Positions 1-64,000 of a DNA stretch of 64,000 bases are shown in pieces. The notes below the pieces were generated by a model that was given only the letters and a program-made list of their open reading frames with translations, did no database searches and was not told where the DNA came from. The translations under genes were made by a program, and so were the position numbers. The DNA is taken from assembly GCA_902776565.1 (NCBI GenBank), contig CACYQN010000007.1, positions 122,246 to 186,245 of the forward strand, written 5' to 3'. Each line of letters starts with the position of its first letter. The first letter of the stretch is position 1. Origin of the DNA: an uncultured Bacteroidia bacterium. Lineage in GTDB: Bacteria > Bacteroidota > Bacteroidia > Bacteroidales > ML635J-15.

Positions 1-1
1 C

Positions 2-1297
2 ATAGGTGCTTTTGTAATGCTGTTCGCAAAAAGCGATTTCTGGAAGCGCATCGGCGGAATTTTCACTGGCTTCGGAATGCTGTTCGTCGGCTTGAGTCTT
101 ATGAGTTCCTCAATGTCGGCCTTTGCCGAAATGGAAGCCGTGAAGACTTTCCTTGCTGGAATAAGCAATCCTATTCTACTTGTGCTAATAGGTGCAATTT
201 TCACAGCCATAATACAAAGTTCATCGGTGATGACTTCCATTGCGCTTGCTATGGTTGTAACGGGACTTGTAACTCTCGACCAGGGTATTTTCCTTACAAT
301 TGGTTCCAATGTCGGTTCTTGCGTGGTGGCTATAATAGCTGGTGTGACGAGTGGTCGAAATGCTCAGCGTACAGCATTGATTCACTTGATATTCAATGTC
401 AGCGGTGCGGTGCTGTTCCTTGTGGCAGCATTTGTGATGGGACTTGTTTCCGACAATGTCACTTTCGGTAACATTTTCAACCGTATGTTCCCCGATGTAC
501 CACAGATGCAACTCGCAATGTTCCACACAATATTCAATGTGGTAACTGTGATAATAGTTCTTCCGCTTACAAATGCGCTCGTAAAGCTTGTCTGCAAGAT
601 GATTCCCGACAAGGTTGATGCCGACACCGACAGTCCGCGACTGTTCTTCGTCGATGACAATATGTTGAAGACTCCGCCTGTGGCAGTGCAGCAGACAAAG
701 CGCGAAATAGTGAATATGGCGCAGATTGCAATCGAAAACTTCAACCGCTCGCTCGACATTGTAACAAAACTCGACTTTTCGGAAAAGGAAACCTTTGTGA
801 AAAACGAAAACCAGCTTAACTTCTTGAATACCGCAATTATAGACTATGTGGTTAAGTTGTCGAAAATGCGTCAGCTGAGCGAAAAGGACCACAATTATCT
901 TACTACTACTTTCCGCAGTGTCAGGGACTTGGAACGTATCGGCGACTATGCAGAGAATATTGTCGAGTATGCAGGAATGCTAAAGGAAACCGGCGAAAAG
1001 TTTTCGTCGCAGGCAGTGGAGGAAATTGATAATGTGCGTACGCTTATCAACGAGTTGTACGACAAGATTATGAAGGCTTATACCGATGAAGATTTTGATG
1101 CCTTTGTCGAAGCCGACAAGATAGAAGATAAAATTGACGAGTACACCAAGTATATGGAAACCAGCCACATCGCACGATTGTCGCTTGGACTATGTTCACC
1201 TAATGCTGGTGCCGAATACCTATCGCTCTCGTCGAATGCCGAGCGTGTTGCCGACCACTTGATAAATGTCGGCAAGACAATCAGAAGGTTGGTATAA
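2..1297 (+). CDS. Na+/Pi cotransporter family protein with C-terminal PhoU-like domain (5' truncated by window edge)
   Basis: Hydrophobic N-terminal half with IQSSS and GSNVGS motifs; C-terminal ERIGDYAENI and ERVADHLIN PhoU-type motifs; frame is open from position 2. Confidence 0.88.
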   Translation: MGAFVMLFAKSDFWKRIGGIFTGFGMLFVGLSLMSSSMSAFAEMEAVKTFLAGISNPILLVLIGAIFTAIIQSSSVMTSIALAMVVTGLVTLDQGIFLTIGSNVGSCVVAIIAGVTSGRNAQRTALIHLIFNVSGAVLFLVAAFVMGLVSDNVTFGNIFNRMFPDVPQMQLAMFHTIFNVVTVIIVLPLTNALVKLVCKMIPDKVDADTDSPRLFFVDDNMLKTPPVAVQQTKREIVNMAQIAIENFNRSLDIVTKLDFSEKETFVKNENQLNFLNTAIIDYVVKLSKMRQLSEKDHNYLTTTFRSVRDLERIGDYAENIVEYAGMLKETGEKFSSQAVEEIDNVRTLINELYDKIMKAYTDEDFDAFVEADKIEDKIDEYTKYMETSHIARLSLGLCSPNAGAEYLSLSSNAERVADHLINVGKTIRRLV

Positions 1298-1329
1298 TAT
1301 ATATAGGTATATATCAGCAGGCAAATCGA

Positions 1330-2721
1330 TTACCCGATTATCCCATTAATTTCATCCATTATCCTCTTCGCCAAAGCATCGGCCTTTTCCAAAGTGCTGC
1401 TTTCGGAGTAGATGCGGATTATAGGTTCGGTGTTCGACTTGCGCAGGTGTACCCATTCCTTTGTGTCGGGGAACTCGATTTTTACGCCGTCGATGGTCGA
1501 AACGGGCTGCGAAGCATATTTCTGAGCCATTGTCTTCAGGATGTTGTCAACGTTGATTTTTTCGTTGAGCTGAATCTTGTTCTTCGATATTGAATATTCT
1601 GGGAAAGTGCGGCGCAATTCACTGACTTTCATCTTCTTTTCTGCCATAAGCGAAAGGAACAATGCAATTCCTACCAGTGCATCGCGTCCGTAGTGGACTT
1701 CGGGGTAAATTACACCGCCGTTGCCTTCGCCACCTATTACGGCATTGGTTTCCTTCATCTTGGTAACTACGTTCACTTCGCCAACGGCTGCGGCATTGTA
1801 CTGGCATCCGTACTTTTCGGTGACGTCGCGCAAAGCGCGGGTAGATGACATATTGGAAACCGTATTGCCCGGAGTCTTCGACAAAATGTAGTCGGCAACC
1901 GAAACCAGCGTGTATTCTTCACCGAACATCTGTCCGTCCTCGCAAATAATTGCAAGGCGGTCAACATCGGGGTCAACAACAAAGCCGACGTTTGCGTTCT
2001 GCTTCGGCATTTCCGATGCTATCTGGGTGAGGTTTTCGGGAATTGGTTCTGGAGTGTGGGCAAAATGTCCGTTTGCTTCGCAGTTGAGTTCAACTATGTT
2101 GTTCACACCGAGTTTTTTCAAGAGTTTTGGCAGCACGATTCCGCCGACCGAGTTCACGCAGTCGATAACAACCTTGAAATTGGCAGCCTTTATTGCATCG
2201 AGGTTGAGGACTTTCATCTTCAGAACCATGTCAATGTGACGGTCTTCGTAGTTGGCAATCTTGGTTTCCTTGCCAAGGTGGTCGATGTCATTGTAGGTAA
2301 AGTCTTCCGATTCAGCAATTGCAAGCACGTCCTTGCCTTCCTTGTCGGTGAGAAATTCGCCATGGCAGTTGAGGAGCTTCAGGGCGTTCCACTGCTTGGG
2401 GTTGTGGCTTGCCGTGATGATGATTCCGCCGGCAGCCTTTTCCAAGATTACAGCCATCTCGGTGGTCGGCGTGGTTGCCATACCTATGTTTATAACTTCA
2501 AAACCAAGCGATACCAAGGTTGAGACTACAATGTTTTCGACCATTTGTCCTGAAAGTCGAGCGTCGCGACCAACAACGATTTTGTTGTTGTTGAGTTCCT
2601 GCTTGCGGTTCCAGATGCCGTATGCGGTTGTGAACTTTACTATATCTATTGGTGTAAGATTTTCCGAAATTTGTCCGCCAATTGTTCCGCGGATGCCCGA
2701 TATTGATTTAATAAGTGTCAT
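1330..2721 (-). CDS. glmM: Phosphoglucosamine mutase (alpha-D-phosphohexomutase family)
   Basis: SISGIRG N-terminus, ITASHNP phosphoserine loop, DPDVDR metal site, GGEGNGG, RKSNTEP. Confidence 0.9.
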   Translation of the reverse strand: MTLIKSISGIRGTIGGQISENLTPIDIVKFTTAYGIWNRKQELNNNKIVVGRDARLSGQMVENIVVSTLVSLGFEVINIGMATTPTTEMAVILEKAAGGIIITASHNPKQWNALKLLNCHGEFLTDKEGKDVLAIAESEDFTYNDIDHLGKETKIANYEDRHIDMVLKMKVLNLDAIKAANFKVVIDCVNSVGGIVLPKLLKKLGVNNIVELNCEANGHFAHTPEPIPENLTQIASEMPKQNANVGFVVDPDVDRLAIICEDGQMFGEEYTLVSVADYILSKTPGNTVSNMSSTRALRDVTEKYGCQYNAAAVGEVNVVTKMKETNAVIGGEGNGGVIYPEVHYGRDALVGIALFLSLMAEKKMKVSELRRTFPEYSISKNKIQLNEKINVDNILKTMAQKYASQPVSTIDGVKIEFPDTKEWVHLRKSNTEPIIRIYSESSTLEKADALAKRIMDEINGIIG

Positions 2722-2863
2722 GTCGTACTATTTTTAGATTATGCACAAAGGTAATGAAGAAATTTCCGTTGGAAGTGGTAAAAAATAGAGGCTAGGATAT
2801 TTTTATCAACAAGATATGTGAAAAGAGAGCTGGTAAAATTTTGTAGCGTAATGTAGTAATAGT

Positions 2864-2871
2864 TATATTTG
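2864..2871 (+). promoter_or_regulatory. Bacteroidetes -7 promoter box for the TPR-CHAT gene
   Basis: TATATTTG matches TAnnTTTG. Confidence 0.55.
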
Positions 2872-2991
2872 CGGTCTGATTACGAAGCGTTATACTTTTT
2901 GTGTATTAGCGTCACGCTTTGTTTGTAGGTTGTCCGTTTGGCGCTGACGGGCATATATAGTTGCTCACGACACTCATAAGTGATATGTTAT

Positions 2992-5900
2992 ATGAGGAAA
3001 TTATTTATTTTAACCTTCTGTGTATCATTTGCAGTAGGAGCATTATCGCAGACCGACACAACCGCAATATTCCATAAGGCAGATTCTCTTAATGAATTAG
3101 GTGCCATTTTGATAAATGAACGAAAATATAACGAAGCTCTCGATTTGTTCAATCACGCGGCAGAAATGACAAAAGATGTCGCTGGAGGGCTCAACTTGCA
3201 TTATGCCACCACATTGAGGCACATTGCTAAGATTTATGACCGCACAGCCGATTACCAAAATGCTTTGAAATGCTACACGCAGGCAATGGAAATCCGAAAA
3301 AAAGTCCTAGGAGAAGATAATCCCGACTATGCTTCGTCGCTGGACGATGTCGGGATTGAATATGCAACAATGGGCGACTATCAGACGGCTTTGGAATATA
3401 TGATACGGGCAATGGAAATCAGGAAAAAAGTTCTTGGAGAGGAGCATCACGATTATGCGTCATCGCTAAATAACATAGGTGTTACCTATTATTATCTTGG
3501 TGACGAACAAAATTCCTTGAAATATTATTTGCAAGCGATGGAACTCAAGAAAAAAACTTTGGGCGAGGAACATCCCGACTATGCTATGTCGCTAAATAAT
3601 GTTGGCATTGCATACAAAAGCATGGGTGATTACCAAAGTGCTTTGAAATATTACCTGCAAGCTAAGGAAATAACAGCTAAATCCTATGGTGAGGAAACTC
3701 CAAGATATGCATCCATACTAAATAATATTGCTATTTGTTATCAAAATTTGAAAAACTACCAGAAAGCTTTGTCGTATAATAAGCAGGCATTGAAAATAAG
3801 AGAAAAGGTTCTCGGTGTAAATCACCCCGACTATGCATATTCATTGAACAATATCGGTACGGTGTATGAAAATATGGGTGATTACCAGACAGCTTTGAAA
3901 TATTATATGGAAGCATTAGAAATAAGGGGAACGACTATTGGCACGGGACACCCTAAATATGCAGTAACGCTTAACGATATTGGAGGCGTGTATTTCGACA
4001 TGGGTGATTACCAGAATGCTTTGAAATATTTTTTACAGGCGTTAGAGATACGAAAGAAAACAATTGGCGAAGAACATCCGGAATACGCATCTTTGCTGAA
4101 TGATATAGGCATTGTGTACAGTGACATGGGCGATTACCAAAACTCTTTGAAATATTTAATGCAAGCACTTGAAATCCAAAAGAAAGTTTTTGGTGAGACT
4201 CATCACGAATGTGCATTGACTTTGGGTAATATCGGCCTTGTGTACGATAATATGGGCGATTACCAGAATGCGTTGAAATATCATACGCAATCAATCGAAA
4301 TAAAAAGAAAAAATTGGGGAGAAGATAACCTAAGTTATGCTAAATCGTTGAATAACATAGGTATTGTGTATAATAATATGGGAGATAGTCAGAATGCTTT
4401 GAAATACTACAATCAATCGATGGAGACAATTAGGAAAATACAAGGCGAAGAACATCCTGATTATGCATCTTCTCAAAACAACATTGGTTCTGTGTATGAC
4501 AAAATGGGTGACTACCCAAACGCTATGAAGTATTACTCAAAGGCTTTGGAAATCCGAAAAGAAGTTCTTGGAGAAGAGCATCCTCTTTATGCATTGACGC
4601 TATATAATATTGGAAGGGCATATTTCGGAGAAAACGACTATTCTAATGCTATTAAGGCAAATAAAGATGCATCGGATATATGTAAACGCAACTTAATCAG
4701 AAACTTTTCGTTTATGACGGCACATGAGCGCGAAGCCTACTGGACATCAACGAACAAATATTTCTACAGGAACATAAATTATATGTATCATTTGCCCGAT
4801 GACACACTGGCAACAGCAACTTCATACGATGCAGAACTAATTACCAAAGGTTTGCTTCTTGCTTCGGAAATAAATATGACAAATATTATAATGGAGAGCG
4901 GTGATTCCACCTTGATTTCCGACTATGAGACTTTGAAGACTATGCACTTGCAGTTAGACAAGGAACTGGAGAAACCGATTTCAGAACGAGTCTCCGACTG
5001 CGATTCGCTTAATGAAGAAATCCAGAAGTTTGAGAGGCGTGTTGTGGGAAAAAGCAAGGAGTTCGGCGACATTACCAATTTCATAAAAATCGACTGGAAA
5101 GAAGTTCAAAATTCACTCAAATCCAACGATGTGGCAATAGAATTTTCCTCCTTTACAGAGAATGATACAACAAAATTTGTCGCGCTTGTGCTTACTAAAG
5201 ATATGAAAGCACCTGTCAGCGTTCCGCTTTTCAATCAGTTTGAAATGCAAAAGTTGCAGAGAGGTATAGCACCTGTAAAATCCGAAACGCAAAACGATGA
5301 AGAAAACCGCGGAGCAACAACTGTCGCTACCAAACGACAGGGCATCTACGAATCTACAGGACTTTACGACCTGCTATGGAAACCTCTGGAGAAATATTTC
5401 CCCGAAAATCCTCGTATCTACTTTGCTCCATCGGGAATGTTGCACCAGATTGCCGTTGAGTATGCACCAATTGACAAGGAAAAGACCATTTCGGACAAGT
5501 ACGAAATATATCGTATGTCATCGACTCGTTTCTTAGCAATGGAATATATGCCTAAACCAATGAAAAATTCGGTACTTTATGGTGGCATCTACTACGATAG
5601 CGACACCACAACAATGAAACAGGAAAGCGACAGATATTCAACGCGCAGTGCAACAAACACAACAGCTGTTAGCATAAGCCGGAGCGGAGACCGTGGAAGC
5701 CTCAGCTATCTGCCAGGCACCAAAACAGAGGTCGAAAACATTGTCGGCAAGATGAAGAAAAAGAAAATTTCTACAACCATCTTTGAGGGGTCTCAGGCAA
5801 ACGAAGAATCGTTCAAGGCTTTGTCGGGCAAAGAAATTTCTACTCTACACGTTGCCACGCACGGATTTTTCCTGCCTTCCGACGAAAAGATGTCGGGCGA

Positions 5901-6330
5901 CCAATCGCTCATCCAGTCGGGACTATTAATGTCGGGGGCAAACCTTGCTTGGCAAAATATGCCAGTTCCCGAAGGTGTTGAGGACGGCATTCTTACCGCC
6001 AAGGAGATTAGCTTTATGGACTTGCGCAAGACCGATTTGGTGGTATTGTCGGCTTGCCAAACTGCGCTTGGCGAAATCACAGGTGAAGGAGTGTTCGGTT
6101 TGCAACGTGGTTTCAAAAAAGCCGGTGTTCACACTATTATCATGAGCCTCTGGCCTGTGGACGACAATGCAACTTTGTTGATGATGACCGAATTCTATAC
6201 CAACCTAACCAAAGGAATGTCGAAACGCGAAGCCTTCCTTGCTGCACAAAACAAGGTAAAAACTACAGAAGGCTTCGCAAATCCGAGGTTCTGGGCAGCA
6301 TTCATTATGCTTGATGGAAACGAAAAGTAA
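2992..6330 (+). CDS. Secreted TPR-repeat CHAT (caspase HetF-associated) domain protease
   Basis: Signal peptide MRKLFILTF..., about 13 42-aa TPR units, catalytic LHVATHGF and VLSACQT motifs, FWAAF terminus; ATG 2992 preferred over GTG 2980. Confidence 0.9.
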   Translation: MRKLFILTFCVSFAVGALSQTDTTAIFHKADSLNELGAILINERKYNEALDLFNHAAEMTKDVAGGLNLHYATTLRHIAKIYDRTADYQNALKCYTQAMEIRKKVLGEDNPDYASSLDDVGIEYATMGDYQTALEYMIRAMEIRKKVLGEEHHDYASSLNNIGVTYYYLGDEQNSLKYYLQAMELKKKTLGEEHPDYAMSLNNVGIAYKSMGDYQSALKYYLQAKEITAKSYGEETPRYASILNNIAICYQNLKNYQKALSYNKQALKIREKVLGVNHPDYAYSLNNIGTVYENMGDYQTALKYYMEALEIRGTTIGTGHPKYAVTLNDIGGVYFDMGDYQNALKYFLQALEIRKKTIGEEHPEYASLLNDIGIVYSDMGDYQNSLKYLMQALEIQKKVFGETHHECALTLGNIGLVYDNMGDYQNALKYHTQSIEIKRKNWGEDNLSYAKSLNNIGIVYNNMGDSQNALKYYNQSMETIRKIQGEEHPDYASSQNNIGSVYDKMGDYPNAMKYYSKALEIRKEVLGEEHPLYALTLYNIGRAYFGENDYSNAIKANKDASDICKRNLIRNFSFMTAHEREAYWTSTNKYFYRNINYMYHLPDDTLATATSYDAELITKGLLLASEINMTNIIMESGDSTLISDYETLKTMHLQLDKELEKPISERVSDCDSLNEEIQKFERRVVGKSKEFGDITNFIKIDWKEVQNSLKSNDVAIEFSSFTENDTTKFVALVLTKDMKAPVSVPLFNQFEMQKLQRGIAPVKSETQNDEENRGATTVATKRQGIYESTGLYDLLWKPLEKYFPENPRIYFAPSGMLHQIAVEYAPIDKEKTISDKYEIYRMSSTRFLAMEYMPKPMKNSVLYGGIYYDSDTTTMKQESDRYSTRSATNTTAVSISRSGDRGSLSYLPGTKTEVENIVGKMKKKKISTTIFEGSQANEESFKALSGKEISTLHVATHGFFLPSDEKMSGDQSLIQSGLLMSGANLAWQNMPVPEGVEDGILTAKEISFMDLRKTDLVVLSACQTALGEITGEGVFGLQRGFKKAGVHTIIMSLWPVDDNATLLMMTEFYTNLTKGMSKREAFLAAQNKVKTTEGFANPRFWAAFIMLDGNEK

Positions 6331-6373
6331 GTTGAATGGTTTATGAGTTTAAGATGGTTTGAAAGTTGAAACC

Positions 6374-6427
6374 AACAACTTCAAACAATACGAAACAATT
6401 TCAAACAACTTCAAACAATATGAAACC
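6374..6427. repeat. 10-bp tandem repeat (AACAAYTTCA-like, about 5 units)
   Basis: aacaacttca aacaatacga aacaatttca aacaacttca aacaatatga. Confidence 0.8.
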
Positions 6428-6457
6428 TTTTATAATGCTGGATGGGAACGACAATTA

Positions 6458-6496
6458 ATTTACGAGTTACGAATGATGATTTACGATTTACGATTT
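6458..6496 (-). repeat. Heptamer array (AAATCGT on the minus strand)
   Basis: atttacg agttacg aatgatg atttacg atttacg attt. Confidence 0.75.
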
Positions 6497-6587
6497 TTTT
6501 TCAACTCCCAGGCAACGAAATTGACTTTTAAGTTGTCATAGTAGTGAAAAGAAAATTATATTTGCAAAAATTATATACTAGATTATT

Positions 6588-7076
6588 ATGAGTAGAATAA
6601 AAATTTTGTTTTTAATAGGAACGATAATTACTTGTTGTTCAATTGTCAATGCACAGAATCTTGACAATATCGGCTTTTTCTCCCAGTCGGGTGGCGATGA
6701 GTTTGTCCAGTATTCCTTTGGCGGCACATTCGGCAGTGTATTGTATGGCGAAAACGGTTCGTTGACTATTACGTCGGAATATGTGGATACGCTAGGTACC
6801 AGTGGTTTGTTGACGGGGGATGATAATCGTCGTGTGGCATTGGGCGAAGGTATTTCTGTGTATCCTAATCCTACGGCATATTTTGTAAATGTGTCGGTAA
6901 GGGATTCCGATTGTGCATCGGGACCAGTGGAAATTTATGATACGAACGGTGTGCTTGTGCTTTCGCGAGCAATAGATAGTTTTGGCAATGAATTTTCGGT
7001 AGATTTGTCTGGGCTTGCAAATGGCACCTATATAATGAGGATAGGTAAGGCAAGTGCAAAAATTGTTAAACAATGA
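6588..7076 (+). CDS. Small T9SS type A sorting (CTD) domain protein
   Basis: Signal peptide; VYPNPT...IYDTNG...DLSGLANGTYIMRI...KIVKQ CTD signature. Confidence 0.85.
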   Translation: MSRIKILFLIGTIITCCSIVNAQNLDNIGFFSQSGGDEFVQYSFGGTFGSVLYGENGSLTITSEYVDTLGTSGLLTGDDNRRVALGEGISVYPNPTAYFVNVSVRDSDCASGPVEIYDTNGVLVLSRAIDSFGNEFSVDLSGLANGTYIMRIGKASAKIVKQ

Positions 7077-7083
7077 AAACAGA

Positions 7084-8292
7084 ATGATTATGAAGAGAAT
7101 AGCGATATTGTTCATATTTGTGCTGGCAGTGGCTACGTTATTTGCGCAGAATGTACCGCAGACGGTCAATTTTTCGGCAGTTTTGCGTGATACCACTGGC
7201 AATATTCTGCCCGATACCAATGTGAGGTTGCAACTGATATTACGCGAAGGAGGACCGGAAGGAAATCCGATATATACCACAACTACCACCACAACAACTA
7301 ACTCCAATGGCTATGTGTCCGTAATGCTTAACAGAGGCTTGTCGTCGTATGGAACGCCTTTTACTCAGATTCCGTGGGAGAATGGTGATTTCTGGTTTCA
7401 GTTGGATTATAAGACCGACGACATGGCAGATTACAGGACGCAGGGCTGTTATGAACTGACTAGTAATTTTTATGCGTTTATGGCAGGTCAAGCCAATAGC
7501 CTTGAGGGTATAGATTTCGATGTTGAAGGCTTGGAGAATGGTGATGCCCTAATGTATAATTCTGAAACTGGCAAATTTGAAGCGCGTGAGCTTCGTCCAC
7601 CTGCACCACCAGCCCTGTCGGTTGTGCTTGAGGCCGGAAACGATGCAGGAGGAATGAGAATATCCAATCTTGCTGCACCCGTTGCTTCCAATGACATTGT
7701 GACCAAGGAATATGCCGATTCGGTCTATCATCGGATTATGACAGCAATTACTAATATAAATTGTTCGCACAACGGGCACGAGTATGTTGACCTTGGTCTG
7801 CCAAGCAGAACTTTGTGGGCAAAATGCAATGTGGGCGCAGCAACGCCAGAAGGTTTGGGCGATTTTTATGCGTGGGGGGAAATCTATCCCAAGAATAATT
7901 ATAGTAGGGATACGTATGTATATGGAGATGAGCAACTTGATTCCTTGCCTGCTGATGCTGATGTAGCTTCTGTATTTTGGGGCGGCGGTTGGCGTATTCC
8001 AACAGTCGACGAAATGGAAGAATTGAGAAGTTATTGCGTATGGAAGTATGTTCAGCAGAACGGAAGGAACGGATTTCAGATAATAGGTCCAAACGGCGGT
8101 TCGATATTCTTGCCTTGTGGTGGATACAAGTATGGAACTTATCATTCTGGCAATAATACTATAGCAATGTATATAACGGCTACTGCAGGAAGAATCCTAT
8201 ATTGTCTTTCTTATCGCTTGGGATTGGCCGGGCAAAGTAGTTTCGTAGGTTTTGAAATACGACCAGTGTTTAGATTTGAAAATAATAATTAA
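7084..8292 (+). CDS. Secreted fibre-like protein with DUF1566-like (HEYVDLGLPS) C-terminal domain
   Basis: Signal peptide, VPQTVNFSAVLRD N-domain, LSVVLEAGNDA...ISNLAAP...DIVTKEY neck motif, HEYVDLGLPSRTLWAKCNVGA...WRIPT...IRPV. Confidence 0.7.
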   Translation: MIMKRIAILFIFVLAVATLFAQNVPQTVNFSAVLRDTTGNILPDTNVRLQLILREGGPEGNPIYTTTTTTTTNSNGYVSVMLNRGLSSYGTPFTQIPWENGDFWFQLDYKTDDMADYRTQGCYELTSNFYAFMAGQANSLEGIDFDVEGLENGDALMYNSETGKFEARELRPPAPPALSVVLEAGNDAGGMRISNLAAPVASNDIVTKEYADSVYHRIMTAITNINCSHNGHEYVDLGLPSRTLWAKCNVGAATPEGLGDFYAWGEIYPKNNYSRDTYVYGDEQLDSLPADADVASVFWGGGWRIPTVDEMEELRSYCVWKYVQQNGRNGFQIIGPNGGSIFLPCGGYKYGTYHSGNNTIAMYITATAGRILYCLSYRLGLAGQSSFVGFEIRPVFRFENNN

Positions 8293-8308
8293 TTGTAAAG
8301 TCTTGAGT

Positions 8309-9631
8309 ATGAATAGGTTTTTTCTTTTGATATTTTCCCTAGCAATAGTATCGTCGGTGATGTCGCAGGAAGTTCCGCAGACGGTTGTATTTTCGGCTGT
8401 TGTGCGAAATTCGAATAATGAGGTTATTGCAAATTCTCCGATAGATGTAAGGTTGACATTTCTTGAAGGCGGGCAGTATGGCACTCCTGTATATTGTGCT
8501 GTACATAGGACGGCGACAAATTCGTCGGGTAGTATGCTTGTTAAACTGAATCGCGATATTCTGTCGTGCGGTTGCAACGAGGCATCTGTCTTGTCGTTCG
8601 AGGATATACCGTGGGAGAACGGTGACTATTGGATGCAAGTGGAATACCGGACCGATACGACTGGCAGTTTCTTATTGCTCGGAAGACTTGAATTGGCATC
8701 CACGGTATATGCATTTGTTGCAGACAAGACATTGGAACTTGTTGATGTAGGGTTCTCTGCGGAAGGTGTACACAATGGGGATGTGCTTGGCTATAATGAG
8801 GATGCACGTCAATTTGAGCCTGTAACTATAGCCCACGACCCCGAAGTATCGGGATTGGCGGAAGTGCTTGCAGTAGGAAATTCGGCAGAAAATAGGCATA
8901 TTGTTGATCTCGCGCCTCCAGCTGCAGCTCAGGATGCAGTAACAAAGTCGTATCTTGATTCGCTGGTAAATGTGTATATTGATATTGTTGATTCTCTTGG
9001 TGGAGTTTTGCCTACGTATCCCGAAGGAAACAATGGTGTGTATAGAACTCACGAATATGTTGACCTTGGGCTTCCAAGCGGAACAATGTGGGCAAAATGC
9101 AATGTCGGAGCATCAAGACCAGAAGAATGTGGCGATTATTATTCTTGGGGCGAAACACAGCCAAAGGATATTTATAATGATTCGTCATATACATACCATG
9201 ACGATGTACTTATGCTTCCATATAATAAAGATGCTGCAGCTGTAAACTGGGGCAACGGATGGAGAATGCCTACCCAAGACGATTTTGCTGAGTTGATGAG
9301 TAATTGTATATGGCGATGGACAACATTGAACGGAGTTGATGGATATCTTGTCAGTAGTTTCAACGGGAACAGCATTTTTTTGCCTGCTTGTGGTTATCGT
9401 TTTGATGGAAGTTTCTATATATCAAAGTCATCCGACCGGGATGCTAGCACGGGCGGTTACTATTGGCTTAGTACGTCGGGCTTGGGTCAAGCAGAGACTT
9501 CAACAGGTTTTTTTAGGACGCCACAGTTTTCTGTGCTTTCGAGATGGACTGTATCTTATGGAGTTACTGATATAATTAATTACAGAGCGGTTGGACAAAA
9601 TGTTCGTCCAGTTTATACTCCAGTAGAGTAG
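8309..9631 (+). CDS. Secreted fibre-like protein with DUF1566-like C-terminal domain (paralog)
   Basis: Same architecture: VPQTVVFSAVVRN, LAEVLAVGNSA...DAVTKSY, HEYVDLGLPSGTMWAKCNVGA...WRMPT...VRPV. Confidence 0.7.
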   Translation: MNRFFLLIFSLAIVSSVMSQEVPQTVVFSAVVRNSNNEVIANSPIDVRLTFLEGGQYGTPVYCAVHRTATNSSGSMLVKLNRDILSCGCNEASVLSFEDIPWENGDYWMQVEYRTDTTGSFLLLGRLELASTVYAFVADKTLELVDVGFSAEGVHNGDVLGYNEDARQFEPVTIAHDPEVSGLAEVLAVGNSAENRHIVDLAPPAAAQDAVTKSYLDSLVNVYIDIVDSLGGVLPTYPEGNNGVYRTHEYVDLGLPSGTMWAKCNVGASRPEECGDYYSWGETQPKDIYNDSSYTYHDDVLMLPYNKDAAAVNWGNGWRMPTQDDFAELMSNCIWRWTTLNGVDGYLVSSFNGNSIFLPACGYRFDGSFYISKSSDRDASTGGYYWLSTSGLGQAETSTGFFRTPQFSVLSRWTVSYGVTDIINYRAVGQNVRPVYTPVE

Positions 9632-9665
9632 ATAAATTTATATTGCCAATTAGATTGTTAATGAT

Positions 9666-11327
9666 ATGAATAGAATAGTTTTGTTAATTATAATAATAGC
9701 AGTTGCGGTTGCTTCATTTGCACAGACTGTTCCGCAGACTGTAAATTTTTCGGCAATCATCCGTGATGCCGACAACGTTCTGCTTGCAAATACTCCAGTA
9801 AATGTAAAAATTTCAATCCTTTCTGGTGGACAGAATGGAACTGTTGTATATTGTGCCGAACATAGTACCGTTACCGATGCTAATGGTTTTGTTTCTATCC
9901 AGCTTAACCGTGGCGAATATACTTGCGGTTGTAATAGCGCGCTCAACGTTCCTTTTTATGGTATTCCTTGGCATCTCGGCAATATATGGATGCGAGTTGA
10001 ATATAGGACAGATGGCGATTATGTGAATTTGGGCACTAAGGAAATAGCAAGCAATTATTACGCATTGGTGTCGAGGAAGGCAGAGAAACTGTCGAATATA
10101 AATTTTTATGTTGCCAATGCTCACGATGGCGAGGTGCTTGTTTATAGGGATGATATGGGATACTTCATTCCTATGACTTTGGACAGCTCTTATTATACAG
10201 AACTTCCAGCACCTTTAATGTCTGATGTTATTCGTAGTGGCAATTCGGCTGATGGAAGAAGGATTTCCGGTCTGGCAAACCCTGTAGATTCTAGCGATGC
10301 TGCAACAAAGTCGTATATTGATTCATTAGTTTCTGTTATTGATGCAACTGCCGAACATCTGTTCGATCCGCCTGTAATTGTTGCACCGGAAGTAGTAACA
10401 TCTTCATATAGGAATTTGACTTCAAATAGAGTGACTTTATATGGTTCGGTATATTATAATGGTGGTGAGCCAGCTACATGTGGTTTCGTATATGGCGTTG
10501 ACGAGCATAATATGTCAGATTCCGTAGTGGCGGACGGTGATGTTGGAGGATATAGCTACGAAGTTTCTGGTTTGCTGCCTTCTACTCAGTATTATTTCAA
10601 GGCTTTCGCAGCAAATTCTGTCGCAACAACCTATGGTGCGGTTGGCTCGTTTAAAACTGCGGTCGAAGCTGGCAGTTGCATAACCGGAACTTTTACAGAT
10701 TCGCGCGACGGAAATGTATATGCTACGGTTACCATTGGTGAGCAGACATGGATGGCGGAGAATTTGCGGTATAAGGGAAGTATCCCTTTCGCTGATGAGT
10801 ATCAGCCATACGTTATAGCAACAGATCAATATGTTGTATATCCGAATAACGATAGTTCAAATGTTGCCGTATATGGTTATCTATATAGTGAAACTGCTGC
10901 ATTAAATGGAACTGTTGCGTCGTCGCAAATTCCAAGCGGATTGCAAGGTGTTTGTCCGGATGGGTGGCATCTGCCAAGCGAAGGCGAATGGCAGCAGCTG
11001 ATAGATATGTTTGACAGGACTATTGTCTCTCCGCAACTGGCGGGAAGTTCCGAACTTTGGACAAGAGCCAATAGCCTATATGTCCATAATGCTAATTTCG
11101 GAGCAAGTGGTTTTAATGCAGTTCCTGCAGGAATATATACTTCTACAGGAGCTATGAACGAAAGGTATCAAGCTTTTGGACTTTCTGGTTTCTATTGGTC
11201 ATCAACTTACGATGAACCATTTGAACTTAAATTTTTAAATATTGCATATACTCAATGTGGTCTTGTTGTTGATCATGTATTTAGTCCTTATTATGCATAC
11301 TCTGTCCGTTGTGTCCGCGACAATTAG
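9666..11327 (+). CDS. Secreted fibre-like protein with FN3-like and FISUMP (Fibrobacter succinogenes major paralogous) domains
   Basis: VPQTVNFSAIIRD N-domain; GLLPSTQYYFKAFA FN3-like segment; FTDSRDGNVYATVTIGEQTWMAENL, GVCPDGWHLPS, SVRCVRD. Confidence 0.8.
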   Translation: MNRIVLLIIIIAVAVASFAQTVPQTVNFSAIIRDADNVLLANTPVNVKISILSGGQNGTVVYCAEHSTVTDANGFVSIQLNRGEYTCGCNSALNVPFYGIPWHLGNIWMRVEYRTDGDYVNLGTKEIASNYYALVSRKAEKLSNINFYVANAHDGEVLVYRDDMGYFIPMTLDSSYYTELPAPLMSDVIRSGNSADGRRISGLANPVDSSDAATKSYIDSLVSVIDATAEHLFDPPVIVAPEVVTSSYRNLTSNRVTLYGSVYYNGGEPATCGFVYGVDEHNMSDSVVADGDVGGYSYEVSGLLPSTQYYFKAFAANSVATTYGAVGSFKTAVEAGSCITGTFTDSRDGNVYATVTIGEQTWMAENLRYKGSIPFADEYQPYVIATDQYVVYPNNDSSNVAVYGYLYSETAALNGTVASSQIPSGLQGVCPDGWHLPSEGEWQQLIDMFDRTIVSPQLAGSSELWTRANSLYVHNANFGASGFNAVPAGIYTSTGAMNERYQAFGLSGFYWSSTYDEPFELKFLNIAYTQCGLVVDHVFSPYYAYSVRCVRDN

Positions 11328-11476
11328 CAAATGGATGACTTCTGTGGTTGTGTTTACTACAAAATAATGTCAATAATCGTACAGAAATTAACATCGCTTT
11401 TGTAACTTATTGTAATACAACAAATAAAAAATCTACAAAATCGTTCAAAAAAATTTGTCGGTATTGATTTTATGTG

Positions 11477-11484
11477 TACTTTTG
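11477..11484 (+). promoter_or_regulatory. Bacteroidetes -7 promoter box for rpsU
   Basis: TACTTTTG with a TTTG about 20 nt upstream. Confidence 0.65.
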
Positions 11485-11533
11485 CAGTCCAAAATTTTAA
11501 GAAACATAAATTAAAAATTAAAAAGATAACGAA

Positions 11534-11731
11534 ATGATTATTGTACCTGTAAAAGAAGGCGAAAACATCGATAGAGCCTTGAAGAAATTCAAAAGAAAAT
11601 TCGAAAAGACTGGTGTTGTAAAGGAATTAAGAGCACGTCAGCAGTTTGACAAGCAGTCTGTTATTAAGCGCCAGCAGAAGCTCCACGCAATTTACGTACA
11701 GAAATTGCAGAGCATGCAGGAAAATAATTAA
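11534..11731 (+). CDS. rpsU: 30S ribosomal protein bS21
   Basis: MIIVPVKEGENIDRALKKFKRKF; Bacteroidetes Tyr54 present. Confidence 0.97.
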   Translation: MIIVPVKEGENIDRALKKFKRKFEKTGVVKELRARQQFDKQSVIKRQQKLHAIYVQKLQSMQENN

Positions 11732-11794
11732 AAATATTTTTGTTTTCATTTTTATTTCTTATATTTGCTTCTCCGTAGAAATGGGAGACGGCGA

Positions 11795-12685
11795 ATGGAA
11801 ATAAAGATGTTCACGGAATATTTGAGGCTCGAACGTAGAAGTTCCGAGCACACGGTAAAATCTTACGAAACTGATTTGCTTCAGTTTCGTGATTTTATTT
11901 GTGGTAACTCAAATAGTATTCCAGTATGTGAGTATTTTACCGACAAGAATGTCAGAATGTGGATGATGAACCTCAAGGAATGCGGAATATCATCACGAAG
12001 CATCAATCGGAAGCTGTCGAGCCTGAAGGCTTTTGCCAATTACTTGAAGAAAGTAGGCAAGATGGACAGGAATCCTATGGCTAAGATTTCAAGTCAGAAG
12101 ACAAGCAAGCGTCTGCCCGAGTTTGTTGCCGAAAACGACATGAACAAGATGACAACGAACGACTTTTATCCCGAAGGTTTCGCTGGCAAACGCGACGAGT
12201 TTATGGTGGAACTTTTCTATGCCACCGGTATGCGTCTGTCGGAACTAATCAACCTCAAGCATCTCGACTTTTTGCCTGCCGAACGTCAGGTGAAAGTTTT
12301 CGGAAAAAGAAGCAAGGAAAGAATCTGCCCGTTGAACGACTATATTATTAATAGGTATAACGAGTATCTTGAGCAGAAAAAGGAGAAAGGCTTCGATGTT
12401 AGTTCGCAGGCTTGGCTTCTGGTGACCGACAGGGGCGGAAAGTTGTACGACAAGTTCGTTTATCGAAAGATTACACATTATCTTGGCGAAGTCACAAGCA
12501 TCGACAAGAAAAGTCCGCACGTTCTGCGCCACACATTCGCCACCCAGATGCTCAACAACGGAGCCGACCTCAATTCCATAAAGGAGTTGCTCGGTCACGC
12601 AAGCCTGTCGGCGACGCAGGTATATACGCACAATACATTCGAGAAATTAAAAACAGTTTATAAACAAGCTCATCCACGAGCATAA
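11795..12685 (+). CDS. xerC: Tyrosine recombinase XerC-like
   Basis: [40 protein letters not shown]; usual rpsU-xerC-hpf synteny. Confidence 0.85.
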
Positions 12686-12703
12686 AAATGAAAGGGAAAA
12701 GAT

Positions 12704-13003
12704 ATGAACGTAAAAGTACAGTCGGTTCAGTTCGACGCTGACCAAAAGTTATTGGATTATGTTGATAAGAAAGTTGGTAAATTGTCGCAGATGGCTGACA
12801 ATATTTTGAGCGCAGAAGTTATTTTACGCCTCGACAAGTCGGAAACTAACGAAAATAAGATAGCAGAAGTCAGCCTTGAAGTGCCAAAATTGACAGGTTT
12901 GTTCGCAAAACGTCAGTGCAAGACTTTTGAGGAAGCCGTTGATTTATCGGTAGATGCGTTGAAAAAACAGCTTGTAAAAGCAAAAGAAAAACAACGTGAT
13001 TAA
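12704..13003 (+). CDS. hpf: Ribosome hibernation factor HPF/RaiA
   Basis: VQSVQFDADQKL...TFEEAVDLSVDALKKQL; synteny. Confidence 0.9.
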   Translation: MNVKVQSVQFDADQKLLDYVDKKVGKLSQMADNILSAEVILRLDKSETNENKIAEVSLEVPKLTGLFAKRQCKTFEEAVDLSVDALKKQLVKAKEKQRD

Positions 13004-13106
13004 AAAAATTAAAAAAAATTTTGCCAGTAAAAAATAATCATCTATATTTGCAGTCCCTTTCGAAGGGGTAAAACGATCTTTAAAAAGTGTTGATGATTAT
13101 TTTTTA

Positions 13107-13179
13107 GCCGATGTAGCTCAGCTGGTAGAGCAGCTGATTTGTAATCAGCCGGTCGGCGGTTCGAATCCGTTCATCGGCT
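13107..13179 (+). tRNA. tRNA-Thr(TGT)
   Basis: GCCGATG/CATCGGC acceptor stem; gctga-tttgtaa-tcagc anticodon arm. Confidence 0.96.
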
Positions 13180-13192
13180 CAAAAAATGGTCT

Positions 13193-13275
13193 GGGGAGAT
13201 ACCAAAGTGGCCAACTGGAGCAGACTGTAAATCTGTTGTCGTAAGACTTCGGAGGTTCGAATCCTTCTCTCCCCA
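13193..13275 (+). tRNA. tRNA-Tyr(GTA)
   Basis: GGGGAGA/TCTCCCC acceptor stem; ctgtaaa loop; long variable arm. Confidence 0.96.
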
Positions 13276-13290
13276 CTACAGGGAAGATGC

Positions 13291-13364
<74 letters not shown>

Positions 13365-13369
13365 AAAAA

Positions 13370-13441
<72 letters not shown>

Positions 13442-13512
13442 CTTTTTTTGTGTTTATATATTAATAGGTAAATAAAGTAATTTAAGTATTATCATTAAAT
13501 AAATTTGAAGTC

Positions 13513-14700
13513 ATGGCTAAAGAGAAATTTGAAAGGACGAAACCGCACGTTAACATTGGTACCATTGGACACGTTGACCACGGTAAGACCACATTAACAT
13601 CTGCTATTACTAAGGTATTGGCAAAGAAGGGCTTGTCGGAAGTAAAGGATTTTGACGCAATCGACAACGCTCCAGAAGAAAAGGAAAGAGGTATAACCAT
13701 CAACACAGCTCACGTTGAATACCAGACTGAAACCCGCCACTATGCACACGTTGACTGCCCAGGTCACGCCGACTATGTAAAGAACATGGTTACTGGTGCT
13801 GCTCAGATGGACGGTGCTATCTTGGTAGTTGCTGCAACTGACGGTCCTATGCCACAGACAAACGAACACGTACTTCTCGCTAAGCAGGTAAACGTACCTA
13901 AGATGGTTGTTTTCCTCAATAAGTGCGATATGGTTGACGATGAAGAATTGCTCGACCTCGTAGAAATGGAAGTTCGTGACCTTCTTACTAAGTATGATTT
14001 CGACGGTGACAACACTCCGGTTATCCGCGGTTCTGCACTTGGTGCTTTGAATGGCGAACCTCAGTGGGAAGCTAAGGTTGAAGAACTTATGGCTGCTGTT
14101 GACAGCTGGATTCCTCTGCCAAAGCGTGAGAACGAAAAGCCGTTCTTGATGCCTGTTGAAGACGTATTCTCGATCACTGGTCGTGGTACTGTTGCAACTG
14201 GTCGTATCGAAACTGGTGTTATCCACGTTGGTGATAAGGTTCAGATCGTTGGTTTGAGCGACGAATTCAAGGACACCACCGTTACCGGTGTTGAAATGTT
14301 CCGTAAGCTCCTCGACGAAGGTGAAGCTGGTGACAACGTAGGTTTGTTGCTCCGCGGTATCGACAAGGACGAAGTTAAGAGAGGTGAAGTTATCGCTGCT
14401 CCTGGTTCAATCCACCCGCACACTCACTTCAAGGCTGAAGTTTACGTTCTTACTAAGGAAGAAGGTGGACGTCACACTCCATTCCAGAACCACTACCGTC
14501 CTCAGTTCTTCTTGAGAACTTTGGATATCACTGGCGAAATCGCTCTTCCAGAAGGAACCGAAATGGTAATGCCTGGTGATAATGTAACTATCGACGTTAC
14601 TTTGATTTACCCGGTTGCATTGAACGTAGGTCTCCGTTTCGCAATCCGCGAAGGTGGTAGAACAGTTGGTGCTGGTCAGATTACCGAAATCGTTGAATAA
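13513..14700 (+). CDS. tuf: Elongation factor Tu
   Basis: [24 protein letters not shown]. Confidence 0.99.
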
Positions 14701-14714
14701 TTAATGATTTACAT

Positions 14715-14743
14715 AAAGTGATGGGAGTTTCTCCCGTCACTTT
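14715..14743 (+). terminator. Hairpin between tuf and tRNA-Trp (terminator or processing site)
   Basis: aaagtgatgggag-ttt-ctcccgtcacttt. Confidence 0.6.
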
Positions 14744-14748
14744 GTAAT

Positions 14749-14821
14749 ACGGGTGTAGCTCAGTTGGTAGAGCACTAGTCTCCAAAACTAGGTGTCGGGA
14801 GTTCGAGCCTCTCTACCCGTG
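14749..14821 (+). tRNA. tRNA-Trp(CCA)
   Basis: ctagt-ctccaaa-actag anticodon arm; usual tuf-trp-secE position. Confidence 0.95.
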
Positions 14822-14845
14822 CAAGACAAAGAATTATACGCTATA

Positions 14846-15040
14846 ATGAAGAAGATTAAAGCATATTTCGCCAACGTTTACGAAGAGTTGGTTAAGAAAG
14901 TTACCTGGCCGAAATGGTCAGAACTTCAAAGTAGTGCAATAGTGGTAATGGTTGCTTCCTTAATATTTGCTCTTGTAATCTTTGTAATGGACTTTGCATT
15001 CAAAGGTCTGTTGGAATGGGTTTACAAGATATTTTATTAA
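14846..15040 (+). CDS. secE: Preprotein translocase subunit SecE
   Basis: ELVKKVTWPKWSELQ plus one TM helix; ATG at 14846. Confidence 0.95.
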   Translation: MKKIKAYFANVYEELVKKVTWPKWSELQSSAIVVMVASLIFALVIFVMDFAFKGLLEWVYKIFY

Positions 15041-15063
15041 ACCAGTTTTTTTCGATTGGAGTT

Positions 15064-15609
15064 ATGTCAGAAGTTACTAAAAAATGGTATGTTGTGCGCG
15101 CATTGAGCGGCAAGGAGAAGAAGGTGAAGGAGTATCTCGAAAGCGAAATCCAGCATCGTAATCTTACCGAGCAGGTGCCTCAGATACTAATTCCAACAGA
15201 AAAAGTTTATCAAGTTAGAAACGGAAAGCCAGTTCACAAGGAAAGAAATTTCTTCCCGGGCTATATCCTTATCCAAGCTGCCCTCGATGGTGAGGTCGAG
15301 CATGTGATAAAGAGCGTGACCGGCGTGATAGGTTTTCTTGGAACCAAAGACGGAAAGGCAGTTCCCCTGAGAAACGACGAGGCTGCAAGGATTCTCGGCA
15401 AGGTTGATGAATTGTCCGAAAATGCGGACGAAATCACAGTGCCGTTCTTTGTTGGCGAGGCCGTAAAGGTGACCGACGGACCGTTCAACGGTTTCAGTGG
15501 TGTAATTGAAGAAGTGTATGATGAGAGGAAGAAATTGAAGGTTATGGTTACCATCTTCGGTAGGAAGACCCCAATTGAACTTCGATTCATGCAAGTCGAA
15601 AAAGAGTAA
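15064..15609 (+). CDS. nusG: Transcription termination/antitermination factor NusG
   Basis: WYVVRALSGKE, FFPGY, KOW motif DGPFNGF, IFGRKTP. Confidence 0.97.
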   Translation: MSEVTKKWYVVRALSGKEKKVKEYLESEIQHRNLTEQVPQILIPTEKVYQVRNGKPVHKERNFFPGYILIQAALDGEVEHVIKSVTGVIGFLGTKDGKAVPLRNDEAARILGKVDELSENADEITVPFFVGEAVKVTDGPFNGFSGVIEEVYDERKKLKVMVTIFGRKTPIELRFMQVEKE

Positions 15610-15632
15610 TCTAAAGTAATAACGGAAAAGTT

Positions 15633-16082
15633 ATGGCAAAACAGATTGGCGGTTTTATTAAACTGCAAATTAAAGGTGGTGCTGCAAATCCAGCTCCTCC
15701 GGTAGGTCCAGCTTTAGGTTCGAAGGGTTTGAACATCATGGAGTTCTGCAAACAGTTCAACGGCAGAACCCAGACTCCGCAGACCGCAGGTAAGGTATTG
15801 CCTGTTGTCATCACTTATTATAGTGACAAATCCTTCGACTTCGTAGTAAAGACCCCGCCGGTTGCCGTTCAGTTGATGGAAGTTGCTAAGGTTAAGAAGG
15901 GTTCGTCAGAACCTAACCGTTCGAAGGTCGGCTCTATCACTTGGGATCAGGTGAAGACCATAGCCGAAGGTAAGATGGTTGACATGAACGCTTTCACAAT
16001 CGACTCGGCAATGAGCATGGTTGCAGGAACAGCTAGAAGTATGGGAATCGCAGTAAAGGGCGACTCTCCAATTAAGAAATAA
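15633..16082 (+). CDS. rplK: 50S ribosomal protein L11
   Basis: [19 protein letters not shown]. Confidence 0.98.
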
Positions 16083-16099
16083 TTTAAGTACTTTTTGAA

Positions 16100-16792
16100 A
16101 TGACAAAAATTAGTAAGAAAAGAAAAGTTGCTTTGTCTAAAATAGAAAATGGCAAGAAGTACGATCTTCAGGAAGCTGCTAAATTAGTAAAGGAAATAAC
16201 TTACACAAAGTTCGATGCATCTGTTGATTTGGATGTTCGCCTTGGTGTTGACCCTCGTAAGGCCAACCAGATGGTAAGGGGTATCACCACATTGCCTCAC
16301 GGAACCGGTAAGCAGGTTCGCGTATTGGTATTGTGTACTCCCGACAAGGAGCAGGAAGCGAAGAATGCAGGCGCCGACTATGTAGGTTTGGATGACTATA
16401 TCGAGAAGATCCAAGGCGGTTGGACCGATGTTGACATCATCATCACTATGCCGATGGTAATGGCTAAGATAGGTAAGTTGGGTAGAATATTAGGTCCTAG
16501 AGGCTTGATGCCAAACCCAAAGACCGGAACAGTTACCATGGAAGTCGGTAAGGCAGTAGAGGATGTTAAGAAGGGTAAAATCGACTTCAAGGTTGACAAG
16601 TTTGGTATCATTCACGCTGGTATCGGTAAGGTTTCGTTCGAAGCCAACAAGATAGCCGACAACGCAAACGAATTGCTCCAGACTATCATCAAGTTGAAGC
16701 CGGCAGCTGCTAAGGGAACTTACGTAAAGAGCGTTTACCTTTCAAGCACAATGAGTCCTGGAATAGAAATCGATACAAAAACAATTAATTAG
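16100..16792 (+). CDS. rplA: 50S ribosomal protein L1
   Basis: [21 protein letters not shown]. Confidence 0.98.
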
Positions 16793-16804
16793 TAACACAC
16801 GAGT

Positions 16805-17323
16805 ATGAAACGAGAAGACAAGAATGCTCTTATCGAGAGCCTGAAGTCAGCAGTAGAACAATACAATCACTTCTACGTAGCCGACATTTCAGGATTGAAC
16901 GCTAAGCAGACTTATACGCTTAGAAAAAAATGCTTCGAGAAAGACATTGAACTGATTGTTGTTAAGAATACCTTCTTTAGAAAGGCATTGGAACGTATCG
17001 GCAACGGTTACGAAGAATTGTATCCCGTTTTGGTTGAAAATTCCGCAGTAATGTTCTGCAACACGGCTAACGTGCCTGCAAAGCTCATCAAGGAATTGAA
17101 CCAGAAGAGCGACAAGCCTCTTTTCAAGGGTGCATACGCTGAGGAATCCATCTATGTCGGACAGTCCAACCTCGAGGCATTAGCTAGCCTCAAGTCTAAG
17201 GAAGAACTTATTGGTGATGTTATATTATTGTTGCAGTCGCCGATGAAGACCGTATTGGGACAACTCGAATCAGGCAAAAATTTATTAGGAGGTTTAGTAA
17301 AAACCTTATCAGAGAGAGAATAA
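16805..17323 (+). CDS. rplJ: 50S ribosomal protein L10
   Basis: VVKNTF, LASLKSKEELI; synteny. Confidence 0.96.
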   Translation: MKREDKNALIESLKSAVEQYNHFYVADISGLNAKQTYTLRKKCFEKDIELIVVKNTFFRKALERIGNGYEELYPVLVENSAVMFCNTANVPAKLIKELNQKSDKPLFKGAYAEESIYVGQSNLEALASLKSKEELIGDVILLLQSPMKTVLGQLESGKNLLGGLVKTLSERE

Positions 17324-17361
17324 AAGAATTTAAAAGTTAAAAAAGTTAAAAATTTATAAAA

Positions 17362-17739
17362 ATGGCAGATCTTAAGAAATTGGCAGAAGAATTAGTTAAT
17401 CTTACTGTTAAAGACGTAAACGAATTGGCAAACATCCTTAAGGAAGAATATGGTATCGAACCAGCAGCAGCAGCAGCAGTAGTAGCAGCTCCAGCAGCAG
17501 GCGCAGCAGCAGAAGCAGCAGCAGAAAAGACCGAATTTGATGTAATCCTCAAGGCAGCTGGTCCAAAGAAATTGGACGTAGTAAAGGTTGTTAAGACTTT
17601 GACTGGCCTCGGATTGAAGGAAGCCAAGGAATTAGTTGACGCAGCTCCAAAACCTGTAAAAGAAGGTGTTGCTAAGGACGAAGCAGAATCTTTGAAGAAG
17701 CAGTTGGAAGAAGTTGGAGCAGAAGTTGAACTTAAATAA
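17362..17739 (+). CDS. rplL: 50S ribosomal protein L7/L12
   Basis: Ala-rich hinge, [19 protein letters not shown]. Confidence 0.98.
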
Positions 17740-17762
17740 ACGACTTTTGTTGCATAATTTAT

Positions 17763-17793
17763 AGGTTTAGACCCCCTCGGGGGGTTTAAACCT
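17763..17793 (+). terminator. Attenuator-like hairpin between rplL and rpoB
   Basis: aggtttagaccccc-tcg-gggggtttaaacct followed by a T-rich tract. Confidence 0.65.
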
Positions 17794-17828
17794 TTGTTGG
17801 TTTAGGTTCATTTTTAAAAATTGCGACA

Positions 17829-20800
17829 ATGGCTGTTAATACAAATCAAAGAATAAATTTTTCAACAACAAGGAATCAGCTGGAATATCCGGATTTCTTG
17901 GAAATACAAATAAAATCGTTTAAAGATTTCGTTCAGCTCGATTCAACCGCTGAACAAAGAAAGTCGGAAGGGTTATATCAGGTTTTCGCCGAAAACTTCC
18001 CTATAACCGATACCCGCAACAATTTCGAACTGCAGTTTATCGACTATACCTTGGACCCTCCAAGATACAGCATCGAGCAGTGCATTGATAGAGGTCTTAC
18101 ATATTGCGTTCCGCTGAAAGCCAAGTTGAGACTTACCTGCAGCGACGAGGAACACGAAGACTTCGAAGATTCCATTCAGGATGTATGGTTAGGTACAATA
18201 CCTTATATGACACCGAGCGGTACTTTCGTTATCAACGGTGCCGAAAGGGTCGTGGTATCACAGTTGCACAGGTCGCCGGGCGTATTCTTCAGCCAGTCGA
18301 TGCATACCAACGGTACCAAATTGTATTCGGCAAGAGTTATCCCGTTCAAGGGTGCTTGGATAGAATTTGCTACCGATATAAATACAGTGATGTATGCTTA
18401 TATCGACAGAAAGAAGAAATTGCCTGTAACAACTTTGTTGAGGGCTATAGGTTTCGAAAACGATAAGGATATTCTTGAAATCTTTGATTTGGCAGACGAA
18501 ATAAAGGTTTCAAAGACCGCTTTGAAGAAGGTTGTCGGAAGACGCCTTGCCGCAAGAGTACTTAAGACTTGGATTGAGGACTTCGTTGACGAAGATACCG
18601 CAGAAGTTGTATCTCTCGAAAGAAATGAAATTGTTCTCGACCGCGAGACCGTTATCGAAAATGAACACATTGATAAGATTGTGGAAGCTGGTGTAAAGAC
18701 TATCCTCCTCCACAAGGAGAATCAGAAGATTTCCGACTACGCAATCATCTACAACACTTTGCAGAAAGATACCTGCAACTCCGAAAAGGAAGCAGTTTTC
18801 TATATATACCGCCAGCTCAGAAATGCAGAACCACCCGACGAGGCAACAGCACGCGACGTCATCGACAAGCTGTTCTTCTCCGATAAGAGATACGACCTCG
18901 GCGATGTTGGCCGCTACAGAATCAACCAGAAACTGGCTCTTGATGTACCGGATACAACCCGCGTACTTACTAAGGAAGACATCATCGCCATCATAAAGTA
19001 CTTGATTGAACTTATCAACTCGAAGGCTGATGTTGATGATATCGACCACTTGAGCAACCGTAGGGTAAGAACCGTTGGCGAGCAGCTCGCAAACCAGTTC
19101 AGCGTTGGTTTGGCTCGTATGGCTCGTACCATCAGGGAAAGAATGAACGTTCGTGACAATGAAGTTTTCCACCCAATGGACCTTATCAACTCGAAGATTT
19201 TGTCTTCGGTGATAAACTCGTTCTTCGGAACTAACCAGTTGTCGCAGTTTATGGACCAGATTAACCCGTTGGCAGAAATTACCCACAAGAGACGTCTGTC
19301 GGCTTTGGGTCCTGGCGGTCTGTCGCGCGAAAGAGCTGGTTTCGAAGTCCGTGACGTTCACTACACTCACTACGGCCGTCTGTGCCCGATTGAAACCCCT
19401 GAAGGACCAAACATCGGTCTTATCTCTTCGCTTTGCGTTTACGCTAAGATTAACAACCTCGGTTTCATCGAGACTCCTTACAGAAAAGTTTCCGATAATG
19501 CTGTAAGCTTCAACGATATAGTATATCTGAGCGCAGAACAGGAAACTGGTTTGGTGGTGGCTCAGGCAAATGCAGAAGTCGATGACGAAGGCAAGTTCCA
19601 GAGCAACAGGGTTAAGGCAAGAAAGGAAGGCGACTATGTGGTTGTTACTCCCGAAGAAGTTCAGCTTATGGACGTTGCTCCTAACCAGATTTCATCTATC
19701 GCCGCATCATTGATTCCTTTCTTGGAGCACGACGATGCTAACCGTGCGTTGATGGGTTCGAACATGATGCGTCAGGCTGTTCCGCTGCTTCGTCCCGAAG
19801 CTCCAATCGTCGGTACCGGCATCGAGCACATGGTTGCTCAGGATTCGAGGATACTTCTCGTTGCCGAAGGTAGTGGTGTTGTCGAATATGTTGACGCTGA
19901 AAAGATTATCATAAAGTACGACAGGACAGACGAGGAAAGGTTCGTAAGCTTCGTCGGCGATTCTGTTGAATACAAGATTCCGAAATTCAGGAAGACAAAC
20001 CAGAATACATGCATCAATCTTCGCCCTGTTGTAACAAAGGGACAGAAGGTTACCAAGGGTATGATTCTTACCGAAGGTTACGGAACTCAGGGCGGTGACC
20101 TCGCTTTGGGTCGCAACTTGAAGGTTGCTTTCATGCCTTGGAAGGGTTACAACTACGAGGATGCAATCGTGCTTAACGAAAGGGTTGTGCGCGAGGACTT
20201 CTTCACATCTATCCACATCACCGACTATCAGCTCGAAGTTCGCGAAACCAAGCGTGGTATGGAGGAACTTACTTCCGATATTCCTAACGTTAGCGAAACC
20301 GCAACCAAGGACCTTGACGAAAACGGTATCATCCGCGTTGGTGCAAGGGTTAAGCCGGGCGATATAATGATAGGTAAGATTACACCTAAGGGCGAAAGCG
20401 ACCCGTCACCAGAAGAGAAACTCTTGAGAGCTATCTTCGGTGAAAAGGCTGGCGATGTTAAGGATGCTTCATTGAAGGCTTCCCCATCGACAAGCGGTGT
20501 TGTTATCGACAAGAAGTTGTATTCGAGAAGCATAAAGGACAGAAAGACAAAGACTCAGGACAAGATATTGGTAGAGGCAATCGAAGAAGTCGAAAGGAAG
20601 GAACTCGACAAGCTGAAGGATATTCTTATCGACAAGTTGTTTGTCCTTGTAAACGGAAAGACTTCGCAGGGCGTAAAGGACAACCTGGACCAGGTTGTAA
20701 TACAGAAGGGCGTAAAATATACCCAGAAGTTGTTGCAGGGCGTTGACTTCATCAACGTTAACCCCAACAAGTGGACGACCGACAAGTCGCGCAACGACCA

Positions 20801-21632
20801 GATAGCAAAGATTTTGTTCAACTATATGGTTGAATACAAGAAGATTACTGGTAAATACAGACGCGAAAAGTTAGATATTACCATTGGCGACGAACTTCCA
20901 TCGGGCATCATGCAGATGGCTAAGGTTTACCTCGCAAGCAAGCGTGTAATCAGAGTTGGTGATAAGCTCGCAGGCCGTCACGGTAACAAGGGTATCCTTG
21001 CACGTATCGTACGTCAGGAAGATATGCCTTTCCTTGACGATGGTACTCCTGTTGACATTGTACTTAACCCGTTGGGCGTACCTTCGCGTATGAACCTCGG
21101 TCAGATTTACGAAACAGTTCTCGGTTGGGCAGGACGCGTTCTCGGATGCAAGTTCGCAACTCCTATCTTCGACGGTGCAAGCCTCGAACAGATTTGCGAA
21201 TACACCGACAAGGCAGGTGTTCCTCGCTACGGAAAGACTTGGTTGTACGACGGTGGCACAGGCCGCAAGTTCGACCAGCCTGCAACTGTTGGTGTCATCT
21301 ACATGCTGAAACTCGGTCACATGGTCGAGGACAAGATGCACGCACGTTCGATTGGTCCATACTCACTTATCACTCAGCAACCGTTGGGAGGTAAGGCTCA
21401 GTTCGGTGGACAGCGTTTCGGTGAAATGGAAGTCTGGGCACTCGAGGCATTCGGTGCAGCAAACGTACTGCAGGAAATACTTACTGTTAAGTCTGATGAT
21501 GTTGTCGGCAGGGCAAAGACCTACGAAAGCATTGTCAAGGGCGAACAGATGCCAGTGCCGGGAATCCCCGAATCGTTGAATGTGTTGTTGCACGAATTAA
21601 GAGGTTTGTGCTTGAAAATTAATCTTGAATAA
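17829..21632 (+). CDS. rpoB: RNA polymerase beta subunit
   Basis: [24 protein letters not shown]. Confidence 0.99.
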
Positions 21633-21651
21633 TTGATAAAAATCTGGTAAA

Positions 21652-24600
21652 ATGGCTTTTAGAAAAGATACAAAAGTTAAGACCAACTTTACAAAGATAA
21701 CCGTAAGCCTTGCTTCTCCTGAAGAGATTCAGGACTTGTCGAGCGGCGAAGTTACAAAACCCGAAACCATTAACTATAGGACTTACAAGCCCGAAAGAGA
21801 TGGTTTGTTCTGCGAAAGGATTTTCGGTCCGTGCAAGGATTACGAGTGCCATTGCGGTAAGTACAAGAGAATTAGATATAAAGGTATCGTTTGCGACAGA
21901 TGTGGTGTCGAGGTAACAGAAAAGAAGGTTCGTAGGGAAAGAATGGGTCACATTAAGCTCGAAGTGCCAGTAGCTCATATCTGGTATTTCAAGACCCTCC
22001 CGAACAAGATTGGTTATCTGCTCGGTCTGCCGTCAAAGAAACTTGATGCTGTAATATATTATGAAAGGTATATCGTTTTGCAGGCTGGCGCAAAGGCTGC
22101 CGATGGCGTTGCAGAACTCGACCTTTTGACCGAAGAGGAATATGTACAGATAATCGATTCTCTTCCACGTGAAAACCAGATGCTTGAAGATACCGACCCC
22201 AACAAGTTCATCGCTAAGATGGGTGCCGAGGCTATCCTCGAGTTATTGAGAAAGATAGACCTTGACAAGTTGTCGTACGAACTTCGTGACAAGGCTGGCA
22301 AGGAAACTTCGCAGCAGAGAAAGGCTGAAGCTTTGAAGAGATTGAACGTCGTTGAAGCATTCAGAATGTCGAAGGACATCAACAAGCCCGAATGGATGAT
22401 TGTTCAGGTTATTCCTGTTATTCCTCCCGAGCTCCGTCCTTTGGTTCCGCTGGATGGTGGACGTTTTGCTACTTCCGACCTCAACGACCTTTACCGTAGG
22501 GTTATCATTAGAAACAACCGTCTGAGAAGACTTCTCGAAATAAAGGCTCCAGAAGTTATCCTCCGCAACGAAAAGCGTATGCTTCAGGAAGCCGTTGATT
22601 CATTGTTCGACAACTCAAGGAAATCGAGCGCAGTTAAGACCGATGCTAACAGGCCTCTCAAGTCGTTGAGCGACAGCTTGAAAGGTAAGCAAGGACGTTT
22701 CCGTCAGAACTTGCTCGGTAAACGTGTCGACTTCTCGGCTCGTTCGGTTATCGTTGTAGGTCCAGAACTTCACATGCACGAATGTGGTCTTCCTAAGGAT
22801 ATGGCTGCTGAACTTTACAAGCCGTTCGTTATCCGTAAGTTGATGGAACGCGGTATTGTAAAGACAGTTAAGTCGGCTAAGAAGATTGTTGAGCGCAAGG
22901 ACCCGGTTGTATGGGACATCCTTGAAAACGTAATGAAGGGTCACCCGATACTACTTAACCGTGCTCCTACGTTGCACCGTCTTGGTATTCAGGCATTCCA
23001 GCCAAAACTTATCGAAGGAAAGGCAATCCAGCTTCACCCGCTCGTATGTACGGCATTCAACGCCGACTTCGATGGTGACCAGATGGCTGTTCACTTGCCG
23101 TTGGGCAACGCTGCCGTTATGGAAGCTCAAATCCTTATGCTTGCTTCGCACAACATCCTTAACCCTGCAAATGGTGCACCTATCACGGTTCCATCACAGG
23201 ATATGGTTCTAGGTCTGTACTACATCACCAAGGAAAGAACAGGCGAACAGGGTGAAGGTCAGACATTCTACGGTCCGCAGGAAGTTATTATAGCATACAA
23301 CGAGGGCAAACTTGGTCTTCACGCAAAAATCAAGGTTAAGCACCACGATGTTGACGAAAACGGAAATTTCATCGAACATATTATCGAAACAACTACTGGT
23401 CGAGTATTGTTCAACCAGGTTGTTCCGAAGGAATACGGATATATCAACCAGCTCCTTACAAAGAAATCTTTGAGGGACATCATCGGGAACCTTATCAATA
23501 AGTGCGGAACTGCAACTACAGCAAGGTTCCTCGACGATATCAAGAATATGGGTTACTACAACGCTTTCATCGGCGGTCTGTCGTTCAACCTCGACAACGT
23601 TATCGTTCCTGACGAAAAGGCTCAGCTTATCCAGGATGGTTACGACCAGGTTGACGAAATCATGTTCAACTTCAGCAACGGTTTCATTACCGATACCGAA
23701 CGTTACAACCAGGTTATCGATGTTTGGACCAATGTAAATGCCAAGTTGAGTATCGCCGTGATGAAGAAACTTTCGACCGACGACCAGGGATTCAACTCAG
23801 TATATATGATGCTTGACTCCGGTGCCCGTGGTTCTAAGGAACAGATTAGCCAGTTGTGCGGTATGAGAGGTCTTATGGCTAAGCCGCAGAAGTCTGGTAC
23901 AGGCGCAAGCGAAATCATCGAAAACCCAATTCTTGCAAACTTCAAGGAAGGTCTTTCGATTCTCGAATACTTCATCTCCAGCCACGGTGCTCGTAAGGGT
24001 CTTGCCGATACCGCTCTTAAGACTGCTGATGCTGGTTACTTGACCCGTCGTCTTGTCGATGTGGCTCACGATGTAATCATCACCGAGGAAGACTGCGGTA
24101 CATTGCGCGGACTTGAAGTTTCTGAACTCAGAAAGGACGACGGCGAACTTATCGAATCGTTGTACGACCGTATCTTGGGTAGAATCAGTGTTCACGATGT
24201 ATTCCATCCACAGACCAACGAACTTATCGTTGCTTCGGGTGAAGAAATTACAGAAGACATTGCTAAGATAATAGCTGACTCTCCAATCGAGAAGGTTGAA
24301 ATCCGTTCGGTTCTCACCTGCGAATCGCATAGGGGCGTTTGCGCTAAGTGCTACGGACGTAACCTTGCAACCCACAGAATGGTTCAGAAGGGCGAGGCTG
24401 TAGGTGTTATCGCTGCTCAGTCAATCGGTGAACCAGGTACACAGCTTACTCTCCGTACATTCCACTCTGGTGGTATCGCTGGTAACATCGCAAGTGAATC
24501 TACAATCACTGCAAAGTACGACGGTATCCTCGAAATCGATGAACTCCGTACAGTATCTCACGAAGAGGAAGGTGGTAATGTTGACATCGTTGTTACCCGT

Positions 24601-25923
24601 ATGGCCGAACTCAAGATTCTCGACCCGGGAACAAAGATTGCATTGGTTAACAAGACATTGCCATATGGTTCAAGATTGTATTTCAAGAACGGTGACCTCG
24701 TTAAGAAGGGCGACAAGATTTGTGAATGGGACCAGTACAATATTGTAATCATTTCCGAATATACTGGTAAGCTTGTCTTCGAAGATGTTGTCGAAGGTGT
24801 CAACTTCAAGCAGGAAATTGCTCCGCAGACAGGTTTCATCGAGAGGATAATTACCGAAACCAAGGATAAGTCCAAGATTCCTGTTGCAAAGATTGTTGAC
24901 AAGAACAAGGAAGTCCTTGCAGTTTACAACTTGCCTGTAGGCGCACGTCTGATGAAGAACGAGAAAGACCAGATTCTGGCAGGTGACATCCTCATCAAGA
25001 TGCCGAAGGTTGTAGGTAAGGGTGGTGATATCACGGGAGGTTTGCCACGTGTAACCGAGTTGTTCGAGGCTCGTAACCCATCCAACCCTGCTGTTGTATC
25101 CGAAATTGACGGTGTTGTCCAGTTCGGTAAGGTTAAGCGTGGTAACCGCGAAATCGAAATTGTTCCGAAGGAAGGCAACTCGAAGAAATACTTGGTTCCG
25201 CTGTCAAAGCAGATACTTGTTCAGCCGAACGACTACATCAAGGCTGGTACTCCGCTTATCGATGGTGCTATCACTCCATCCGACATCCTTGCTATAAAGG
25301 GTCCGACCGCAGTTCAGGAATATCTTGTAAACGAAATTCAGGATGTTTACCGTCTGCAGGGTGTTAAGATTAACAACAAGCACTTCGAAGTTATCGTACG
25401 CCAGATGATGAGAAAGGTTCTCGTAGAAGACCCAGGTGACACCCAGTTCCTCGAGAATCAGGTTGTTGACAAGTGGGAATTCAGGCAGGAAAACGACTCT
25501 ATCTTCGACAAGAAGGTAGTCGTTGACGCTGGCGATTCGGAGAACTTCACCGCAGGTCAGATAGTTTCTTACCGCAGACTCCGCGATGAAAATTCAATGT
25601 TGAAGCGTAAGGACAAGAAGTTGGTTGAGGCACGTCCAGCAATTCCAGCAACATCAAGCCAGGTATTGCAGGGTATCACCAAGGCTGCTTTGCAGACATC
25701 GAGCTTCATGTCGGCTGCATCATTCCAGGAAACCACAAAGGTATTGAACGAGGCTGCTATCCGCGCTAAGGAAGATACTCTCGAAGGTATGAAGGAAAAC
25801 GTAATCGTGGGTCACTTGATTCCAGCAGGAACAGGTCTGCGCGAATTCCAGAGCTTGCGCGTATGCAACAAGGCCGAAGTTGCTCCTTACCTTGAAACTA
25901 TGGAACAAAACAATGAAATTTAA
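21652..25923 (+). CDS. rpoC: RNA polymerase beta' subunit
   Basis: NADFDGD active site and zinc-finger motifs. Confidence 0.99.
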
Positions 25924-25928
25924 TAGCT

Positions 25929-26231
25929 ATGGCAGAGAATAACAACCAGTTGAACATTGAATTGGACGATACAATAGCACAGGGTACATACGCAAACCTT
26001 GCTGTAATAACCCACTCGTCATCGGAATTTATACTTGACTTCGTAAGGGTTATGCCCGGTGTGCCAAAGTCGAAGGTGCAGTCGAGGATAATACTTACTC
26101 CCGAACATGCAAAGAGACTTTTGCGAGCATTGCAGGACAATATCCAGAAGTTCGAGTCTAATTATGGCCAGATAGAAATTCAATCTTCAAAGTTGCCGAT
26201 GAATTTCGGAGGCAATACTGCAAAGGCATAA
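25929..26231 (+). CDS. DUF3467 family protein
   Basis: GTYANLAVITHSSSEFILDF...SRIILTPEHAKRLL; typical gene after rpoC in Bacteroidetes. Confidence 0.85.
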   Translation: MAENNNQLNIELDDTIAQGTYANLAVITHSSSEFILDFVRVMPGVPKSKVQSRIILTPEHAKRLLRALQDNIQKFESNYGQIEIQSSKLPMNFGGNTAKA

Positions 26232-26249
26232 ATATTCATTTTTATAGGT

Positions 26250-26281
26250 AAAAAAGGAGAATGATTAGTTCTCCTTTTTTT
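26250..26281 (+). terminator. Intrinsic terminator of the rpo operon
   Basis: aaaaaaggagaa...ttctccttttttt. Confidence 0.8.
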
Positions 26282-26392
26282 GTTTATTCAATTTGTTTTA
26301 TTCACATCCCCAATTTGATAACATCCTCTCCCCTACTGTCAGCCATTGCAAAAAATTGACTATACTCGCAGATTGACAAAAAATTTTGTAAG

Positions 26393-27742
26393 ATGAGAAT
26401 ACATTTCATAGCAATTGGTGGTGCTGCAATGCACAACCTCGCAATAGCACTACACAAAAAGGGTTATAACGTAACCGGTTCCGACGATGAGATATTTGAA
26501 CCTTCGCGTTCACGCCTCGAAGCCTGCGGACTTTTGCCAAAAGATTTCGGCTGGCATCCCGAAAACATAACCAACGACATTGACATTGTAATATTAGGAA
26601 TGCATGCACGCAAGGATAATCCAGAACTTGTTAGAGCTCAGGAACTAGGACTGAAAATATGCTCCTACCCTGAATATCTATACGAGCAGACAAAGTCGAA
26701 AATGCGCGTCGTAATCGGAGGAAGTCACGGCAAGACAACCATAACCTCAATGATTATGCATGTACTGAAAAATGCAAATCTCGGATTCGACTACATGGTT
26801 GGAGCAAACATCAAGGGTTTCGACACAATGGTAAACCTCGAGGACAAGAACCATGTGGCAATTTTCGAGGGCGATGAATACCTGTCATCACCAATAGACC
26901 TAACGCCAAAATTCCACTGGTATAAGCCGCATATCGCCGTACTCACTGGAATTGCATGGGACCACATCAATGTTTTCCCGACTTTTCCTAAATATGTCGA
27001 GCAGTTTGAAATCTTTGTGAAATCGATTCAGTACGGCGGAAACCTTTTCTGGTATGAAGGCGACGAAAACCTGAAGAAAATCAGCCGAATAAACCACGAC
27101 ATAAAGTCGGAATCCTATGGAAAAATCGACATCGTTGAGGAAGACGGAAAGTACTGCGTTGTGCGTGGTGACAAGAAATATGTGCTAAACGTTTTCGGCG
27201 ACCACAACTTTCAAAACATCAACGCTGCATACAAGGTTTGCGAAAAATTAGGCATAAAGGATGACATCTTTTGGTCGGCAATGGAAACCTTCGAAGGTGC
27301 AGCAAAACGCTTGCAATTGGTAAAGGAAACCAATGATTCGGCATTTTACATCGACTTTGCTCACGCACCAAGTAAACTGAAAGCCACCGTAAATGCCCTA
27401 AAACAAAAATATCCGAAACGCAAACTCATCGCCTGTATTGAACTTCACACTTTCAGCAGCCTGCAGAAGAATTTCATTCCGCAGTACAACGGTGCGATGG
27501 ACAAGGCCGACACAGCCATCGTCTATTACAACCGTGAAGTTCTGAAGCACAAACAGTTGCCAGACATTCCAGAAGAATACGTAAAGGAAAGTTTCGGGGG
27601 AAACGTAACCGTATATACCGACACCAACAAGTTGCAGGACTACCTCCGCTCAACCGACTGCCACGGCACCAACTACCTGATGATGAGCAGCGGAAACTTC
27701 AATGGCGTTGACTTCAAGAAACTTGCCGACGAGATAATATAA
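26393..27742 (+). CDS. mpl: Mur ligase, murein peptide ligase Mpl-like
   Basis: HFIAIGGAAM, GGSHGKTT P-loop, EGDEY, DFAHAP. Confidence 0.8.
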   Translation: MRIHFIAIGGAAMHNLAIALHKKGYNVTGSDDEIFEPSRSRLEACGLLPKDFGWHPENITNDIDIVILGMHARKDNPELVRAQELGLKICSYPEYLYEQTKSKMRVVIGGSHGKTTITSMIMHVLKNANLGFDYMVGANIKGFDTMVNLEDKNHVAIFEGDEYLSSPIDLTPKFHWYKPHIAVLTGIAWDHINVFPTFPKYVEQFEIFVKSIQYGGNLFWYEGDENLKKISRINHDIKSESYGKIDIVEEDGKYCVVRGDKKYVLNVFGDHNFQNINAAYKVCEKLGIKDDIFWSAMETFEGAAKRLQLVKETNDSAFYIDFAHAPSKLKATVNALKQKYPKRKLIACIELHTFSSLQKNFIPQYNGAMDKADTAIVYYNREVLKHKQLPDIPEEYVKESFGGNVTVYTDTNKLQDYLRSTDCHGTNYLMMSSGNFNGVDFKKLADEII

Positions 27743-27760
27743 GACAAACGAGTAATTTAC

Positions 27761-27786
27761 AAAAAGCGGTTCTCAGACCGCTTTTT
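27761..27786. terminator. Bidirectional terminator
   Basis: aaaaagcggt-tctcag-accgcttttt between convergent genes. Confidence 0.75.
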
Positions 27787-27877
27787 ATTTAATTGTTCGT
27801 TCCAGAAGTTCACTCTCACAAGCTCCTAATATAAACCTTTCAAATCAAACTCCACAACCATTGAAACGGATATAGAC

Positions 27878-28747
27878 TTATCCTACTTCCGGCCACGGAT
27901 TTTCCTCTATTCCAGCCATCTGCTCCATATTCTTATGCGCAATAGTACAGACTCGAATAAGTTCCTCCTTTCGGTTTGCGCTCTTGTCGAAAAATATAGG
28001 TTCGCCGATATGCAAGGTCATGCAGGGTGTATTTTTTGAACCGAACAGCCGATACAATCCTTTCCGTTCGCGGTAGCTATATACCATTGGAATAACGGGA
28101 ATATCATACTTGTATGCCATTGAGAACGCTCCGGTTCTAAACGGACGAATCGGCACGTACATGTTCCATCGTACAGATTCCGGAAATATCAGGAACCATT
28201 CCTTGCGCCTGTGGTATTCGTCGAACGCCTCGTTGAACTTGGCAATGCCTCCGCGTGTCTCGGGAATAGGAATGCCTCCGACGTGACGCATAAACCAGCC
28301 GTTCTTACCGTTGAAATGCTTGGCAAACATCGGTATTCTCAATGTACTGAACTTTTTAACTGCCTGATTTACCCCAAATGCATCAAAAATAAAAACGTGA
28401 TTGCACACACACATCGCTCCATCTTTCAGTTCCTTGCGATACTTACGGAGATTTTCTTTCCCTTTTATCCTTATGCCAAAATGAAAACGGTTCCAAAAAG
28501 CAACAAGTACCCACTTAACAAAAAATCCCAGTATGCCATTCAACTTGAAACTCAATGAATTGTCTATATATGGATAAGTTTCGTCGAACTGATATTTTCC
28601 TTGCGACGAATCCTCCACTTCCACTTTCAGCAGACGGCGAGCCGGGTCGTCCTTGGGATAATCGATGCCCACATCGGGGATATAAACGCCTTCCTTAACC
28701 TTGAATGTGCCGTATTCCATGCCTTTGTTTAATTTTTTGAACGACAA
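27878..28747 (-). CDS. Lysophospholipid/1-acyl-glycerol-3-phosphate acyltransferase family protein
   Basis: NHVFIFD (HX4D) and IFPES motifs; start uncertain (TTG 28747 or ATG 28720). Confidence 0.75.
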   Translation of the reverse strand: MSFKKLNKGMEYGTFKVKEGVYIPDVGIDYPKDDPARRLLKVEVEDSSQGKYQFDETYPYIDNSLSFKLNGILGFFVKWVLVAFWNRFHFGIRIKGKENLRKYRKELKDGAMCVCNHVFIFDAFGVNQAVKKFSTLRIPMFAKHFNGKNGWFMRHVGGIPIPETRGGIAKFNEAFDEYHRRKEWFLIFPESVRWNMYVPIRPFRTGAFSMAYKYDIPVIPMVYSYRERKGLYRLFGSKNTPCMTLHIGEPIFFDKSANRKEELIRVCTIAHKNMEQMAGIEENPWPEVG

Positions 28748-28758
28748 AAATAAGAAAA

Positions 28759-29205
28759 TTATGGCACTATTCTGATTTCTCTTTTTTCTTCAATGCTAAA
28801 TATTGCCTTCTGTCGGTTTTTTAGTCCAAATTTTATGGCATCCTCTAGCGAATCTTCGGGGAAAAGTCGGGTGCTGTCGAAATAATATAGACTGTCGGCA
28901 GTGTCGAGCCATCCGCCTACATAGCCATCGTGCCGTATTGCGTGTCTGACAACGCGATTCAAATTTTTGCGCGAGTGACAACCCTGCGTGGCGTAATACG
29001 AAACAGCAATACCTTCGGTTGGCTCGGTCATGGTACGAACGTCGAGAGTAAAACCATCGGGATGACTTTGGCTATAAGTCCAGATTTTGTCAGACAAGAC
29101 CTTAACTTTGCTATTATCAGCAAGGTTACTGCTGGTTGTGCAGGATGTTTGCAGAACACAACAAAGGGAAAATGCAAATAACAGAGCTAAAAGCCGAACC
29201 TTCAT
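28759..29205 (-). CDS. Hypothetical lipoprotein
   Basis: MKVRLLALLF...QTSC signal; GGWLD...YYFDS core; start reassigned to lie after the GNAT stop. Confidence 0.7.
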   Translation of the reverse strand: MKVRLLALLFAFSLCCVLQTSCTTSSNLADNSKVKVLSDKIWTYSQSHPDGFTLDVRTMTEPTEGIAVSYYATQGCHSRKNLNRVVRHAIRHDGYVGGWLDTADSLYYFDSTRLFPEDSLEDAIKFGLKNRQKAIFSIEEKREIRIVP

Positions 29206-29213
29206 AATCATCG

Positions 29214-29738
29214 TTATTTTTTCAGTTCCAACCTCAGCACCCGAATCGGCTTGTTCTTGCCTTGATACTGGTTTTCGTCGATGCAAATTTCGCCTGTCGG
29301 CACGAATCCGCATTTTTCCATCACGCGCCCCGAAGCAGGATTATCGACAAAATGTCCGCTTATAAGCGACTTGATATCAGTTGTTTGACGAATATGGTCA
29401 AGCATAAGTCGTAGGGCTTCGGTACAAATACCTTGGTTCCAGTATGGTTTCCCCACCCAATAGCCGATAAGCGGTTCGCCGTCGCGTGCCGGCAGATTGC
29501 ATTGGCACGAAGGTCCATAGCCCATTGCACCGATGGCTTCGCCAGTAGCTTTTAATTCGATAGCCCAGGTGTTTGTGACATTGTTGAACACCGTGCGGAT
29601 AATTTCAAGGCTTTCTTCGACGCTTTTGTGCGGTGGCCAGCCTGCACGCAGACCTACATCGGGGTCGGAGGCATATTTGAAAAGCGCTTCGGCATCGCTG
29701 TCGCACCACGGACGAAGTATGATTCTTTCGGTTTCCAT
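29214..29738 (-). CDS. GNAT N-acetyltransferase (RimJ/RimL family)
   Basis: METERIILRPW, GYWVGKPYWNQG, NPASGRVMEKCGF. Confidence 0.9.
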   Translation of the reverse strand: METERIILRPWCDSDAEALFKYASDPDVGLRAGWPPHKSVEESLEIIRTVFNNVTNTWAIELKATGEAIGAMGYGPSCQCNLPARDGEPLIGYWVGKPYWNQGICTEALRLMLDHIRQTTDIKSLISGHFVDNPASGRVMEKCGFVPTGEICIDENQYQGKNKPIRVLRLELKK

Positions 29739-29740
29739 AA

Positions 29741-30265
29741 CTATTCGCGATAAAATTCCCATTTGTCGGTGTGACCGTCCTTGTATGTGTAACTCCATAC
29801 TAACTCCTTGTCGGTAAGCGTATCAAGATGGAACTTTATTTCGCGTGCTATTCCGCCACGAACTCCCTCTACAGTCTTTTGCGCCAATTCTCTTGATAGT
29901 TCCTCGTTGCAATCCTCGCAAGTGCTTTCTACAAGTTCCATACGGAAACTTTCCTCAACGCCAGCAAAATAAAAATCTTCGCCTTCCACGCGCCAGATGC
30001 TCGGACTTACATAATTGAATACCCAAGTCGCCTTGCCACCGTCGTTGAAAGTCATCACATACACCTGACGGGCAGAATCTAAAGCCGTGCTGTCGGCGTA
30101 GAAATCCATAGTGCCAGTTTCGTGGACATCAATATTTCCCTCATCGATGTCGTAGTTCCAGCCATGCTGATAGGTGTAGTGACCTTCAACCTGCACATCT
30201 CTTTGTGTATTCTTGCACGAAACCACGGCAATAGCAGTCAATAATACCAATAAAATCCTTCTCAT
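29741..30265 (-). CDS. Hypothetical lipoprotein
   Basis: MRRILLVLLTAIAVVSC lipobox; beta-rich, possibly lipocalin-like body. Confidence 0.7.
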   Translation of the reverse strand: MRRILLVLLTAIAVVSCKNTQRDVQVEGHYTYQHGWNYDIDEGNIDVHETGTMDFYADSTALDSARQVYVMTFNDGGKATWVFNYVSPSIWRVEGEDFYFAGVEESFRMELVESTCEDCNEELSRELAQKTVEGVRGGIAREIKFHLDTLTDKELVWSYTYKDGHTDKWEFYRE

Positions 30266-30310
30266 ATCTGAAATTTGTTGCAAAAATAAAGAAAATTATA
30301 ATGCCAAATT

Positions 30311-30342
30311 AAATCGTAAATCGTCAATCAAAAATCGAAAAT
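30311..30342 (+). repeat. AAATCGT heptamer array
   Basis: aaatcgt aaatcgt caatcaa aaatcga aaat. Confidence 0.7.
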
Positions 30343-30384
30343 AACTTTTATCTTTGTCTCACTAATTTTAAAAGGTAATATGCT

Positions 30385-31047
30385 ATGGCAGATCAAAGAC
30401 TAGAAGAGTATCGCGCATACTACGATGCACGCACAGAACGATACGCAAACAACCCTCTGATGAAACATTCATACGAGGCTGAAAAAAAATTGAGAGACTT
30501 GTTCTACCGCTACGACAATCTCGATGAAATTGGACAAAACCTAGGCCGGCTTAACACCGACTGCGCTTTCGCCACATGGCGCGACCAGTACGAAATGGAA
30601 AGCGAATACTACGAGAGCGTTCAGGAGCCGATACGCAAGAAAGGCGCCGACCAGATACTTGCCGAACTCGACAGGCAAAGCGAACTCTTGGACATGATGA
30701 ACAAAGTAAACGACCTTACAAATAAAAACAGTGTCGAAATTACTGCCGACGAAGCCAACGGCAAAGCTTTGATGGAAAACTGGAAACAACTCGACAAAAT
30801 AGATATTTACACCAAGGCCGTTGTTCCTGCAAAATACAAACCCGACATGCAGAAAGTTGTTGACGATGAAAAAGAATCCATCATCAAATCGCGCGAAAGC
30901 GTAGAGAAAACCATTGGCGACTGGGTTGAAGGATGGCGCATGAAACCGGAAATCACTCTCGAATACAGATACCGCCACATAATGCCCTACAGCGACCAAG
31001 AAATTGATGAGCACCTCAAGAAATTCAAAAACATTATTAACCGATAA
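30385..31047 (+). CDS. Hypothetical cytoplasmic helical protein
   Basis: 220-aa ORF, charged and helical, TATCTTTG promoter box upstream. Confidence 0.75.
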   Translation: MADQRLEEYRAYYDARTERYANNPLMKHSYEAEKKLRDLFYRYDNLDEIGQNLGRLNTDCAFATWRDQYEMESEYYESVQEPIRKKGADQILAELDRQSELLDMMNKVNDLTNKNSVEITADEANGKALMENWKQLDKIDIYTKAVVPAKYKPDMQKVVDDEKESIIKSRESVEKTIGDWVEGWRMKPEITLEYRYRHIMPYSDQEIDEHLKKFKNIINR

Positions 31048-31062
31048 AAGGAGGAACAAGAT

Positions 31063-32484
31063 ATGGCAGTAGATAAAAGTTTACTCGATGCAATAACCGG
31101 CGGATACAAGTTCTATCTCGACGATATGAAGAGCAAGAACATCACTGGACAGTACTATGACGAAGTCGAAAGACTTTTCAAGCGCATAGAGGAACTCGGC
31201 GAAGAATGCTCCGACATGAACGAACTGTACGCCAAGATGCAGAACGAAAACATCACCGTAAAGATGTCCGACGCCTACACCCGCGCACTTACCGAAGAAG
31301 GCAACAAGAACTATATGCCACAAAACGGAGAAGTTCCCGACGACAGCCAGATGTTCAAGAACACTGTCGATGCAATGCGGAATTGCATTAAGGCTCTGCG
31401 CGACAACTTCGACAACTTGCTGGAAAAGGCAACCGAATCGGGACGCATGAGAATGATGGTGGAAAACAATCCCGAAACACTAATAAAAAGTATCGAGGAC
31501 ATGATAGCCGTATCGGAGGAACCAGGCATGACATACGCCAACTTCCTGCGCATACAAATAGAACGCGGTCTTGACAAAGCAGCCGATGGCATTGTAACTC
31601 GCGATTTCATTAAAAGCATTATTGAAAGCAAGAGTGCCGTCATGGAACCCGAAATTGAAATCAAAGTTTGGGAAGAAAAACTTGACGAATACAACAAAGA
31701 AGCCTCAAAAAATAAGTTCAATACTGTTGACATACATGTTTGGGACCTCATCTCCGACAGAATAGAAAGGAAATACAGACCCGAAATAATAAGGCACGAA
31801 TGCATATTCGAAATTTTCAAACAGATAGTCTATGATTTGAACTATTGGACTTTATCGTATTGCTTTTCCTTCGCTCCATCTGAAGTAGCTCCTTGGGACT
31901 TCATGCCATACGAAAAAGCGGTTGAGGATATGATAAAAGTCGAGCACATTATGCCTGGCATAATATACGAACGAGAAAAACTACTTTTCCGTTACTTTGG
32001 ACTAAGGCTCAAGGATATTGTAAAGGACGCTTATTACTTGAACCATATTAAATCCAACGCTATAACCCACTCTCAGGATATTGTTGAGTTTCTACTGCTT
32101 GAAGTATATCCGCAATGCAAGCCGTTCTGCTCCCTGACACAGGATTTGATTGACAAAAGAACCTCATTACATAAAGAAAAAAAGGAATTCAATCCTGATA
32201 TGAAGGAATATTATTTAAGATTCAAAAGATTCTGCAATTCAAAATATGGGGAAGAATGGATGGAAAAATTCCTTAAAGAACAAGGACTTTCCGAGAATCT
32301 AGAATATTGCAGCAATTCAAAACATTGGACCCTTGAAGAATTCATAATGAATATTGACAGCAAAATGATAGTACACGACCTAGACGAGGTATTTGTGGAA
32401 AATTCCACATCGAGCAAGGTCGAAGAGGCAACCAATACTTTGAAGGAAAAAGCTGGAGGTTTGTTCTCGTTCTTCAAACGATAG
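31063..32484 (+). CDS. Hypothetical cytoplasmic helical protein
   Basis: 473-aa ORF starting 15 nt after the previous gene, AGGAGG upstream. Confidence 0.75.
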   Translation: MAVDKSLLDAITGGYKFYLDDMKSKNITGQYYDEVERLFKRIEELGEECSDMNELYAKMQNENITVKMSDAYTRALTEEGNKNYMPQNGEVPDDSQMFKNTVDAMRNCIKALRDNFDNLLEKATESGRMRMMVENNPETLIKSIEDMIAVSEEPGMTYANFLRIQIERGLDKAADGIVTRDFIKSIIESKSAVMEPEIEIKVWEEKLDEYNKEASKNKFNTVDIHVWDLISDRIERKYRPEIIRHECIFEIFKQIVYDLNYWTLSYCFSFAPSEVAPWDFMPYEKAVEDMIKVEHIMPGIIYEREKLLFRYFGLRLKDIVKDAYYLNHIKSNAITHSQDIVEFLLLEVYPQCKPFCSLTQDLIDKRTSLHKEKKEFNPDMKEYYLRFKRFCNSKYGEEWMEKFLKEQGLSENLEYCSNSKHWTLEEFIMNIDSKMIVHDLDEVFVENSTSSKVEEATNTLKEKAGGLFSFFKR

Positions 32485-32490
32485 AAACAT

Positions 32491-32546
32491 AAAAAGCGGA
32501 AACTGTCATTCTGAACTTGTTTCAGAATCTGGTTTCCGTTTTTTTT
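32491..32546 (+). terminator. Intrinsic terminator with a REP-like palindrome in its loop
   Basis: aaaaagcggaaac [tgtcattctgaacttgtttcagaatctg] gtttccgtttttttt. Confidence 0.7.
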
Positions 32547-32606
32547 GACACAAAAAACATCTTGTTGAAAAATGCAATTTGCTTACTTTTGCAATGCAAT
32601 TGCAAT

Positions 32607-32679
32607 GGGGAATTAGCTCATCTGGTAGAGCGTCAGGTTCGCAATCTGAAGGTGGTCGGTTCGAGTCCGATATTCTCCA
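32607..32679 (+). tRNA. tRNA-Ala(CGC)
   Basis: GGGGAAT/ATTCTCC with G3:U70; tcagg-ttcgcaa-tctga; TACTTTTG promoter box at 32585. Confidence 0.92.
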
Positions 32680-32714
32680 CAAGATTCAAGACAATGCAAA
32701 GCATTGTTTTTTCT

Positions 32715-32944
32715 TTGTTGTCCGCTAAAATTTCAACAAAATCACATAAATTAAAGTGTATCATATTGTTACATCAACAACAAAAATAGGCAGGCTTGAT
32801 TTTGGAAAGAATATATCAACCTCGGAGAGGTTGCATATATATAGGAAAATGTATGTGTTTTGAAGCGTTGGCGCATATTTTTGCTGCGGAATGAAATGGA
32901 GCAACGCAAAAATTGTGACAACGTATAATTTAGCGGACAACAAT
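32715..32944. mobile_element. MITE-like element, copy A (about 230 bp)
   Basis: Terminal inverted repeats TTGTTGTCCGCTAAA / TTTAGCGGACAACAA; homologous to 47964-48195 in reverse orientation. Confidence 0.75.
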
Positions 32945-32950
32945 AGTTTT

Positions 32951-35062
32951 TTATCGGATTTCAATCTTTTTTGTAGTGCAGTTTCCGTATTTATCGATTA
33001 CCTTTATTATATATGTACCACCGCTTAAGTTAGAAGTGTTAATTGTGTGAATGTCCGATTCAATCTCCGACTCGACAATGCAACGTCCTGTTATGTCGTA
33101 CAATGTCAAGTGCGACAAGTTGTTGCCTTCTATTATGACTTCTGTTGTTGCAGGGTTGGGGTATATGGCGATGTCGTCCATGTCTATCTCATGTCTGCTT
33201 GTTGGTTCTCCAACCGAGTATGCAATCTTGAATCCGCCTGCACGCCCATTAGCGTCGGTTGAGAATGAAATTGATGCGTACTCTCCGTCAAAACTTATTG
33301 CTTCTGGAAGAGTGTCACCTGAAAATTCGGCAAATAATCTTCCGTTACGCAAAATCCTCACAAAGTCTTTTCCGTATTCTGTATCAAGTTCCAAAAACTC
33401 AAAAGTAAAGTTTGATGTGCTATCTGGCCTTATTTTCCAAGTGCAACTTGTATTGTTGTTGTAGTTCCAACGTCCGCTTCCGTCCTCTATGGTGTCTGTC
33501 ATTTCGGTAAGATTCAATAGCGACTTGCAGAATTTTGGCTTAACAGGTTCATACGATATTAGCCAGCCGTCGCCCGAAGCTGTTTCGTCGGAAACAAACT
33601 TTATTAGCATCGAAGTGGAATTTATCTCGTAACTTTCCTCTATGGCATCTTCGCCGAATATGCTGGCTACAATAGGAGCGTCCTCGTCGTCGCCTGCGTA
33701 TATGATAATGTAGTCGGTGGCATCAATGTCGAACTTTTCAATCTTAACAGTATATCCCGAAACTGAATCGTGTTGCGTTATATGCCACGAGCAGTCGCTT
33801 TCGGCAGCATAGTCTCCAAGCGGACCGCTACCATCCTCTATTGTGCCTTCGTAGAAGTTGATTTCCTTGAGTCCTTCGCAGCTTTGGTTTTCGTATTTTG
33901 GTGTGGCATTGATGATTACCTCGTGTGCAAGTCGGAAGTTTGAACCACCTGGCGACAAATTGCTGACAGTGAAAAATCCATCATAGGAACCGCCCCATCC
34001 CCAGTTGATATGGTAGCGTGTGGAATCGCTGTATCCGTCGAATACGAAGGCGTGTCCGCTCTCATATACATAGTCGCCCCAGCCTGCATAGTAAAGCGGA
34101 ATCTTCCTGTCGAGATGGTTAACCAGAATGCCGTTCCAGATTGAGTCGGGAATAACGGTGTCGTTCTCGATGTTGTCGGGGATTACCGTCGGCAGGCTGT
34201 CCTTGAAGATGTACCTAGCTTCATCGCTGTAGCCAAAGTAGTTGCGCATAGTGTAGGCTCCCTTGTGGTTGTTCATACCGCTACCATTTGGACCATAGTT
34301 CATATCAACAGATACGCCTATGTTGTAGAGCAGACGTGCAAGGTTTTCGTTGTAGTCGGTTGGTTTCACAGGCATAAAGTCGTAGTCGTAGTGCTGTTCG
34401 GCAAAGTTTACCTCCAGATGACCGTAGTCGGGATGGTCGTATCCGTAGCTTCCTGTACCCTGTGTCGGGTATCTGAAATAATTGAAAATCTGTGCAATAG
34501 CAGTTGCTACACAACCTACAACGACGTGTCCGTCGGCACCTCGTGAATCTTCGGGGCATTGGGTATTGAAATATTTGCCTTGGTTCCATTTTGTTATCAG
34601 AAGCGGAGATACGGTTCTAACTGCACGCGGCTGAAAATCGGCTTGCAGATAATATCGCCATTCGTCTTGGATATGCTGGCTTGGAACAACATTGTTCTTT
34701 ATGGCGTATGCAATTTGCTCGGAGTATGATTTTAACACAGCCTCTACACCCGGATGACGACCGTTTGCCTCACAGGAACTTTCGTGCGAGAATGCAAGCA
34801 ACGGCTCCACCGATTTATTTGCCGAGACAATCACAAATCCCGTCGGTTCAAGGTTATAGACATAAAAGACAGCTGTCCCGTCGTATGTTTCCGTGTAGAT
34901 ATTTGCAAACTTGTATTCGCTTGGATTTGAGCCTATTGCAGAGAACCGCTCTGTGATTATGTTCTGCGCTACAATTTTCCCTTCATCAATGCTAATGTTC
35001 TGTGGTAAAGCCATTCCCATTGAAGCTATCACTATTGCTACGAGCAAAATAATTTTTTTCAT
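32951..35062 (-). CDS. Peptidase C10 (streptopain/interpain-like) with Spi prodomain, two CUB domains and T9SS CTD
   Basis: WNQGKY, GCVATAIAQ (Cys), GHAFVFDGY (His), INWGWGG; CUB motifs CSWHI and CTWKI; IYPNPA CTD. Confidence 0.9.
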   Translation of the reverse strand: MKKIILLVAIVIASMGMALPQNISIDEGKIVAQNIITERFSAIGSNPSEYKFANIYTETYDGTAVFYVYNLEPTGFVIVSANKSVEPLLAFSHESSCEANGRHPGVEAVLKSYSEQIAYAIKNNVVPSQHIQDEWRYYLQADFQPRAVRTVSPLLITKWNQGKYFNTQCPEDSRGADGHVVVGCVATAIAQIFNYFRYPTQGTGSYGYDHPDYGHLEVNFAEQHYDYDFMPVKPTDYNENLARLLYNIGVSVDMNYGPNGSGMNNHKGAYTMRNYFGYSDEARYIFKDSLPTVIPDNIENDTVIPDSIWNGILVNHLDRKIPLYYAGWGDYVYESGHAFVFDGYSDSTRYHINWGWGGSYDGFFTVSNLSPGGSNFRLAHEVIINATPKYENQSCEGLKEINFYEGTIEDGSGPLGDYAAESDCSWHITQHDSVSGYTVKIEKFDIDATDYIIIYAGDDEDAPIVASIFGEDAIEESYEINSTSMLIKFVSDETASGDGWLISYEPVKPKFCKSLLNLTEMTDTIEDGSGRWNYNNNTSCTWKIRPDSTSNFTFEFLELDTEYGKDFVRILRNGRLFAEFSGDTLPEAISFDGEYASISFSTDANGRAGGFKIAYSVGEPTSRHEIDMDDIAIYPNPATTEVIIEGNNLSHLTLYDITGRCIVESEIESDIHTINTSNLSGGTYIIKVIDKYGNCTTKKIEIR

Positions 35063-35230
35063 ATCAGAAATATATTACGAACAAATCACAAATTTACTAA
35101 AAATTTGGATATGCCATTGTTTTATGGCAACAAAATGTGTGTCGGACGTTTGAAATTTAATTATCAATTTATCCATTGTCCATTATTAATTAATTATGTA
35201 ATTTTGCACCTTAATTTAATTAGGATAACT

Positions 35231-35818
35231 ATGTACGAATATATCAAGGGACTAGTCGCAGAACTCAATCCTGCATACGCGGTGATTGAGGCTGGTGGCA
35301 TTGGTTACTTTGTCAATATAAGCCTTACTTCGTATTCGTCGATGAAGCAGGGAGAACAGATGCAAGTGTATTTGCATCAGGTGGTTCGCGAAGATGCACA
35401 TCTGTTTTTTGGCTTTGTTACCAAAATCGAGCGCGAACTTTTCCGCCACCTTATTTCTGTAAACGGAGTAGGCCCCAACACCGCGCGTCTGATATTGTCG
35501 TCGCTTACGCCGCAAGAACTTACAAATGCGATACTTAGCGAGAATCTTGTCAAGTTGAAAGCTGTGAAAGGCATTGGCGCAAAGACTGCCCAGCGCATAA
35601 TTCTCGACCTCAAGGACAAGATAAATCTTTCGGGCGAAATAGAAAGTGCAGAAATTTTTGCTGCTTCGGACAATACAATCAAGAAAGATGCGTTATTAAC
35701 ATTAACCACTCTCGGCTTTGCTAAGGCTGCTGTGGAGAAAGTGCTTGACAAAGTTACGAAGGAAAAGCCCGATGCTTCCCTTGAAACCGTTATCAAGCTG
35801 GCGTTGAATTATTTGTAG
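35231..35818 (+). CDS. ruvA: Holliday junction branch migration protein RuvA
   Basis: MYEYIKG, VNGVGP, GIGAKTAQRIILDLKDK. Confidence 0.96.
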   Translation: MYEYIKGLVAELNPAYAVIEAGGIGYFVNISLTSYSSMKQGEQMQVYLHQVVREDAHLFFGFVTKIERELFRHLISVNGVGPNTARLILSSLTPQELTNAILSENLVKLKAVKGIGAKTAQRIILDLKDKINLSGEIESAEIFAASDNTIKKDALLTLTTLGFAKAAVEKVLDKVTKEKPDASLETVIKLALNYL

Positions 35819-35828
35819 AATTTGAACT

Positions 35829-38800
35829 TTGTTCGGTAGAGTATTAAAATATATTTTTGTCGGTGGACTTATGGCTGCGATGATGGTCGTAGCTTTTGTG
35901 CCCTCTAATGCCAAGAACGGCAGCAGAGGACATTATCCGTCGTTGCAGAAATTTGCGGAACTACCTGGTCCAGACGACGATACCACAAAGACCGAAGGCA
36001 ATGCCAAGTTCCCGCTCCCAAAGGAAAATGTAAATCCTTCCGACAATACCGACAACAGCCCTCTATATGGTTCCGACCCGTCGAACGTAAGCACTTCGGT
36101 GGAATACGACCCCGAAACCGACAGCTACAACTTCCAGAAGAATGTTGACGGAATGCCAATAGGTACGCCCTACAACATGCCTTTCGACGACTATGTGAAC
36201 TACAACTTCGAGAAGGCTATGAACTCGTACTGGCATCAGCGTGCGAAGAAAAACCGCGAGCAGAACCAGGAGATAAACACCAACTTGATTCCTCACCTCG
36301 AAGTAGGCGGTGAGATTTTCGACCGCATTTTCGGAGGAAACGTAATCGACATAAAGCCACAAGGTTCTGCCGAACTTACGCTCGGACTTGAATACACCCG
36401 TACCGACAACCCTGCTATCGACTCAAAGCAGCAGCGTCAGGTAAACCTCGACTTCGACGAGAAAATACAGATGAACGTCGTCGGACAAATCGGTACTAAG
36501 ATGAAAGTCAACATCTCCTACGACACCGAAGCCTCTTTCGACTTTGAAAACAACGTAAAACTCGAATACACAGGCGACGACGACGACATCATACAGAAAA
36601 TCGAGGCTGGTAACGTTTCGCTTCCTTTAACTGGAACACTCATCCAGGGTAGCCAGAGCCTTTTCGGTGTGAAGACCGAACTGAAATTCGGAAAACTGAC
36701 GCTCACAGGCTTGCTGTCGCAGAAAAAGAGCGAAACTTCAACCATCAACGTCGAAGGCGGAAGCACGACCAAGGAGTTTGAAATAAAGGCCGACAACTAC
36801 GAAGAAAACAAGCACTTCTTCCTGTCGCACTACTTCAAGGAAAACTATGACCGTTCAATGACGAACCTGCCTGTGATAATGGGCGGCGTTACAATCAACC
36901 GCGTGGAAGTGTGGGTTACCAACAAGACAGGCAACTACACCGACGCCCGTAACATCGTGGCTCTGGTTGACTTAGGTGAATCAAACAGCAACGACATACA
37001 GTCTATGTACGTTTCAAGTTCTCTGCACAACAACACGACCGTTCCGCCATACAACGACGTAAACATTCTTGGTAACTTGGCGCAGGACTATCCCGAAATA
37101 AGGGACATCAACACGGTTAGCAGTACCTTGCAGAACTTGCAGATGTCAGGCGGAACCGACTTCGAGAAAATTGAGTCGGCACGAAAACTTAACCCGTCGG
37201 AATATACCCTTAATGCACAGTTGGGTTACATTTCGCTCAATTCAAAACTAAATGCCGACCAGGTTCTGGCAGTCGCCTACGAATATACGGTCAACGGAGA
37301 AGTATTTACGGTTGGTGAATTTTCAAACTCAGCCATAGCCGCTCCACAGACTCTGATTGTAAAGTTGATTAAGGGAACATCGTTCACTCCTAGCAAGAAG
37401 AACTGGGACCTGATGATGAAAAACATCTACAACATCGGAGCATACCAGATTACTCGTGAGGACTTTACGGTTGACATACTTTACACCAACGACAAGACAG
37501 GTACCGACCTCACCTACATTCCTGCAGGAGCAATCGACAGCATACAGCTTTTGCGTGTGATGGGACTCGATAACTTGAACACAAACAACGACCCCTATCC
37601 CGATGGAATGTTCGACTACGTTGAGAACTTCACTATCAGCTCGTCGGGTGGACGAATAATATTCCCTGTGCGTGAACCTTTCGGTTCGTATCTGTACGAC
37701 AAGATTACTGGCGGAAACAGCGCGTTGAACAATGTTGCAGACGGCTATGTATTCCCCGAACTGTACGACAGCACCAAGAGCAAAGCTCAGCAGATGGCCG
37801 AGAAGAACAAGTTCAAGCTCAAAGGCCGCTACAAGTCAAACAGCAGCAGCGAAATTTCGCTCAATGCAATCAACGTTCCGCAGGGAAGCGTTTCGGTCAC
37901 GGCTGGTTCTACTCTGCTGGTAGAGAATGTTGACTATACGGTTGACTACAACCTTGGCCGTGTTAAGATTCTGAACCAAGGTATTTTGGAAGCTGGAACA
38001 CCTATTTCCATAACCCTTGAAAGCAACTCTGTCGGAAGCATGCAGACAAAAACCCTTACCGGTCTGCACGCCAACTACGACTTCTCCAACAACTTCAACA
38101 TCGGAGCGACAATATTGCACTTGAAGGAAAAGCCGATGACACAAAAGGTTAACATTGGCGAAGAACCTCTGTCGAACACAATCTGGGGAGCAAACCTCTC
38201 GTACAGAACCGACTGGCCATTCCTTACAAAAGTCATTGACTTCCTGCCGCTTATACAGACAAAGGAAATGTCAACCGTGACATTCAACGCCGAATTTGCA
38301 CAGTTGCTTCCCGGTCACTCGAAAGCCATAGGCAAGGAAGGTGCCGCCTACATCGACGACTTTGAAAGTTCGAAGATTACAAACGATGTAAAGAGTTATG
38401 TCAGCTGGTCAATCGCAAGTACGCCAAACGATTCGATACTGTTCCCCGAAAGCTCGAAGATAAACGACCTTGATTACGGCAAGAACAGGGCGCGCCTGTC
38501 GTGGTTCGTTGTTGACCAGACCTTGCACGAAAGCTCATCAACTATAAGCATTGAAGACCGTTCAAGCCATTATACCCGACTTGTTTACGAAAAGGAACTT
38601 TTCCCCAACCGCGAAAGCGAAAGCGCAAACCTTGAGAAGAATCTTGCTCCGCTGAACCTTGTTTTCTATCCAAACGAGAAAGGTCCTTACAACTACGATG
38701 TTGCAGGAATGAACTCGTTGGGCTTGCTTGAAAATCCGCGCAAACGTTGGGCTGGTATCCAGCGACAGCTCACTACTACCGACTTCGAGGATGCCAACAT

Positions 38801-41800
38801 CGAGTATATTGAGTTCTGGATGATGGACCCGTTTGTCGAAGATTCTACCAACCCCGGCGGTGACCTATATTTCAACCTTGGCGACATAAGCGAGGATATT
38901 CTGAAGGACGGAAGAAAAGCGTTTGAACAGGGACTTCCCGCTCCGTCGCTTGAAAATCCAGTTGACACAACAGCTTGGGGTATTGTACCTAACAGCCAAG
39001 CACTTGTAAGCGCATTTGACAACAGCGCCGAGATTCGTTTCGCACAGGATGTCGGTTTTGACGGTTTGAGTACCGAAAACGAAACAACTTTCTTCAGCGA
39101 CTACTTGGAACAGGTGAAAACCATGTTCGGCGAAAATTCCCAAGCCTACCAGATGGCACTTGCCGACCCCTCGTCGGATAACTTCCACCACTACAAGGGT
39201 AGCGATTACGACGAACAGGGTCTGAACATACTTCAGCGCTACAAATATTTCAACGGATTGGAAGGCAACTCAATACCGCGTGAATATCAGACCGAGACCT
39301 ATATCACCAACTCTACAACAACTCCTGATGTTGAGGATATAAACAGGGATAACACCTTGAGCGAATCGGAAAATTTCTTCCAATACCGCGTCAGTATCCG
39401 TCCGCAAGATTTGATTGTTGGTCAGAACTACATCGCCGACAAGACAACGGTTACCGTTACGCTTGCAAACGATGAGACTTCGCAGGTTTCTTGGTATCAG
39501 TTCAAAATTCCAATTTCTGAATATTCAAAGAAGGTCGGTTCTATTTCCGATTTCAAGTCAATTCGCTTTATGCGAATGTTTATGACAAATTTCGATACCA
39601 CCACCTGCCTGCGTTTCGGAACACTTGACCTTGTTCGTGGTGAATGGCGCAAGTACGACGACTCTTTCCTCCAGCCAGGCGAATATGTAGTCAACGAATT
39701 GGAAAACACTTCGTTTGACGTGTCGGCGGTCAATATCGAGGAAAATGCAAGCCGTCGTCCTGTAAACTATGTGCTGCCTCCGGGCGTTACACGCGAACAG
39801 AACACAATGAACCCGCAGTTACAGCAGCTCAACGAGCAGGCAATGACCATAAAGGTGATTGACCTTGCCGACGGTGATGCACGTGCCGTTTACAAGAATG
39901 TTTACCTTGATGTAAGAAAATATTTGCGTATGCAGATGTTTGTCCACGCCGAATCGGTTGTCGGCAAGGACGAAATCAAGGATGGTGACATCAGCGTATT
40001 CGTGCGCCTTGGAACCGACTACAAGAACAACTACTACGAATTTGAAGTTCCGCTGAAGGTTACTCCCGAAGGCTATTACTATGGCGACGACACCGAATCT
40101 CCCGACAGATATTTGGTTTGGCCTGAAGAGAATGACATTAACATTGTATTCGAGGACCTTACCAAGGTTAAGGAAAACCGAAACGAACTTATCCGTCTCG
40201 GAAACCAGAACGTCGGCTTGACAAAACTCTACTACGAGATGAACGAGCGCGGAAGGATAAGCGTCATGGGTAATCCTACATTGTCCAACGTGCAGACAAT
40301 CATGATAGGTGTACGAAATCCGAAGCAGGTTACTCTCAATGGTGCCGACGACGGTCTGCCAAAGAGTGCCGAGGTGTGGGTAAACGAGTTGCGTCTTACC
40401 AACTTTAACGAAAAGAGCGGTTGGGCGGCTACGGCTCGCGCTACTGCAAAACTTGCCGATTTTGGTACGGTAACCCTTTCGGGAACAACCAAGAAGCCGG
40501 GATTCGGAGCTTTGAACTCCACTATTAAGGACCGTCTGACCGAAGAAATTTATCAGTACGACTTCTCATCAAGTTTTGAGTTTGGAAAGTTCTTCCCTGA
40601 ACGCTTCAATGTAAGAATTCCATTGTATGTAGCTGTGTCAGAGAATGTTTCAAATCCAGAATACGACCCGTTAAGCCCCGACGTGCTTATGAAGAATACT
40701 CTTAGCAATCCCGACATTTCAAAGGAATATAAGGACAGTATCAAGCACCTGTCGCAGGACTATATCAAGAGGACAAGCGTAAACCTTACCAATGTCAAGG
40801 TAAACGGCAAGCAGGGACAGAAGCCGCACATCTATAATCTGTCGAACTTCTCGTTAAGCTACGGCTACAACAATATTTTCCAGCGCGACCCGAACACAGT
40901 TTTCCGCACCACGATAACACATACAGCTTCATTCTTCTACAATTACAACGCAACTCCGAAGATTGTGGAGCCGTTAAAGAATGTAAAGCTGTTCAAGAAA
41001 AAGGCATTCCAGATTCTCAGGGACTTCAACTTCTACTATCTGCCGTCACAACTTTCGTTCAGGACAAACCTCAACCGTCAGTATGGCGAAACACAGATAC
41101 GAAACGTATATGACCCGTCGTATTCGTTGCCAATAAGCGTAATAAAGGACTTTACAATAATCCGCCAGTACGACTTCAAGTACAACTTCTCGAAGAACTT
41201 GAAGTTTGAATATACCGCTACCAACAATGCCCGTATCGATGAGCCGGAAGGCCGTCTGTACAAGGGAGACCCCGAATACGAGCAGAAGATGGATTCCATC
41301 TGGAAAAACTTCAAGACTTTTGGTCGAAACACAAGTTTCTACCAGCAATGGAGTGCATCATACACATTGCCAATCAACAAGATTCCTATTTTCAACTGGA
41401 TTTCGGCAAGCGTAAGGTATCAGGGCTCGTACAACTGGACGGCTGGTGCAATAACTGCCGATACGCTCAACATCGGTAATGTCGTGCAAAATGCCAACAC
41501 AATGTCGGCAAGCACACAGTTCAACTTGCTCAACCTCTACAACAAGGTCAAATACCTGAAGGATGTAAACAACAAGTACCGTGGTCGTGCCTCAACCAAG
41601 AAGAAGGAAACCGAAACCGTTACTTACGAGGAGAATATCAACAAGCTGGCTGCTGGCAAGAAGAAGACAATAAGCCACAAGCTGAAGACCAAGAACGTAT
41701 CGATAAAGGTTACCGACGACAAAGGTCGCCCGATAACTGCCGATATGCAGGTAATTGACGACAACAAACTGTCGTTCACCGTCGAGAAGGATGTCGAGGA

Positions 41801-43292
41801 CATAAAGGTACAGGTTACTGGCAAGCGCGACAAGAAAGACCCTGTCATCAAGATAATTGCCGACAATATACTTGTGTTGCTTATGAGCGTCAAGAACGTT
41901 TCGGCAAACGTTAGCGAGACAAACGGAACCTTGTTGCCTGGCTATATGGGCAAGACCAAGCTGATTGGTATGTCGAAATATACGCCCGATGTGGAAATGT
42001 TCGGAGAACAGCCGTCGCTCATTGCTCCTACCTTCCCGTTTGTAATAGGATGGCAGGTAAAGGATTTCGGCGAATGGGCTTGCGAACATAACCTTGTCAC
42101 AAAGGACACCACTTCAATTCAGGCCTATACGCAGACACATTCGCGCAACTGGAACTTCCGTGCTTCGCTCGAGCCTGTCCGCGACCTTAAGATTGACTTG
42201 TCGATGTTGCACAACTATTCCGAGAACCAGACTAAATATTATAGGTATGGCATCGACCCGGCAACTGGCGAAGGCACATTCCGCGCACTTAACCCGTCGA
42301 TGACAGGTTCGTTCTCGATGTCAACAGTGACAATAAAGTCGGCATTTGAGAAGTTCAAGTCCGAAAATTATGTGTCCGAGACATTTGCAAGGTTCTCCGA
42401 AAACAGATTAATCATCGCCCAGCGTCTGGCAAACGAACGTCCCGACTACGACGGAACAGTTGACGAAGACGGATTCCCAAGCGGATTTGGACGCACGGCT
42501 CAGGACGTACTTATTCCTGCATTCTTCGCAGCCTACACAGGACAAGACCCAAATAAGGTCAACCTAAGTACTATTCCGGGCTTGTGGTCGGCACTTCCAA
42601 ACTGGCAGGTAGTTTACGACGGATTAAGCAAGATTCCGAAACTGAAAAAGGTATTCCGTTCGGTAAGCCTCAAGCATTCGTACCGTTCGACCTACAACAT
42701 CGGTAGTTTCCAGACACGTCTTATCAACGAGTACGACCCCGACGAGAACGGTCTGAACCATATCCGCGACGAACTCCACAACATCTATTCGCGCTACGTT
42801 GTCAACGGCATAAGCATAAGCGAGCAGTTGAGCCCACTCATTTCATTCGATATGATGCTCGTCAACAGTATGACTGTTAAGGTTGAAGTAAAGAAGACTC
42901 GTAACCTTACGATGAGTTTCTCGAACAACCAGCTTACCGAAGTCAAGAACAACGAACTTATAATAGGTGCAGGCTATCGTTTCAAGGATGTTGCGCTTAC
43001 AATAAGTGTCGGAGGTAGAAAGCGTGACCTCAAGAGCGACCTTAACCTGCGTTTCGACTTCTCGGCTCGCAAGCAGATTACAATGATACGAAAGTTGGAA
43101 GAGGCTCAGGACCAGCCTACATCAGGAAATATACAATATACATTCAAGTTGTCGGCAGACTATGTACTTAGCAACAGGTTCAACGTAAGTTTGTTCTACG
43201 ACCAAAGCATTAACAATCCGATTGTTGGCACATCGTTTAAGACTGTTAATGCAAAAGTTGGCTTAATGCTGAGATTTACTCTTGCTACTTGA
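35829..43292 (+). CDS. sprA: T9SS outer membrane translocon SprA/Sov
   Basis: 2487 aa; IDIKPQGSAEL, EYIEFWMMDPF, EVWVNELRL; ruvA-sprA-gcvH synteny. Confidence 0.93.
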   Translation: MFGRVLKYIFVGGLMAAMMVVAFVPSNAKNGSRGHYPSLQKFAELPGPDDDTTKTEGNAKFPLPKENVNPSDNTDNSPLYGSDPSNVSTSVEYDPETDSYNFQKNVDGMPIGTPYNMPFDDYVNYNFEKAMNSYWHQRAKKNREQNQEINTNLIPHLEVGGEIFDRIFGGNVIDIKPQGSAELTLGLEYTRTDNPAIDSKQQRQVNLDFDEKIQMNVVGQIGTKMKVNISYDTEASFDFENNVKLEYTGDDDDIIQKIEAGNVSLPLTGTLIQGSQSLFGVKTELKFGKLTLTGLLSQKKSETSTINVEGGSTTKEFEIKADNYEENKHFFLSHYFKENYDRSMTNLPVIMGGVTINRVEVWVTNKTGNYTDARNIVALVDLGESNSNDIQSMYVSSSLHNNTTVPPYNDVNILGNLAQDYPEIRDINTVSSTLQNLQMSGGTDFEKIESARKLNPSEYTLNAQLGYISLNSKLNADQVLAVAYEYTVNGEVFTVGEFSNSAIAAPQTLIVKLIKGTSFTPSKKNWDLMMKNIYNIGAYQITREDFTVDILYTNDKTGTDLTYIPAGAIDSIQLLRVMGLDNLNTNNDPYPDGMFDYVENFTISSSGGRIIFPVREPFGSYLYDKITGGNSALNNVADGYVFPELYDSTKSKAQQMAEKNKFKLKGRYKSNSSSEISLNAINVPQGSVSVTAGSTLLVENVDYTVDYNLGRVKILNQGILEAGTPISITLESNSVGSMQTKTLTGLHANYDFSNNFNIGATILHLKEKPMTQKVNIGEEPLSNTIWGANLSYRTDWPFLTKVIDFLPLIQTKEMSTVTFNAEFAQLLPGHSKAIGKEGAAYIDDFESSKITNDVKSYVSWSIASTPNDSILFPESSKINDLDYGKNRARLSWFVVDQTLHESSSTISIEDRSSHYTRLVYEKELFPNRESESANLEKNLAPLNLVFYPNEKGPYNYDVAGMNSLGLLENPRKRWAGIQRQLTTTDFEDANIEYIEFWMMDPFVEDSTNPGGDLYFNLGDISEDILKDGRKAFEQGLPAPSLENPVDTTAWGIVPNSQALVSAFDNSAEIRFAQDVGFDGLSTENETTFFSDYLEQVKTMFGENSQAYQMALADPSSDNFHHYKGSDYDEQGLNILQRYKYFNGLEGNSIPREYQTETYITNSTTTPDVEDINRDNTLSESENFFQYRVSIRPQDLIVGQNYIADKTTVTVTLANDETSQVSWYQFKIPISEYSKKVGSISDFKSIRFMRMFMTNFDTTTCLRFGTLDLVRGEWRKYDDSFLQPGEYVVNELENTSFDVSAVNIEENASRRPVNYVLPPGVTREQNTMNPQLQQLNEQAMTIKVIDLADGDARAVYKNVYLDVRKYLRMQMFVHAESVVGKDEIKDGDISVFVRLGTDYKNNYYEFEVPLKVTPEGYYYGDDTESPDRYLVWPEENDINIVFEDLTKVKENRNELIRLGNQNVGLTKLYYEMNERGRISVMGNPTLSNVQTIMIGVRNPKQVTLNGADDGLPKSAEVWVNELRLTNFNEKSGWAATARATAKLADFGTVTLSGTTKKPGFGALNSTIKDRLTEEIYQYDFSSSFEFGKFFPERFNVRIPLYVAVSENVSNPEYDPLSPDVLMKNTLSNPDISKEYKDSIKHLSQDYIKRTSVNLTNVKVNGKQGQKPHIYNLSNFSLSYGYNNIFQRDPNTVFRTTITHTASFFYNYNATPKIVEPLKNVKLFKKKAFQILRDFNFYYLPSQLSFRTNLNRQYGETQIRNVYDPSYSLPISVIKDFTIIRQYDFKYNFSKNLKFEYTATNNARIDEPEGRLYKGDPEYEQKMDSIWKNFKTFGRNTSFYQQWSASYTLPINKIPIFNWISASVRYQGSYNWTAGAITADTLNIGNVVQNANTMSASTQFNLLNLYNKVKYLKDVNNKYRGRASTKKKETETVTYEENINKLAAGKKKTISHKLKTKNVSIKVTDDKGRPITADMQVIDDNKLSFTVEKDVEDIKVQVTGKRDKKDPVIKIIADNILVLLMSVKNVSANVSETNGTLLPGYMGKTKLIGMSKYTPDVEMFGEQPSLIAPTFPFVIGWQVKDFGEWACEHNLVTKDTTSIQAYTQTHSRNWNFRASLEPVRDLKIDLSMLHNYSENQTKYYRYGIDPATGEGTFRALNPSMTGSFSMSTVTIKSAFEKFKSENYVSETFARFSENRLIIAQRLANERPDYDGTVDEDGFPSGFGRTAQDVLIPAFFAAYTGQDPNKVNLSTIPGLWSALPNWQVVYDGLSKIPKLKKVFRSVSLKHSYRSTYNIGSFQTRLINEYDPDENGLNHIRDELHNIYSRYVVNGISISEQLSPLISFDMMLVNSMTVKVEVKKTRNLTMSFSNNQLTEVKNNELIIGAGYRFKDVALTISVGGRKRDLKSDLNLRFDFSARKQITMIRKLEEAQDQPTSGNIQYTFKLSADYVLSNRFNVSLFYDQSINNPIVGTSFKTVNAKVGLMLRFTLAT

Positions 43293-43348
43293 TAAAATAG
43301 TGTTATTTTTGGCGAATAAATTTTGTATTAACATTAAAAATAAATAAA

Positions 43349-43729
43349 ATGGCATTTCCAAAAGAATTAAAGTACGCAGAATCACACGAATGGTTGCGCG
43401 TAAACGGCGAAGAAGCTTACATTGGTATTACCGATTTCGCAGTATCAGAATTGAACGACCTCATCTACATTGAAATCGAGGTTGAAGGTGAAACTCTTGA
43501 AAAGGGTGAAGAATTTGGTGTTATCGAAGCATCAAAGGTTGCATCGAAGGTTTATATGCCAGTTTCTGGCGAAGTTCTCGAAGTTAACCAGGACGCTCTT
43601 GACAATCCTGAAATGTTGAAGGACGACGCTTACGAAAACGGCTGGTTGATTAAGATTAGAATGACCGACCCGTCACAGGCAAACGCTCTTCTCGATGCTG
43701 CAGCTTACGAAGCATTGACAAAGAAATAA
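43349..43729 (+). CDS. gcvH: Glycine cleavage system H protein
   Basis: LKYAESHEW, GITDFA, lipoyl-Lys in EASKVAS, GWLIKI. Confidence 0.93.
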   Translation: MAFPKELKYAESHEWLRVNGEEAYIGITDFAVSELNDLIYIEIEVEGETLEKGEEFGVIEASKVASKVYMPVSGEVLEVNQDALDNPEMLKDDAYENGWLIKIRMTDPSQANALLDAAAYEALTKK

Positions 43730-43750
43730 TAATTCATTACGGAATTAGAG

Positions 43751-43781
43751 AAAGCCACTTCGTTCGAGGTGGCTTTTTTTT
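43751..43781 (+). terminator. Intrinsic terminator after gcvH
   Basis: aaagccac-ttcgttcgag-gtggctttttttt. Confidence 0.8.
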
Positions 43782-43826
43782 GTGGAGATTACTTGTTGGT
43801 TTATACTCCCGCCCCTTTTCCTTGCA

Positions 43827-43901
43827 GTCATCGCGGAAGCTAGTCAAAGCACGCGATACGGCACGGGGAGCATTGCGGAGACTGCTATCCGCGATCTCCA
43901 C
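43827..43901. repeat. Structured ~75-bp repeat, unit 1
   Basis: GTCATCGCGGA...GATACGGCACGGGGAGC...ATCCGCGATCTCCAC. Confidence 0.8.
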
Positions 43902-44022
43902 GCACAAAGTACCGCACGTTTGTTTTTTGCCCAATTTAACGCCTTTAAGGTTTTTAACGACCTTAGGGCGAGGGGGCAAACAACATTGCGGTAATTTTCT
44001 CACCACAGACCCCAGCCATGTC

Positions 44023-44098
44023 GTCATCGCGGAAGCCAGAGCGCACACACGATACGGAACGGGGAGCGTTGTAGCGGTCGGCTATCCGCGATCTCCAC
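44023..44098. repeat. Structured ~75-bp repeat, unit 2
   Basis: GTCATCGCGGA...GATACGGAACGGGGAGC...ATCCGCGATCTCCAC. Confidence 0.8.
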
Positions 44099-44112
44099 AC
44101 ATTGCGGTAATT

Positions 44113-44245
44113 TCGACCCCAGCGGGGTCACATATATGTAGCAGCGATAGCTGCGATGGTAAAGCGCTGGCGCACGTTTTTGTGGTTCGACAGGCTCACC
44201 AACCATGCAAAAACTGTGACAGCGCACAATTTAGCAGACAACAAT
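44113..44245. mobile_element. MITE-like element, partial copy C (right half)
   Basis: gcgctggcgcac...caaaaactgtgacagcgcacaatttagcagacaacaat matches copies A and B. Confidence 0.7.
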
Positions 44246-44315
44246 AATTTTATTTCGCGCATCAAATATTTTTTATTAAGTTTGTGGGATAACAAAAACA
44301 ATAAAAATATTATAT

Positions 44316-46232
44316 ATGGATAAGCAAAATAACTTGAAAATGATGCTTCAGAATGCTGAGCATCCGATTACTGTATTGTTGGGTGGCGACAAGATAAAGG
44401 AACAGATGGAAGCCATCGAAAGCATTGCATCGGGCGTTGATACGATTCTTGTTGCCGGCGCACTCGTTGCTCCTTTTGCAAAGGCAAGCGGAATGAATGT
44501 CGGAAATTCGAAGACCTGCGACGAATGCGTTGCTCGTGCAAAGGAAATCCTTGCAAAATATGCTGCAAAGATTTGTCTGCCTGTTGACTGCTACGTTGCC
44601 GACAAGCCCGAAAACGATTCCAATATCGAACATGTTAAACTCAACGAAATTCCCGATAGTCGCTTCATCATGGACATCGGTGTTAAGACCGTTGATATTT
44701 TTGCCGAGAAGATTGAAGGCGCAAAGTCATTCATCTGGAACGGCACCCTTGGTCACACCGAAATGCCACACTTCGCATACGGAACCTACAAGACCGCTCT
44801 CGCTGCCGCACGTGGCACTGCCAACGGACTGAAAACTATGGTTGACGGCGACGATACTAAGGCTGCAATTTTGCGCTATGGACTCGAAGGCGGAATGTTC
44901 TTCGTCGAAGGTGGAAAACTCGTTGAAAAGGCGGAACGCAAGGTCGTACACACCGACGAGGCACCAAAGGACGGCTACACTATCGACAAGTACAATTTCA
45001 ACGGCAAGAAGGTTTTGTTGCGTGTCGATTTCAATGTTCCGCTGGACGAGAACTTCAACATTACCGATGATACCCGTATCGTTTGCGAAGTTCCGACAAT
45101 CAAGAAGATTTTGAAGGATGGTGGCGCTGTAATAATAATGTCGCACCTCGGTCGTCCAAAGAAGGTTGACAATAAGTTCTCGCTCAAGCACATCGTTAAG
45201 CATGTAAGCGAATGCCTCGGTGTTCCCGTACAGTTTGCCGACGACTGCCAGAAGGCTCAGGCACAGGCTGCTGCACTGAAGTCGGGCGAAGTTCTGTTGC
45301 TCGAAAACCTTCGTTTCTACGCCGAAGAGGAAGGCAAGCCACGCGGACTGGCCGAAGATGCTTCCGACGAGGAAAAGAAGGCTGCAAAAGCTGCTATAAA
45401 GGAATCGCAGAAGGAGTTTGTAAAGATTCTCGCATCATACGGCGACTGCTATGTAAACGATGCCTTTGGTACTGCTCACCGCGCTCACGCTTCGACATAT
45501 TATGTTGCTAAATATTTCCCGAAGGACAAGATGCTCGGTTACTTGGTTGAAAACGAGGTCAACAACATCAACAAGGTGCTTACCACTGGCGAAAAGCCTG
45601 TTACGGCTATCGTTGGCGGTTCGAAGATTTCGACCAAGATTGACATTATCAAGTCGTTGATTACCAAGGTTGACAACCTGATTGTCGGTGGCGGTATTTC
45701 ATATACTTTCATCAAGGCGATGGGTGGAAATATTGGTCGTTCGTTGGCTGAGGACGATTGCATTCCTATTGCAAACGAAATCCTCGATATGGCAAAGAAG
45801 TTGAATGTAAACCTCTATCTGCCAGTTGACTGCATGATTGGTGACAAGTTCGACAACGAAGCCAACATCCACATGGCCGACGTTCGCAACGTTCCAGACG
45901 GCTGGGAAGGCATGGATATGGGTGTGAAGACCATACAGCGTTACACAGAAGTTATTGAAAATTCGAAGACCATCCTTTGGAACGGACCTATGGGCGTGTT
46001 CGAGATGGAACACTTCAGCAACGGTACGATGAAGGTTGCTTTGGCAGTTTGCCGTGCTACAGAACTTGGCGCATTTACCCTCGTAGGTGGTGGCGACAGC
46101 ATTGCAGCACTCAACAAGTTCAACTTAAGCGAAAAGATTAGCTACGCATCAACTGCTGGTGGTGCTTTGCTCGAGTACATCGAGGGCAAGGAATTGCCGG
46201 GACTGAAGGCAATATCTTCAGATGAGATTTAA
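44316..46232 (+). CDS. pgk: Phosphoglycerate kinase with an extra N-terminal PGK C-domain-like module
   Basis: [46 protein letters not shown] from about aa 220 onward; aa 1-205 resemble the PGK C-domain. Confidence 0.93.
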
Positions 46233-46253
46233 TTTATATGAGTTAATAAAGCA

Positions 46254-46290
46254 GAAAAGGTCGTTTTTTCAACGACCTTTTCCTTTTTTT
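46254..46290. terminator. Bidirectional terminator between pgk and kamD
   Basis: gaaaaggtcgtt...aacgaccttttcc-ttttttt. Confidence 0.8.
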
Positions 46291-46305
46291 ATCAAATCTG
46301 TCTAA

Positions 46306-47862
46306 TTATTTCTTGCCTTTCATCAGTTCTACAAACGGATTGAAGTAGTTTTCGCCCTTTTCGGTAACACCAGCAAGACCTTTACCTCCATTCTTCGGAC
46401 GCTTAATGTTTGCGAAGATACCTTTTTCCAATGCGCTGAACAGACCTTCGTCAACCATGTGTTCAAGAAGCTTGGTTGCATTGTCGAGAACCTCGGCTGC
46501 ACGTTTCCTGATGATTCCGTTTTCCTTGAATTCTACTTCTTCACCGATGCTCTTCATGTTGTTGAAGATGTATTTTGCATTTTCGATTGACAGATAACGG
46601 TCGCTCATGAACGGCGTATGTATTGCTTCGGTAGGCATACCGAGAAGTTGCAGACCTTGATGTGTCCAGATACCTATCATGTTGAAGAGAGCATCTTGAA
46701 TGTGTCCACGGAAAATATTTCCTGTCATGAACTTTGTTGGAGGCATGTATTTCAACGGAGCCTTCGGGAATATTTCGCGGAGCATCTGAGCCTGTGCAAG
46801 TTCGTAGAGGAAACCGTTTTCGAGTTTCGGGTCCATCTCGAATGCGTGGCCAAGACCCATCTGTTCTTCGGGAAGACCAGCCAACAATGCAAGCTGTTCG
46901 TTGATAAGGTCGGATGCGAGAACGGTGTGGGCTTCTTCGTAGGCATCGGCGGTTGTAAGGTAGTTGTCCTCACCAGTGTTGATGATAACGCCAGCGAAAC
47001 CATTGATTATCCTCGAGAAGTACTGGTCAATAAGGGTACGTTGCATATTGATGTCGCGGAAAAGAATTCCGTAGAGAGCATCGTTAAGCATAACGTCGAG
47101 ACCTTCGAGTGCGCCCATTGCAGCGATTTCGGGCATACACAATCCAGAGCAGTAGTTGCAGAGGCGGATGTAACGTCCAACTTCCTCACCAACTTCGTCG
47201 AGAGCCTTACGCATAATGCGGAAGTTTTCCTGAGTTGCGAATGTTCCACCGAAACCTTCGGTTGTTGCACCATATGGAACATAGTCGAGAAGGCTTTGTC
47301 CTGTAGTTCTGATAACTGCGATAATGTCGGCACCCTGACGAGCACCAGCTTGTGCCTGAACGACATCCTCGTAGATGTTACCAGTTGCAACAATGATATA
47401 CAGATATGGCTTGCTGCCTTCACCGATGGTCTTGATGTAGTTTTCGCGGCGCAGACGGTTGCCTCTGATTTTTTCTATAGTCTTATTGATTGTCGGCTCA
47501 AGGGCTTTCTTGATTTCATCTATCGGGTGAATCGGAAGCTTTGAAATGTCAAGTTTGCCAGCGGAAATTTGCTCTGCTATTTCCTGTGCCGACAATTTAG
47601 TTTCAACCATTGCGTTACCGATATAAAACATAACGCCTTGATTCAAAACACCTTTTGATTTCAATTCTTCAACTACTACGTTTGGAAGAGGGACATCGTT
47701 ACTGTCGATGCCATCAATTCCGAGCAGACGGCACAAAGTTCTTTCTACTGCTACAGTGGTGTAGTTTTCAACGAAATCCTGTACTTGGTTGGCAATTTCT
47801 CTTGCTTTTCCTCTTGCGTATTCAACTTCTTCGAAGTTAAGACCTATTTTGCTGGTATTCAT
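46306..47862 (-). CDS. kamD: Lysine 5,6-aminomutase alpha subunit
   Basis: TTVAVERT, VATGNIYEDV, IRTTGQSLLDYVP, NYCSGLCMPE, KYMPPTK. Confidence 0.9.
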   Translation of the reverse strand: MNTSKIGLNFEEVEYARGKAREIANQVQDFVENYTTVAVERTLCRLLGIDGIDSNDVPLPNVVVEELKSKGVLNQGVMFYIGNAMVETKLSAQEIAEQISAGKLDISKLPIHPIDEIKKALEPTINKTIEKIRGNRLRRENYIKTIGEGSKPYLYIIVATGNIYEDVVQAQAGARQGADIIAVIRTTGQSLLDYVPYGATTEGFGGTFATQENFRIMRKALDEVGEEVGRYIRLCNYCSGLCMPEIAAMGALEGLDVMLNDALYGILFRDINMQRTLIDQYFSRIINGFAGVIINTGEDNYLTTADAYEEAHTVLASDLINEQLALLAGLPEEQMGLGHAFEMDPKLENGFLYELAQAQMLREIFPKAPLKYMPPTKFMTGNIFRGHIQDALFNMIGIWTHQGLQLLGMPTEAIHTPFMSDRYLSIENAKYIFNNMKSIGEEVEFKENGIIRKRAAEVLDNATKLLEHMVDEGLFSALEKGIFANIKRPKNGGKGLAGVTEKGENYFNPFVELMKGKK

Positions 47863-47963
47863 CGTATTATAATATTTCCGTTAATCAACATAATTATGAA
47901 TTTGCAAAATTACATAAAAAATCCGATTCTTTATGCTATTGGCGAAAAAACTTGTTTTTTAAT

Positions 47964-48195
47964 ATTATTGTCCGCTAAATTGTGCGCTGTCACAGTTTTT
48001 GTGGTTCGACAGGCTCACCAACCAGACAAAAACATGCGCCAGCGCTCCAAAAATGCATTCGTTTTTCTATAAATATGTAACCTCTCCGAGGTTGTTAAGT
48101 ATCTCCAAATACAAGCCCATAAAATTTCATTGCCATGTAATAATCCGACACTATGCATTTTGCACGATTTTTTAGAATCTTTAGCGGACAACAAT
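47964..48195. mobile_element. MITE-like element, copy B (about 232 bp)
   Basis: Terminal inverted repeats ATTATTGTCCGCTAAA / TTTAGCGGACAACAAT; reverse-complement homolog of copy A. Confidence 0.75.
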
Positions 48196-48240
48196 AGTTT
48201 TTTTATGGCAGTATTCACTGAATGTTAAGTCGTAGGCTAT

Positions 48241-48283
48241 CAAATAAAAATGGGCATTGCATTGCAACACCCATTTTTATTTG
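48241..48283 (-). terminator. Terminator after the M16 peptidase gene
   Basis: caaataaaaatggg...cccatttttatttg. Confidence 0.7.
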
Positions 48284-48297
48284 TAATTAGTTTCAGA

Positions 48298-51231
48298 TTA
48301 GTAGTTGAAAACTTCGTCAACTGTAAGTTCCTTTACATCGCCGTAAGTCTTGAGCAGGTTGAAATCAACCTTTTCCTTCGGACCTACAATCATAATGTCG
48401 AAAGTCTTACCCTTAATGTGTTCGTCGAAGAACTTGGTTGCATCTTCGAGGGTGAAATTCTTAACTGCATCATAAACATCCTTGCGGTAGTCGTTTTCGA
48501 TTCCGAGTTCCTTGTTTGCAAGGTAGTTCCAGAAAATACCGCTCTTTATTATTCTTTCGGTGTTAATCTGGCTGATGATTGCCTGTCGGCTGATTTCAAA
48601 CGATTCGGGCGACTGCTTGAGTTCGTTCATAAGTTCGCCAAGAGCCTCGAGTGCTTCCTTCATCTTATCGGGCTGAGTGCTGAGGTAACCGATTACATAG
48701 TTAGAATTTTCGGCTTTCCTTGCTCTACTGTAGCCAGCGTAGCAACCGTATGCCAAACTCTTTGCTTCACGGATTTCCTGGAAAACTATACTAGACATCG
48801 AACCACCGTAGTATTCGTTGAACATTGTTGCAATTGGCAACAACGACTTGTCGAACTTAACATCCTTCGAAACCAATTCGATGAATACCTGTGTCATTGG
48901 GTAGTCAACAAAGAAAACCTGTGGTTTGTCGTAGTCGCGTTCTACAAACTGCTTTGCTTCAGGATAATCCTTATAGTTGCCAGAAACATTGTGGTTTTCC
49001 TTTATAACCTTCGCAACATCGTCCATCTTGCGCGGGCCATAGTAGAAGATCTGGTGCCTGTAGTTAAGCATATCCTTTATAATATTGGTAAGTTCTTCGG
49101 GGTCGATTGCTCTGAGTTCTTCTTCGCTTAGGTTGTTGGTGAAACGCGATTCCTCGCCGTACTGTGAACGTGCTACAAGTCCGCTGAGAATAGTGTTCTT
49201 GTTGAGCTTTGCATTAGCGCGAGACTTGAGAATGCTATTTACATATTCATCGTAAACATCCTTGTCAGGCTTAACATTTGCAAGGATTTCCTCCATAAGT
49301 TTCATTGCTGTTTCGAGATTCTCGTCGAGACCGCTGATGTAAACATAGCATCTGTCGGCACCACTGCTTACATAGAAGTTGCAACCGAGACGATACCATT
49401 CTTCAGCAAGCTTTTCAACAGTCTTGTCGGTTGTTCCCAAGTAGTCGAGGTAGTCAACTGCAAGAGCCAATTTCTTGTCGTTATCCTTGCCCATGTCTAG
49501 GATGTAGTAGAGCGAGAACAGGTCGTTAGATTCGTTCTTTATGTAGCTCATTGGCAAGTCCTTTGCTATTTCTGTAGTTTGGATTTTTGCTGCATAGTCA
49601 ACAAATTCGGGGCTAATTGCAGCAGGTTCCTCTTTCTTGAGTTCGGTAACGAATGCCGATTCGCATCCGCGGTCGATGTTGAGTTGGGTGATAGCCGGCT
49701 TGTCAACATGCATTACATTGTCGGGTTCGCCCATGCGCTTGTATGCAACAAGGTAGTTGTCCTTGAAGAATTCGTTTGCGAACTTAACGAGTTCGTCCTT
49801 GGTCATCTTTTCGTAGTTTTCAATGTCGAAGATTTCTTCTTCCCAAGGAGTCTGCGAGATGAATGCGCTTACGAACGAGTGTGCAATACCGTTTCCTTCA
49901 ATCTGCTTAATCTGGTCGAGTTTCATTTCGTTTACAATAGCTTCGAGAAGCCATTCTTCAAATTCGCCTTTCTTAACCTTCTCGAGTTCAGCCATAAGCA
50001 AATTCTTAACCTCTTCGAGGCTCTGACCTTCGCGTGGCATACCAACCATTTCAAACATTCCGTAGTCGTTGAGAGCATAGCCGTATGCGTATGCTCCCAT
50101 AACCTTCTGTGCAGTGTTGAGGTCGAGGTCCATAAGACCAGCATTGCCGTTGTAAAGAATCTGACCAATCATTGATAAGTACTTGGATTCCTGCGACTTG
50201 TTACCCTGTGAACGCCATACTACGCATACGTTCTCTGGTTCTGGTCCGTGGAGTTCGATTTCGTCAATTGCTGTACGTTCTTCTTCTGGAGTGTAGGTGA
50301 ATTCTGGTACGTTCGGGTTCTTTTCCATTTTACCCCAGTACTTGTCGATTATCTTGATAGTTTCTTCGAAATCAAGGTCACCAGACATACATATTGCAAT
50401 GTTGTTAGGAACATAGAACTGGCTCTTGAATTTCATAACATTTGCCATCGACGGGTTTTTCAGATGTTCGCCCTTACCGATGATAGCGGTTCCGTACGGG
50501 TGGTTCTTGAAGAGAGTTGCAAAGATAGTGTTGCTGAGTCTGCGTCCGTCACGGTCCTGATTCATGTTGAACTCTTCGAAGATGGTTTCGAGTTCGGTGT
50601 GGAAAAGACGGAGAACAAGGTTCTGGAATCTTTCACTTTCAACCTTTGCCCAGCGGTCGATTTCGTTCGAAGGAATTTCGTTTACATAAACGGTTTCTTC
50701 GTAGGATGTCCAAGCGTTTGTTCCGGTAGCACCGAGAATCGAGCAAATCTTGTCGTACTCGTTAGCAATTGCGTACTTCGATGCTTCTTGCGAAAGGCTG
50801 TCGATCTGAGCGTAGATAGCGGCTTTCTTTTCAGGGTCGGTTTCGGCAGCGTGTTCTTCAAACTTGTCGCTGATTGCCTGAATGAGAACGCTTTCCTTTT
50901 CCCAGTCCTTGGTTCCAATCTTGTCGGTACCCTTGAACATCATGTGTTCAAAATAGTGTGCAAGACCAGTAGTTTCGCGTGGGTCGTTCTTTGCACCAGC
51001 CCTTACTGCAATGTAGGTTTGTATTCTTGGCTCGTCCTTGTTTACAGCGAGGTAAACTTTCAAGCCGTTGTCCAATGTGTAGATACGAGTGCCCGACGGG
51101 TCGTTCTCTACATATTCGTAATTGTATCCGTTGGCGTCCTTGGCTGTCTTGGTCTCGTGGCCTGTGTTATTCTTCTTGCAGCCTGCCAGAGCGAATACTA
51201 ATGCTAAAATTATTAATGCATACTTCTTCAT
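48298..51231 (-). CDS. M16 family zinc peptidase lipoprotein
   Basis: LAGC lipobox; GLAHYFEHMMFKGT (HxxEH); NAWTS; FQEIRE...LAY. Confidence 0.92.
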   Translation of the reverse strand: MKKYALIILALVFALAGCKKNNTGHETKTAKDANGYNYEYVENDPSGTRIYTLDNGLKVYLAVNKDEPRIQTYIAVRAGAKNDPRETTGLAHYFEHMMFKGTDKIGTKDWEKESVLIQAISDKFEEHAAETDPEKKAAIYAQIDSLSQEASKYAIANEYDKICSILGATGTNAWTSYEETVYVNEIPSNEIDRWAKVESERFQNLVLRLFHTELETIFEEFNMNQDRDGRRLSNTIFATLFKNHPYGTAIIGKGEHLKNPSMANVMKFKSQFYVPNNIAICMSGDLDFEETIKIIDKYWGKMEKNPNVPEFTYTPEEERTAIDEIELHGPEPENVCVVWRSQGNKSQESKYLSMIGQILYNGNAGLMDLDLNTAQKVMGAYAYGYALNDYGMFEMVGMPREGQSLEEVKNLLMAELEKVKKGEFEEWLLEAIVNEMKLDQIKQIEGNGIAHSFVSAFISQTPWEEEIFDIENYEKMTKDELVKFANEFFKDNYLVAYKRMGEPDNVMHVDKPAITQLNIDRGCESAFVTELKKEEPAAISPEFVDYAAKIQTTEIAKDLPMSYIKNESNDLFSLYYILDMGKDNDKKLALAVDYLDYLGTTDKTVEKLAEEWYRLGCNFYVSSGADRCYVYISGLDENLETAMKLMEEILANVKPDKDVYDEYVNSILKSRANAKLNKNTILSGLVARSQYGEESRFTNNLSEEELRAIDPEELTNIIKDMLNYRHQIFYYGPRKMDDVAKVIKENHNVSGNYKDYPEAKQFVERDYDKPQVFFVDYPMTQVFIELVSKDVKFDKSLLPIATMFNEYYGGSMSSIVFQEIREAKSLAYGCYAGYSRARKAENSNYVIGYLSTQPDKMKEALEALGELMNELKQSPESFEISRQAIISQINTERIIKSGIFWNYLANKELGIENDYRKDVYDAVKNFTLEDATKFFDEHIKGKTFDIMIVGPKEKVDFNLLKTYGDVKELTVDEVFNY

Positions 51232-51269
51232 AAAATATTTGATTTTGGTTAATTTTCCTCATAATTAAA

Positions 51270-51299
51270 GAAAAAAGGCTGTAGTTACAGCCTTTTTTC
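51270..51299 (-). terminator. Terminator after secDF
   Basis: gaaaaaaggctgta-gt-tacagccttttttc. Confidence 0.8.
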
Positions 51300-51314
51300 A
51301 AAATATCTTACTAA

Positions 51315-54300
51315 TTATTTTGCTTCTTCACCTTTCTTCTTGCCAACGCCAAAGATATAAGCCATCGGGGAGGCGATGAAGATTGAAGAGTAGGTACCTA
51401 CGATGACACCGATGAGCAATGCGAAGCAGAAGCCTCTGATTGATTCACCGCCGAAGATGAATATTGCAAGCAATACCACCAAGGTTGTCATTGAGGTGTT
51501 GATTGTACGACCAACAGTGCTGTTTACTGCCGAGTTGATAACCGACTTCCTGTCGCGGTTGGGGTACAAGCCAGTGTATTCCCTGATACGGTCGAAGATA
51601 ACCACGGTATCGTTGATTGAGTAACCTACGATTGTCAAGATTGCTGCGATGAATGCCTGGTCGATTTCCATGTTGAACGGCATTACAGCGTAGAGCAGTG
51701 AGAAAAGACCGAGGGTTATCAAAACGTCGTGTATCAAAGCGATAGTCGCACCAAGTGAGTACTGCCACTTGCGGAACCTGAGGAGGATGTAGAGGAACAT
51801 AACCACAAGTCCGAGGAGAATAGCCACAGATGACTTAGTCTTGATGTCGTCGGCAACTGTAGGACCTACAACCTGCGATGTCTGGCGGTATTGTTCGAAG
51901 AATGTCCTTTCGTCAACGTCTTCTGGCAGGAACTTGCCGTTCTTCAAGCCAGTGTAGAGGAGGTTGTCAGCTTCTTCGCCAGCAGCCTTGTCCTTTATCT
52001 GGTCAATCTTGTACTGGGTTGTAATCTTAACCTGGTTTGCATCACCGAAAGTCTTTACAATAGGACGGTCGCCGTAAACACCTTCGAGGGCTGCTGCAAC
52101 CTGTTCGGGTTCAACATTGTTTTCGAACTTAACAACATAGTTACGACCACCTGTGAAGTCGATACCCTGCTTCAAGCCTAAAGTACACAACGAAATGATA
52201 CCAACAACGATTAATGTTCCAGAAATGATGAATGCAATCTTGCTACCCTTCAAGAAATCGAAGTGCAGGTTGGTGAATGCATTGTTTGTAATCTTGTTGC
52301 CAACGGTAATCTTTCTGTCCTTATCGAGCATCTTGGTGAAGATGATACGGGTGATGAAGATTGCTGTGAACAACGAAGTGAGGATACCTATAATAAGAGT
52401 GGTTGCGAAACCTCTAACTGGACCAACACCGAAATAAGCAAGAACTATACCTATAAGAATAGTAGTGATGTTGGAGTCGAGGATTGCCGAATAAGCATTC
52501 TTGTAACCGTCTGCCACAGCCGACTTAATCATCTTGCCGCTTCTTATTTCTTCGCGGATACGCTCGTAAATAAGAACGTTAGCATCAACCGACATACCTA
52601 TTGTAAGTACCATACCTGCGATACCAGGAAGGGTGAGTACTGCACCAAGCGATGCCATAACACCGAAGATGAGGAAGAGGTTGCAAATCAAAGCAACGTC
52701 TGCAACGATACCAGCCTTGTTGTAGTAGAAAATCATGTAGATAAGTACGAGGATGAAAGCGATGATGAACGAGTACATACCCGAGTCGATAGCCTTCTGA
52801 CCAAGTGACGGACCTACAACTTCCTTCGAGAGGATAACTGCCGGAGCTGTCATCTTACCAGCCTTGAGGACGTTTGCCAAGTCGGTTGCTTCTTCGAGTG
52901 TGAAGTTACCAGTAATCTGAGAACGTCCGCCCTTGATTTCATCGTTTACGTTTGGTGCCGAATATACAGCACCGTCGAGTACGATTGCAATAGCGCGGTT
53001 AATGTTTTCCTTGGTGATTCTTGCCCACTGGGTGGAACCTGAATTGTTCATTGCCATTGTTACTTCTGCTGTTGCACTTGTCTGACCGAATTCCTGACGA
53101 GCATCGGTAACAACTTCGCCGTTGAGGGCAGCCTTTCCGTCCTTTGAAGCCTTGAGAGCATAGAGTTCGTAGTATCCTGGAGCTTCCTTAAGTTCCTTGA
53201 ATCCCCATGCGAATGAGAGGTCTTTCTTGAACAAACTCTTTATTTCCTTGCGGTTGAGGTCGTCCATGATTGATTCCATATCGGCCTTCTTTGCGAAACC
53301 GACAACCGGACCGCCAACGCTACGATTGCCAGCCTGCGGAATCAGACGGTTGAAAATTGAGTATTCGCTGTCACCTTCGGTTTCAGCAACTGTTTCTTCA
53401 GCCTTGGTTGAATCGGCAGCTTCTACATTTTCGCTTGCAGCCTCTGCATTTTCAGCAACTGCTGTTGTGTCGGCAACAACTTCTTCTTCCTTTGTGCCTC
53501 TCGAAGCTTCAGCCTTCTTTATTGCTATCAAAGCTTGGTCTGCATTGATGAAAGATTCCCTGATTTCATTGTAGTTGTATGTTTCCCAGAATTCGAGAAC
53601 TGCAGCCTGCTTCAAAAGTTTTTCAACACGTTCCGGATCCTTGATACCAGGAAGTTCGATATGGAACACACCTTTTACAGCAACGTCCTTCTGGATGTTG
53701 GGCTGAACAACGCCGAACTGGTCGATACGCTTGTTGATAACATCGTATGCATTACCAATCGCAGCATCGTATTCCTTTGTCAAATAATCGATTACTTCTT
53801 CGTCGGTCGAAGTTATCTGTATCTTGTCCTGATTCTGCGATGTAGCGAACAAGTATGCCATTGCCGGCTTGTCGGGCATTTGCATTTCCTTGTAAGCCTT
53901 GCCGAAACTTTCAATGAAGTTGGTACCAGTCTGCTCTGAAGTCTGTTTGCCTGCCTGTTCGATAGCTGCCAAAAGTGCAGGGTCGTTGTTGTCCCTTGCC
54001 AGCGACAGCAGTACATCTTCTGCCGAAATTTCCAACGAAATGTTCATACCGCCCTTGAGGTCCAAACCCAAGTTAAGTTCTCTTTCCTTACAATCTTTAT
54101 AGGTGTATTTCTTCAAGAGCCTGTACACCACCTGATTGTCAACTGAATCCAAGTACGCCTTTTTCTGCTTATCAATCAGCACGTTGCGGTCGGCGTCTGT
54201 AAGATTGCTGTAATTTCCGTTATCGACGTATGCCTGTGCGTATTCTTCAGCGTCGCCTTCAACCTTGTTCACTACGAATGTGAAAGAGAGGTAGTACAAG

Positions 54301-54353
54301 CTGATGAGTGCAAGCAGTACCGATAATAAAATAATCGCTCCTCTGTTACGCAT
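51315..54353 (-). CDS. secDF: Protein translocase subunit SecDF (fused)
   Basis: LGLDLKGG, VDANVLIYERIREE, GIDFTGG, GYSINDTVVIFDRIRE. Confidence 0.96.
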   Translation of the reverse strand: MRNRGAIILLSVLLALISLYYLSFTFVVNKVEGDAEEYAQAYVDNGNYSNLTDADRNVLIDKQKKAYLDSVDNQVVYRLLKKYTYKDCKERELNLGLDLKGGMNISLEISAEDVLLSLARDNNDPALLAAIEQAGKQTSEQTGTNFIESFGKAYKEMQMPDKPAMAYLFATSQNQDKIQITSTDEEVIDYLTKEYDAAIGNAYDVINKRIDQFGVVQPNIQKDVAVKGVFHIELPGIKDPERVEKLLKQAAVLEFWETYNYNEIRESFINADQALIAIKKAEASRGTKEEEVVADTTAVAENAEAASENVEAADSTKAEETVAETEGDSEYSIFNRLIPQAGNRSVGGPVVGFAKKADMESIMDDLNRKEIKSLFKKDLSFAWGFKELKEAPGYYELYALKASKDGKAALNGEVVTDARQEFGQTSATAEVTMAMNNSGSTQWARITKENINRAIAIVLDGAVYSAPNVNDEIKGGRSQITGNFTLEEATDLANVLKAGKMTAPAVILSKEVVGPSLGQKAIDSGMYSFIIAFILVLIYMIFYYNKAGIVADVALICNLFLIFGVMASLGAVLTLPGIAGMVLTIGMSVDANVLIYERIREEIRSGKMIKSAVADGYKNAYSAILDSNITTILIGIVLAYFGVGPVRGFATTLIIGILTSLFTAIFITRIIFTKMLDKDRKITVGNKITNNAFTNLHFDFLKGSKIAFIISGTLIVVGIISLCTLGLKQGIDFTGGRNYVVKFENNVEPEQVAAALEGVYGDRPIVKTFGDANQVKITTQYKIDQIKDKAAGEEADNLLYTGLKNGKFLPEDVDERTFFEQYRQTSQVVGPTVADDIKTKSSVAILLGLVVMFLYILLRFRKWQYSLGATIALIHDVLITLGLFSLLYAVMPFNMEIDQAFIAAILTIVGYSINDTVVIFDRIREYTGLYPNRDRKSVINSAVNSTVGRTINTSMTTLVVLLAIFIFGGESIRGFCFALLIGVIVGTYSSIFIASPMAYIFGVGKKKGEEAK

Positions 54354-54589
54354 TTTTACTAAAATTTTTTAACTAATATACACAATAAATTTAAGGTCGC
54401 AAATATAGTGTTTTTTTGAAACATACAGACCGATTATTATTTTTATTTTTTTTGACGCGTAAAACGTTGGCAGTTAGCAAGAAAAGAAATGCGACATGAT
54501 TTTGGCTGTTCCTTTGAGCAATCAAAATGAAACTATTTTTGAAAAACATTTTGCAGTTTTAAAAACTTGTTGTACTTTTGCAGCGCAAT

Positions 54590-54662
<73 letters not shown>

Positions 54663-54670
54663 CTAAGTTT

Positions 54671-54697
54671 AAAAAGCCAGCCAATCGGTTGGCTTTT
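54671..54697 (+). terminator. Terminator after tRNA-fMet
   Basis: aaaagccagcc-aatc-ggttggctttt. Confidence 0.7.
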
Positions 54698-54812
54698 GTC
54701 ATACATATATGTCTAGATTAGGAATATTATTCAAAGTCAAAATTTTTCCACATTGCCAAGTTTTGGCAATTTGAAGTATTATTTTTGCAATGAATTTAAA
54801 AACGTATGGATT

Positions 54813-55019
54813 ATGATTAGAGGAAAAAGAATATTCAAATGCACCGAATGCGGTGAAAAATTTCGCGCAGACGATATTGAACTGAACGCCACTGTGCTTT
54901 CGGTACCGCAACCTTGCCCGCATTGCCAGAGCATAAGGACTATGCCGTGGGGATTAATGTCGTTCCTAAGCAAGTCAACTTACGAAGATATTTGGAAACA
55001 AATGGAAGAAAGGAAATAG
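54813..55019 (+). CDS. Small zinc-ribbon protein
   Basis: CTEC...CPHC; TATTTTTG promoter box upstream. Confidence 0.7.
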   Translation: MIRGKRIFKCTECGEKFRADDIELNATVLSVPQPCPHCQSIRTMPWGLMSFLSKSTYEDIWKQMEERK

Positions 55020-55021
55020 AT

Positions 55022-55330
55022 ATGTCAGAAGATTTAGAAAAAAGAGAAGTATCGCACGTTGGTGCATGGATTTGGGCTGTGCTTGGAATAATATATGCCA
55101 TATCGCCAGTCGACCTATTACCCGACGTAATTCCTGTTGCAGGATGGGTTGACGATATACTGATTACAGTAACGGGCGGCTTAAATCTTATCCAGTCGTA
55201 CCTCAAAGAATCCAACGAGCACCTTGCAAAGATTGTCAAGGGCATCAAATGGGTTCTGATAGTGCTTGGAATTTTAATTATCGCTATTATTGCACTTGTG
55301 GTGGTTGGAATTGCAAATTTGTTTGCATAA
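55022..55330 (+). CDS. YkvA/DUF1232 family membrane protein
   Basis: YAISPVDLLPDVIPVAGWVDD. Confidence 0.88.
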   Translation: MSEDLEKREVSHVGAWIWAVLGIIYAISPVDLLPDVIPVAGWVDDILITVTGGLNLIQSYLKESNEHLAKIVKGIKWVLIVLGILIIAIIALVVVGIANLFA

Positions 55331-55343
55331 ATAAGTCCGCACA

Positions 55344-55441
55344 CTGAGCTTGTCGAAAATCCAGCTCCCTGAGCGTAGTCGAAGGGTCTGGTTAATGTAA
55401 AGCATTCAGCATTGCATTTCTACCCTTCGACAGGCTCAGGG
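55344..55441. repeat. REP-like cluster (inverted pair plus one partial copy)
   Basis: ctgagcttgtcgaa; ccctgagcgtagtcgaaggg (55367-55386) inverted against cccttcgacaggctcaggg (55423-55441). Confidence 0.8.
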
Positions 55442-55448
55442 TGCAGAG

Positions 55449-55517
55449 AATCGTAAATCGTAAATCAATTGCATCTCGTCAGCCAAATCGTAAATCGTAA
55501 ATCTAAAATCCTAAATC
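55449..55517 (+). repeat. AAATCGT heptamer arrays (two blocks)
   Basis: aatcgt aaatcgt aaatc ... aaatcgt aaatcgt aaatcta aaatcct aaatc. Confidence 0.75.
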
Positions 55518-55524
55518 AAATTTT

Positions 55525-56013
55525 ATGTTATCGCTTTTTCAGAAAATTCAAATAAAGATAGAGACCGGCTGGTCGTCGGCAATAGTTGACTACATCCGCG
55601 ACATGGACGAAGCAAATGTGTATATCAAGGCAGGGCTCAAGGAAGGTCGCGTCAACGGCAAGGCAGCCTTGCTTAACCCGGCAATCGTCGGCGAGGCATT
55701 CAACTGTCGTAACTGGTACGGACGCAAGCATCCCGAATACTGGGACTGGTGCAATGCCGACCTTATGGGCGAAGGCTACCCGCCTCACGACGAGAATGGC
55801 GACCCGTACGAACTGCACCACATAGGTCAGCAGCCCGATTCACCGCTTGCCGAACTCTCCGCCGCACAGCATCACGACAACGGCAATTTCCAGATTCTGC
55901 ATCAGTTCGACGACTACTCCACCATCGAGCGCGACGAGTTCACACGAGAACGCGAACGCCACTGGATGGCACGGTTCAAGGATTTCAAGGACTGTTATTC
56001 GCGGATGAAATAA
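55525..56013 (+). CDS. HNH/ENDO VII nuclease, LHH type
   Basis: YELHHIGQ...SPLAELS...H...ILH...R..F...R..HW..R. Confidence 0.8.
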   Translation: MLSLFQKIQIKIETGWSSAIVDYIRDMDEANVYIKAGLKEGRVNGKAALLNPAIVGEAFNCRNWYGRKHPEYWDWCNADLMGEGYPPHDENGDPYELHHIGQQPDSPLAELSAAQHHDNGNFQILHQFDDYSTIERDEFTRERERHWMARFKDFKDCYSRMK

Positions 56014-56015
56014 AA

Positions 56016-56040
56016 AAGGTCGTCAGAAACTGACGACCTT
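56016..56040. terminator. Terminator hairpin (rplT side, possibly bidirectional)
   Basis: aaggtcgtcag-aaa-ctgacgacctt. Confidence 0.75.
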
Positions 56041-56069
56041 AATTATATCACCTATTCCAAAAATATCAA

Positions 56070-56414
56070 TTATTTTACCTTGTTGCAGATTGCTGCAAAT
56101 GCTTCTGGGTTGTTCATAGCGAGGTCGGCAAGAACCTTACGGTTGATGTCAACATTTGCTGCGTGAAGCTTACCCATCAATTGAGAATAACTCAAACCAT
56201 TTAGACGAGCACCAGCATTAATTCTCTGAATCCACAATGCGCGGAATTCTCTCTTCTTGTTTTTTCTGTCTCTGTATGCATAAGCAAGACCTTTCTCGTA
56301 TGCGTTCTTTGCTACGGTCCAAACCTTACTTCTTGCTCCAAAATAACCTCTAGTCTGAGAAAGAACTTTTCTTCTCCTGTTTCTAGCGGCAACTACGTTT
56401 ACACTTCTTGGCAT
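56070..56414 (-). CDS. rplT: 50S ribosomal protein L20
   Basis: [27 protein letters not shown]. Confidence 0.98.
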
Positions 56415-56511
56415 AATCTTAAAATTTGCGAACGTTAGCGTCCTTTTGATCGGAACTTGCGGCTAAACGTTCTGGTTCATAATTTAATTAATCATTCTAA
56501 CTACGCAGAAA

Positions 56512-56709
56512 CTATTTCATTCCAAGCAACAACTTTACAGATTTTTCCTTGTTTTCTGCTACTGTTGTGTAGTGAGCAAGTTCTCTTTTGCGCTTAGTAG
56601 CCTTCTTGGTCAGGATGTGACTCTTGAAAGCGTGTCTTCTTTTGATTTTACCGGTTCCGGTCAAGAAAAATCTTTTCTTAGCTCCGGAATTAGTCTTCAT
56701 TTTTGGCAT
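56512..56709 (-). CDS. rpmI: 50S ribosomal protein L35
   Basis: [14 protein letters not shown]. Confidence 0.98.
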
Positions 56710-56730
56710 TGTTCTAAATTTTTAAAGTTA

Positions 56731-57264
56731 TTATTTCTTTTTAGGTTTAGGTGATATCACAATTTGCATTTTCTTACCTTCGAGCTTGGGCATCTGGTCA
56801 ATCTTGCCGTACTCCTCGAGGTCGTTTGCGAGCTTCAGAAGCAATATTTCGCCCTGTTCCTTATACACAATCGAACGTCCCTTGAAAAATACGTATGCCT
56901 TTACCTTGTTGCCTTCGTCGAGGAATCTCTTGGCATGGTTCAGCTTGAAGTTGTAGTCGTGGTCATCTGTCTGAGGGCCAAAGCGCAACTCCTTGATTGT
57001 CATCGTATGAGTCTTGCTCTGCAACTCCTTCTGCTTGCGCTTCTGCTGATAAAGGAATTTCTGGTAGTCGATAACCTTGCATACGGGCGGATCGGCGGTC
57101 GGAACTATTTCTACCAAGTCCATCTCGAGTTGTTCCGCAATGTCCAAAGCTTCCCTAATGCTGTAAACTCCAGGTTTATCAACATTATCGCCTGTTACAC
57201 GTACAAATGGTGCGCGAATTGCGCGATTAATTCTGTGTTCGTTTTGCTGATTTTCTTTTGCCAT
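56731..57264 (-). CDS. infC: Translation initiation factor IF-3
   Basis: RINRAI, DLVEI...[13 protein letters not shown]. Confidence 0.97.
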
Positions 57265-57297
57265 ATAAATTTTATAAAAAACTTTTACCTCCTTTTA

Positions 57298-59235
57298 TTA
57301 GTCAATATACTTCTTAACTTCATCGTTTACAATCTTTGCGAATTCTTCGACAGTCATTGCGCCCATATCGCCTGCGCCCTGCTTGCGAACCGAAAGCTGT
57401 CCGTTTTCCTGTTCCTTCTCGCCTACAATCAGCAAGTAAGGTATTCTCTTCAATTCGTTGTCGCGAATCTTACGGCCAATCTTTTCGTTTCTCTCGTCGA
57501 TGATACCGTTTACATTCAGGTCCTTAAGCTTGTTCACTACTTCGTGGGCATAGTCGTTGAACTTTTCGCTGATTGGCAATACTACAAACTGGTTCGGAGC
57601 AAGCCAAATCGGGAACTTGCCTGCGGTGTGCTCGATAAGAACAGCAACAAAGCGTTCCATTGAGCCGAACGGTGCGCGGTGAATCATTACCGGACGGTGC
57701 TTCTTGTTGTCTTCGCCAACATATTCGAGTTCGAAGCGCTCGGGCAAATTGTAGTCAACCTGGATTGTCCCAAGCTGCCAACGACGACCGATAGCGTCCT
57801 TTACCATGAAGTCCAACTTAGGACCGTAGAAAGCTGCCTCACCATATTCTACGCGTGCGGGAAGATTCTTTTCCTTGCAAGCATCGATGATTGCCTGTTC
57901 TGCCATTGCCCAAACCTCGTCGGAGCCAACATACTTGGTGGTGTTGTTGGGGTCGCGGAGCGAAATCTGTGCTTCGAAGTTCTGGAAATCGAGAGCCTTG
58001 AAGATGATTTCGATGATTTCCATTACGCGGATGAACTCCTGCTTAACCTGGTCCTGACGGCAGAAGATGTGTGCATCGTCCTGTGTGAACGAACGAACGC
58101 GGGTAAGTCCGTGCAATTCGCCCGACTGCTCGTAGCGGTAAACTGTACCGAATTCAGCAATACGCAGAGGCAAATCCTTGTAGCTGCGTGGGCTGTTCTT
58201 GAAAATCATACAGTGGTGAGGGCAGTTCATCGGCTTGAGCAAGTACATTTCACCTTCTTCGGGAGTGGTAATCGGCTGGAACGAATCCTTGCCGTAGTGG
58301 TCCCAGTGACCCGATGTTACATACAAAGCCTTGTTTCCGATGTGCGGAGTCATAACCTGCTGGTATCCGTAGCGTTTCTGGATTTTCTTGAGGAAATCTT
58401 CGAGACGCAGACGCAATGCTGTACCGTTTGGCAACCAGATAGGCAAGCCCTTGCCAACCATATCGGAGAACATGAAAAGTTCGAGTTCCTTGCCGATTTT
58501 GCGGTGGTCACGCTTCTTGGCTTCTTCGAGCATAGTGATGTATTCTTCCAACATCTTCTGCTTCGGGAAGCTGATACCGTAAACGCGGGTAAGCTGCTTG
58601 CGGGTTTCGTCGCCACGCCAGTAAGCGCCAGCCAAGCTCAATACCTGAATAGCCTTCACATAGCCGGTTGACGGGATATGCGGACCCTTGCAGAGGTCGG
58701 TGAATTCGCCCTGATTGTAAAGGGTAATCTTGCCGTCCTCGAGTTCGGAGATGAGTTCAACCTTGTATTCGTCGCCGCGTTCCTCGAACAACTTGAGAGC
58801 ATCGGCCTTCGAGATGTCCTTTCTTACGAGCTTTGAATCGGCACGGCAGATTTCCATCATCTTATTGTTGATTGCTGCGAAATCGTTTTCCGAAAGGATT
58901 TTTCCGTCGGGAAGTTCGATGTCGTAGTAGAAACCGTTTTCTACTGCAGGACCGATACCGAACTTTGTTCCTGGGAACAACTTCTGAATGGCCTCGGCCA
59001 TGATATGTGAAGAGGTGTGCCAGAAAGCGTGCTTGCCTTCCTCGTCCTCGAACTTGTGCAACTTTATGGAAGCATCTTCCGTTATTGGCATGGTCAAATC
59101 CTGAACCTTACCATTTACACTGATAGAAAGCACTTCCTTGGCAAGCCTCGGACTGATGCTTTCAGCTATTTCCATACCAGTAACACCTTGCTGGTATTCC
59201 TTAACCGAACCGTCGGGTAAAGTAATTTTTATCAT
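57298..59235 (-). CDS. thrS: Threonine--tRNA ligase
   Basis: TGS domain, [34 protein letters not shown]. Confidence 0.99.
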
Positions 59236-59513
59236 CTTATTCTTTTATAGTCAAAAATTTCGCGCAAAATTATCACTTTTTTTTCAGATACACAGCGGTA
59301 ATCGGAAAATAATTTTTCGCACATAATCCACTATGCATCAATGTTTTAAAACATTTAGCAGTGATTAAAGCAAATTTAATCTAGCCTTGCAAGCAAGCAA
59401 ATTGTTCATAATCGGTTAATTTTTTGAACATAAAATAGTTGCGGAAGGATTAGCCACTATTTTTGTTTGTGACAAATAATTTCTTACTTTTGTGCCATAT
59501 AAAAAATACTAAC

Positions 59514-60740
59514 ATGAGGGAACACACAAAAACTTTCGCTTTCATAAAAGCAATGACCATAATTCTGGTCAGCCTGACATCGTTGCAGTCGGAAGCACAA
59601 ATCGCTAAAGCATTTGATTTCAACATTGCCAACACCGATTTTGTAGATACTGTGAAAATAAAGATTTGGAACGGGGCTGCTGTAGTCCCGGTAGAGATTA
59701 ACGGAGTTGTAAGAAACATGCTGTTCGACACTGGAGCGCAGACTGGCTTCTGGATAGGAAAAGAGGAGGACTGGATGATAGCGTCGGGCGACAGTGTAAA
59801 AACCGTCGACTCACAAAAAGCAATGCTTAAGAAAGCTATTCACAAGTGCCCGACCATTAAGATGGGCAACATTAGCATCGAAAACTACCCTATTATTGTT
59901 GACAACGGCTTAAGCCAATACACCTGCGGAATTATTGATGGCGCACTTGCGTTCGACCTTATCTGCAAAAAAGGTCTTTCGTTCAAATTCGACACCAAAG
60001 ACAGCCTGATGATAGTAACCGACCGCAAGGGATTCTTCGCCAAGGAGGAGAAAGGACATAAAATACTGAAATACGATTCGAGCAGACCGACATTTTTCGT
60101 AAAGTTCCCGTTTTCCAAAATCAGGATGCTCTTCGACTCGGGAAATGTAGGTGGCTGGTTCGACCTTCCTCAAGAGCTGCTTGACCGCTGGGGGAAAAAA
60201 GACCAGAAGATGAAACAGAAAATAGATGAAATGACTTTACATACAGATACTTCAGTCCTATCGAGCGCTGGTCTCTTTGGTGCCACCTTCGACACTGTTG
60301 CATACAGGATTCTTCGTATTCCGCAGGTAGAGATTGGAGACCTTACATTCAAGGACTTGTGTATTTCGACCAATACTGCCATGCTGAAACTTGGTACGGC
60401 CGTAATGCAACACGCATCTCTTATTATCGATGCTCCAAAACGGCGCTTTGTGCTGCTTCCTCACGATGGAAAGTCGGAAGTTGTTGTTGCAAACAAAATA
60501 ACAAGGGGACTCTCATTTAGACCAGCCGAAGATGGAGACACTCTTGGCGTAGCAAGGGCTATTGTAAAAAAAGGTTTGGATGCATACAAAAAAGGCGTTC
60601 GCTCTGGCGACTACCTGATAAGCATCGACGGAATTCCTGTTACAGATTATTGCACATTTAGGTTGCTGGAACCGCATGACGATATAATGCATTATGTGCT
60701 CCGCAGTCCCGAAGGGGAAATAAAAGAAGTGGACTTGTAA
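59514..60740 (+). CDS. Secreted aspartyl protease (two retropepsin-like lobes) with C-terminal PDZ domain
   Basis: FDTGA and FDSGN motifs; GVRSGDYLISIDG PDZ-like segment. Confidence 0.75.
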   Translation: MREHTKTFAFIKAMTIILVSLTSLQSEAQIAKAFDFNIANTDFVDTVKIKIWNGAAVVPVEINGVVRNMLFDTGAQTGFWIGKEEDWMIASGDSVKTVDSQKAMLKKAIHKCPTIKMGNISIENYPIIVDNGLSQYTCGIIDGALAFDLICKKGLSFKFDTKDSLMIVTDRKGFFAKEEKGHKILKYDSSRPTFFVKFPFSKIRMLFDSGNVGGWFDLPQELLDRWGKKDQKMKQKIDEMTLHTDTSVLSSAGLFGATFDTVAYRILRIPQVEIGDLTFKDLCISTNTAMLKLGTAVMQHASLIIDAPKRRFVLLPHDGKSEVVVANKITRGLSFRPAEDGDTLGVARAIVKKGLDAYKKGVRSGDYLISIDGIPVTDYCTFRLLEPHDDIMHYVLRSPEGEIKEVDL

Positions 60741-60778
60741 CATTATTCCAAGGCTCCTGAGACTAAAGAGCAACTACT

Positions 60779-61402
60779 CTACACCAGGTGCCTCTCTATT
60801 GCAGTCCGTACCAGCGACGCAGTATTCCCGCAGCCCAACTTTCTTCTAAGGCACTTAGTATAGCTGTGTACGGTCTCGAACGCAAGGCACAACTTGCCGG
60901 AAATCTCCTTAACAGTATAGCCTTCGACCATCAACTGCAAAACTTCACGTTCGCGCAGAGTTAGCATTGGCGGCACTTCAGGATTCTCAGCAATTAGAGC
61001 AGCGGCTTCTTCACATATAAATGTTGCCGATTCCACTACCCTGCGAATACCTGTCAGCAGTTCGTTTACGCCAATGCTTTTCAGCACATAGCCATTTGCA
61101 CCGCCCTGCATAGCGCGATGGACAACCGCAGATTCGGCGTATGTTGTAAAAATCAGGAACCGAGCCGAGGGGCAAATTGCCGAAAAACGCGGAATAGCAT
61201 CAATACCATCGCCATCGGGCATGCCTACATCTAACAAAACAACCTGCGGATTGCGCTCTTCGAGCATACTGGTGGCTTCCGCCAAGGTACATGCAATACC
61301 GACAACCTCTACATCATCTGTTTCGGCAATCAACTTTGCCAAGCCTTCTGCCACTACCCTATGGTCGTCAACTATAACTACGCTTATCATACTCTGTTGC
61401 AA
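60779..61402 (-). CDS. NarL/LuxR family response regulator
   Basis: VDDH, LDVGMP, GYVLK, LTLREREVL HTH. Confidence 0.92.
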   Translation of the reverse strand: MQQSMISVVIVDDHRVVAEGLAKLIAETDDVEVVGIACTLAEATSMLEERNPQVVLLDVGMPDGDGIDAIPRFSAICPSARFLIFTTYAESAVVHRAMQGGANGYVLKSIGVNELLTGIRRVVESATFICEEAAALIAENPEVPPMLTLREREVLQLMVEGYTVKEISGKLCLAFETVHSYTKCLRRKLGCGNTASLVRTAIERHLV

Positions 61403-63322
61403 TTACTTGTTCCTAATCTCTATGTTCACCTCGCTACCTTTGCCCGGTTCAGAGCACACATCGAAAGTTCCGCCAATGGCATCGACCCTCTCCTTTATGT
61501 TGCGCATACCCGAGCCTTCTGTCGAAACAGCAATCCCGCCATTGCCGTCGTCGCTAACATTGACGACGATAGTTTCGGCATCGGCAAACAACTGAACCCG
61601 TATATGATTGGCTTCGGCATTCTTTACCGCATTGTTAACCAATTCGTACACAATGCAATACACAGCCTCATCGTACTGATTGGGAATTAATTTTTCGTCA
61701 CCGACAAACGAAAACGAAACATTCTTCATTGTACGGCAATAATCACCCAGCGCAACCCTAAGTCCGTACCGCTTGAGCGACTCGGGAAGAAGATGATGGG
61801 CCACATTGCGCATTTCGCGCATAGCCTCGTCGGTCTGTGCCTTGGCTGTAAGTATCGACTCGTTGGTTTCGCCAGGATTTTCGGCATATTCCAGGTTGCG
61901 CTTAATGCTTGTCAGCAATCCACCCATACGGTCGTGCAGGTCGCGGGCAATGCGTACACGCTCGGCGACTTCTCCGCTCAACTTTGCCACAACGATGGCA
62001 TTCTGCCTGTTTTTGCGCACATTGCGCCACAACAGGAAAAACAACAATGCCACCAGAAGCATTATGCAACCAATAAGAACAGAACCTATCATATACCACC
62101 GCTTCTCACGGGTAAGCTGTTCGATGGCAGCCTGCTTCTTCTCGGTTTCGTACAGCACCGCCATCTGCGAAAGCCCCGACTGATAGTTTGAATTGGCAAA
62201 CTGCGCCATTCCTCTGAAAATCTTTTCAGAGTATTCCTTCACACCTTCATTATTTCCAAGTTCGGCGTATATCTGCGCCAGATAAACATATACTCCAATG
62301 TCATCATAGGTTTCATATTCATCTTCGAGCGACATAAGGGCATATTCCTCGGCTTTTTTCCACTGCTTGCGTGCCATTGCCAGTTCGCAGCAGGCGGTAT
62401 AGACATTGCTCCTTGTCTCCCAGCCTGTCTCATCATCAAGCAACGACAATGCTTCCGAAATGTATCCCTCGGCACGGTCCAAGTCCTTGTAATGATTCAT
62501 CTGCAACCTCGCAAACGCAAGGATAGTCACAATGTAGTCGCCTTTTTCCTCCTCGATATGATTGCGGTAATATTCGTAGCAGACATTTGCAGCCTCCTCG
62601 ACCTTTGCCATATCGCCGGCATCATTATATATCGCCACCAAACCCTTGTGCGACATGGCAACAAGCAGAGAATCGCCAGACTTCTGTGCAGCATCTACAG
62701 CCATAAGATAGTTGCTACGGGCTTCGTCCGAATTGCCCATGCTATTGTACAGTTCACCTATATTATAATAAAGTATAGCTGTAGACTCCAACCAGCCGTA
62801 CTTTTCGAAAATGGGAAGAGCCTTCTGGTAATAATGTATTGCAAGATGAACCTTGTCCTGCATATTATATACGTTGGCAATGGAACCGTATATAACACTC
62901 AGGTTGTCGTCGATGTCGGATTCGCTGTAGCGGCTGTCGTTCTTCATCGAGTCGCTGACCTCCAAGGCACGATTGTAGTATTCGATTGCAACATCATAAT
63001 CGTCGTTGCCGTAGGCGATGAGCCCTAGTACACGCAGGGCATCGGCACGAGCGTTGAGCATATTCTCCTCGTACGACAGGTCGATAGCCTTTAGGGCATA
63101 TTGCCGCGACTTTGCCCCATCGGTATTCAGATAGCCCCACATCAAGTTGTTGTACGCCTTCATCAGTTCTTGTCCTTGGGGCGGATTGCTGCCGTTCAGC
63201 ACCATCTCGAGCGAATCGACATTCCTGTTACGATGGTCGGAATACTGACCGTATCCAGCCAAACACACAACCGACAGCCATAGCAAAGCGAGAATATGTA
63301 CAAAAAACCTTTCCATTAACAT
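61403..63322 (-). CDS. TPR-containing sensor histidine kinase (HisKA_3)
   Basis: Signal peptide, TPRs, TM helix, ERVRIARDLHD, ELVNNAVK, DDGNG, GSGMRN. Confidence 0.9.
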   Translation of the reverse strand: MLMERFFVHILALLWLSVVCLAGYGQYSDHRNRNVDSLEMVLNGSNPPQGQELMKAYNNLMWGYLNTDGAKSRQYALKAIDLSYEENMLNARADALRVLGLIAYGNDDYDVAIEYYNRALEVSDSMKNDSRYSESDIDDNLSVIYGSIANVYNMQDKVHLAIHYYQKALPIFEKYGWLESTAILYYNIGELYNSMGNSDEARSNYLMAVDAAQKSGDSLLVAMSHKGLVAIYNDAGDMAKVEEAANVCYEYYRNHIEEEKGDYIVTILAFARLQMNHYKDLDRAEGYISEALSLLDDETGWETRSNVYTACCELAMARKQWKKAEEYALMSLEDEYETYDDIGVYVYLAQIYAELGNNEGVKEYSEKIFRGMAQFANSNYQSGLSQMAVLYETEKKQAAIEQLTREKRWYMIGSVLIGCIMLLVALLFFLLWRNVRKNRQNAIVVAKLSGEVAERVRIARDLHDRMGGLLTSIKRNLEYAENPGETNESILTAKAQTDEAMREMRNVAHHLLPESLKRYGLRVALGDYCRTMKNVSFSFVGDEKLIPNQYDEAVYCIVYELVNNAVKNAEANHIRVQLFADAETIVVNVSDDGNGGIAVSTEGSGMRNIKERVDAIGGTFDVCSEPGKGSEVNIEIRNK

Positions 63323-63476
63323 TGTGCAAAAATATAGCTTTTACTGTCAAAAAAAGAATAAAAAGTCGTCAAAAAAATCCCCCATTTGGGGGATTGCATA
63401 AAATTCCCTTCGGCAAGATATTTGTTTTGATAAAGTTATAATGCATAATTGTCTAATTTTAACAAACTTAAATAGT

Positions 63477-64000
63477 ATGAAACGATTATTAATTATCGCG
63501 ATGGCATTCCTTATTGGAATATTAGCCATGAATTCTTGTATCAAAGAATACACAATCACAGTGACCTCTAACAACAGCGAATGGGGAACCGTTGCAGGTA
63601 CAGGCACCTACCTTGCAAATTCGGAAATTGTAATCACAGCAATCCCGGCAGCCGGCTACTATTTCATCAAGTGGGACGACGAAAACACCGACAACCCGCG
63701 TACCGTTATAGTAAACGGCGACAAGACCTATCAAGCAATCTTCTCCAACAATCCCAATGGTGGCGGACAAGGTGGAAACGGCTCATCGGTAACTTTCAGC
63801 GACAACATTAGCGAAAACACTACTTGGCCAGACCTTGGTCTCGAAGTTGACTACATCGTTGAAGGCTGGATTAACATTGAAGGCAACGCTCTGCTTACCA
63901 TTGAACCAGGTGTAACAATTATGTTCACAGGCGAAAATGGTGGTATGACAGTACACGAAAATGCAGGTTTGCGTATGGTTGGTACTGCCGACAGACCCAT
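63477..64000 (+). CDS. Lipoprotein with InlB B-repeat-like domain and a probable beta-helix (3' truncated; not in the ORF track)
   Basis: Manual translation: MKRLLIIAMAFLIGILAMNSC-IKEYTITVTSNNSEWGTVAGTGTY...GYYFIKWDDENTDNPRT...LTIEPGVTIMF. Confidence 0.8.
   Translation, partial: MKRLLIIAMAFLIGILAMNSCIKEYTITVTSNNSEWGTVAGTGTYLANSEIVITAIPAAGYYFIKWDDENTDNPRTVIVNGDKTYQAIFSNNPNGGGQGGNGSSVTFSDNISENTTWPDLGLEVDYIVEGWINIEGNALLTIEPGVTIMFTGENGGMTVHENAGLRMVGTADRP

Follow-up and report, generated by a model that had tools for sequence, protein, structure and literature searches.

The locus at positions 6588-11327 raises the question of how three secreted fibre proteins that carry no T9SS sorting domain (CTD) might be exported and held on the cell, and what part is played in this by a small protein, encoded directly upstream, that consists of little besides such a domain. 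The DNA analyzed, referred to as the window, was a stretch of 64,000 nt from an uncultured Bacteroidia bacterium (Bacteroidales; ML635J-15), corresponding to positions 122,246-186,245 of the forward strand of contig CACYQN010000007.1 in assembly GCA_902776565.1. A tight four-gene operon on the + strand (6588-11327) encodes a 162-residue CTD protein followed by three paralogous secreted fibres, and all four open reading frames were present as described in the original prediction. The intergenic gaps are 7-13 nt between the small gene and fibre 1, 16 nt between fibres 1 and 2 and 34 nt between fibres 2 and 3. No terminator-like site was found within the sequence of 6588-11327. The favoured reading, given a probability of about 0.45, has the small protein lend its T9SS tag and anchor in trans to fibres of the mosaic adhesive trimer (MAT) kind.

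The small adaptor-like protein (6588..7076, + strand) comprises a Sec signal peptide (residues 1-22; 6588-6653, directly upstream of 6654) ending in VNA before a Gln, a T9SS type-A CTD (residues 91-162; 6858-7073) and, as the remainder between them, a peptide of ∼68 residues (23-90; 6654-6857). The signal peptide was read from the sequence as a hydrophobic N-terminus, and residues 3-23 were modelled as a helix. Por_Secre_tail matched residues 91-161 with an E value of 4.9e-12 and 46.4 bits (Pfam cut-off 27), and the TIGR04183 type-A sorting domain was matched at 42.6 bits (cut-off 23), which qualifies the region as a CTD. The ∼68-residue peptide had no match among Pfam or NCBIfam families. The architecture of signal peptide, peptide and CTD was thus as originally proposed, with the peptide measured at ∼68 rather than ∼55 residues. 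In the AF2 model the CTD had pLDDT values of 83-97 and residues 26-86, within the peptide, had values below 50, a pattern that would be expected for a segment that folds on a partner. The protein aligned as a member of a wider peptide plus CTD family. The residue that follows the signal peptide, Gln, does not vary across the alignment of small proteins and hardly varies in the N-domain alignment. The canonical peptide was found in at least 3,543 clusters of 89-284 residues and in 8 longer proteins.

All three fibres are encoded on the + strand, have a signal peptide and lack a CTD. Fibre 1 (7084..8292, alternative start at 7090; 402 residues) contains an N-domain (7147-7530), a neck (7624-7722) and a DUF1566/FISUMP-superfamily tip (7759-8289). 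The same arrangement is seen in fibre 2 (8309..9631; 440 residues), with N-domain at 8366-8773, neck at 8882-8962 and tip at 9029-9628. Fibre 3 (9666..11327; 553 residues) has its N-domain at 9723-10121 and neck at 10245-10322, followed by an Fn3-like region (10548-10658) and a FISUMP tip (10689-11321). The fibres can be aligned across their first ∼225 residues and diverge beyond. Invariant columns of the alignment reproduced the predicted common N-domain (VPQTV.FSA..R, GG..G..Y, LNR and IPW..G..W), the short motif (G153, L156, Y158 and F165) and the neck (V181, G185, N186, A188, I193, L196, A197, P199, D204, T207, K208, Y210, D212 and S213). The N-domain of fibre 1 was modelled by AF2 with a pLDDT of 82.8 and seven strands between residues 26 and 123. 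Orthologues of fibre 3 were 69-96% identical across residues 1-235. Searches with Por_Secre_tail, CHU_C and TIGR04183 gave no match at E ≤ 0.1 in any of the three fibres, and their description as CTD-less holds for Pfam and NCBIfam alike.

The neck had been likened to phage fibre stalks. It matched Phage_T7_tail (PF03906) at E ∼0.01 and 14.9-15.8 bits over ∼27-35 residues, below the cut-off of 25.2, and PHROG tail families at E values from 6e-5 to 7e-3. The resemblance is weak and reflects a shared short motif, not membership of the PF03906 family.

Two DUF1566-like tips and one of Fn3 plus FISUMP type had been proposed. The tip of fibre 3 matched FISUMP strongly (PF09603, E 4e-29, 102.7 bits, cut-off 33.9; TIGR02145, E 5.8e-37, 128.1 bits, cut-off 41.65), with weak Fn3-type matches ahead of it (E 0.008-0.04). 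Fibres 1 and 2 gave no Pfam Lcl_C/DUF1566 (PF07603) match at E ≤ 0.1. Their tips share 39-46% identity with a part of protein P0037 assigned to Lcl_C by Pfam, and a profile of the two tips was aligned by hhalign with Lcl_C (94.7%) and FISUMP (96.6%), so that the term DUF1566-like is fair at superfamily level. The operon thus shows the MAT-like trait of a conserved base with three differing tips. The tips are putatively lectin-like and adhesive. Since the fibres are those of gut and rumen bacteria and bear lectin-like tips, they probably serve attachment to glycans, particles or other cells.

The N-domain family comprised 26,041 representative clusters, and in the best 150 of these representatives the domain lies at residues ∼1-140, behind a signal peptide. 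Por_Secre_tail was found in 0 of 105 sampled representatives (Pfam, E ≤ 1e-5). The tips of these 105 included FISUMP (18), Lcl_C (14), collagen (7), Laminin_G_3 (3), C1q (1) and S74 (1), among others. Bdello_MAT_N (NF053851) was matched by 66 of 72 N-domains at E ≤ 0.01, with a best value of 7.8e-14. Fibre 1 scored 19.3 bits and fibre 3 scored 21.1 bits, both short of the curated cut-off of 60, and the NCBIfam search gave no NF053851 match for fibre 2. These profile matches support the N-domain as a distant homologue of the N-domain of the Bdellovibrio MAT chimeric fibres. The collagen, C1q and S74 modules, together with this homology, fit trimeric fibres with exchangeable tips, and fibres 1-3 are likewise presumed to be trimeric.

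The MATs of Bdellovibrio bacteriovorus (Caulton et al. 2024, PMC10769870) have a beta-rich N-domain of ∼130 residues right after the signal peptide and a fibre stalk with interchangeable adhesive tips, among them lectin-like, S74 and TNF/C1q-like types. The fibres of the window share these traits but are shorter (402-553 residues, compared with ∼1,000 for the MATs), score only 19-21 bits against the NF053851 cut-off of 60, and belong to a Bacteroidota host with a T9SS in which the gene just upstream encodes a small CTD protein. The words 'Bacteroid', 'Flavobacter' and 'T9SS' are absent from two supplements of the MAT paper, and 'Bacteroid' is absent from its main text (PMC10769870). The distant homology of this N-domain, which defines a very large family, to that of the MATs is new here. 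According to the MAT authors, the N-domain of MATs 'would presumably tightly bind a surface element', the identity of which they leave open (PMC10769870).

Conservation of the gene pair was surveyed in three ways. The best N-domain locus per genome was taken from Bacteroidales (30 loci); a small CTD gene lay directly upstream in 23, was absent in 3 and could not be judged in 4 (23/26 evaluable). Por_Secre_tail was found in 19 of 19 small open reading frames scanned (18 above cut-off) and also in locus L034. A phylum-wide draw, which takes in a distant family with a divergent peptide and a bona fide CTD, contained the pair at 24 of 29 loci, with 4 negative and 1 ambiguous. Among 79 named genomes, a set that overlaps both the order survey and the phylum-wide draw, the pair was present in 56, absent in 11 and not evaluable in 12 (56/67 evaluable), with titles ranging from rumen Bacteroidales through Flavobacterium, Chitinophaga and Saprospiraceae to Ignavibacteria. 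In the reverse direction, 18 of 22 peptide matches lay directly upstream of an N-domain open reading frame, and all 13 peptide-positive genomes were also N-domain-positive. The gap between small gene and fibre in other genomes was -3 to 27 nt in 39 of 51 pairs. Co-occurrence was thus strongly positive in both directions across the phylum, and the recurring pairing points to a mode of fibre export or anchoring not yet described.

The pair is not universal, the upstream small CTD gene being absent at 3/26, 4-5/29 and 11/67 evaluable loci in the three sets. The peptide profile, which misses divergent peptides, had no match in 57 of 70 N-domain-positive genomes. Four of the 22 peptide matches form the N-terminus of longer proteins that do not adjoin a fibre, so that the peptide may bind something besides the N-domain. 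In a co-evolution control, distances between peptides correlated with those between neighbouring N-domains at r 0.80 and distances between CTDs did so at r 0.82, with no peptide-specific signal. Because the CTD correlates equally well, shared history accounts for the correlation.

The T9SS of this genome is complete-looking. The outer-membrane translocon gene sprA lies in the window at 35829..43292 on the + strand (TIGR04189, 2651 bits), and PorU (1208.8 bits), PorV (451.4 bits) and GldM/PorM (272 bits) are encoded elsewhere, all four above their cut-offs. The presence of sprA in the window had been noted originally. It is 24.5 kb from the operon, beyond housekeeping genes, and its position is therefore regarded as coincidence and not linkage. 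The interpretation first placed on the locus was thus supported in part, by the co-occurrence of the gene pair and not by sprA. In a survey of 251 genomes SprA was present in 71 of 71 N-domain-positive genomes and the N-domain in 0 of 52 SprA-negative genomes; 51 of those 52 belong to one family, which makes the correlation nearly a single phylogenetic contrast. Of the 106 CTD matches in the genome, just 3 fall in frames no longer than 200 residues. Two of these small frames precede the only two fibre loci of the genome. The third shares 4 nt with the beginning of a gene for a 964-residue secreted Cthe_2159 protein without a CTD, so that all three precede CTD-less secreted proteins.

Canonical T9SS type-A cargo, such as RgpB and Hbp35 of Porphyromonas gingivalis, carries its CTD in cis; PorU removes the CTD and the cargo is linked to A-LPS. 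The small protein resembles such cargo in having a signal peptide and an above-cut-off type-A CTD in a genome with SprA, PorU, PorV and PorM. It differs in that its 'passenger' is a ∼68-residue peptide, the functional passengers being separate CTD-less polypeptides. In the proposed mechanism the operon would give rise to MAT-like fibres on the cell surface. These would be chimeric adhesins, probably trimeric, in which different lectin-like tips are carried on a single conserved base. All four proteins would enter the periplasm via Sec and be cleaved by signal peptidase I just ahead of a Gln. The fibres themselves lack a T9SS sorting domain, which would be supplied in trans by the small protein, whose ∼68-residue peptide would bind the common N-domain in the periplasm. 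Since that domain is common to all three fibres, one adaptor could serve them all. The type-A CTD would take the fibre-adaptor complex to PorV/SprA. After export PorU would cut off the CTD and join the peptide to anionic LPS; alternatively, the CTD would stay bound to an outer-membrane partner. In either case the peptide would form the foot holding the fibre on the cell. Binding of the peptide to the N-domain, co-export and anchoring are all inferred here.

In hitchhiker (piggy-back) export by the Tat system, as with the small and large subunits of hydrogenase, a signal-less folded protein leaves together with a signal-bearing partner. The term occurs in PMC9251779. The proposal for the T9SS would be alike in that a folded partner without the sorting signal rides with one that bears it through a translocon that passes folded proteins. 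It would differ in membrane, machine and signal, and the likeness extends to the proposal only. The T9SS literature describes transport of folded proteins and retention of cargo by A-LPS or by other proteins.

The same gene-pair conservation also underlies an unlikely alternative in which the T9SS exports the small protein by itself, A-LPS or an outer-membrane partner fixes it to the surface, and the fibres leave by another route, which could recognise the N-domain itself, before docking on the exposed peptide. Bdellovibrio is not known to have a T9SS. Its MAT fibres, which have a homologous N-domain, are surface-exposed and need a surface element (PMC10769870). A CTD partner may therefore be dispensable for the N-domain. 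Group II and III cargo (Mfa5 on Mfa1 fimbriae; the attachment pairs PorU-PorV and PorZ-PorQ), which joins or is retained by other surface proteins and not by A-LPS, offers precedent for an association of T9SS cargo with further proteins. That cargo, however, is large and has functions of its own, and no barrel gene occurs in the operon. No other export route is evident for the fibres: the open reading frame, Pfam and NCBIfam searches revealed no lipobox, autotransporter or usher gene in the operon. The occurrence of SprA in every N-domain-positive genome also speaks against separate export, weak as this contrast is phylogenetically. More doubtful still is a small protein that is functionally linked to the fibres without carrying them, as an assembly or quality-control factor or as a PorA-like signal of T9SS or fibre status, its CTD serving disposal or display. 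Phage fibres often require a small neighbouring chaperone, and the peptide is not predicted by AF2 to fold alone. According to PMC7712824, PorA of P. gingivalis is a small CTD protein and a signalling ligand of PorXY, and both PorA and Fjoh_0547 of Flavobacterium johnsoniae arrive at the surface independently of the translocon, so that small CTD proteins can have other fates. Compared by description only, both resemble the present protein in being small, with little beyond a signal peptide, a short N-terminal part and a CTD. According to the same source, PorA (246 residues) has a folded FimH-like N-domain and a PorXY role, and its pairing with CTD-less fibres is not described there; here just a ∼68-residue peptide is found, no regulator gene accompanied the pair at the loci examined, and the fibres would be left without any export signal.

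The peptide module also occurs in proteins away from fibres, as it might if the small protein were an independent minor peptide of the surface, linked to the fibres by a common promoter alone, and the fibres stayed periplasmic or were released by vesicles or lysis. Such independence is improbable given an adjacency that is kept across the classes of the phylum, at most loci, in both directions and with gaps of a few nt, and given that the 3 small frames among 106 CTD matches all precede CTD-less secreted proteins; lectin-like, collagen and C1q tips would also make little sense in the periplasm. An origin as a remnant of a prophage tail-fibre module could be read from the weak neck matches to phage tail and tail-fibre families and from a XerC/XerD-like recombinase gene downstream, but is scarcely credible. 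A Sec signal peptide is present in all of the proteins, no further phage gene lies nearby, the recombinase scores as chromosomal XerC/XerD, related species have orthologous clusters, and the N-domain belongs to a family of 26,041 representative clusters in which it is N-terminal behind a signal peptide.

A CTD in cis is the feature by which T9SS substrates are defined, predicted and counted. A more general form of the favoured reading is put forward slightly more tentatively. It holds that T9SS sorting can be conferred in trans by a dedicated class of tag-only proteins (signal peptide, binding peptide of ∼50-70 residues and type-A CTD) that export and anchor separate CTD-less oligomeric cargo encoded just downstream, and that for MAT-like fibres the peptide would be the surface element bound by the N-domain. 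No description of a T9SS sorting signal in trans or of a tag-only adaptor was found in the literature searched. Export or anchoring of partners in trans by small CTD proteins would mean that T9SS secretomes are systematically under-counted. It would provide both an export route and an anchor for a large class of Bacteroidota surface adhesins that currently bear no annotation beyond hypothetical, FISUMP or DUF1566 protein, and the binding partner of the MAT-type N-domain would have a concrete candidate. Thousands of gene pairs across Bacteroidota would be covered, as would other cargo types such as the Cthe_2159 beta-helix protein of this genome, and peptide and N-domain would form a modular handle for surface display.

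Upstream of the operon, TATATTTG (6557..6564, + strand) was read from the sequence 24 nt ahead of the small gene's start codon. It matches the motif TAnnTTTG, which we take to be the Bacteroidetes -7 promoter consensus, and is a candidate promoter. Contigs from RNA libraries of two studies start at 6585 and 6597, a weak hint in its favour. RNA-library contigs covered the operon in 4 of 4 runs (4 studies) and bridged the junction of the small gene and fibre 1, which gives a weak hint that the operon is expressed.

The four-gene cluster of the original prediction was borne out at 6588-11327 (+), with the genes closely spaced. The small protein gene (6588-7076, +) encodes 162 aa, with a hydrophobic signal peptide ending in VNA and followed by Q, and a T9SS sorting domain (CTD) at residues 91-161 that matched Por_Secre_tail at 46.4 bits (cut-off 27) and TIGR04183 at 42.6 bits (cut-off 23). 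The ~68-residue peptide between signal peptide and CTD matched no Pfam or NCBIfam family. The genes of fibre 1 (7084-8292, +), fibre 2 (8309-9631, +) and fibre 3 (9666-11327, +) follow, and no sorting domain was found in any of the three products with Pfam or NCBIfam, as had been claimed. Intergenic gaps along the operon are 7-13, 16 and 34 nt; a scan of these gaps showed nothing resembling a terminator. A TATATTTG box, which we take to be a match to the Bacteroidetes -7 consensus, lies 24 nt ahead of the start codon of the small gene. A sigma-70 promoter scan returned 21 sites against 17.2 expected, such a scan being uninformative for Bacteroidota. The operon is covered by RNA-library contigs from four ruminant-gut studies, with the junction of small protein (adaptor) and fibre 1 bridged in 4/4 runs; this coverage is no proof of transcription or of a single transcript.

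The fibre paralogs were alignable over their first ~225 residues, with 33-42% identity to fibre 1, and were divergent beyond. Invariant positions of the alignment are exactly the N-domain and neck motifs listed beforehand. The C-terminal domain of fibre 3 is FISUMP, preceded by a weak Fn3-like stretch. The tips of fibres 1 and 2 had been called DUF1566-like, and this stood in part: neither gave a Pfam match, but a tip profile matched Lcl_C at 94.7% and FISUMP at 96.6%. Both tips are 39-46% identical to the stretch of a representative relative (P0037) called Lcl_C by Pfam; the fibre 2 tip compared with a second representative (P0041) by BLASTP was not significant. Searched by sequence against the PDB, neither fibre 2 nor the FISUMP tip nor the N-domain profile gave anything at E < 0.4. 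Three rare proteins (P0290, P0294 and P0295, of which P0294 comprises 12 sequences on 14 contigs) have an adaptor cut inside its CTD that runs straight into a fibre neck, a FISUMP tip or some other tip, skipping the N-domain; they may have arisen by deletion and fusion, or represent a genuine variant.

The predicted co-occurrence of the N-domain with small CTD genes held in locus surveys of related genomes, a draw across the phylum and named genomes; the three samples overlap and contain relatives, and their counts are not independent. The N-domain was present in 31/41 related genomes, in up to 12 copies each. At 23 of 30 loci (one per genome) a small CTD gene immediately preceded the fibre, or the leading fibre where several stand in tandem; three had a mutase, a C69 peptidase or nothing in that position, and four were cut by contig or locus ends. 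Por_Secre_tail was matched in all 19 small ORFs scanned with Pfam (18 above cut-off), plus that of locus L034. Of 250 other genomes drawn evenly from the phylum, 70 had the N-domain, and the 29 best loci had the small CTD gene upstream in 24, with 4 absent and 1 ambiguous. Within one distant family among the positives (f44, loci L064-L085), 28/41 genomes carry a single fibre, of ~780 aa, with the adaptor ~11 nt ahead of it carrying a divergent peptide and a bona fide CTD ending KMLLIK. For 79 loci from named genomes the small CTD gene was upstream in 56, not upstream in 11 and not evaluable in 12. Titles of these genomes include rumen Bacteroidales, Paludibacteraceae, Prolixibacteraceae and Rikenellaceae, together with Flavobacterium, Bergeyella, Winogradskyella, Chitinophaga, Sphingobacteriaceae, Saprospiraceae, Cyclobacteriaceae and Ignavibacteria. 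Adaptor and fibre are separated by -3 to 27 nt in 39/51 pairs. The pair of small CTD gene and fibre is real, well defined and widely conserved. Among loci lacking the adaptor, one (L061:2274-2984, -) has a DUF2490 outer-membrane-type protein upstream, and downstream in another (L072:2760-3408, +) is a SprB-repeat protein whose N-terminus bears an adaptor-like motif.

The reverse search used a profile of the peptide only, which matched 22 places in 14/251 genomes. Eighteen of these lie directly upstream of an N-domain ORF, and four form the N-terminal part of longer proteins (291 to over 573 aa). All 13 peptide-positive genomes besides the source genome are N-domain-positive. The canonical peptide was found in at least 3,543 clusters of 89-284 aa, with PF18962 in 114 of the 120 clusters listed, and in only 8 longer proteins; database names for the listed clusters are at most 'T9SS type A sorting domain-containing protein'. 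Five loci (L045:1378-2298, L053:853-1728, L054:1411-2298, L046:1-1719 and L075:2726-3402) have the adaptor peptide module, of the type GG...Y[ST].GE...TQGF.Q, at the N-terminus of longer secreted proteins. These have no neighbouring fibre, except for L075, which lies downstream of one, and 4/5 gave no Pfam match.

The source genome has 106 CTD matches, only 3 of which are in frames of <= 200 aa. Two of these three frames precede its two fibre loci, the second of which lies on another contig and holds the genome's fourth N-domain gene (N-domain + FISUMP, 377 aa), with a small signal peptide + peptide + CTD protein directly upstream. This second pair (L004:112-1758, -, on contig C5) has the canonical peptide type, and its fibre lacks the neck motif, a short helical stretch leading straight from the N-domain to FISUMP. 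The third small CTD protein has 163 aa and matched Por_Secre_tail at 50.6 bits; its gene shares 4 nt with the beginning of the next one, which encodes a secreted Cthe_2159 beta-helix protein of 964 aa that lacks a CTD (both at L165:1692-5074, -, on contig C12, outside the window). All three small CTD proteins of the genome therefore precede CTD-less secreted proteins. A small CTD gene before a given gene would be expected by chance about once in a thousand, a rough estimate for a genome of about three thousand genes.

The N-domains of the window gave weak matches (19-21 bits, cut-off 60) to NCBIfam NF053851, the N-domain of the mosaic adhesive trimers (MATs) of Bdellovibrio. Of 72 N-domains gathered from relatives, 66 matched this family at E <= 0.01 (best 7.8e-14), and no other family recurred among the 72. 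By sequence the relationship is one of distant homology, short of family membership. A profile of the genome's four N-domains matched 26,041 representative clusters at E <= 0.001, of which 21,211 reached <= 1e-10, and the domain was placed at residues ~1-140 in 150/150 of the clusters listed. Tips were surveyed in 105 N-domain representatives with Pfam at E <= 1e-5, giving FISUMP in 18, Lcl_C in 14, collagen repeats in 7, Laminin_G_3 in 3, and C1q and the Peptidase_S74 chaperone domain in 1 each; Por_Secre_tail was found in 0/105. Collagen, C1q and S74 modules are characteristic of fibres that form trimers; the family therefore appears to consist of chimeric fibres of the MAT type, whose tips are exchangeable and which generally lack a T9SS tag. 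One representative (P0021, L032:1-1875, -) has five to six tandem N-domain-like units and a C-terminal FlgD_ig match, with no small gene upstream. The FlgD_ig match may be a CTD, and the N-domain-type sandwich would here be the repeat unit of an ordinary cargo.

An AlphaFold2 model of the window's N-domain has a beta-sandwich followed by a helix (pLDDT 82.8). Foldseek against the PDB returned generic beta-sandwich matches only (TM <= 0.39). In a wide VIA search with the model (window 7090-7530) the best match was the PorU CTD (6za2_B 1068-1158, Z 7.1, rmsd 3.0, 87 aligned), which is under the level where a match exceeds a common arrangement; unrelated sandwiches tied at Z 7.0 and the mirolase CTD gave Z 6.2. 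The base of the fibres may be CTD-like, a lead only from a predicted model. In the MAT description (Caulton et al. 2024, PMC10769870) the MAT N-domain is stated to lack structural homologues in the PDB, and its authors presume that it binds a surface element tightly; two of the paper's supplements make no mention of Bacteroid, Flavobacter or T9SS.

Gln at +1 after the signal peptide never varies in the adaptor alignment and hardly varies among the aligned N-domains, and Gln at +1 of signal-peptidase-I substrates is the Bacteroidetes 'Q-rule'. With Sec signal peptides of this kind in both partners, adaptor and fibre should therefore meet in the periplasm. The most economical reading is that the peptide would bind the shared N-domain, the CTD would carry the peptide-fibre complex through the T9SS and the processed peptide would keep the fibre on the surface; one adaptor could serve one to three fibres because the fibres share a base. 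SprA, PorU, PorV and PorM are encoded in the genome. Excerpts of the T9SS literature describe the passage of folded proteins, and the removal of type-A CTDs with cargo attached to A-LPS or left bound to other proteins. In a model of the small protein the CTD has pLDDT 83-97 and the peptide < 50, unpacked against the CTD. SprA is present in 71/71 N-domain-positive genomes (of 251) and the N-domain in 0/52 SprA-negative genomes, close to a single contrast with 51 of the 52 belonging to one family. The original prediction had also noted sprA in the window; the gene is present (35829-43292), but is not linked to the operon, with 24.5 kb of housekeeping genes between.

The mechanism is plausible, and export plus anchoring in trans by the small protein is given a probability of roughly 0.45. 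Several observations count against it. A mirror-tree of 51 adaptor-fibre pairs (a few loci entered twice), with the CTD as internal control, gave r(peptide, N-domain) of 0.80 versus r(CTD, N-domain) of 0.82, with partial correlations of 0.41 and 0.48; it did not discriminate and showed no peptide-specific co-evolution signal with the N-domain. The pair is frequent, not universal, and the peptide module is also found in proteins away from fibres. Bdellovibrio, where MAT fibres work, is not known to have a T9SS. Small CTD proteins can also serve other functions: PorA acts as a signalling ligand, and both it and Fjoh_0547 get to the surface independently of the translocon (PMC7712824). Neutral with respect to binding was a 1:1 complex prediction of N-domain (20-147, 72-row alignment) and peptide (23-92, 50-row), which scored 0.01 against a mark of 0.32, in a run without controls and with an uncertain partner fold.

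It is unlikely that the small protein would anchor the fibres without exporting them; no lipobox or CTD was found in the fibres, and no barrel or usher gene in the operon. Another linked role for the small protein is rather more doubtful. Unrelated neighbours or a phage remnant are, taken together, improbable; a prophage tail-fibre remnant was rejected. Also ruled out was the peptide as a copy of part of the N-domain (hhalign probability 0.3%), and an 86% hhalign match of the N-domain to the whole small protein is meaningless, with the signal peptides alone aligned.

Export and anchoring in trans would be directly testable. The fibres compare with Bdellovibrio MATs as distant members of the same kind, and the small protein is by sequence a regular type-A T9SS substrate. 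What is new is the combination of a tag-only protein and tag-less fibres, the parts (T9SS sorting, MAT-like fibres) being known. No description of such a pair was found in paper searches confined to literature outside subscription journals, within which scope the proposed mechanism is undescribed.

Directly upstream of the operon (2980-6330, +) lies the gene of a 1116-aa protein that begins with a hydrophobic stretch, contains about twelve TPR units and ends in a CHAT protease domain. The spacer between this gene and the operon (6340-6520) contains short direct repeats (CAACTTCAAACAAT-like units and TTACGA units), with small insertions in one RNA-library contig. An ordinary T9SS cargo of 703 aa (32951-35062, -; type-A CTD 46.2 bits) adjoins ruvA and sprA.

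What the first reader, a model, noticed from the sequence alone, without database searches (positions are those of the whole stretch)
44316..46232. PGK with a duplicated, degenerate nucleotide-binding domain fused at the N-terminus (C'-N-C architecture)
Seen: a 638-aa ORF, against about 400-420 aa for a normal PGK. Residues 1-205 align by eye with the protein's own C-domain: [14 protein letters not shown] vs [19 protein letters not shown] vs LPVDC, MDIGVKT vs [17 protein letters not shown] vs [16 protein letters not shown] vs VGGGDS. There is no stop and no Met near the normal PGK start (~44976), and codon usage resembles highly expressed genes. The second Lys and the GGGD glycine loop are altered, while the Glu of GVFE is kept. 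Inference: a non-catalytic nucleotide-sensing or allosteric domain, or a circular-permutation intermediate. The bacterial PGK fusion I know of is PGK-TIM, not this one.
Basis: partly seen in the sequence, partly recalled or inferred. Interest (0 to 1): 0.8.

Follow-up and report, generated by a model that had tools for sequence, protein, structure and literature searches.

The report
PGK with a leftover half-copy
This rumen bacterium's glycolytic enzyme phosphoglycerate kinase carries at its front the surviving half of a second, fused copy that its relatives still have whole; the leftover has lost its catalytic loops but is kept by selection, probably as a built-in partner that packs against the working enzyme.

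Summary
ORF 44316-46232 encodes 638 aa: a PGK C-domain copy (C', res 1-205), then a complete PGK.

It is not a fresh internal duplication. In the same family, 32 of 57 genomes carry a 795-818-aa tandem PGK-PGK in one frame. Fifteen genomes of one genus carry C'-N-C.

C' nests among the first-unit C-domains of those fusions. No N' remnant lies upstream.

The gene is also a mosaic. Its N-domain is 73-80% identical to single PGKs of Ca. Cryptobacteroides-type genomes. Its C-domain groups with the family's second unit.

C' has lost the second Lys, the GGG and GGGD loops and the hinge tail. It is still under purifying selection, dN/dS about 0.09, and RNA-library contigs cover it.

A complex model places C' on the catalytic C-domain through the same surface on both partners (ipSAE 0.87, best control 0.00). 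That surface is conserved in both units of 118 double PGKs and polar and variable in 99 single PGKs.

Best reading: C' is a non-catalytic, entrenched pseudo-dimer partner. I found no paper on it. It is a new variant of a known enzyme, with no new chemistry shown.

The parts
44277..44283 (+). TAAGTTTG, a candidate Bacteroidetes -7 promoter box, 33 nt before the ATG
   Evidence: Read from the sequence. The consensus TAnnTTTG is recalled, not tested. The sigma-70 scan found nothing above chance: 3 sites against 4.0 expected. An RNA-library contig starts at 44313.
44316..46232 (+). Whole ORF, 638 aa, C'-N-C phosphoglycerate kinase
   Evidence: One 1947-nt contig of a metatranscriptome library lies on 44313-46259. 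Some public gene calls start at Met9/10 (629-630 aa).
44316..44930 (+). C' (res 1-205): degenerate PGK C-domain descended from the first unit of a tandem PGK-PGK
   Evidence: Pfam positions 172-368, E 6e-45. Nested in first-unit C-domains on a stem of 1.19 changes per column. dN/dS 0.08-0.09. Catalytic loops lost. Predicted interface residues 91-189.
44874..44981 (+). Remodelled tail and linker (res 187-222): [34 protein letters not shown] replaces the [10 protein letters not shown] hinge helix and LPG strand
   Evidence: 8 of the 13 C'-specific invariant residues lie here: R187, E191, G193, M194, F196, E215, P217, plus N170 just before. AF2 gives a beta-hairpin at 195-204 and pLDDT <50 only at 213-216. 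Linker dN/dS 0.03.
44982..45515 (+). Canonical N-domain (res 223-400); about res 245-400 is a patch of foreign type
   Evidence: All 3-PG-site motifs are intact. 79% identical to an f7 single PGK against 57-62% to the family's own second unit. AU test rejects grouping with the family's second unit, p 0.0005.
45327..45404 (+). 26-aa insert [26 protein letters not shown], typical of ~420-aa single Bacteroidales PGKs and absent from tandem PGKs
   Evidence: Alignment of 81 units.
45516..46229 (+). Canonical C-domain (res 401-638), catalytic motifs intact, orthologous to the family's second unit
   Evidence: 68-70% identical to the family's second unit against 50-56% to single PGKs. AU test, p 0.0015. 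dN/dS 0.005-0.009. Predicted to hold C' at residues 505-609.
46254..46282 (+). Terminator-like hairpin with a T run
   Evidence: The RNA-library contig ends at 46259.
43820..44101 (.). Two copies of a dispersed ~85-nt repeat (43820-43904, 44016-44101) between gcvH and the gene, where the lost N' domain would have been
   Evidence: 31 matches in the genome. Any link to the truncation is inference.

Best explanation
The gene encodes the cell's canonical phosphoglycerate kinase (residues ~223-638, all catalytic motifs intact). It is preceded by C', a vestigial C-domain.

Origin (about 90% likely). An ancestor had the ~795-aa tandem PGK-PGK fusion (N'-C'-N-C) that the rest of the family still has. 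A rearrangement removed the first N-domain and put a new start codon in the inter-domain helix, leaving C'-N-C behind gcvH.

Mosaic (about 80% likely). The core of the remaining N-domain (about res 245-400) was replaced by recombination with a ~420-aa single PGK of the kind found in Ca. Cryptobacteroides-type genomes.

Function (about 60% likely, inferred). C' no longer catalyses anything, because it has no N-domain and its phosphate-binding loops are degenerate. It is kept because it packs against the catalytic C-domain. The contact is a pseudo-two-fold, dimer-like interface in which the same surface is used on both partners, centred on L162 and L576. This surface is hydrophobic and conserved in both units of all tandem PGKs but polar in monomeric PGKs. 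The interface is therefore probably inherited from an intramolecular C1-C2 contact in the tandem enzyme. Losing C' would expose that patch on the only canonical PGK, so selection holds C' in place as an entrenched pseudo-subunit. It may also tune nucleotide binding or hinge closure.
For: Architecture and self-similarity.

Family survey with C' as query (57 genomes). 15 have the 636-638-aa form at 73-100% identity, all in genus g1. 32 have two C-domain matches about 1180 nt apart in one 795-818-aa frame. 4 are fragmentary and 6 have no match. G035 has a 795-aa N'-C'-N-C with intact motifs in both halves.

C' matches first-unit C-domains better (44-47% identity, ~180 bits) than second-unit ones (~40%, ~150 bits). 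In an 81-row tree the 11 C' rows form one clade (SH-aLRT 100) inside the f1 first-unit C-domains (enclosing branches 96, 99).

The tandem protein aligns to the window ORF from its residue 180. No N' remnant lies upstream.

Mosaic. The N-domain is 80/76/73% identical to f7 single PGKs. The sliding-window identity switches at about unit residue 165-185. Both AU tests reject the congruent histories, p 0.0005 and 0.0015. The f7 cluster is named Ca. Cryptobacteroides PGK.

Selection. dN/dS is 0.08-0.09 for C', 0.03 for the linker, 0.02 for N and 0.005-0.009 for C, over 15 distinct CDS.

Expression. Contigs of 4 RNA libraries from 4 studies cover C'. Those of X2, X3, X5 and X7 bridge the C'/N junction. 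One 1947-nt contig equals the ORF.

Loss of catalysis. 19 PGK-invariant positions are lost in C' and the motifs are degenerate.

Docking. The AF2 monomer has pLDDT 92.3 and pTM 0.88. With C' and N-C as separate chains, ipSAE is 0.87 (runs 0.87, 0.87, 0.83), the best of 3 controls is 0.00, the runs agree in >=94% of contacts, and partner pLDDT is >=91. The tool's mark was reached by 58 of 80 solved complexes and 2 of 110 mismatched pairs; these counts hold only roughly because my own alignment was used.

Of the 23 C' interface residues up to 189, 22 map by +414 onto interface residues of the C-domain. That makes the interface isologous. Interface positions of C' are more conserved than the rest: mean entropy 0.34 against 0.77, Mann-Whitney p 0.0004. 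The C'-specific invariants Y93, Y158 and R187 lie in it.

Signature. At positions 518/520/537/538/572/573/576/580, both units of 118 tandem PGKs have I/H/I/K/L(I)/K/M(L)/R, while 99 single PGKs are variable and polar there (576 = E/K/R/Q).
Against: No structure or assay exists; the docking is a model's confidence only.

AF2 did not fix the relative position of the two units in the whole tandem PGK of G035: pTM 0.52, junction pLDDT <50. So the claim that the interface is ancestral rests on residue conservation alone.

Tandem PGKs are one clade. Shared residues may therefore reflect descent rather than an interface, and the 99 single PGKs are mostly from distant bacteria.

I could not read coordinates. 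I did not check that the separate-chain interface is the same as in the monomer model, or that the 8-18-residue linker can span it.

The groups for the AU tests were named after the trees were seen. Two broader groupings were not rejected, p 0.38 and 0.54.

C' keeps WNG where the nearest first units have WDG, and it sits on a long branch, so its exact place inside the first-unit clade is unsure.

E149, N142, G23-G24 and mostly K26 are retained, so a residual ligand site is not excluded.

Three genomes of the genus (96-98% complete) show only a divergent PGK paralogue. The canonical enzyme may therefore be dispensable there, or simply unbinned.
Confidence: 0.6

Rival explanations
1. C' is a nucleotide- or metabolite-sensing allosteric domain. 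The former ATP/ADP pocket now binds an effector and regulates the attached PGK, as the degenerate halves of duplicated hexokinase I and eukaryotic phosphofructokinase do (both recalled). This reading is compatible with the docking above.
For: Strong purifying selection on C'. Part of the adenosine site is retained: E149, N142, G23-G24 and K26 (K in 10 of 11 C' rows). The predicted interface (res 151-153 / 565-567) directly follows the GxxE nucleotide motif on both partners.
Against: The second Lys is Q in 10 of 11 rows. GGG became (A/G)G(A/C/S). GPxGVFE became GTLGHTE. The glycine before the MD(I/M)G motif is Ile (I118). The GGGD glycines are D/E/L/I and D/S/N/E, so negative charge sits where phosphates bind. 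No binding test was possible.
Confidence: 0.2
2. C' is a neutral, decaying remnant with no role, not yet deleted.
For: Catalytic motifs are degenerate. C' evolves roughly 4 to 15 times faster at non-synonymous sites than N and C. The stem branch is long.
Against: dN/dS is 0.08-0.09 at dS up to ~1-1.9, with no stop or frameshift in 15 distinct CDS. There are 25 invariant core positions, 13 C'-specific invariant positions and a conserved interface. The form is also retained in more divergent members at 51-53% identity.
Confidence: 0.05
3. Two products or an artefact: translation starts internally at M194, giving a ~445-aa PGK, or the long ORF is an assembly or gene-calling artefact.
For: An invariant in-frame ATG lies at codon 194. 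Bacteroidetes starts lack Shine-Dalgarno signals (recalled), so internal starts are hard to exclude. Public gene calls differ at the 5' end: 629, 630 and 638 aa.
Against: 15 genome assemblies give 15 distinct CDS with the same frame. RNA-library contigs bridge the junction. The codon-level constraint on residues 1-193 shows they are translated. M194 is also one of the C'-specific invariant residues next to the predicted interface.
Confidence: 0.05
4. A working circular permutant in the making: C' pairs with the N-domain as an alternative catalytic C-domain.
For: The order C'-N is what a permuted PGK would have. An engineered circular permutant of yeast PGK has a solved structure; 1FW8 appears, and its nature as a permutant is recalled.
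Against: The phosphate-binding loops and the hinge tail of C' are lost. Predicted contacts of C' are all with residues 505-609 of the C-domain and none with the N-domain.
Confidence: 0.02

Closest known systems
Tandem PGK-PGK fusion (~794 aa) of uncultured Bacteroidales/Bacteroidia. It is annotated only as 'phosphoglycerate kinase', and I found no paper on it. Earlier notes of this scan had already noted it.
   Same: Direct ancestor type. C' is orthologous to its first-unit C-domain, and the window's C-domain to its second unit. They share the conserved surface patch and occur in the same family of rumen MAGs.
   Different: The window form lacks the first N-domain (about 180 residues). C' has degenerate catalytic loops and a remodelled tail. 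The remaining N-domain is of the single-PGK type with a 26-aa insert. The genomic context differs: sprA-gcvH lies upstream in all 29 C'-N-C loci and in none of 12 tandem loci.
Canonical monomeric bacterial PGK (Pfam PF00162; e.g. PDB 1PHP, 3UWD)
   Same: Residues 223-638 match the whole profile. The model superposes on open PGK structures at TM 0.95 normalised to the target. All motifs are intact.
   Different: There is an extra 220-residue N-terminal pseudo-domain. A hydrophobic patch (L576, M572, M507) sits where monomeric PGKs have E/K/R/Q and other polar residues.
Bifunctional PGK-triosephosphate isomerase of Thermotoga (NCBIfam NF010569)
   Same: The only PGK fusion with a curated bacterial model. 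Similar total length (645-position profile).
   Different: There is no TIM domain. The window protein matches only profile positions 5-394, at 599.8 bits against a cut-off of 883.
Duplicated-and-fused kinases with one degenerate half: mammalian hexokinase I, eukaryotic 6-phosphofructokinase (recalled, not looked up)
   Same: Tandem duplication of a glycolytic kinase, after which one copy loses catalysis but is retained.
   Different: Those keep both complete halves, and the dead half binds effectors. Here half of the dead copy is deleted and no effector is known.
Multidomain and 'dead' PGKs of kinetoplastids (review PMC7729029; abstract and passages read)
   Same: PGK family members with extra domains or lost catalysis.
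   Different: In the passages read, those carry PAS, CNB or HTH domains or an insert on a whole PGK domain. None shows a PGK half-domain fused to an active PGK.
One-end-truncated intermediates of permutation by duplication, e.g. DNA methyltransferases (PMC3320104; passage read)
   Same: The path N-C to N-C-N-C to C-N-C is exactly the predicted intermediate.
   Different: The leading copy is not catalytic here, and there is no sign of loss of the trailing C-domain.

Membership tests
Phosphoglycerate kinase (PF00162), canonical part, res 223-638 | Full-length match to the family profile above the gathering score | tested here: met
   491 bits for residues 221-638, profile positions 1-379 of 379, cut-off 27.
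Phosphoglycerate kinase (PF00162), canonical part, res 223-638 | 3-PG-site and nucleotide-site motifs: RVDFNVP, DDTRI, SHLGRPK, ENLRF, GTAHR, GGSKxxxK, GGG, WNGPxGVFE, GGGD(S/T). The role of each motif is recalled. | tested here: met
   All are present and identical across the 11 C'-N-C rows compared.
Phosphoglycerate kinase (PF00162), canonical part, res 223-638 | Enzyme activity (EC 2.7.2.3) | not testable with these tools
   Inferred from sequence. It is the only canonical PGK match in the genome apart from a divergent paralogue.
PGK C-domain, as a catalytic nucleotide-binding domain (C', res 1-205) | Fold and profile match to the C-domain | tested here: met
   Profile positions 172-368, E 6e-45. 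Model pLDDT is 81-97 over blocks 1-200.
PGK C-domain, as a catalytic nucleotide-binding domain (C', res 1-205) | Second Lys of GGxKxxxK, the GGG loop, the GGGD(S/T) loop, and the STxGGA hinge segment | tested here: not met
   KIKEQ; (A/G)G(A/C/S); [34 protein letters not shown]. 19 invariant positions are lost.
Tandem PGK-PGK fusion | Two complete PGK units (N-C-N-C) in one chain of ~794 aa | tested here: not met
   The first N-domain is absent from the ORF and from the 1.3 kb upstream. Descent from this family is supported, but the window protein is not a member by architecture.
Tandem PGK-PGK fusion | Conserved surface signature on the C-domains: I518, H520, K538, K573, L/M576, R580, Y/F602 and equivalents | tested here: met
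   C' has I, H, K, K, L, R, Y. The window C-domain has I, M/L, K, K, L, R, F.
Bifunctional PGK/TIM (NF010569) | TIM barrel after the PGK; score above the curated cut-off | tested here: not met
   599.8 bits against a cut-off of 883; only profile positions 5-394 are matched. Pfam finds no TIM domain.
Circularly permuted PGK | C-N order with the leading C-domain working with the N-domain and no trailing C-domain | tested here: not met
   The trailing C-domain is present and intact. C' is degenerate and is predicted to touch the C-domain only.

The most novel reading that the evidence does not exclude
Bacteroidia tandem PGKs are intramolecular dimers held by a hydrophobic, isologous C-domain interface. 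In this lineage the interface became so entrenched that, when the first unit died and lost its N-domain, its C-domain had to stay as a pseudo-subunit. It may now act as an allosteric lid on the nucleotide side of the only working active site. That would be a natural, datable example of a 'hydrophobic ratchet' (concept recalled) inside a single chain of a textbook monomeric enzyme. It would also be a one-end-truncated intermediate of permutation by duplication, with a domain-level recombination in a core glycolytic gene on top.
Probability: 0.3. Interest if true: 0.7.

Novelty: new variant of a known kind. Interest (0 to 1): 0.55.

Why it matters
PGK is the textbook two-domain, monomeric hinge-bending enzyme. 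This locus, with its relatives, offers a three-step natural series: a single PGK, a whole tandem PGK, and a tandem PGK that lost one domain.

The series comes with a concrete, testable prediction of which surface holds the pieces together and why the dead piece cannot be lost. That makes questions about entrenchment of protein interfaces, the fate of duplicated enzyme halves, and intermediates of circular permutation directly testable with three easily expressed proteins.

It also shows domain-scale recombination between families in a core glycolytic gene of abundant rumen Bacteroidales.

There is an annotation trap too. All forms are called plain 'phosphoglycerate kinase', and the whole tandem form scores above the curated cut-off of the PGK/TIM model.

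No new chemistry is shown.

Tried and rejected
- **N' remnant.** tblastn of the G035 first N-domain against window 43000-46300 hit only the canonical N-domain.
- **Shared synteny.** sprA, gcvH, the 518-aa downstream gene and the M16 peptidase were not found near 12 tandem-PGK loci. gcvH was not found near 2 f7 PGK loci. Which context is ancestral stays open.
- **Broad AU groupings.** N-domain [C'-N-C + all tandem units] gave p 0.38. C-domain [C'-N-C + all singles] gave p 0.54. Neither is informative; only the specific groupings were rejected.
- **AF2 of the whole tandem PGK (G035).** pTM 0.52, so it gave no support for a fixed arrangement of the two units.
- **Sigma-70 promoter scan.** 3 sites against 4.0 expected.
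- **Rfam on the upstream repeats.** 0 matches at E <= 1.
- **RNA-library contigs.** They left 43787-44134 uncovered in all four runs, and 44135-44308 uncovered in three of them. Contigs cannot show a transcript start.
- **Solved structures.** None of the 46 matched distinct PDB sequences has two PGK units; the longest is 511 aa. Foldseek found only ordinary PGKs.
- **Literature.** Searches on 'phosphoglycerate kinase'+tandem+fusion+Bacteroidales, on six phrases such as 'PGK-PGK', 'two PGK domains' and 'tandem PGK' (7 papers, none relevant by title or abstract), and on PGK + circular permutation found no description of a fused double PGK or of C'-N-C. The library lacks most subscription journals, so this is not proof of absence.
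- **Earlier notes of this scan.** None for this place or for the C' sequence.
- **Stand-alone C' protein.** The exhaustive HMMER search found only short fragments (86 and 70 aa) at high identity.
- **Coordinates.** Contacts in the AF2 monomer could not be read.
Full report
**1. The observation**

ORF 44316-46232 (+) is open for 638 residues. Pfam finds PGK twice. Residues 223-625 match the whole profile. Residues 6-200 match profile positions 172-368, the C-terminal nucleotide-binding domain (E 6e-45 when the first 220 residues are scanned alone). The two C-domains of the same chain are 39% identical over 210 residues (E 5e-48).

V210/V211 are not start codons. The window lies in a 3.36-Mb, 99.9%-complete genome. 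Record titles of near-identical loci call it an uncultured rumen Bacteroidales MAG.

**2. It is not an artefact and it is expressed as one unit**

Fifteen genomes of the same genus give 15 distinct coding sequences of 636-638 codons with this architecture. The 90% protein cluster has 213 members. NCBI calls one 638-aa member 'phosphoglycerate kinase'.

Contigs from four metatranscriptome libraries of four studies cover C'. Contigs of all four bridge the C'/N junction at 44976. One 1947-nt contig lies exactly on 44313-46259, from 3 nt before the ATG to the terminator hairpin. The tool warns that RNA libraries can contain DNA and that contigs show no transcript ends.

**3. Where C' comes from**

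I searched the 57 genomes of the family with C'.
- 15 have the C'-N-C form (73-100% identity, all in genus g1).
- 32 have two C-domain matches about 1180 nt apart inside one open frame of 795-818 codons.
- 4 are fragmentary.
- 6 have no match.

The G035 gene is a 795-aa head-to-tail PGK-PGK, with the catalytic motifs of both units present. A protein search restricted to 437-1392 aa listed 120 clusters, 117 of them 790-808 aa. Where named at all, they are called 'phosphoglycerate kinase' or 'hypothetical'. Frames of 809 and 813 codons also occur in another family of the order.

C' is closer to the first-unit C-domains (44-47% identity) than to the second-unit ones (~40%). In an 81-row maximum-likelihood tree of C-domains, the 11 C' rows form one clade (SH-aLRT 100). 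It sits on a stem of 1.19 changes per column, nested among first-unit C-domains of the family (enclosing branches 96 and 99).

The whole tandem protein aligns with the window ORF from its residue 180 onward. No trace of the first N-domain lies upstream. The new start lies in the inter-domain helix. The region upstream now holds gcvH and two copies of a dispersed repeat. None of 12 tandem-PGK loci has sprA or gcvH nearby.

An exhaustive HMMER search of 1.84 billion representatives found one representative with C'-N-C (633 aa). The next hits are tandem PGKs. There is no stand-alone C'.

**4. The gene is also a mosaic**

The remaining N-domain carries a 26-residue insert that tandem PGKs lack and ~420-aa single Bacteroidales PGKs have. 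It is 80, 76 and 73% identical to single PGKs of family f7, whose protein cluster is named Candidatus Cryptobacteroides. It is only 57-62% identical to its own family's second unit. The C-domain shows the reverse: 68-70% against 50-56%. The switch lies near the GTAHRAHAS hinge, with a probable left boundary near RVDFNVPL.

AU tests reject placing the N-domain with the family's second units (p 0.0005, lnL difference 102). They also reject placing the C-domain with the insert-bearing singles (p 0.0015, difference 76). Broader groupings were not rejected, and the groups were chosen after seeing the trees. All C'-N-C forms seen, including the most divergent ones, have both the truncation and the insert. 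Both events therefore predate the clade, and no intermediate was found.

**5. State of C'**

Against 69 other PGK C-domains, C' keeps 25 invariant core positions, including the Glu of GxxE. It has lost 19 positions that are >=95% invariant elsewhere. These include the second Lys, the third Gly of GGG, the Pro of WNGP, two glycines of GGGD (now D/E/L/I and D/S/N/E), and the whole [10 protein letters not shown]...LPG hinge and return segment. Without an N-domain and with these changes it cannot be a PGK.

Even so, dN/dS is 0.08-0.09, against 0.02 for N and 0.005-0.009 for C. Thirteen positions are invariant in C' but rare in other PGKs, and eight of them lie in the remodelled tail 170-217. The first unit of the family's tandem PGKs had already drifted (THWGRPK, HRNHAS, GGDK, WDGP..YE).

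**6. What C' does: predicted docking**

The AF2 model of the 638-aa chain is confident as a whole (pLDDT 92.3, pTM 0.88), with only residues 213-216 below 50. The whole tandem PGK of G035, folded the same way, gets pTM 0.52.

I then folded C' (1-212) and N-C (221-638) as separate chains.
- ipSAE is 0.87 (three runs: 0.87, 0.87, 0.83).
- The best of three controls is 0.00.
- Contact agreement is >=94% and partner pLDDT is >=91.
- The tool's mark was reached by 58 of 80 solved complexes and 2 of 110 mismatched pairs. These counts are only rough here because my own alignment was used.
- The tool's verdict is that the model supports binding and does not show it.

All confident contacts of C' are with residues 505-609 of the catalytic C-domain. 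Of the 23 C' interface residues up to 189, 22 map by the alignment offset +414 onto C-domain interface residues. The pairs are reciprocal (152 with 537, 123 with 566), and L162 meets its own equivalent, L576. This is an isologous, dimer-like interface.

Interface positions are more conserved in C' than the rest (entropy 0.34 against 0.77, p 0.0004).

The same positions form a signature of the tandem family. In both units of 118 tandem PGKs, positions 518/520/537/538/572/573/576/580 read I/H/I/K/L(I)/K/M(L)/R. In 99 single PGKs they are variable and polar, with 576 being E, K, R or Q.

In the C'-N-C clade both sides have changed again: Y93, Y158, R187 in C' and M507, M520, M572, F602 in C. That looks like re-fitting of the pair.

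**7. Reading**

Shown:
- the architecture;
- its descent from the tandem PGK;
- the mosaic N-domain;
- the loss of catalytic motifs;
- purifying selection;
- presence in RNA libraries.

Inferred:
- C' is a pseudo-subunit that covers a hydrophobic dimer-type patch on the working C-domain;
- the patch is inherited from an intramolecular C1-C2 contact of tandem PGKs;
- this is why C' survived the loss of its own N-domain.

The interface lies directly after the GxxE nucleotide motif on both partners, so a regulatory effect on nucleotide binding or hinge closure is possible but untested.

Against this reading: AF2 did not fix the two units of the whole tandem enzyme. Conservation within one clade may be inheritance rather than function. 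And I could not inspect coordinates.

**8. Known or new**

I found no paper on a fused double PGK or on C'-N-C. The PGK review I consulted treats kinetoplastid multidomain and dead PGKs (abstract and passages read). PDB holds no chain with two PGK units. NCBIfam offers only the PGK/TIM model, which the window protein fails.

This scan had already noted the whole tandem PGK in at least eight other genomes and likewise found no paper. It had no note on the truncated form.

The one-end-truncated tandem duplicate is the intermediate predicted by the permutation-by-duplication model (PMC3320104, passage read).

Verdict: a real, conserved, new variant of a known enzyme, with an unusually clear evolutionary history and a testable structural hypothesis. 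No new chemistry is shown.

Noticed in passing
G000:C1:133158-134369 (L002:1480-2781): A third, strongly divergent PGK-family gene (433 aa, 289 bits to Pfam). It has RVDHNV, the Arg of GTAHR lost (GS-WQAHAS) and WNGP..E replaced (VNAVMGF), but keeps both lysines and GGGDT. Its 90% cluster has 116 members named 'phosphoglycerate kinase'. In G035 and G050 a 28-30%-identical copy lies within a few kb of, or next to, the tandem PGK.
   Followed up: partly
G003, G006, G034 (L069-L071); G021, G031: Three genomes of the same genus (96-98% complete) show only the divergent ~433-aa paralogue and no canonical, tandem or C'-N-C PGK. Two others (90-95% complete) show no PGK match at all. Either the paralogue can serve as the PGK or the canonical gene is unbinned.
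   Followed up: partly
window 43820-43904 and 44016-44101: Two copies of an ~85-nt unit lie between gcvH and the PGK start. The 201-nt query had 31 matches (74-100% identity) on many contigs of the genome. There was no Rfam match. It is a small dispersed intergenic repeat of REP/MITE type, sitting where the gene was truncated.
   Followed up: partly
L019:283-2667 (G035 tandem PGK): The whole tandem PGK scores 943.7 bits on NCBIfam NF010569 'bifunctional PGK/triosephosphate isomerase'. That is above the curated cut-off of 883, although the protein has no TIM domain: two PGK units add up. This is a likely source of misannotation.
   Followed up: no
L011:1069-3417 (G010): In one relative the frame upstream of the same ATG stays open for 144 more codons through the repeat region, giving a spurious 782-aa ORF from a TTG. 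It is not a longer protein form.
   Followed up: yes
proteins P0132, P0138, P0139, P0143, P0223: Other unusual lengths appear among proteins with PGK C-domain matches (563, 540, 564, 1031 and 1918 aa, some with two or three matched stretches). I did not examine them. They may be other PGK fusions or partial duplications.
   Followed up: no
window 46306-47862 (-): The 518-aa gene downstream of the PGK is found next to it in only 1 of the 14 relatives fetched with 6-kb flanks (L029). The 3' neighbourhood is therefore variable even within the C'-N-C clade.
   Followed up: partly
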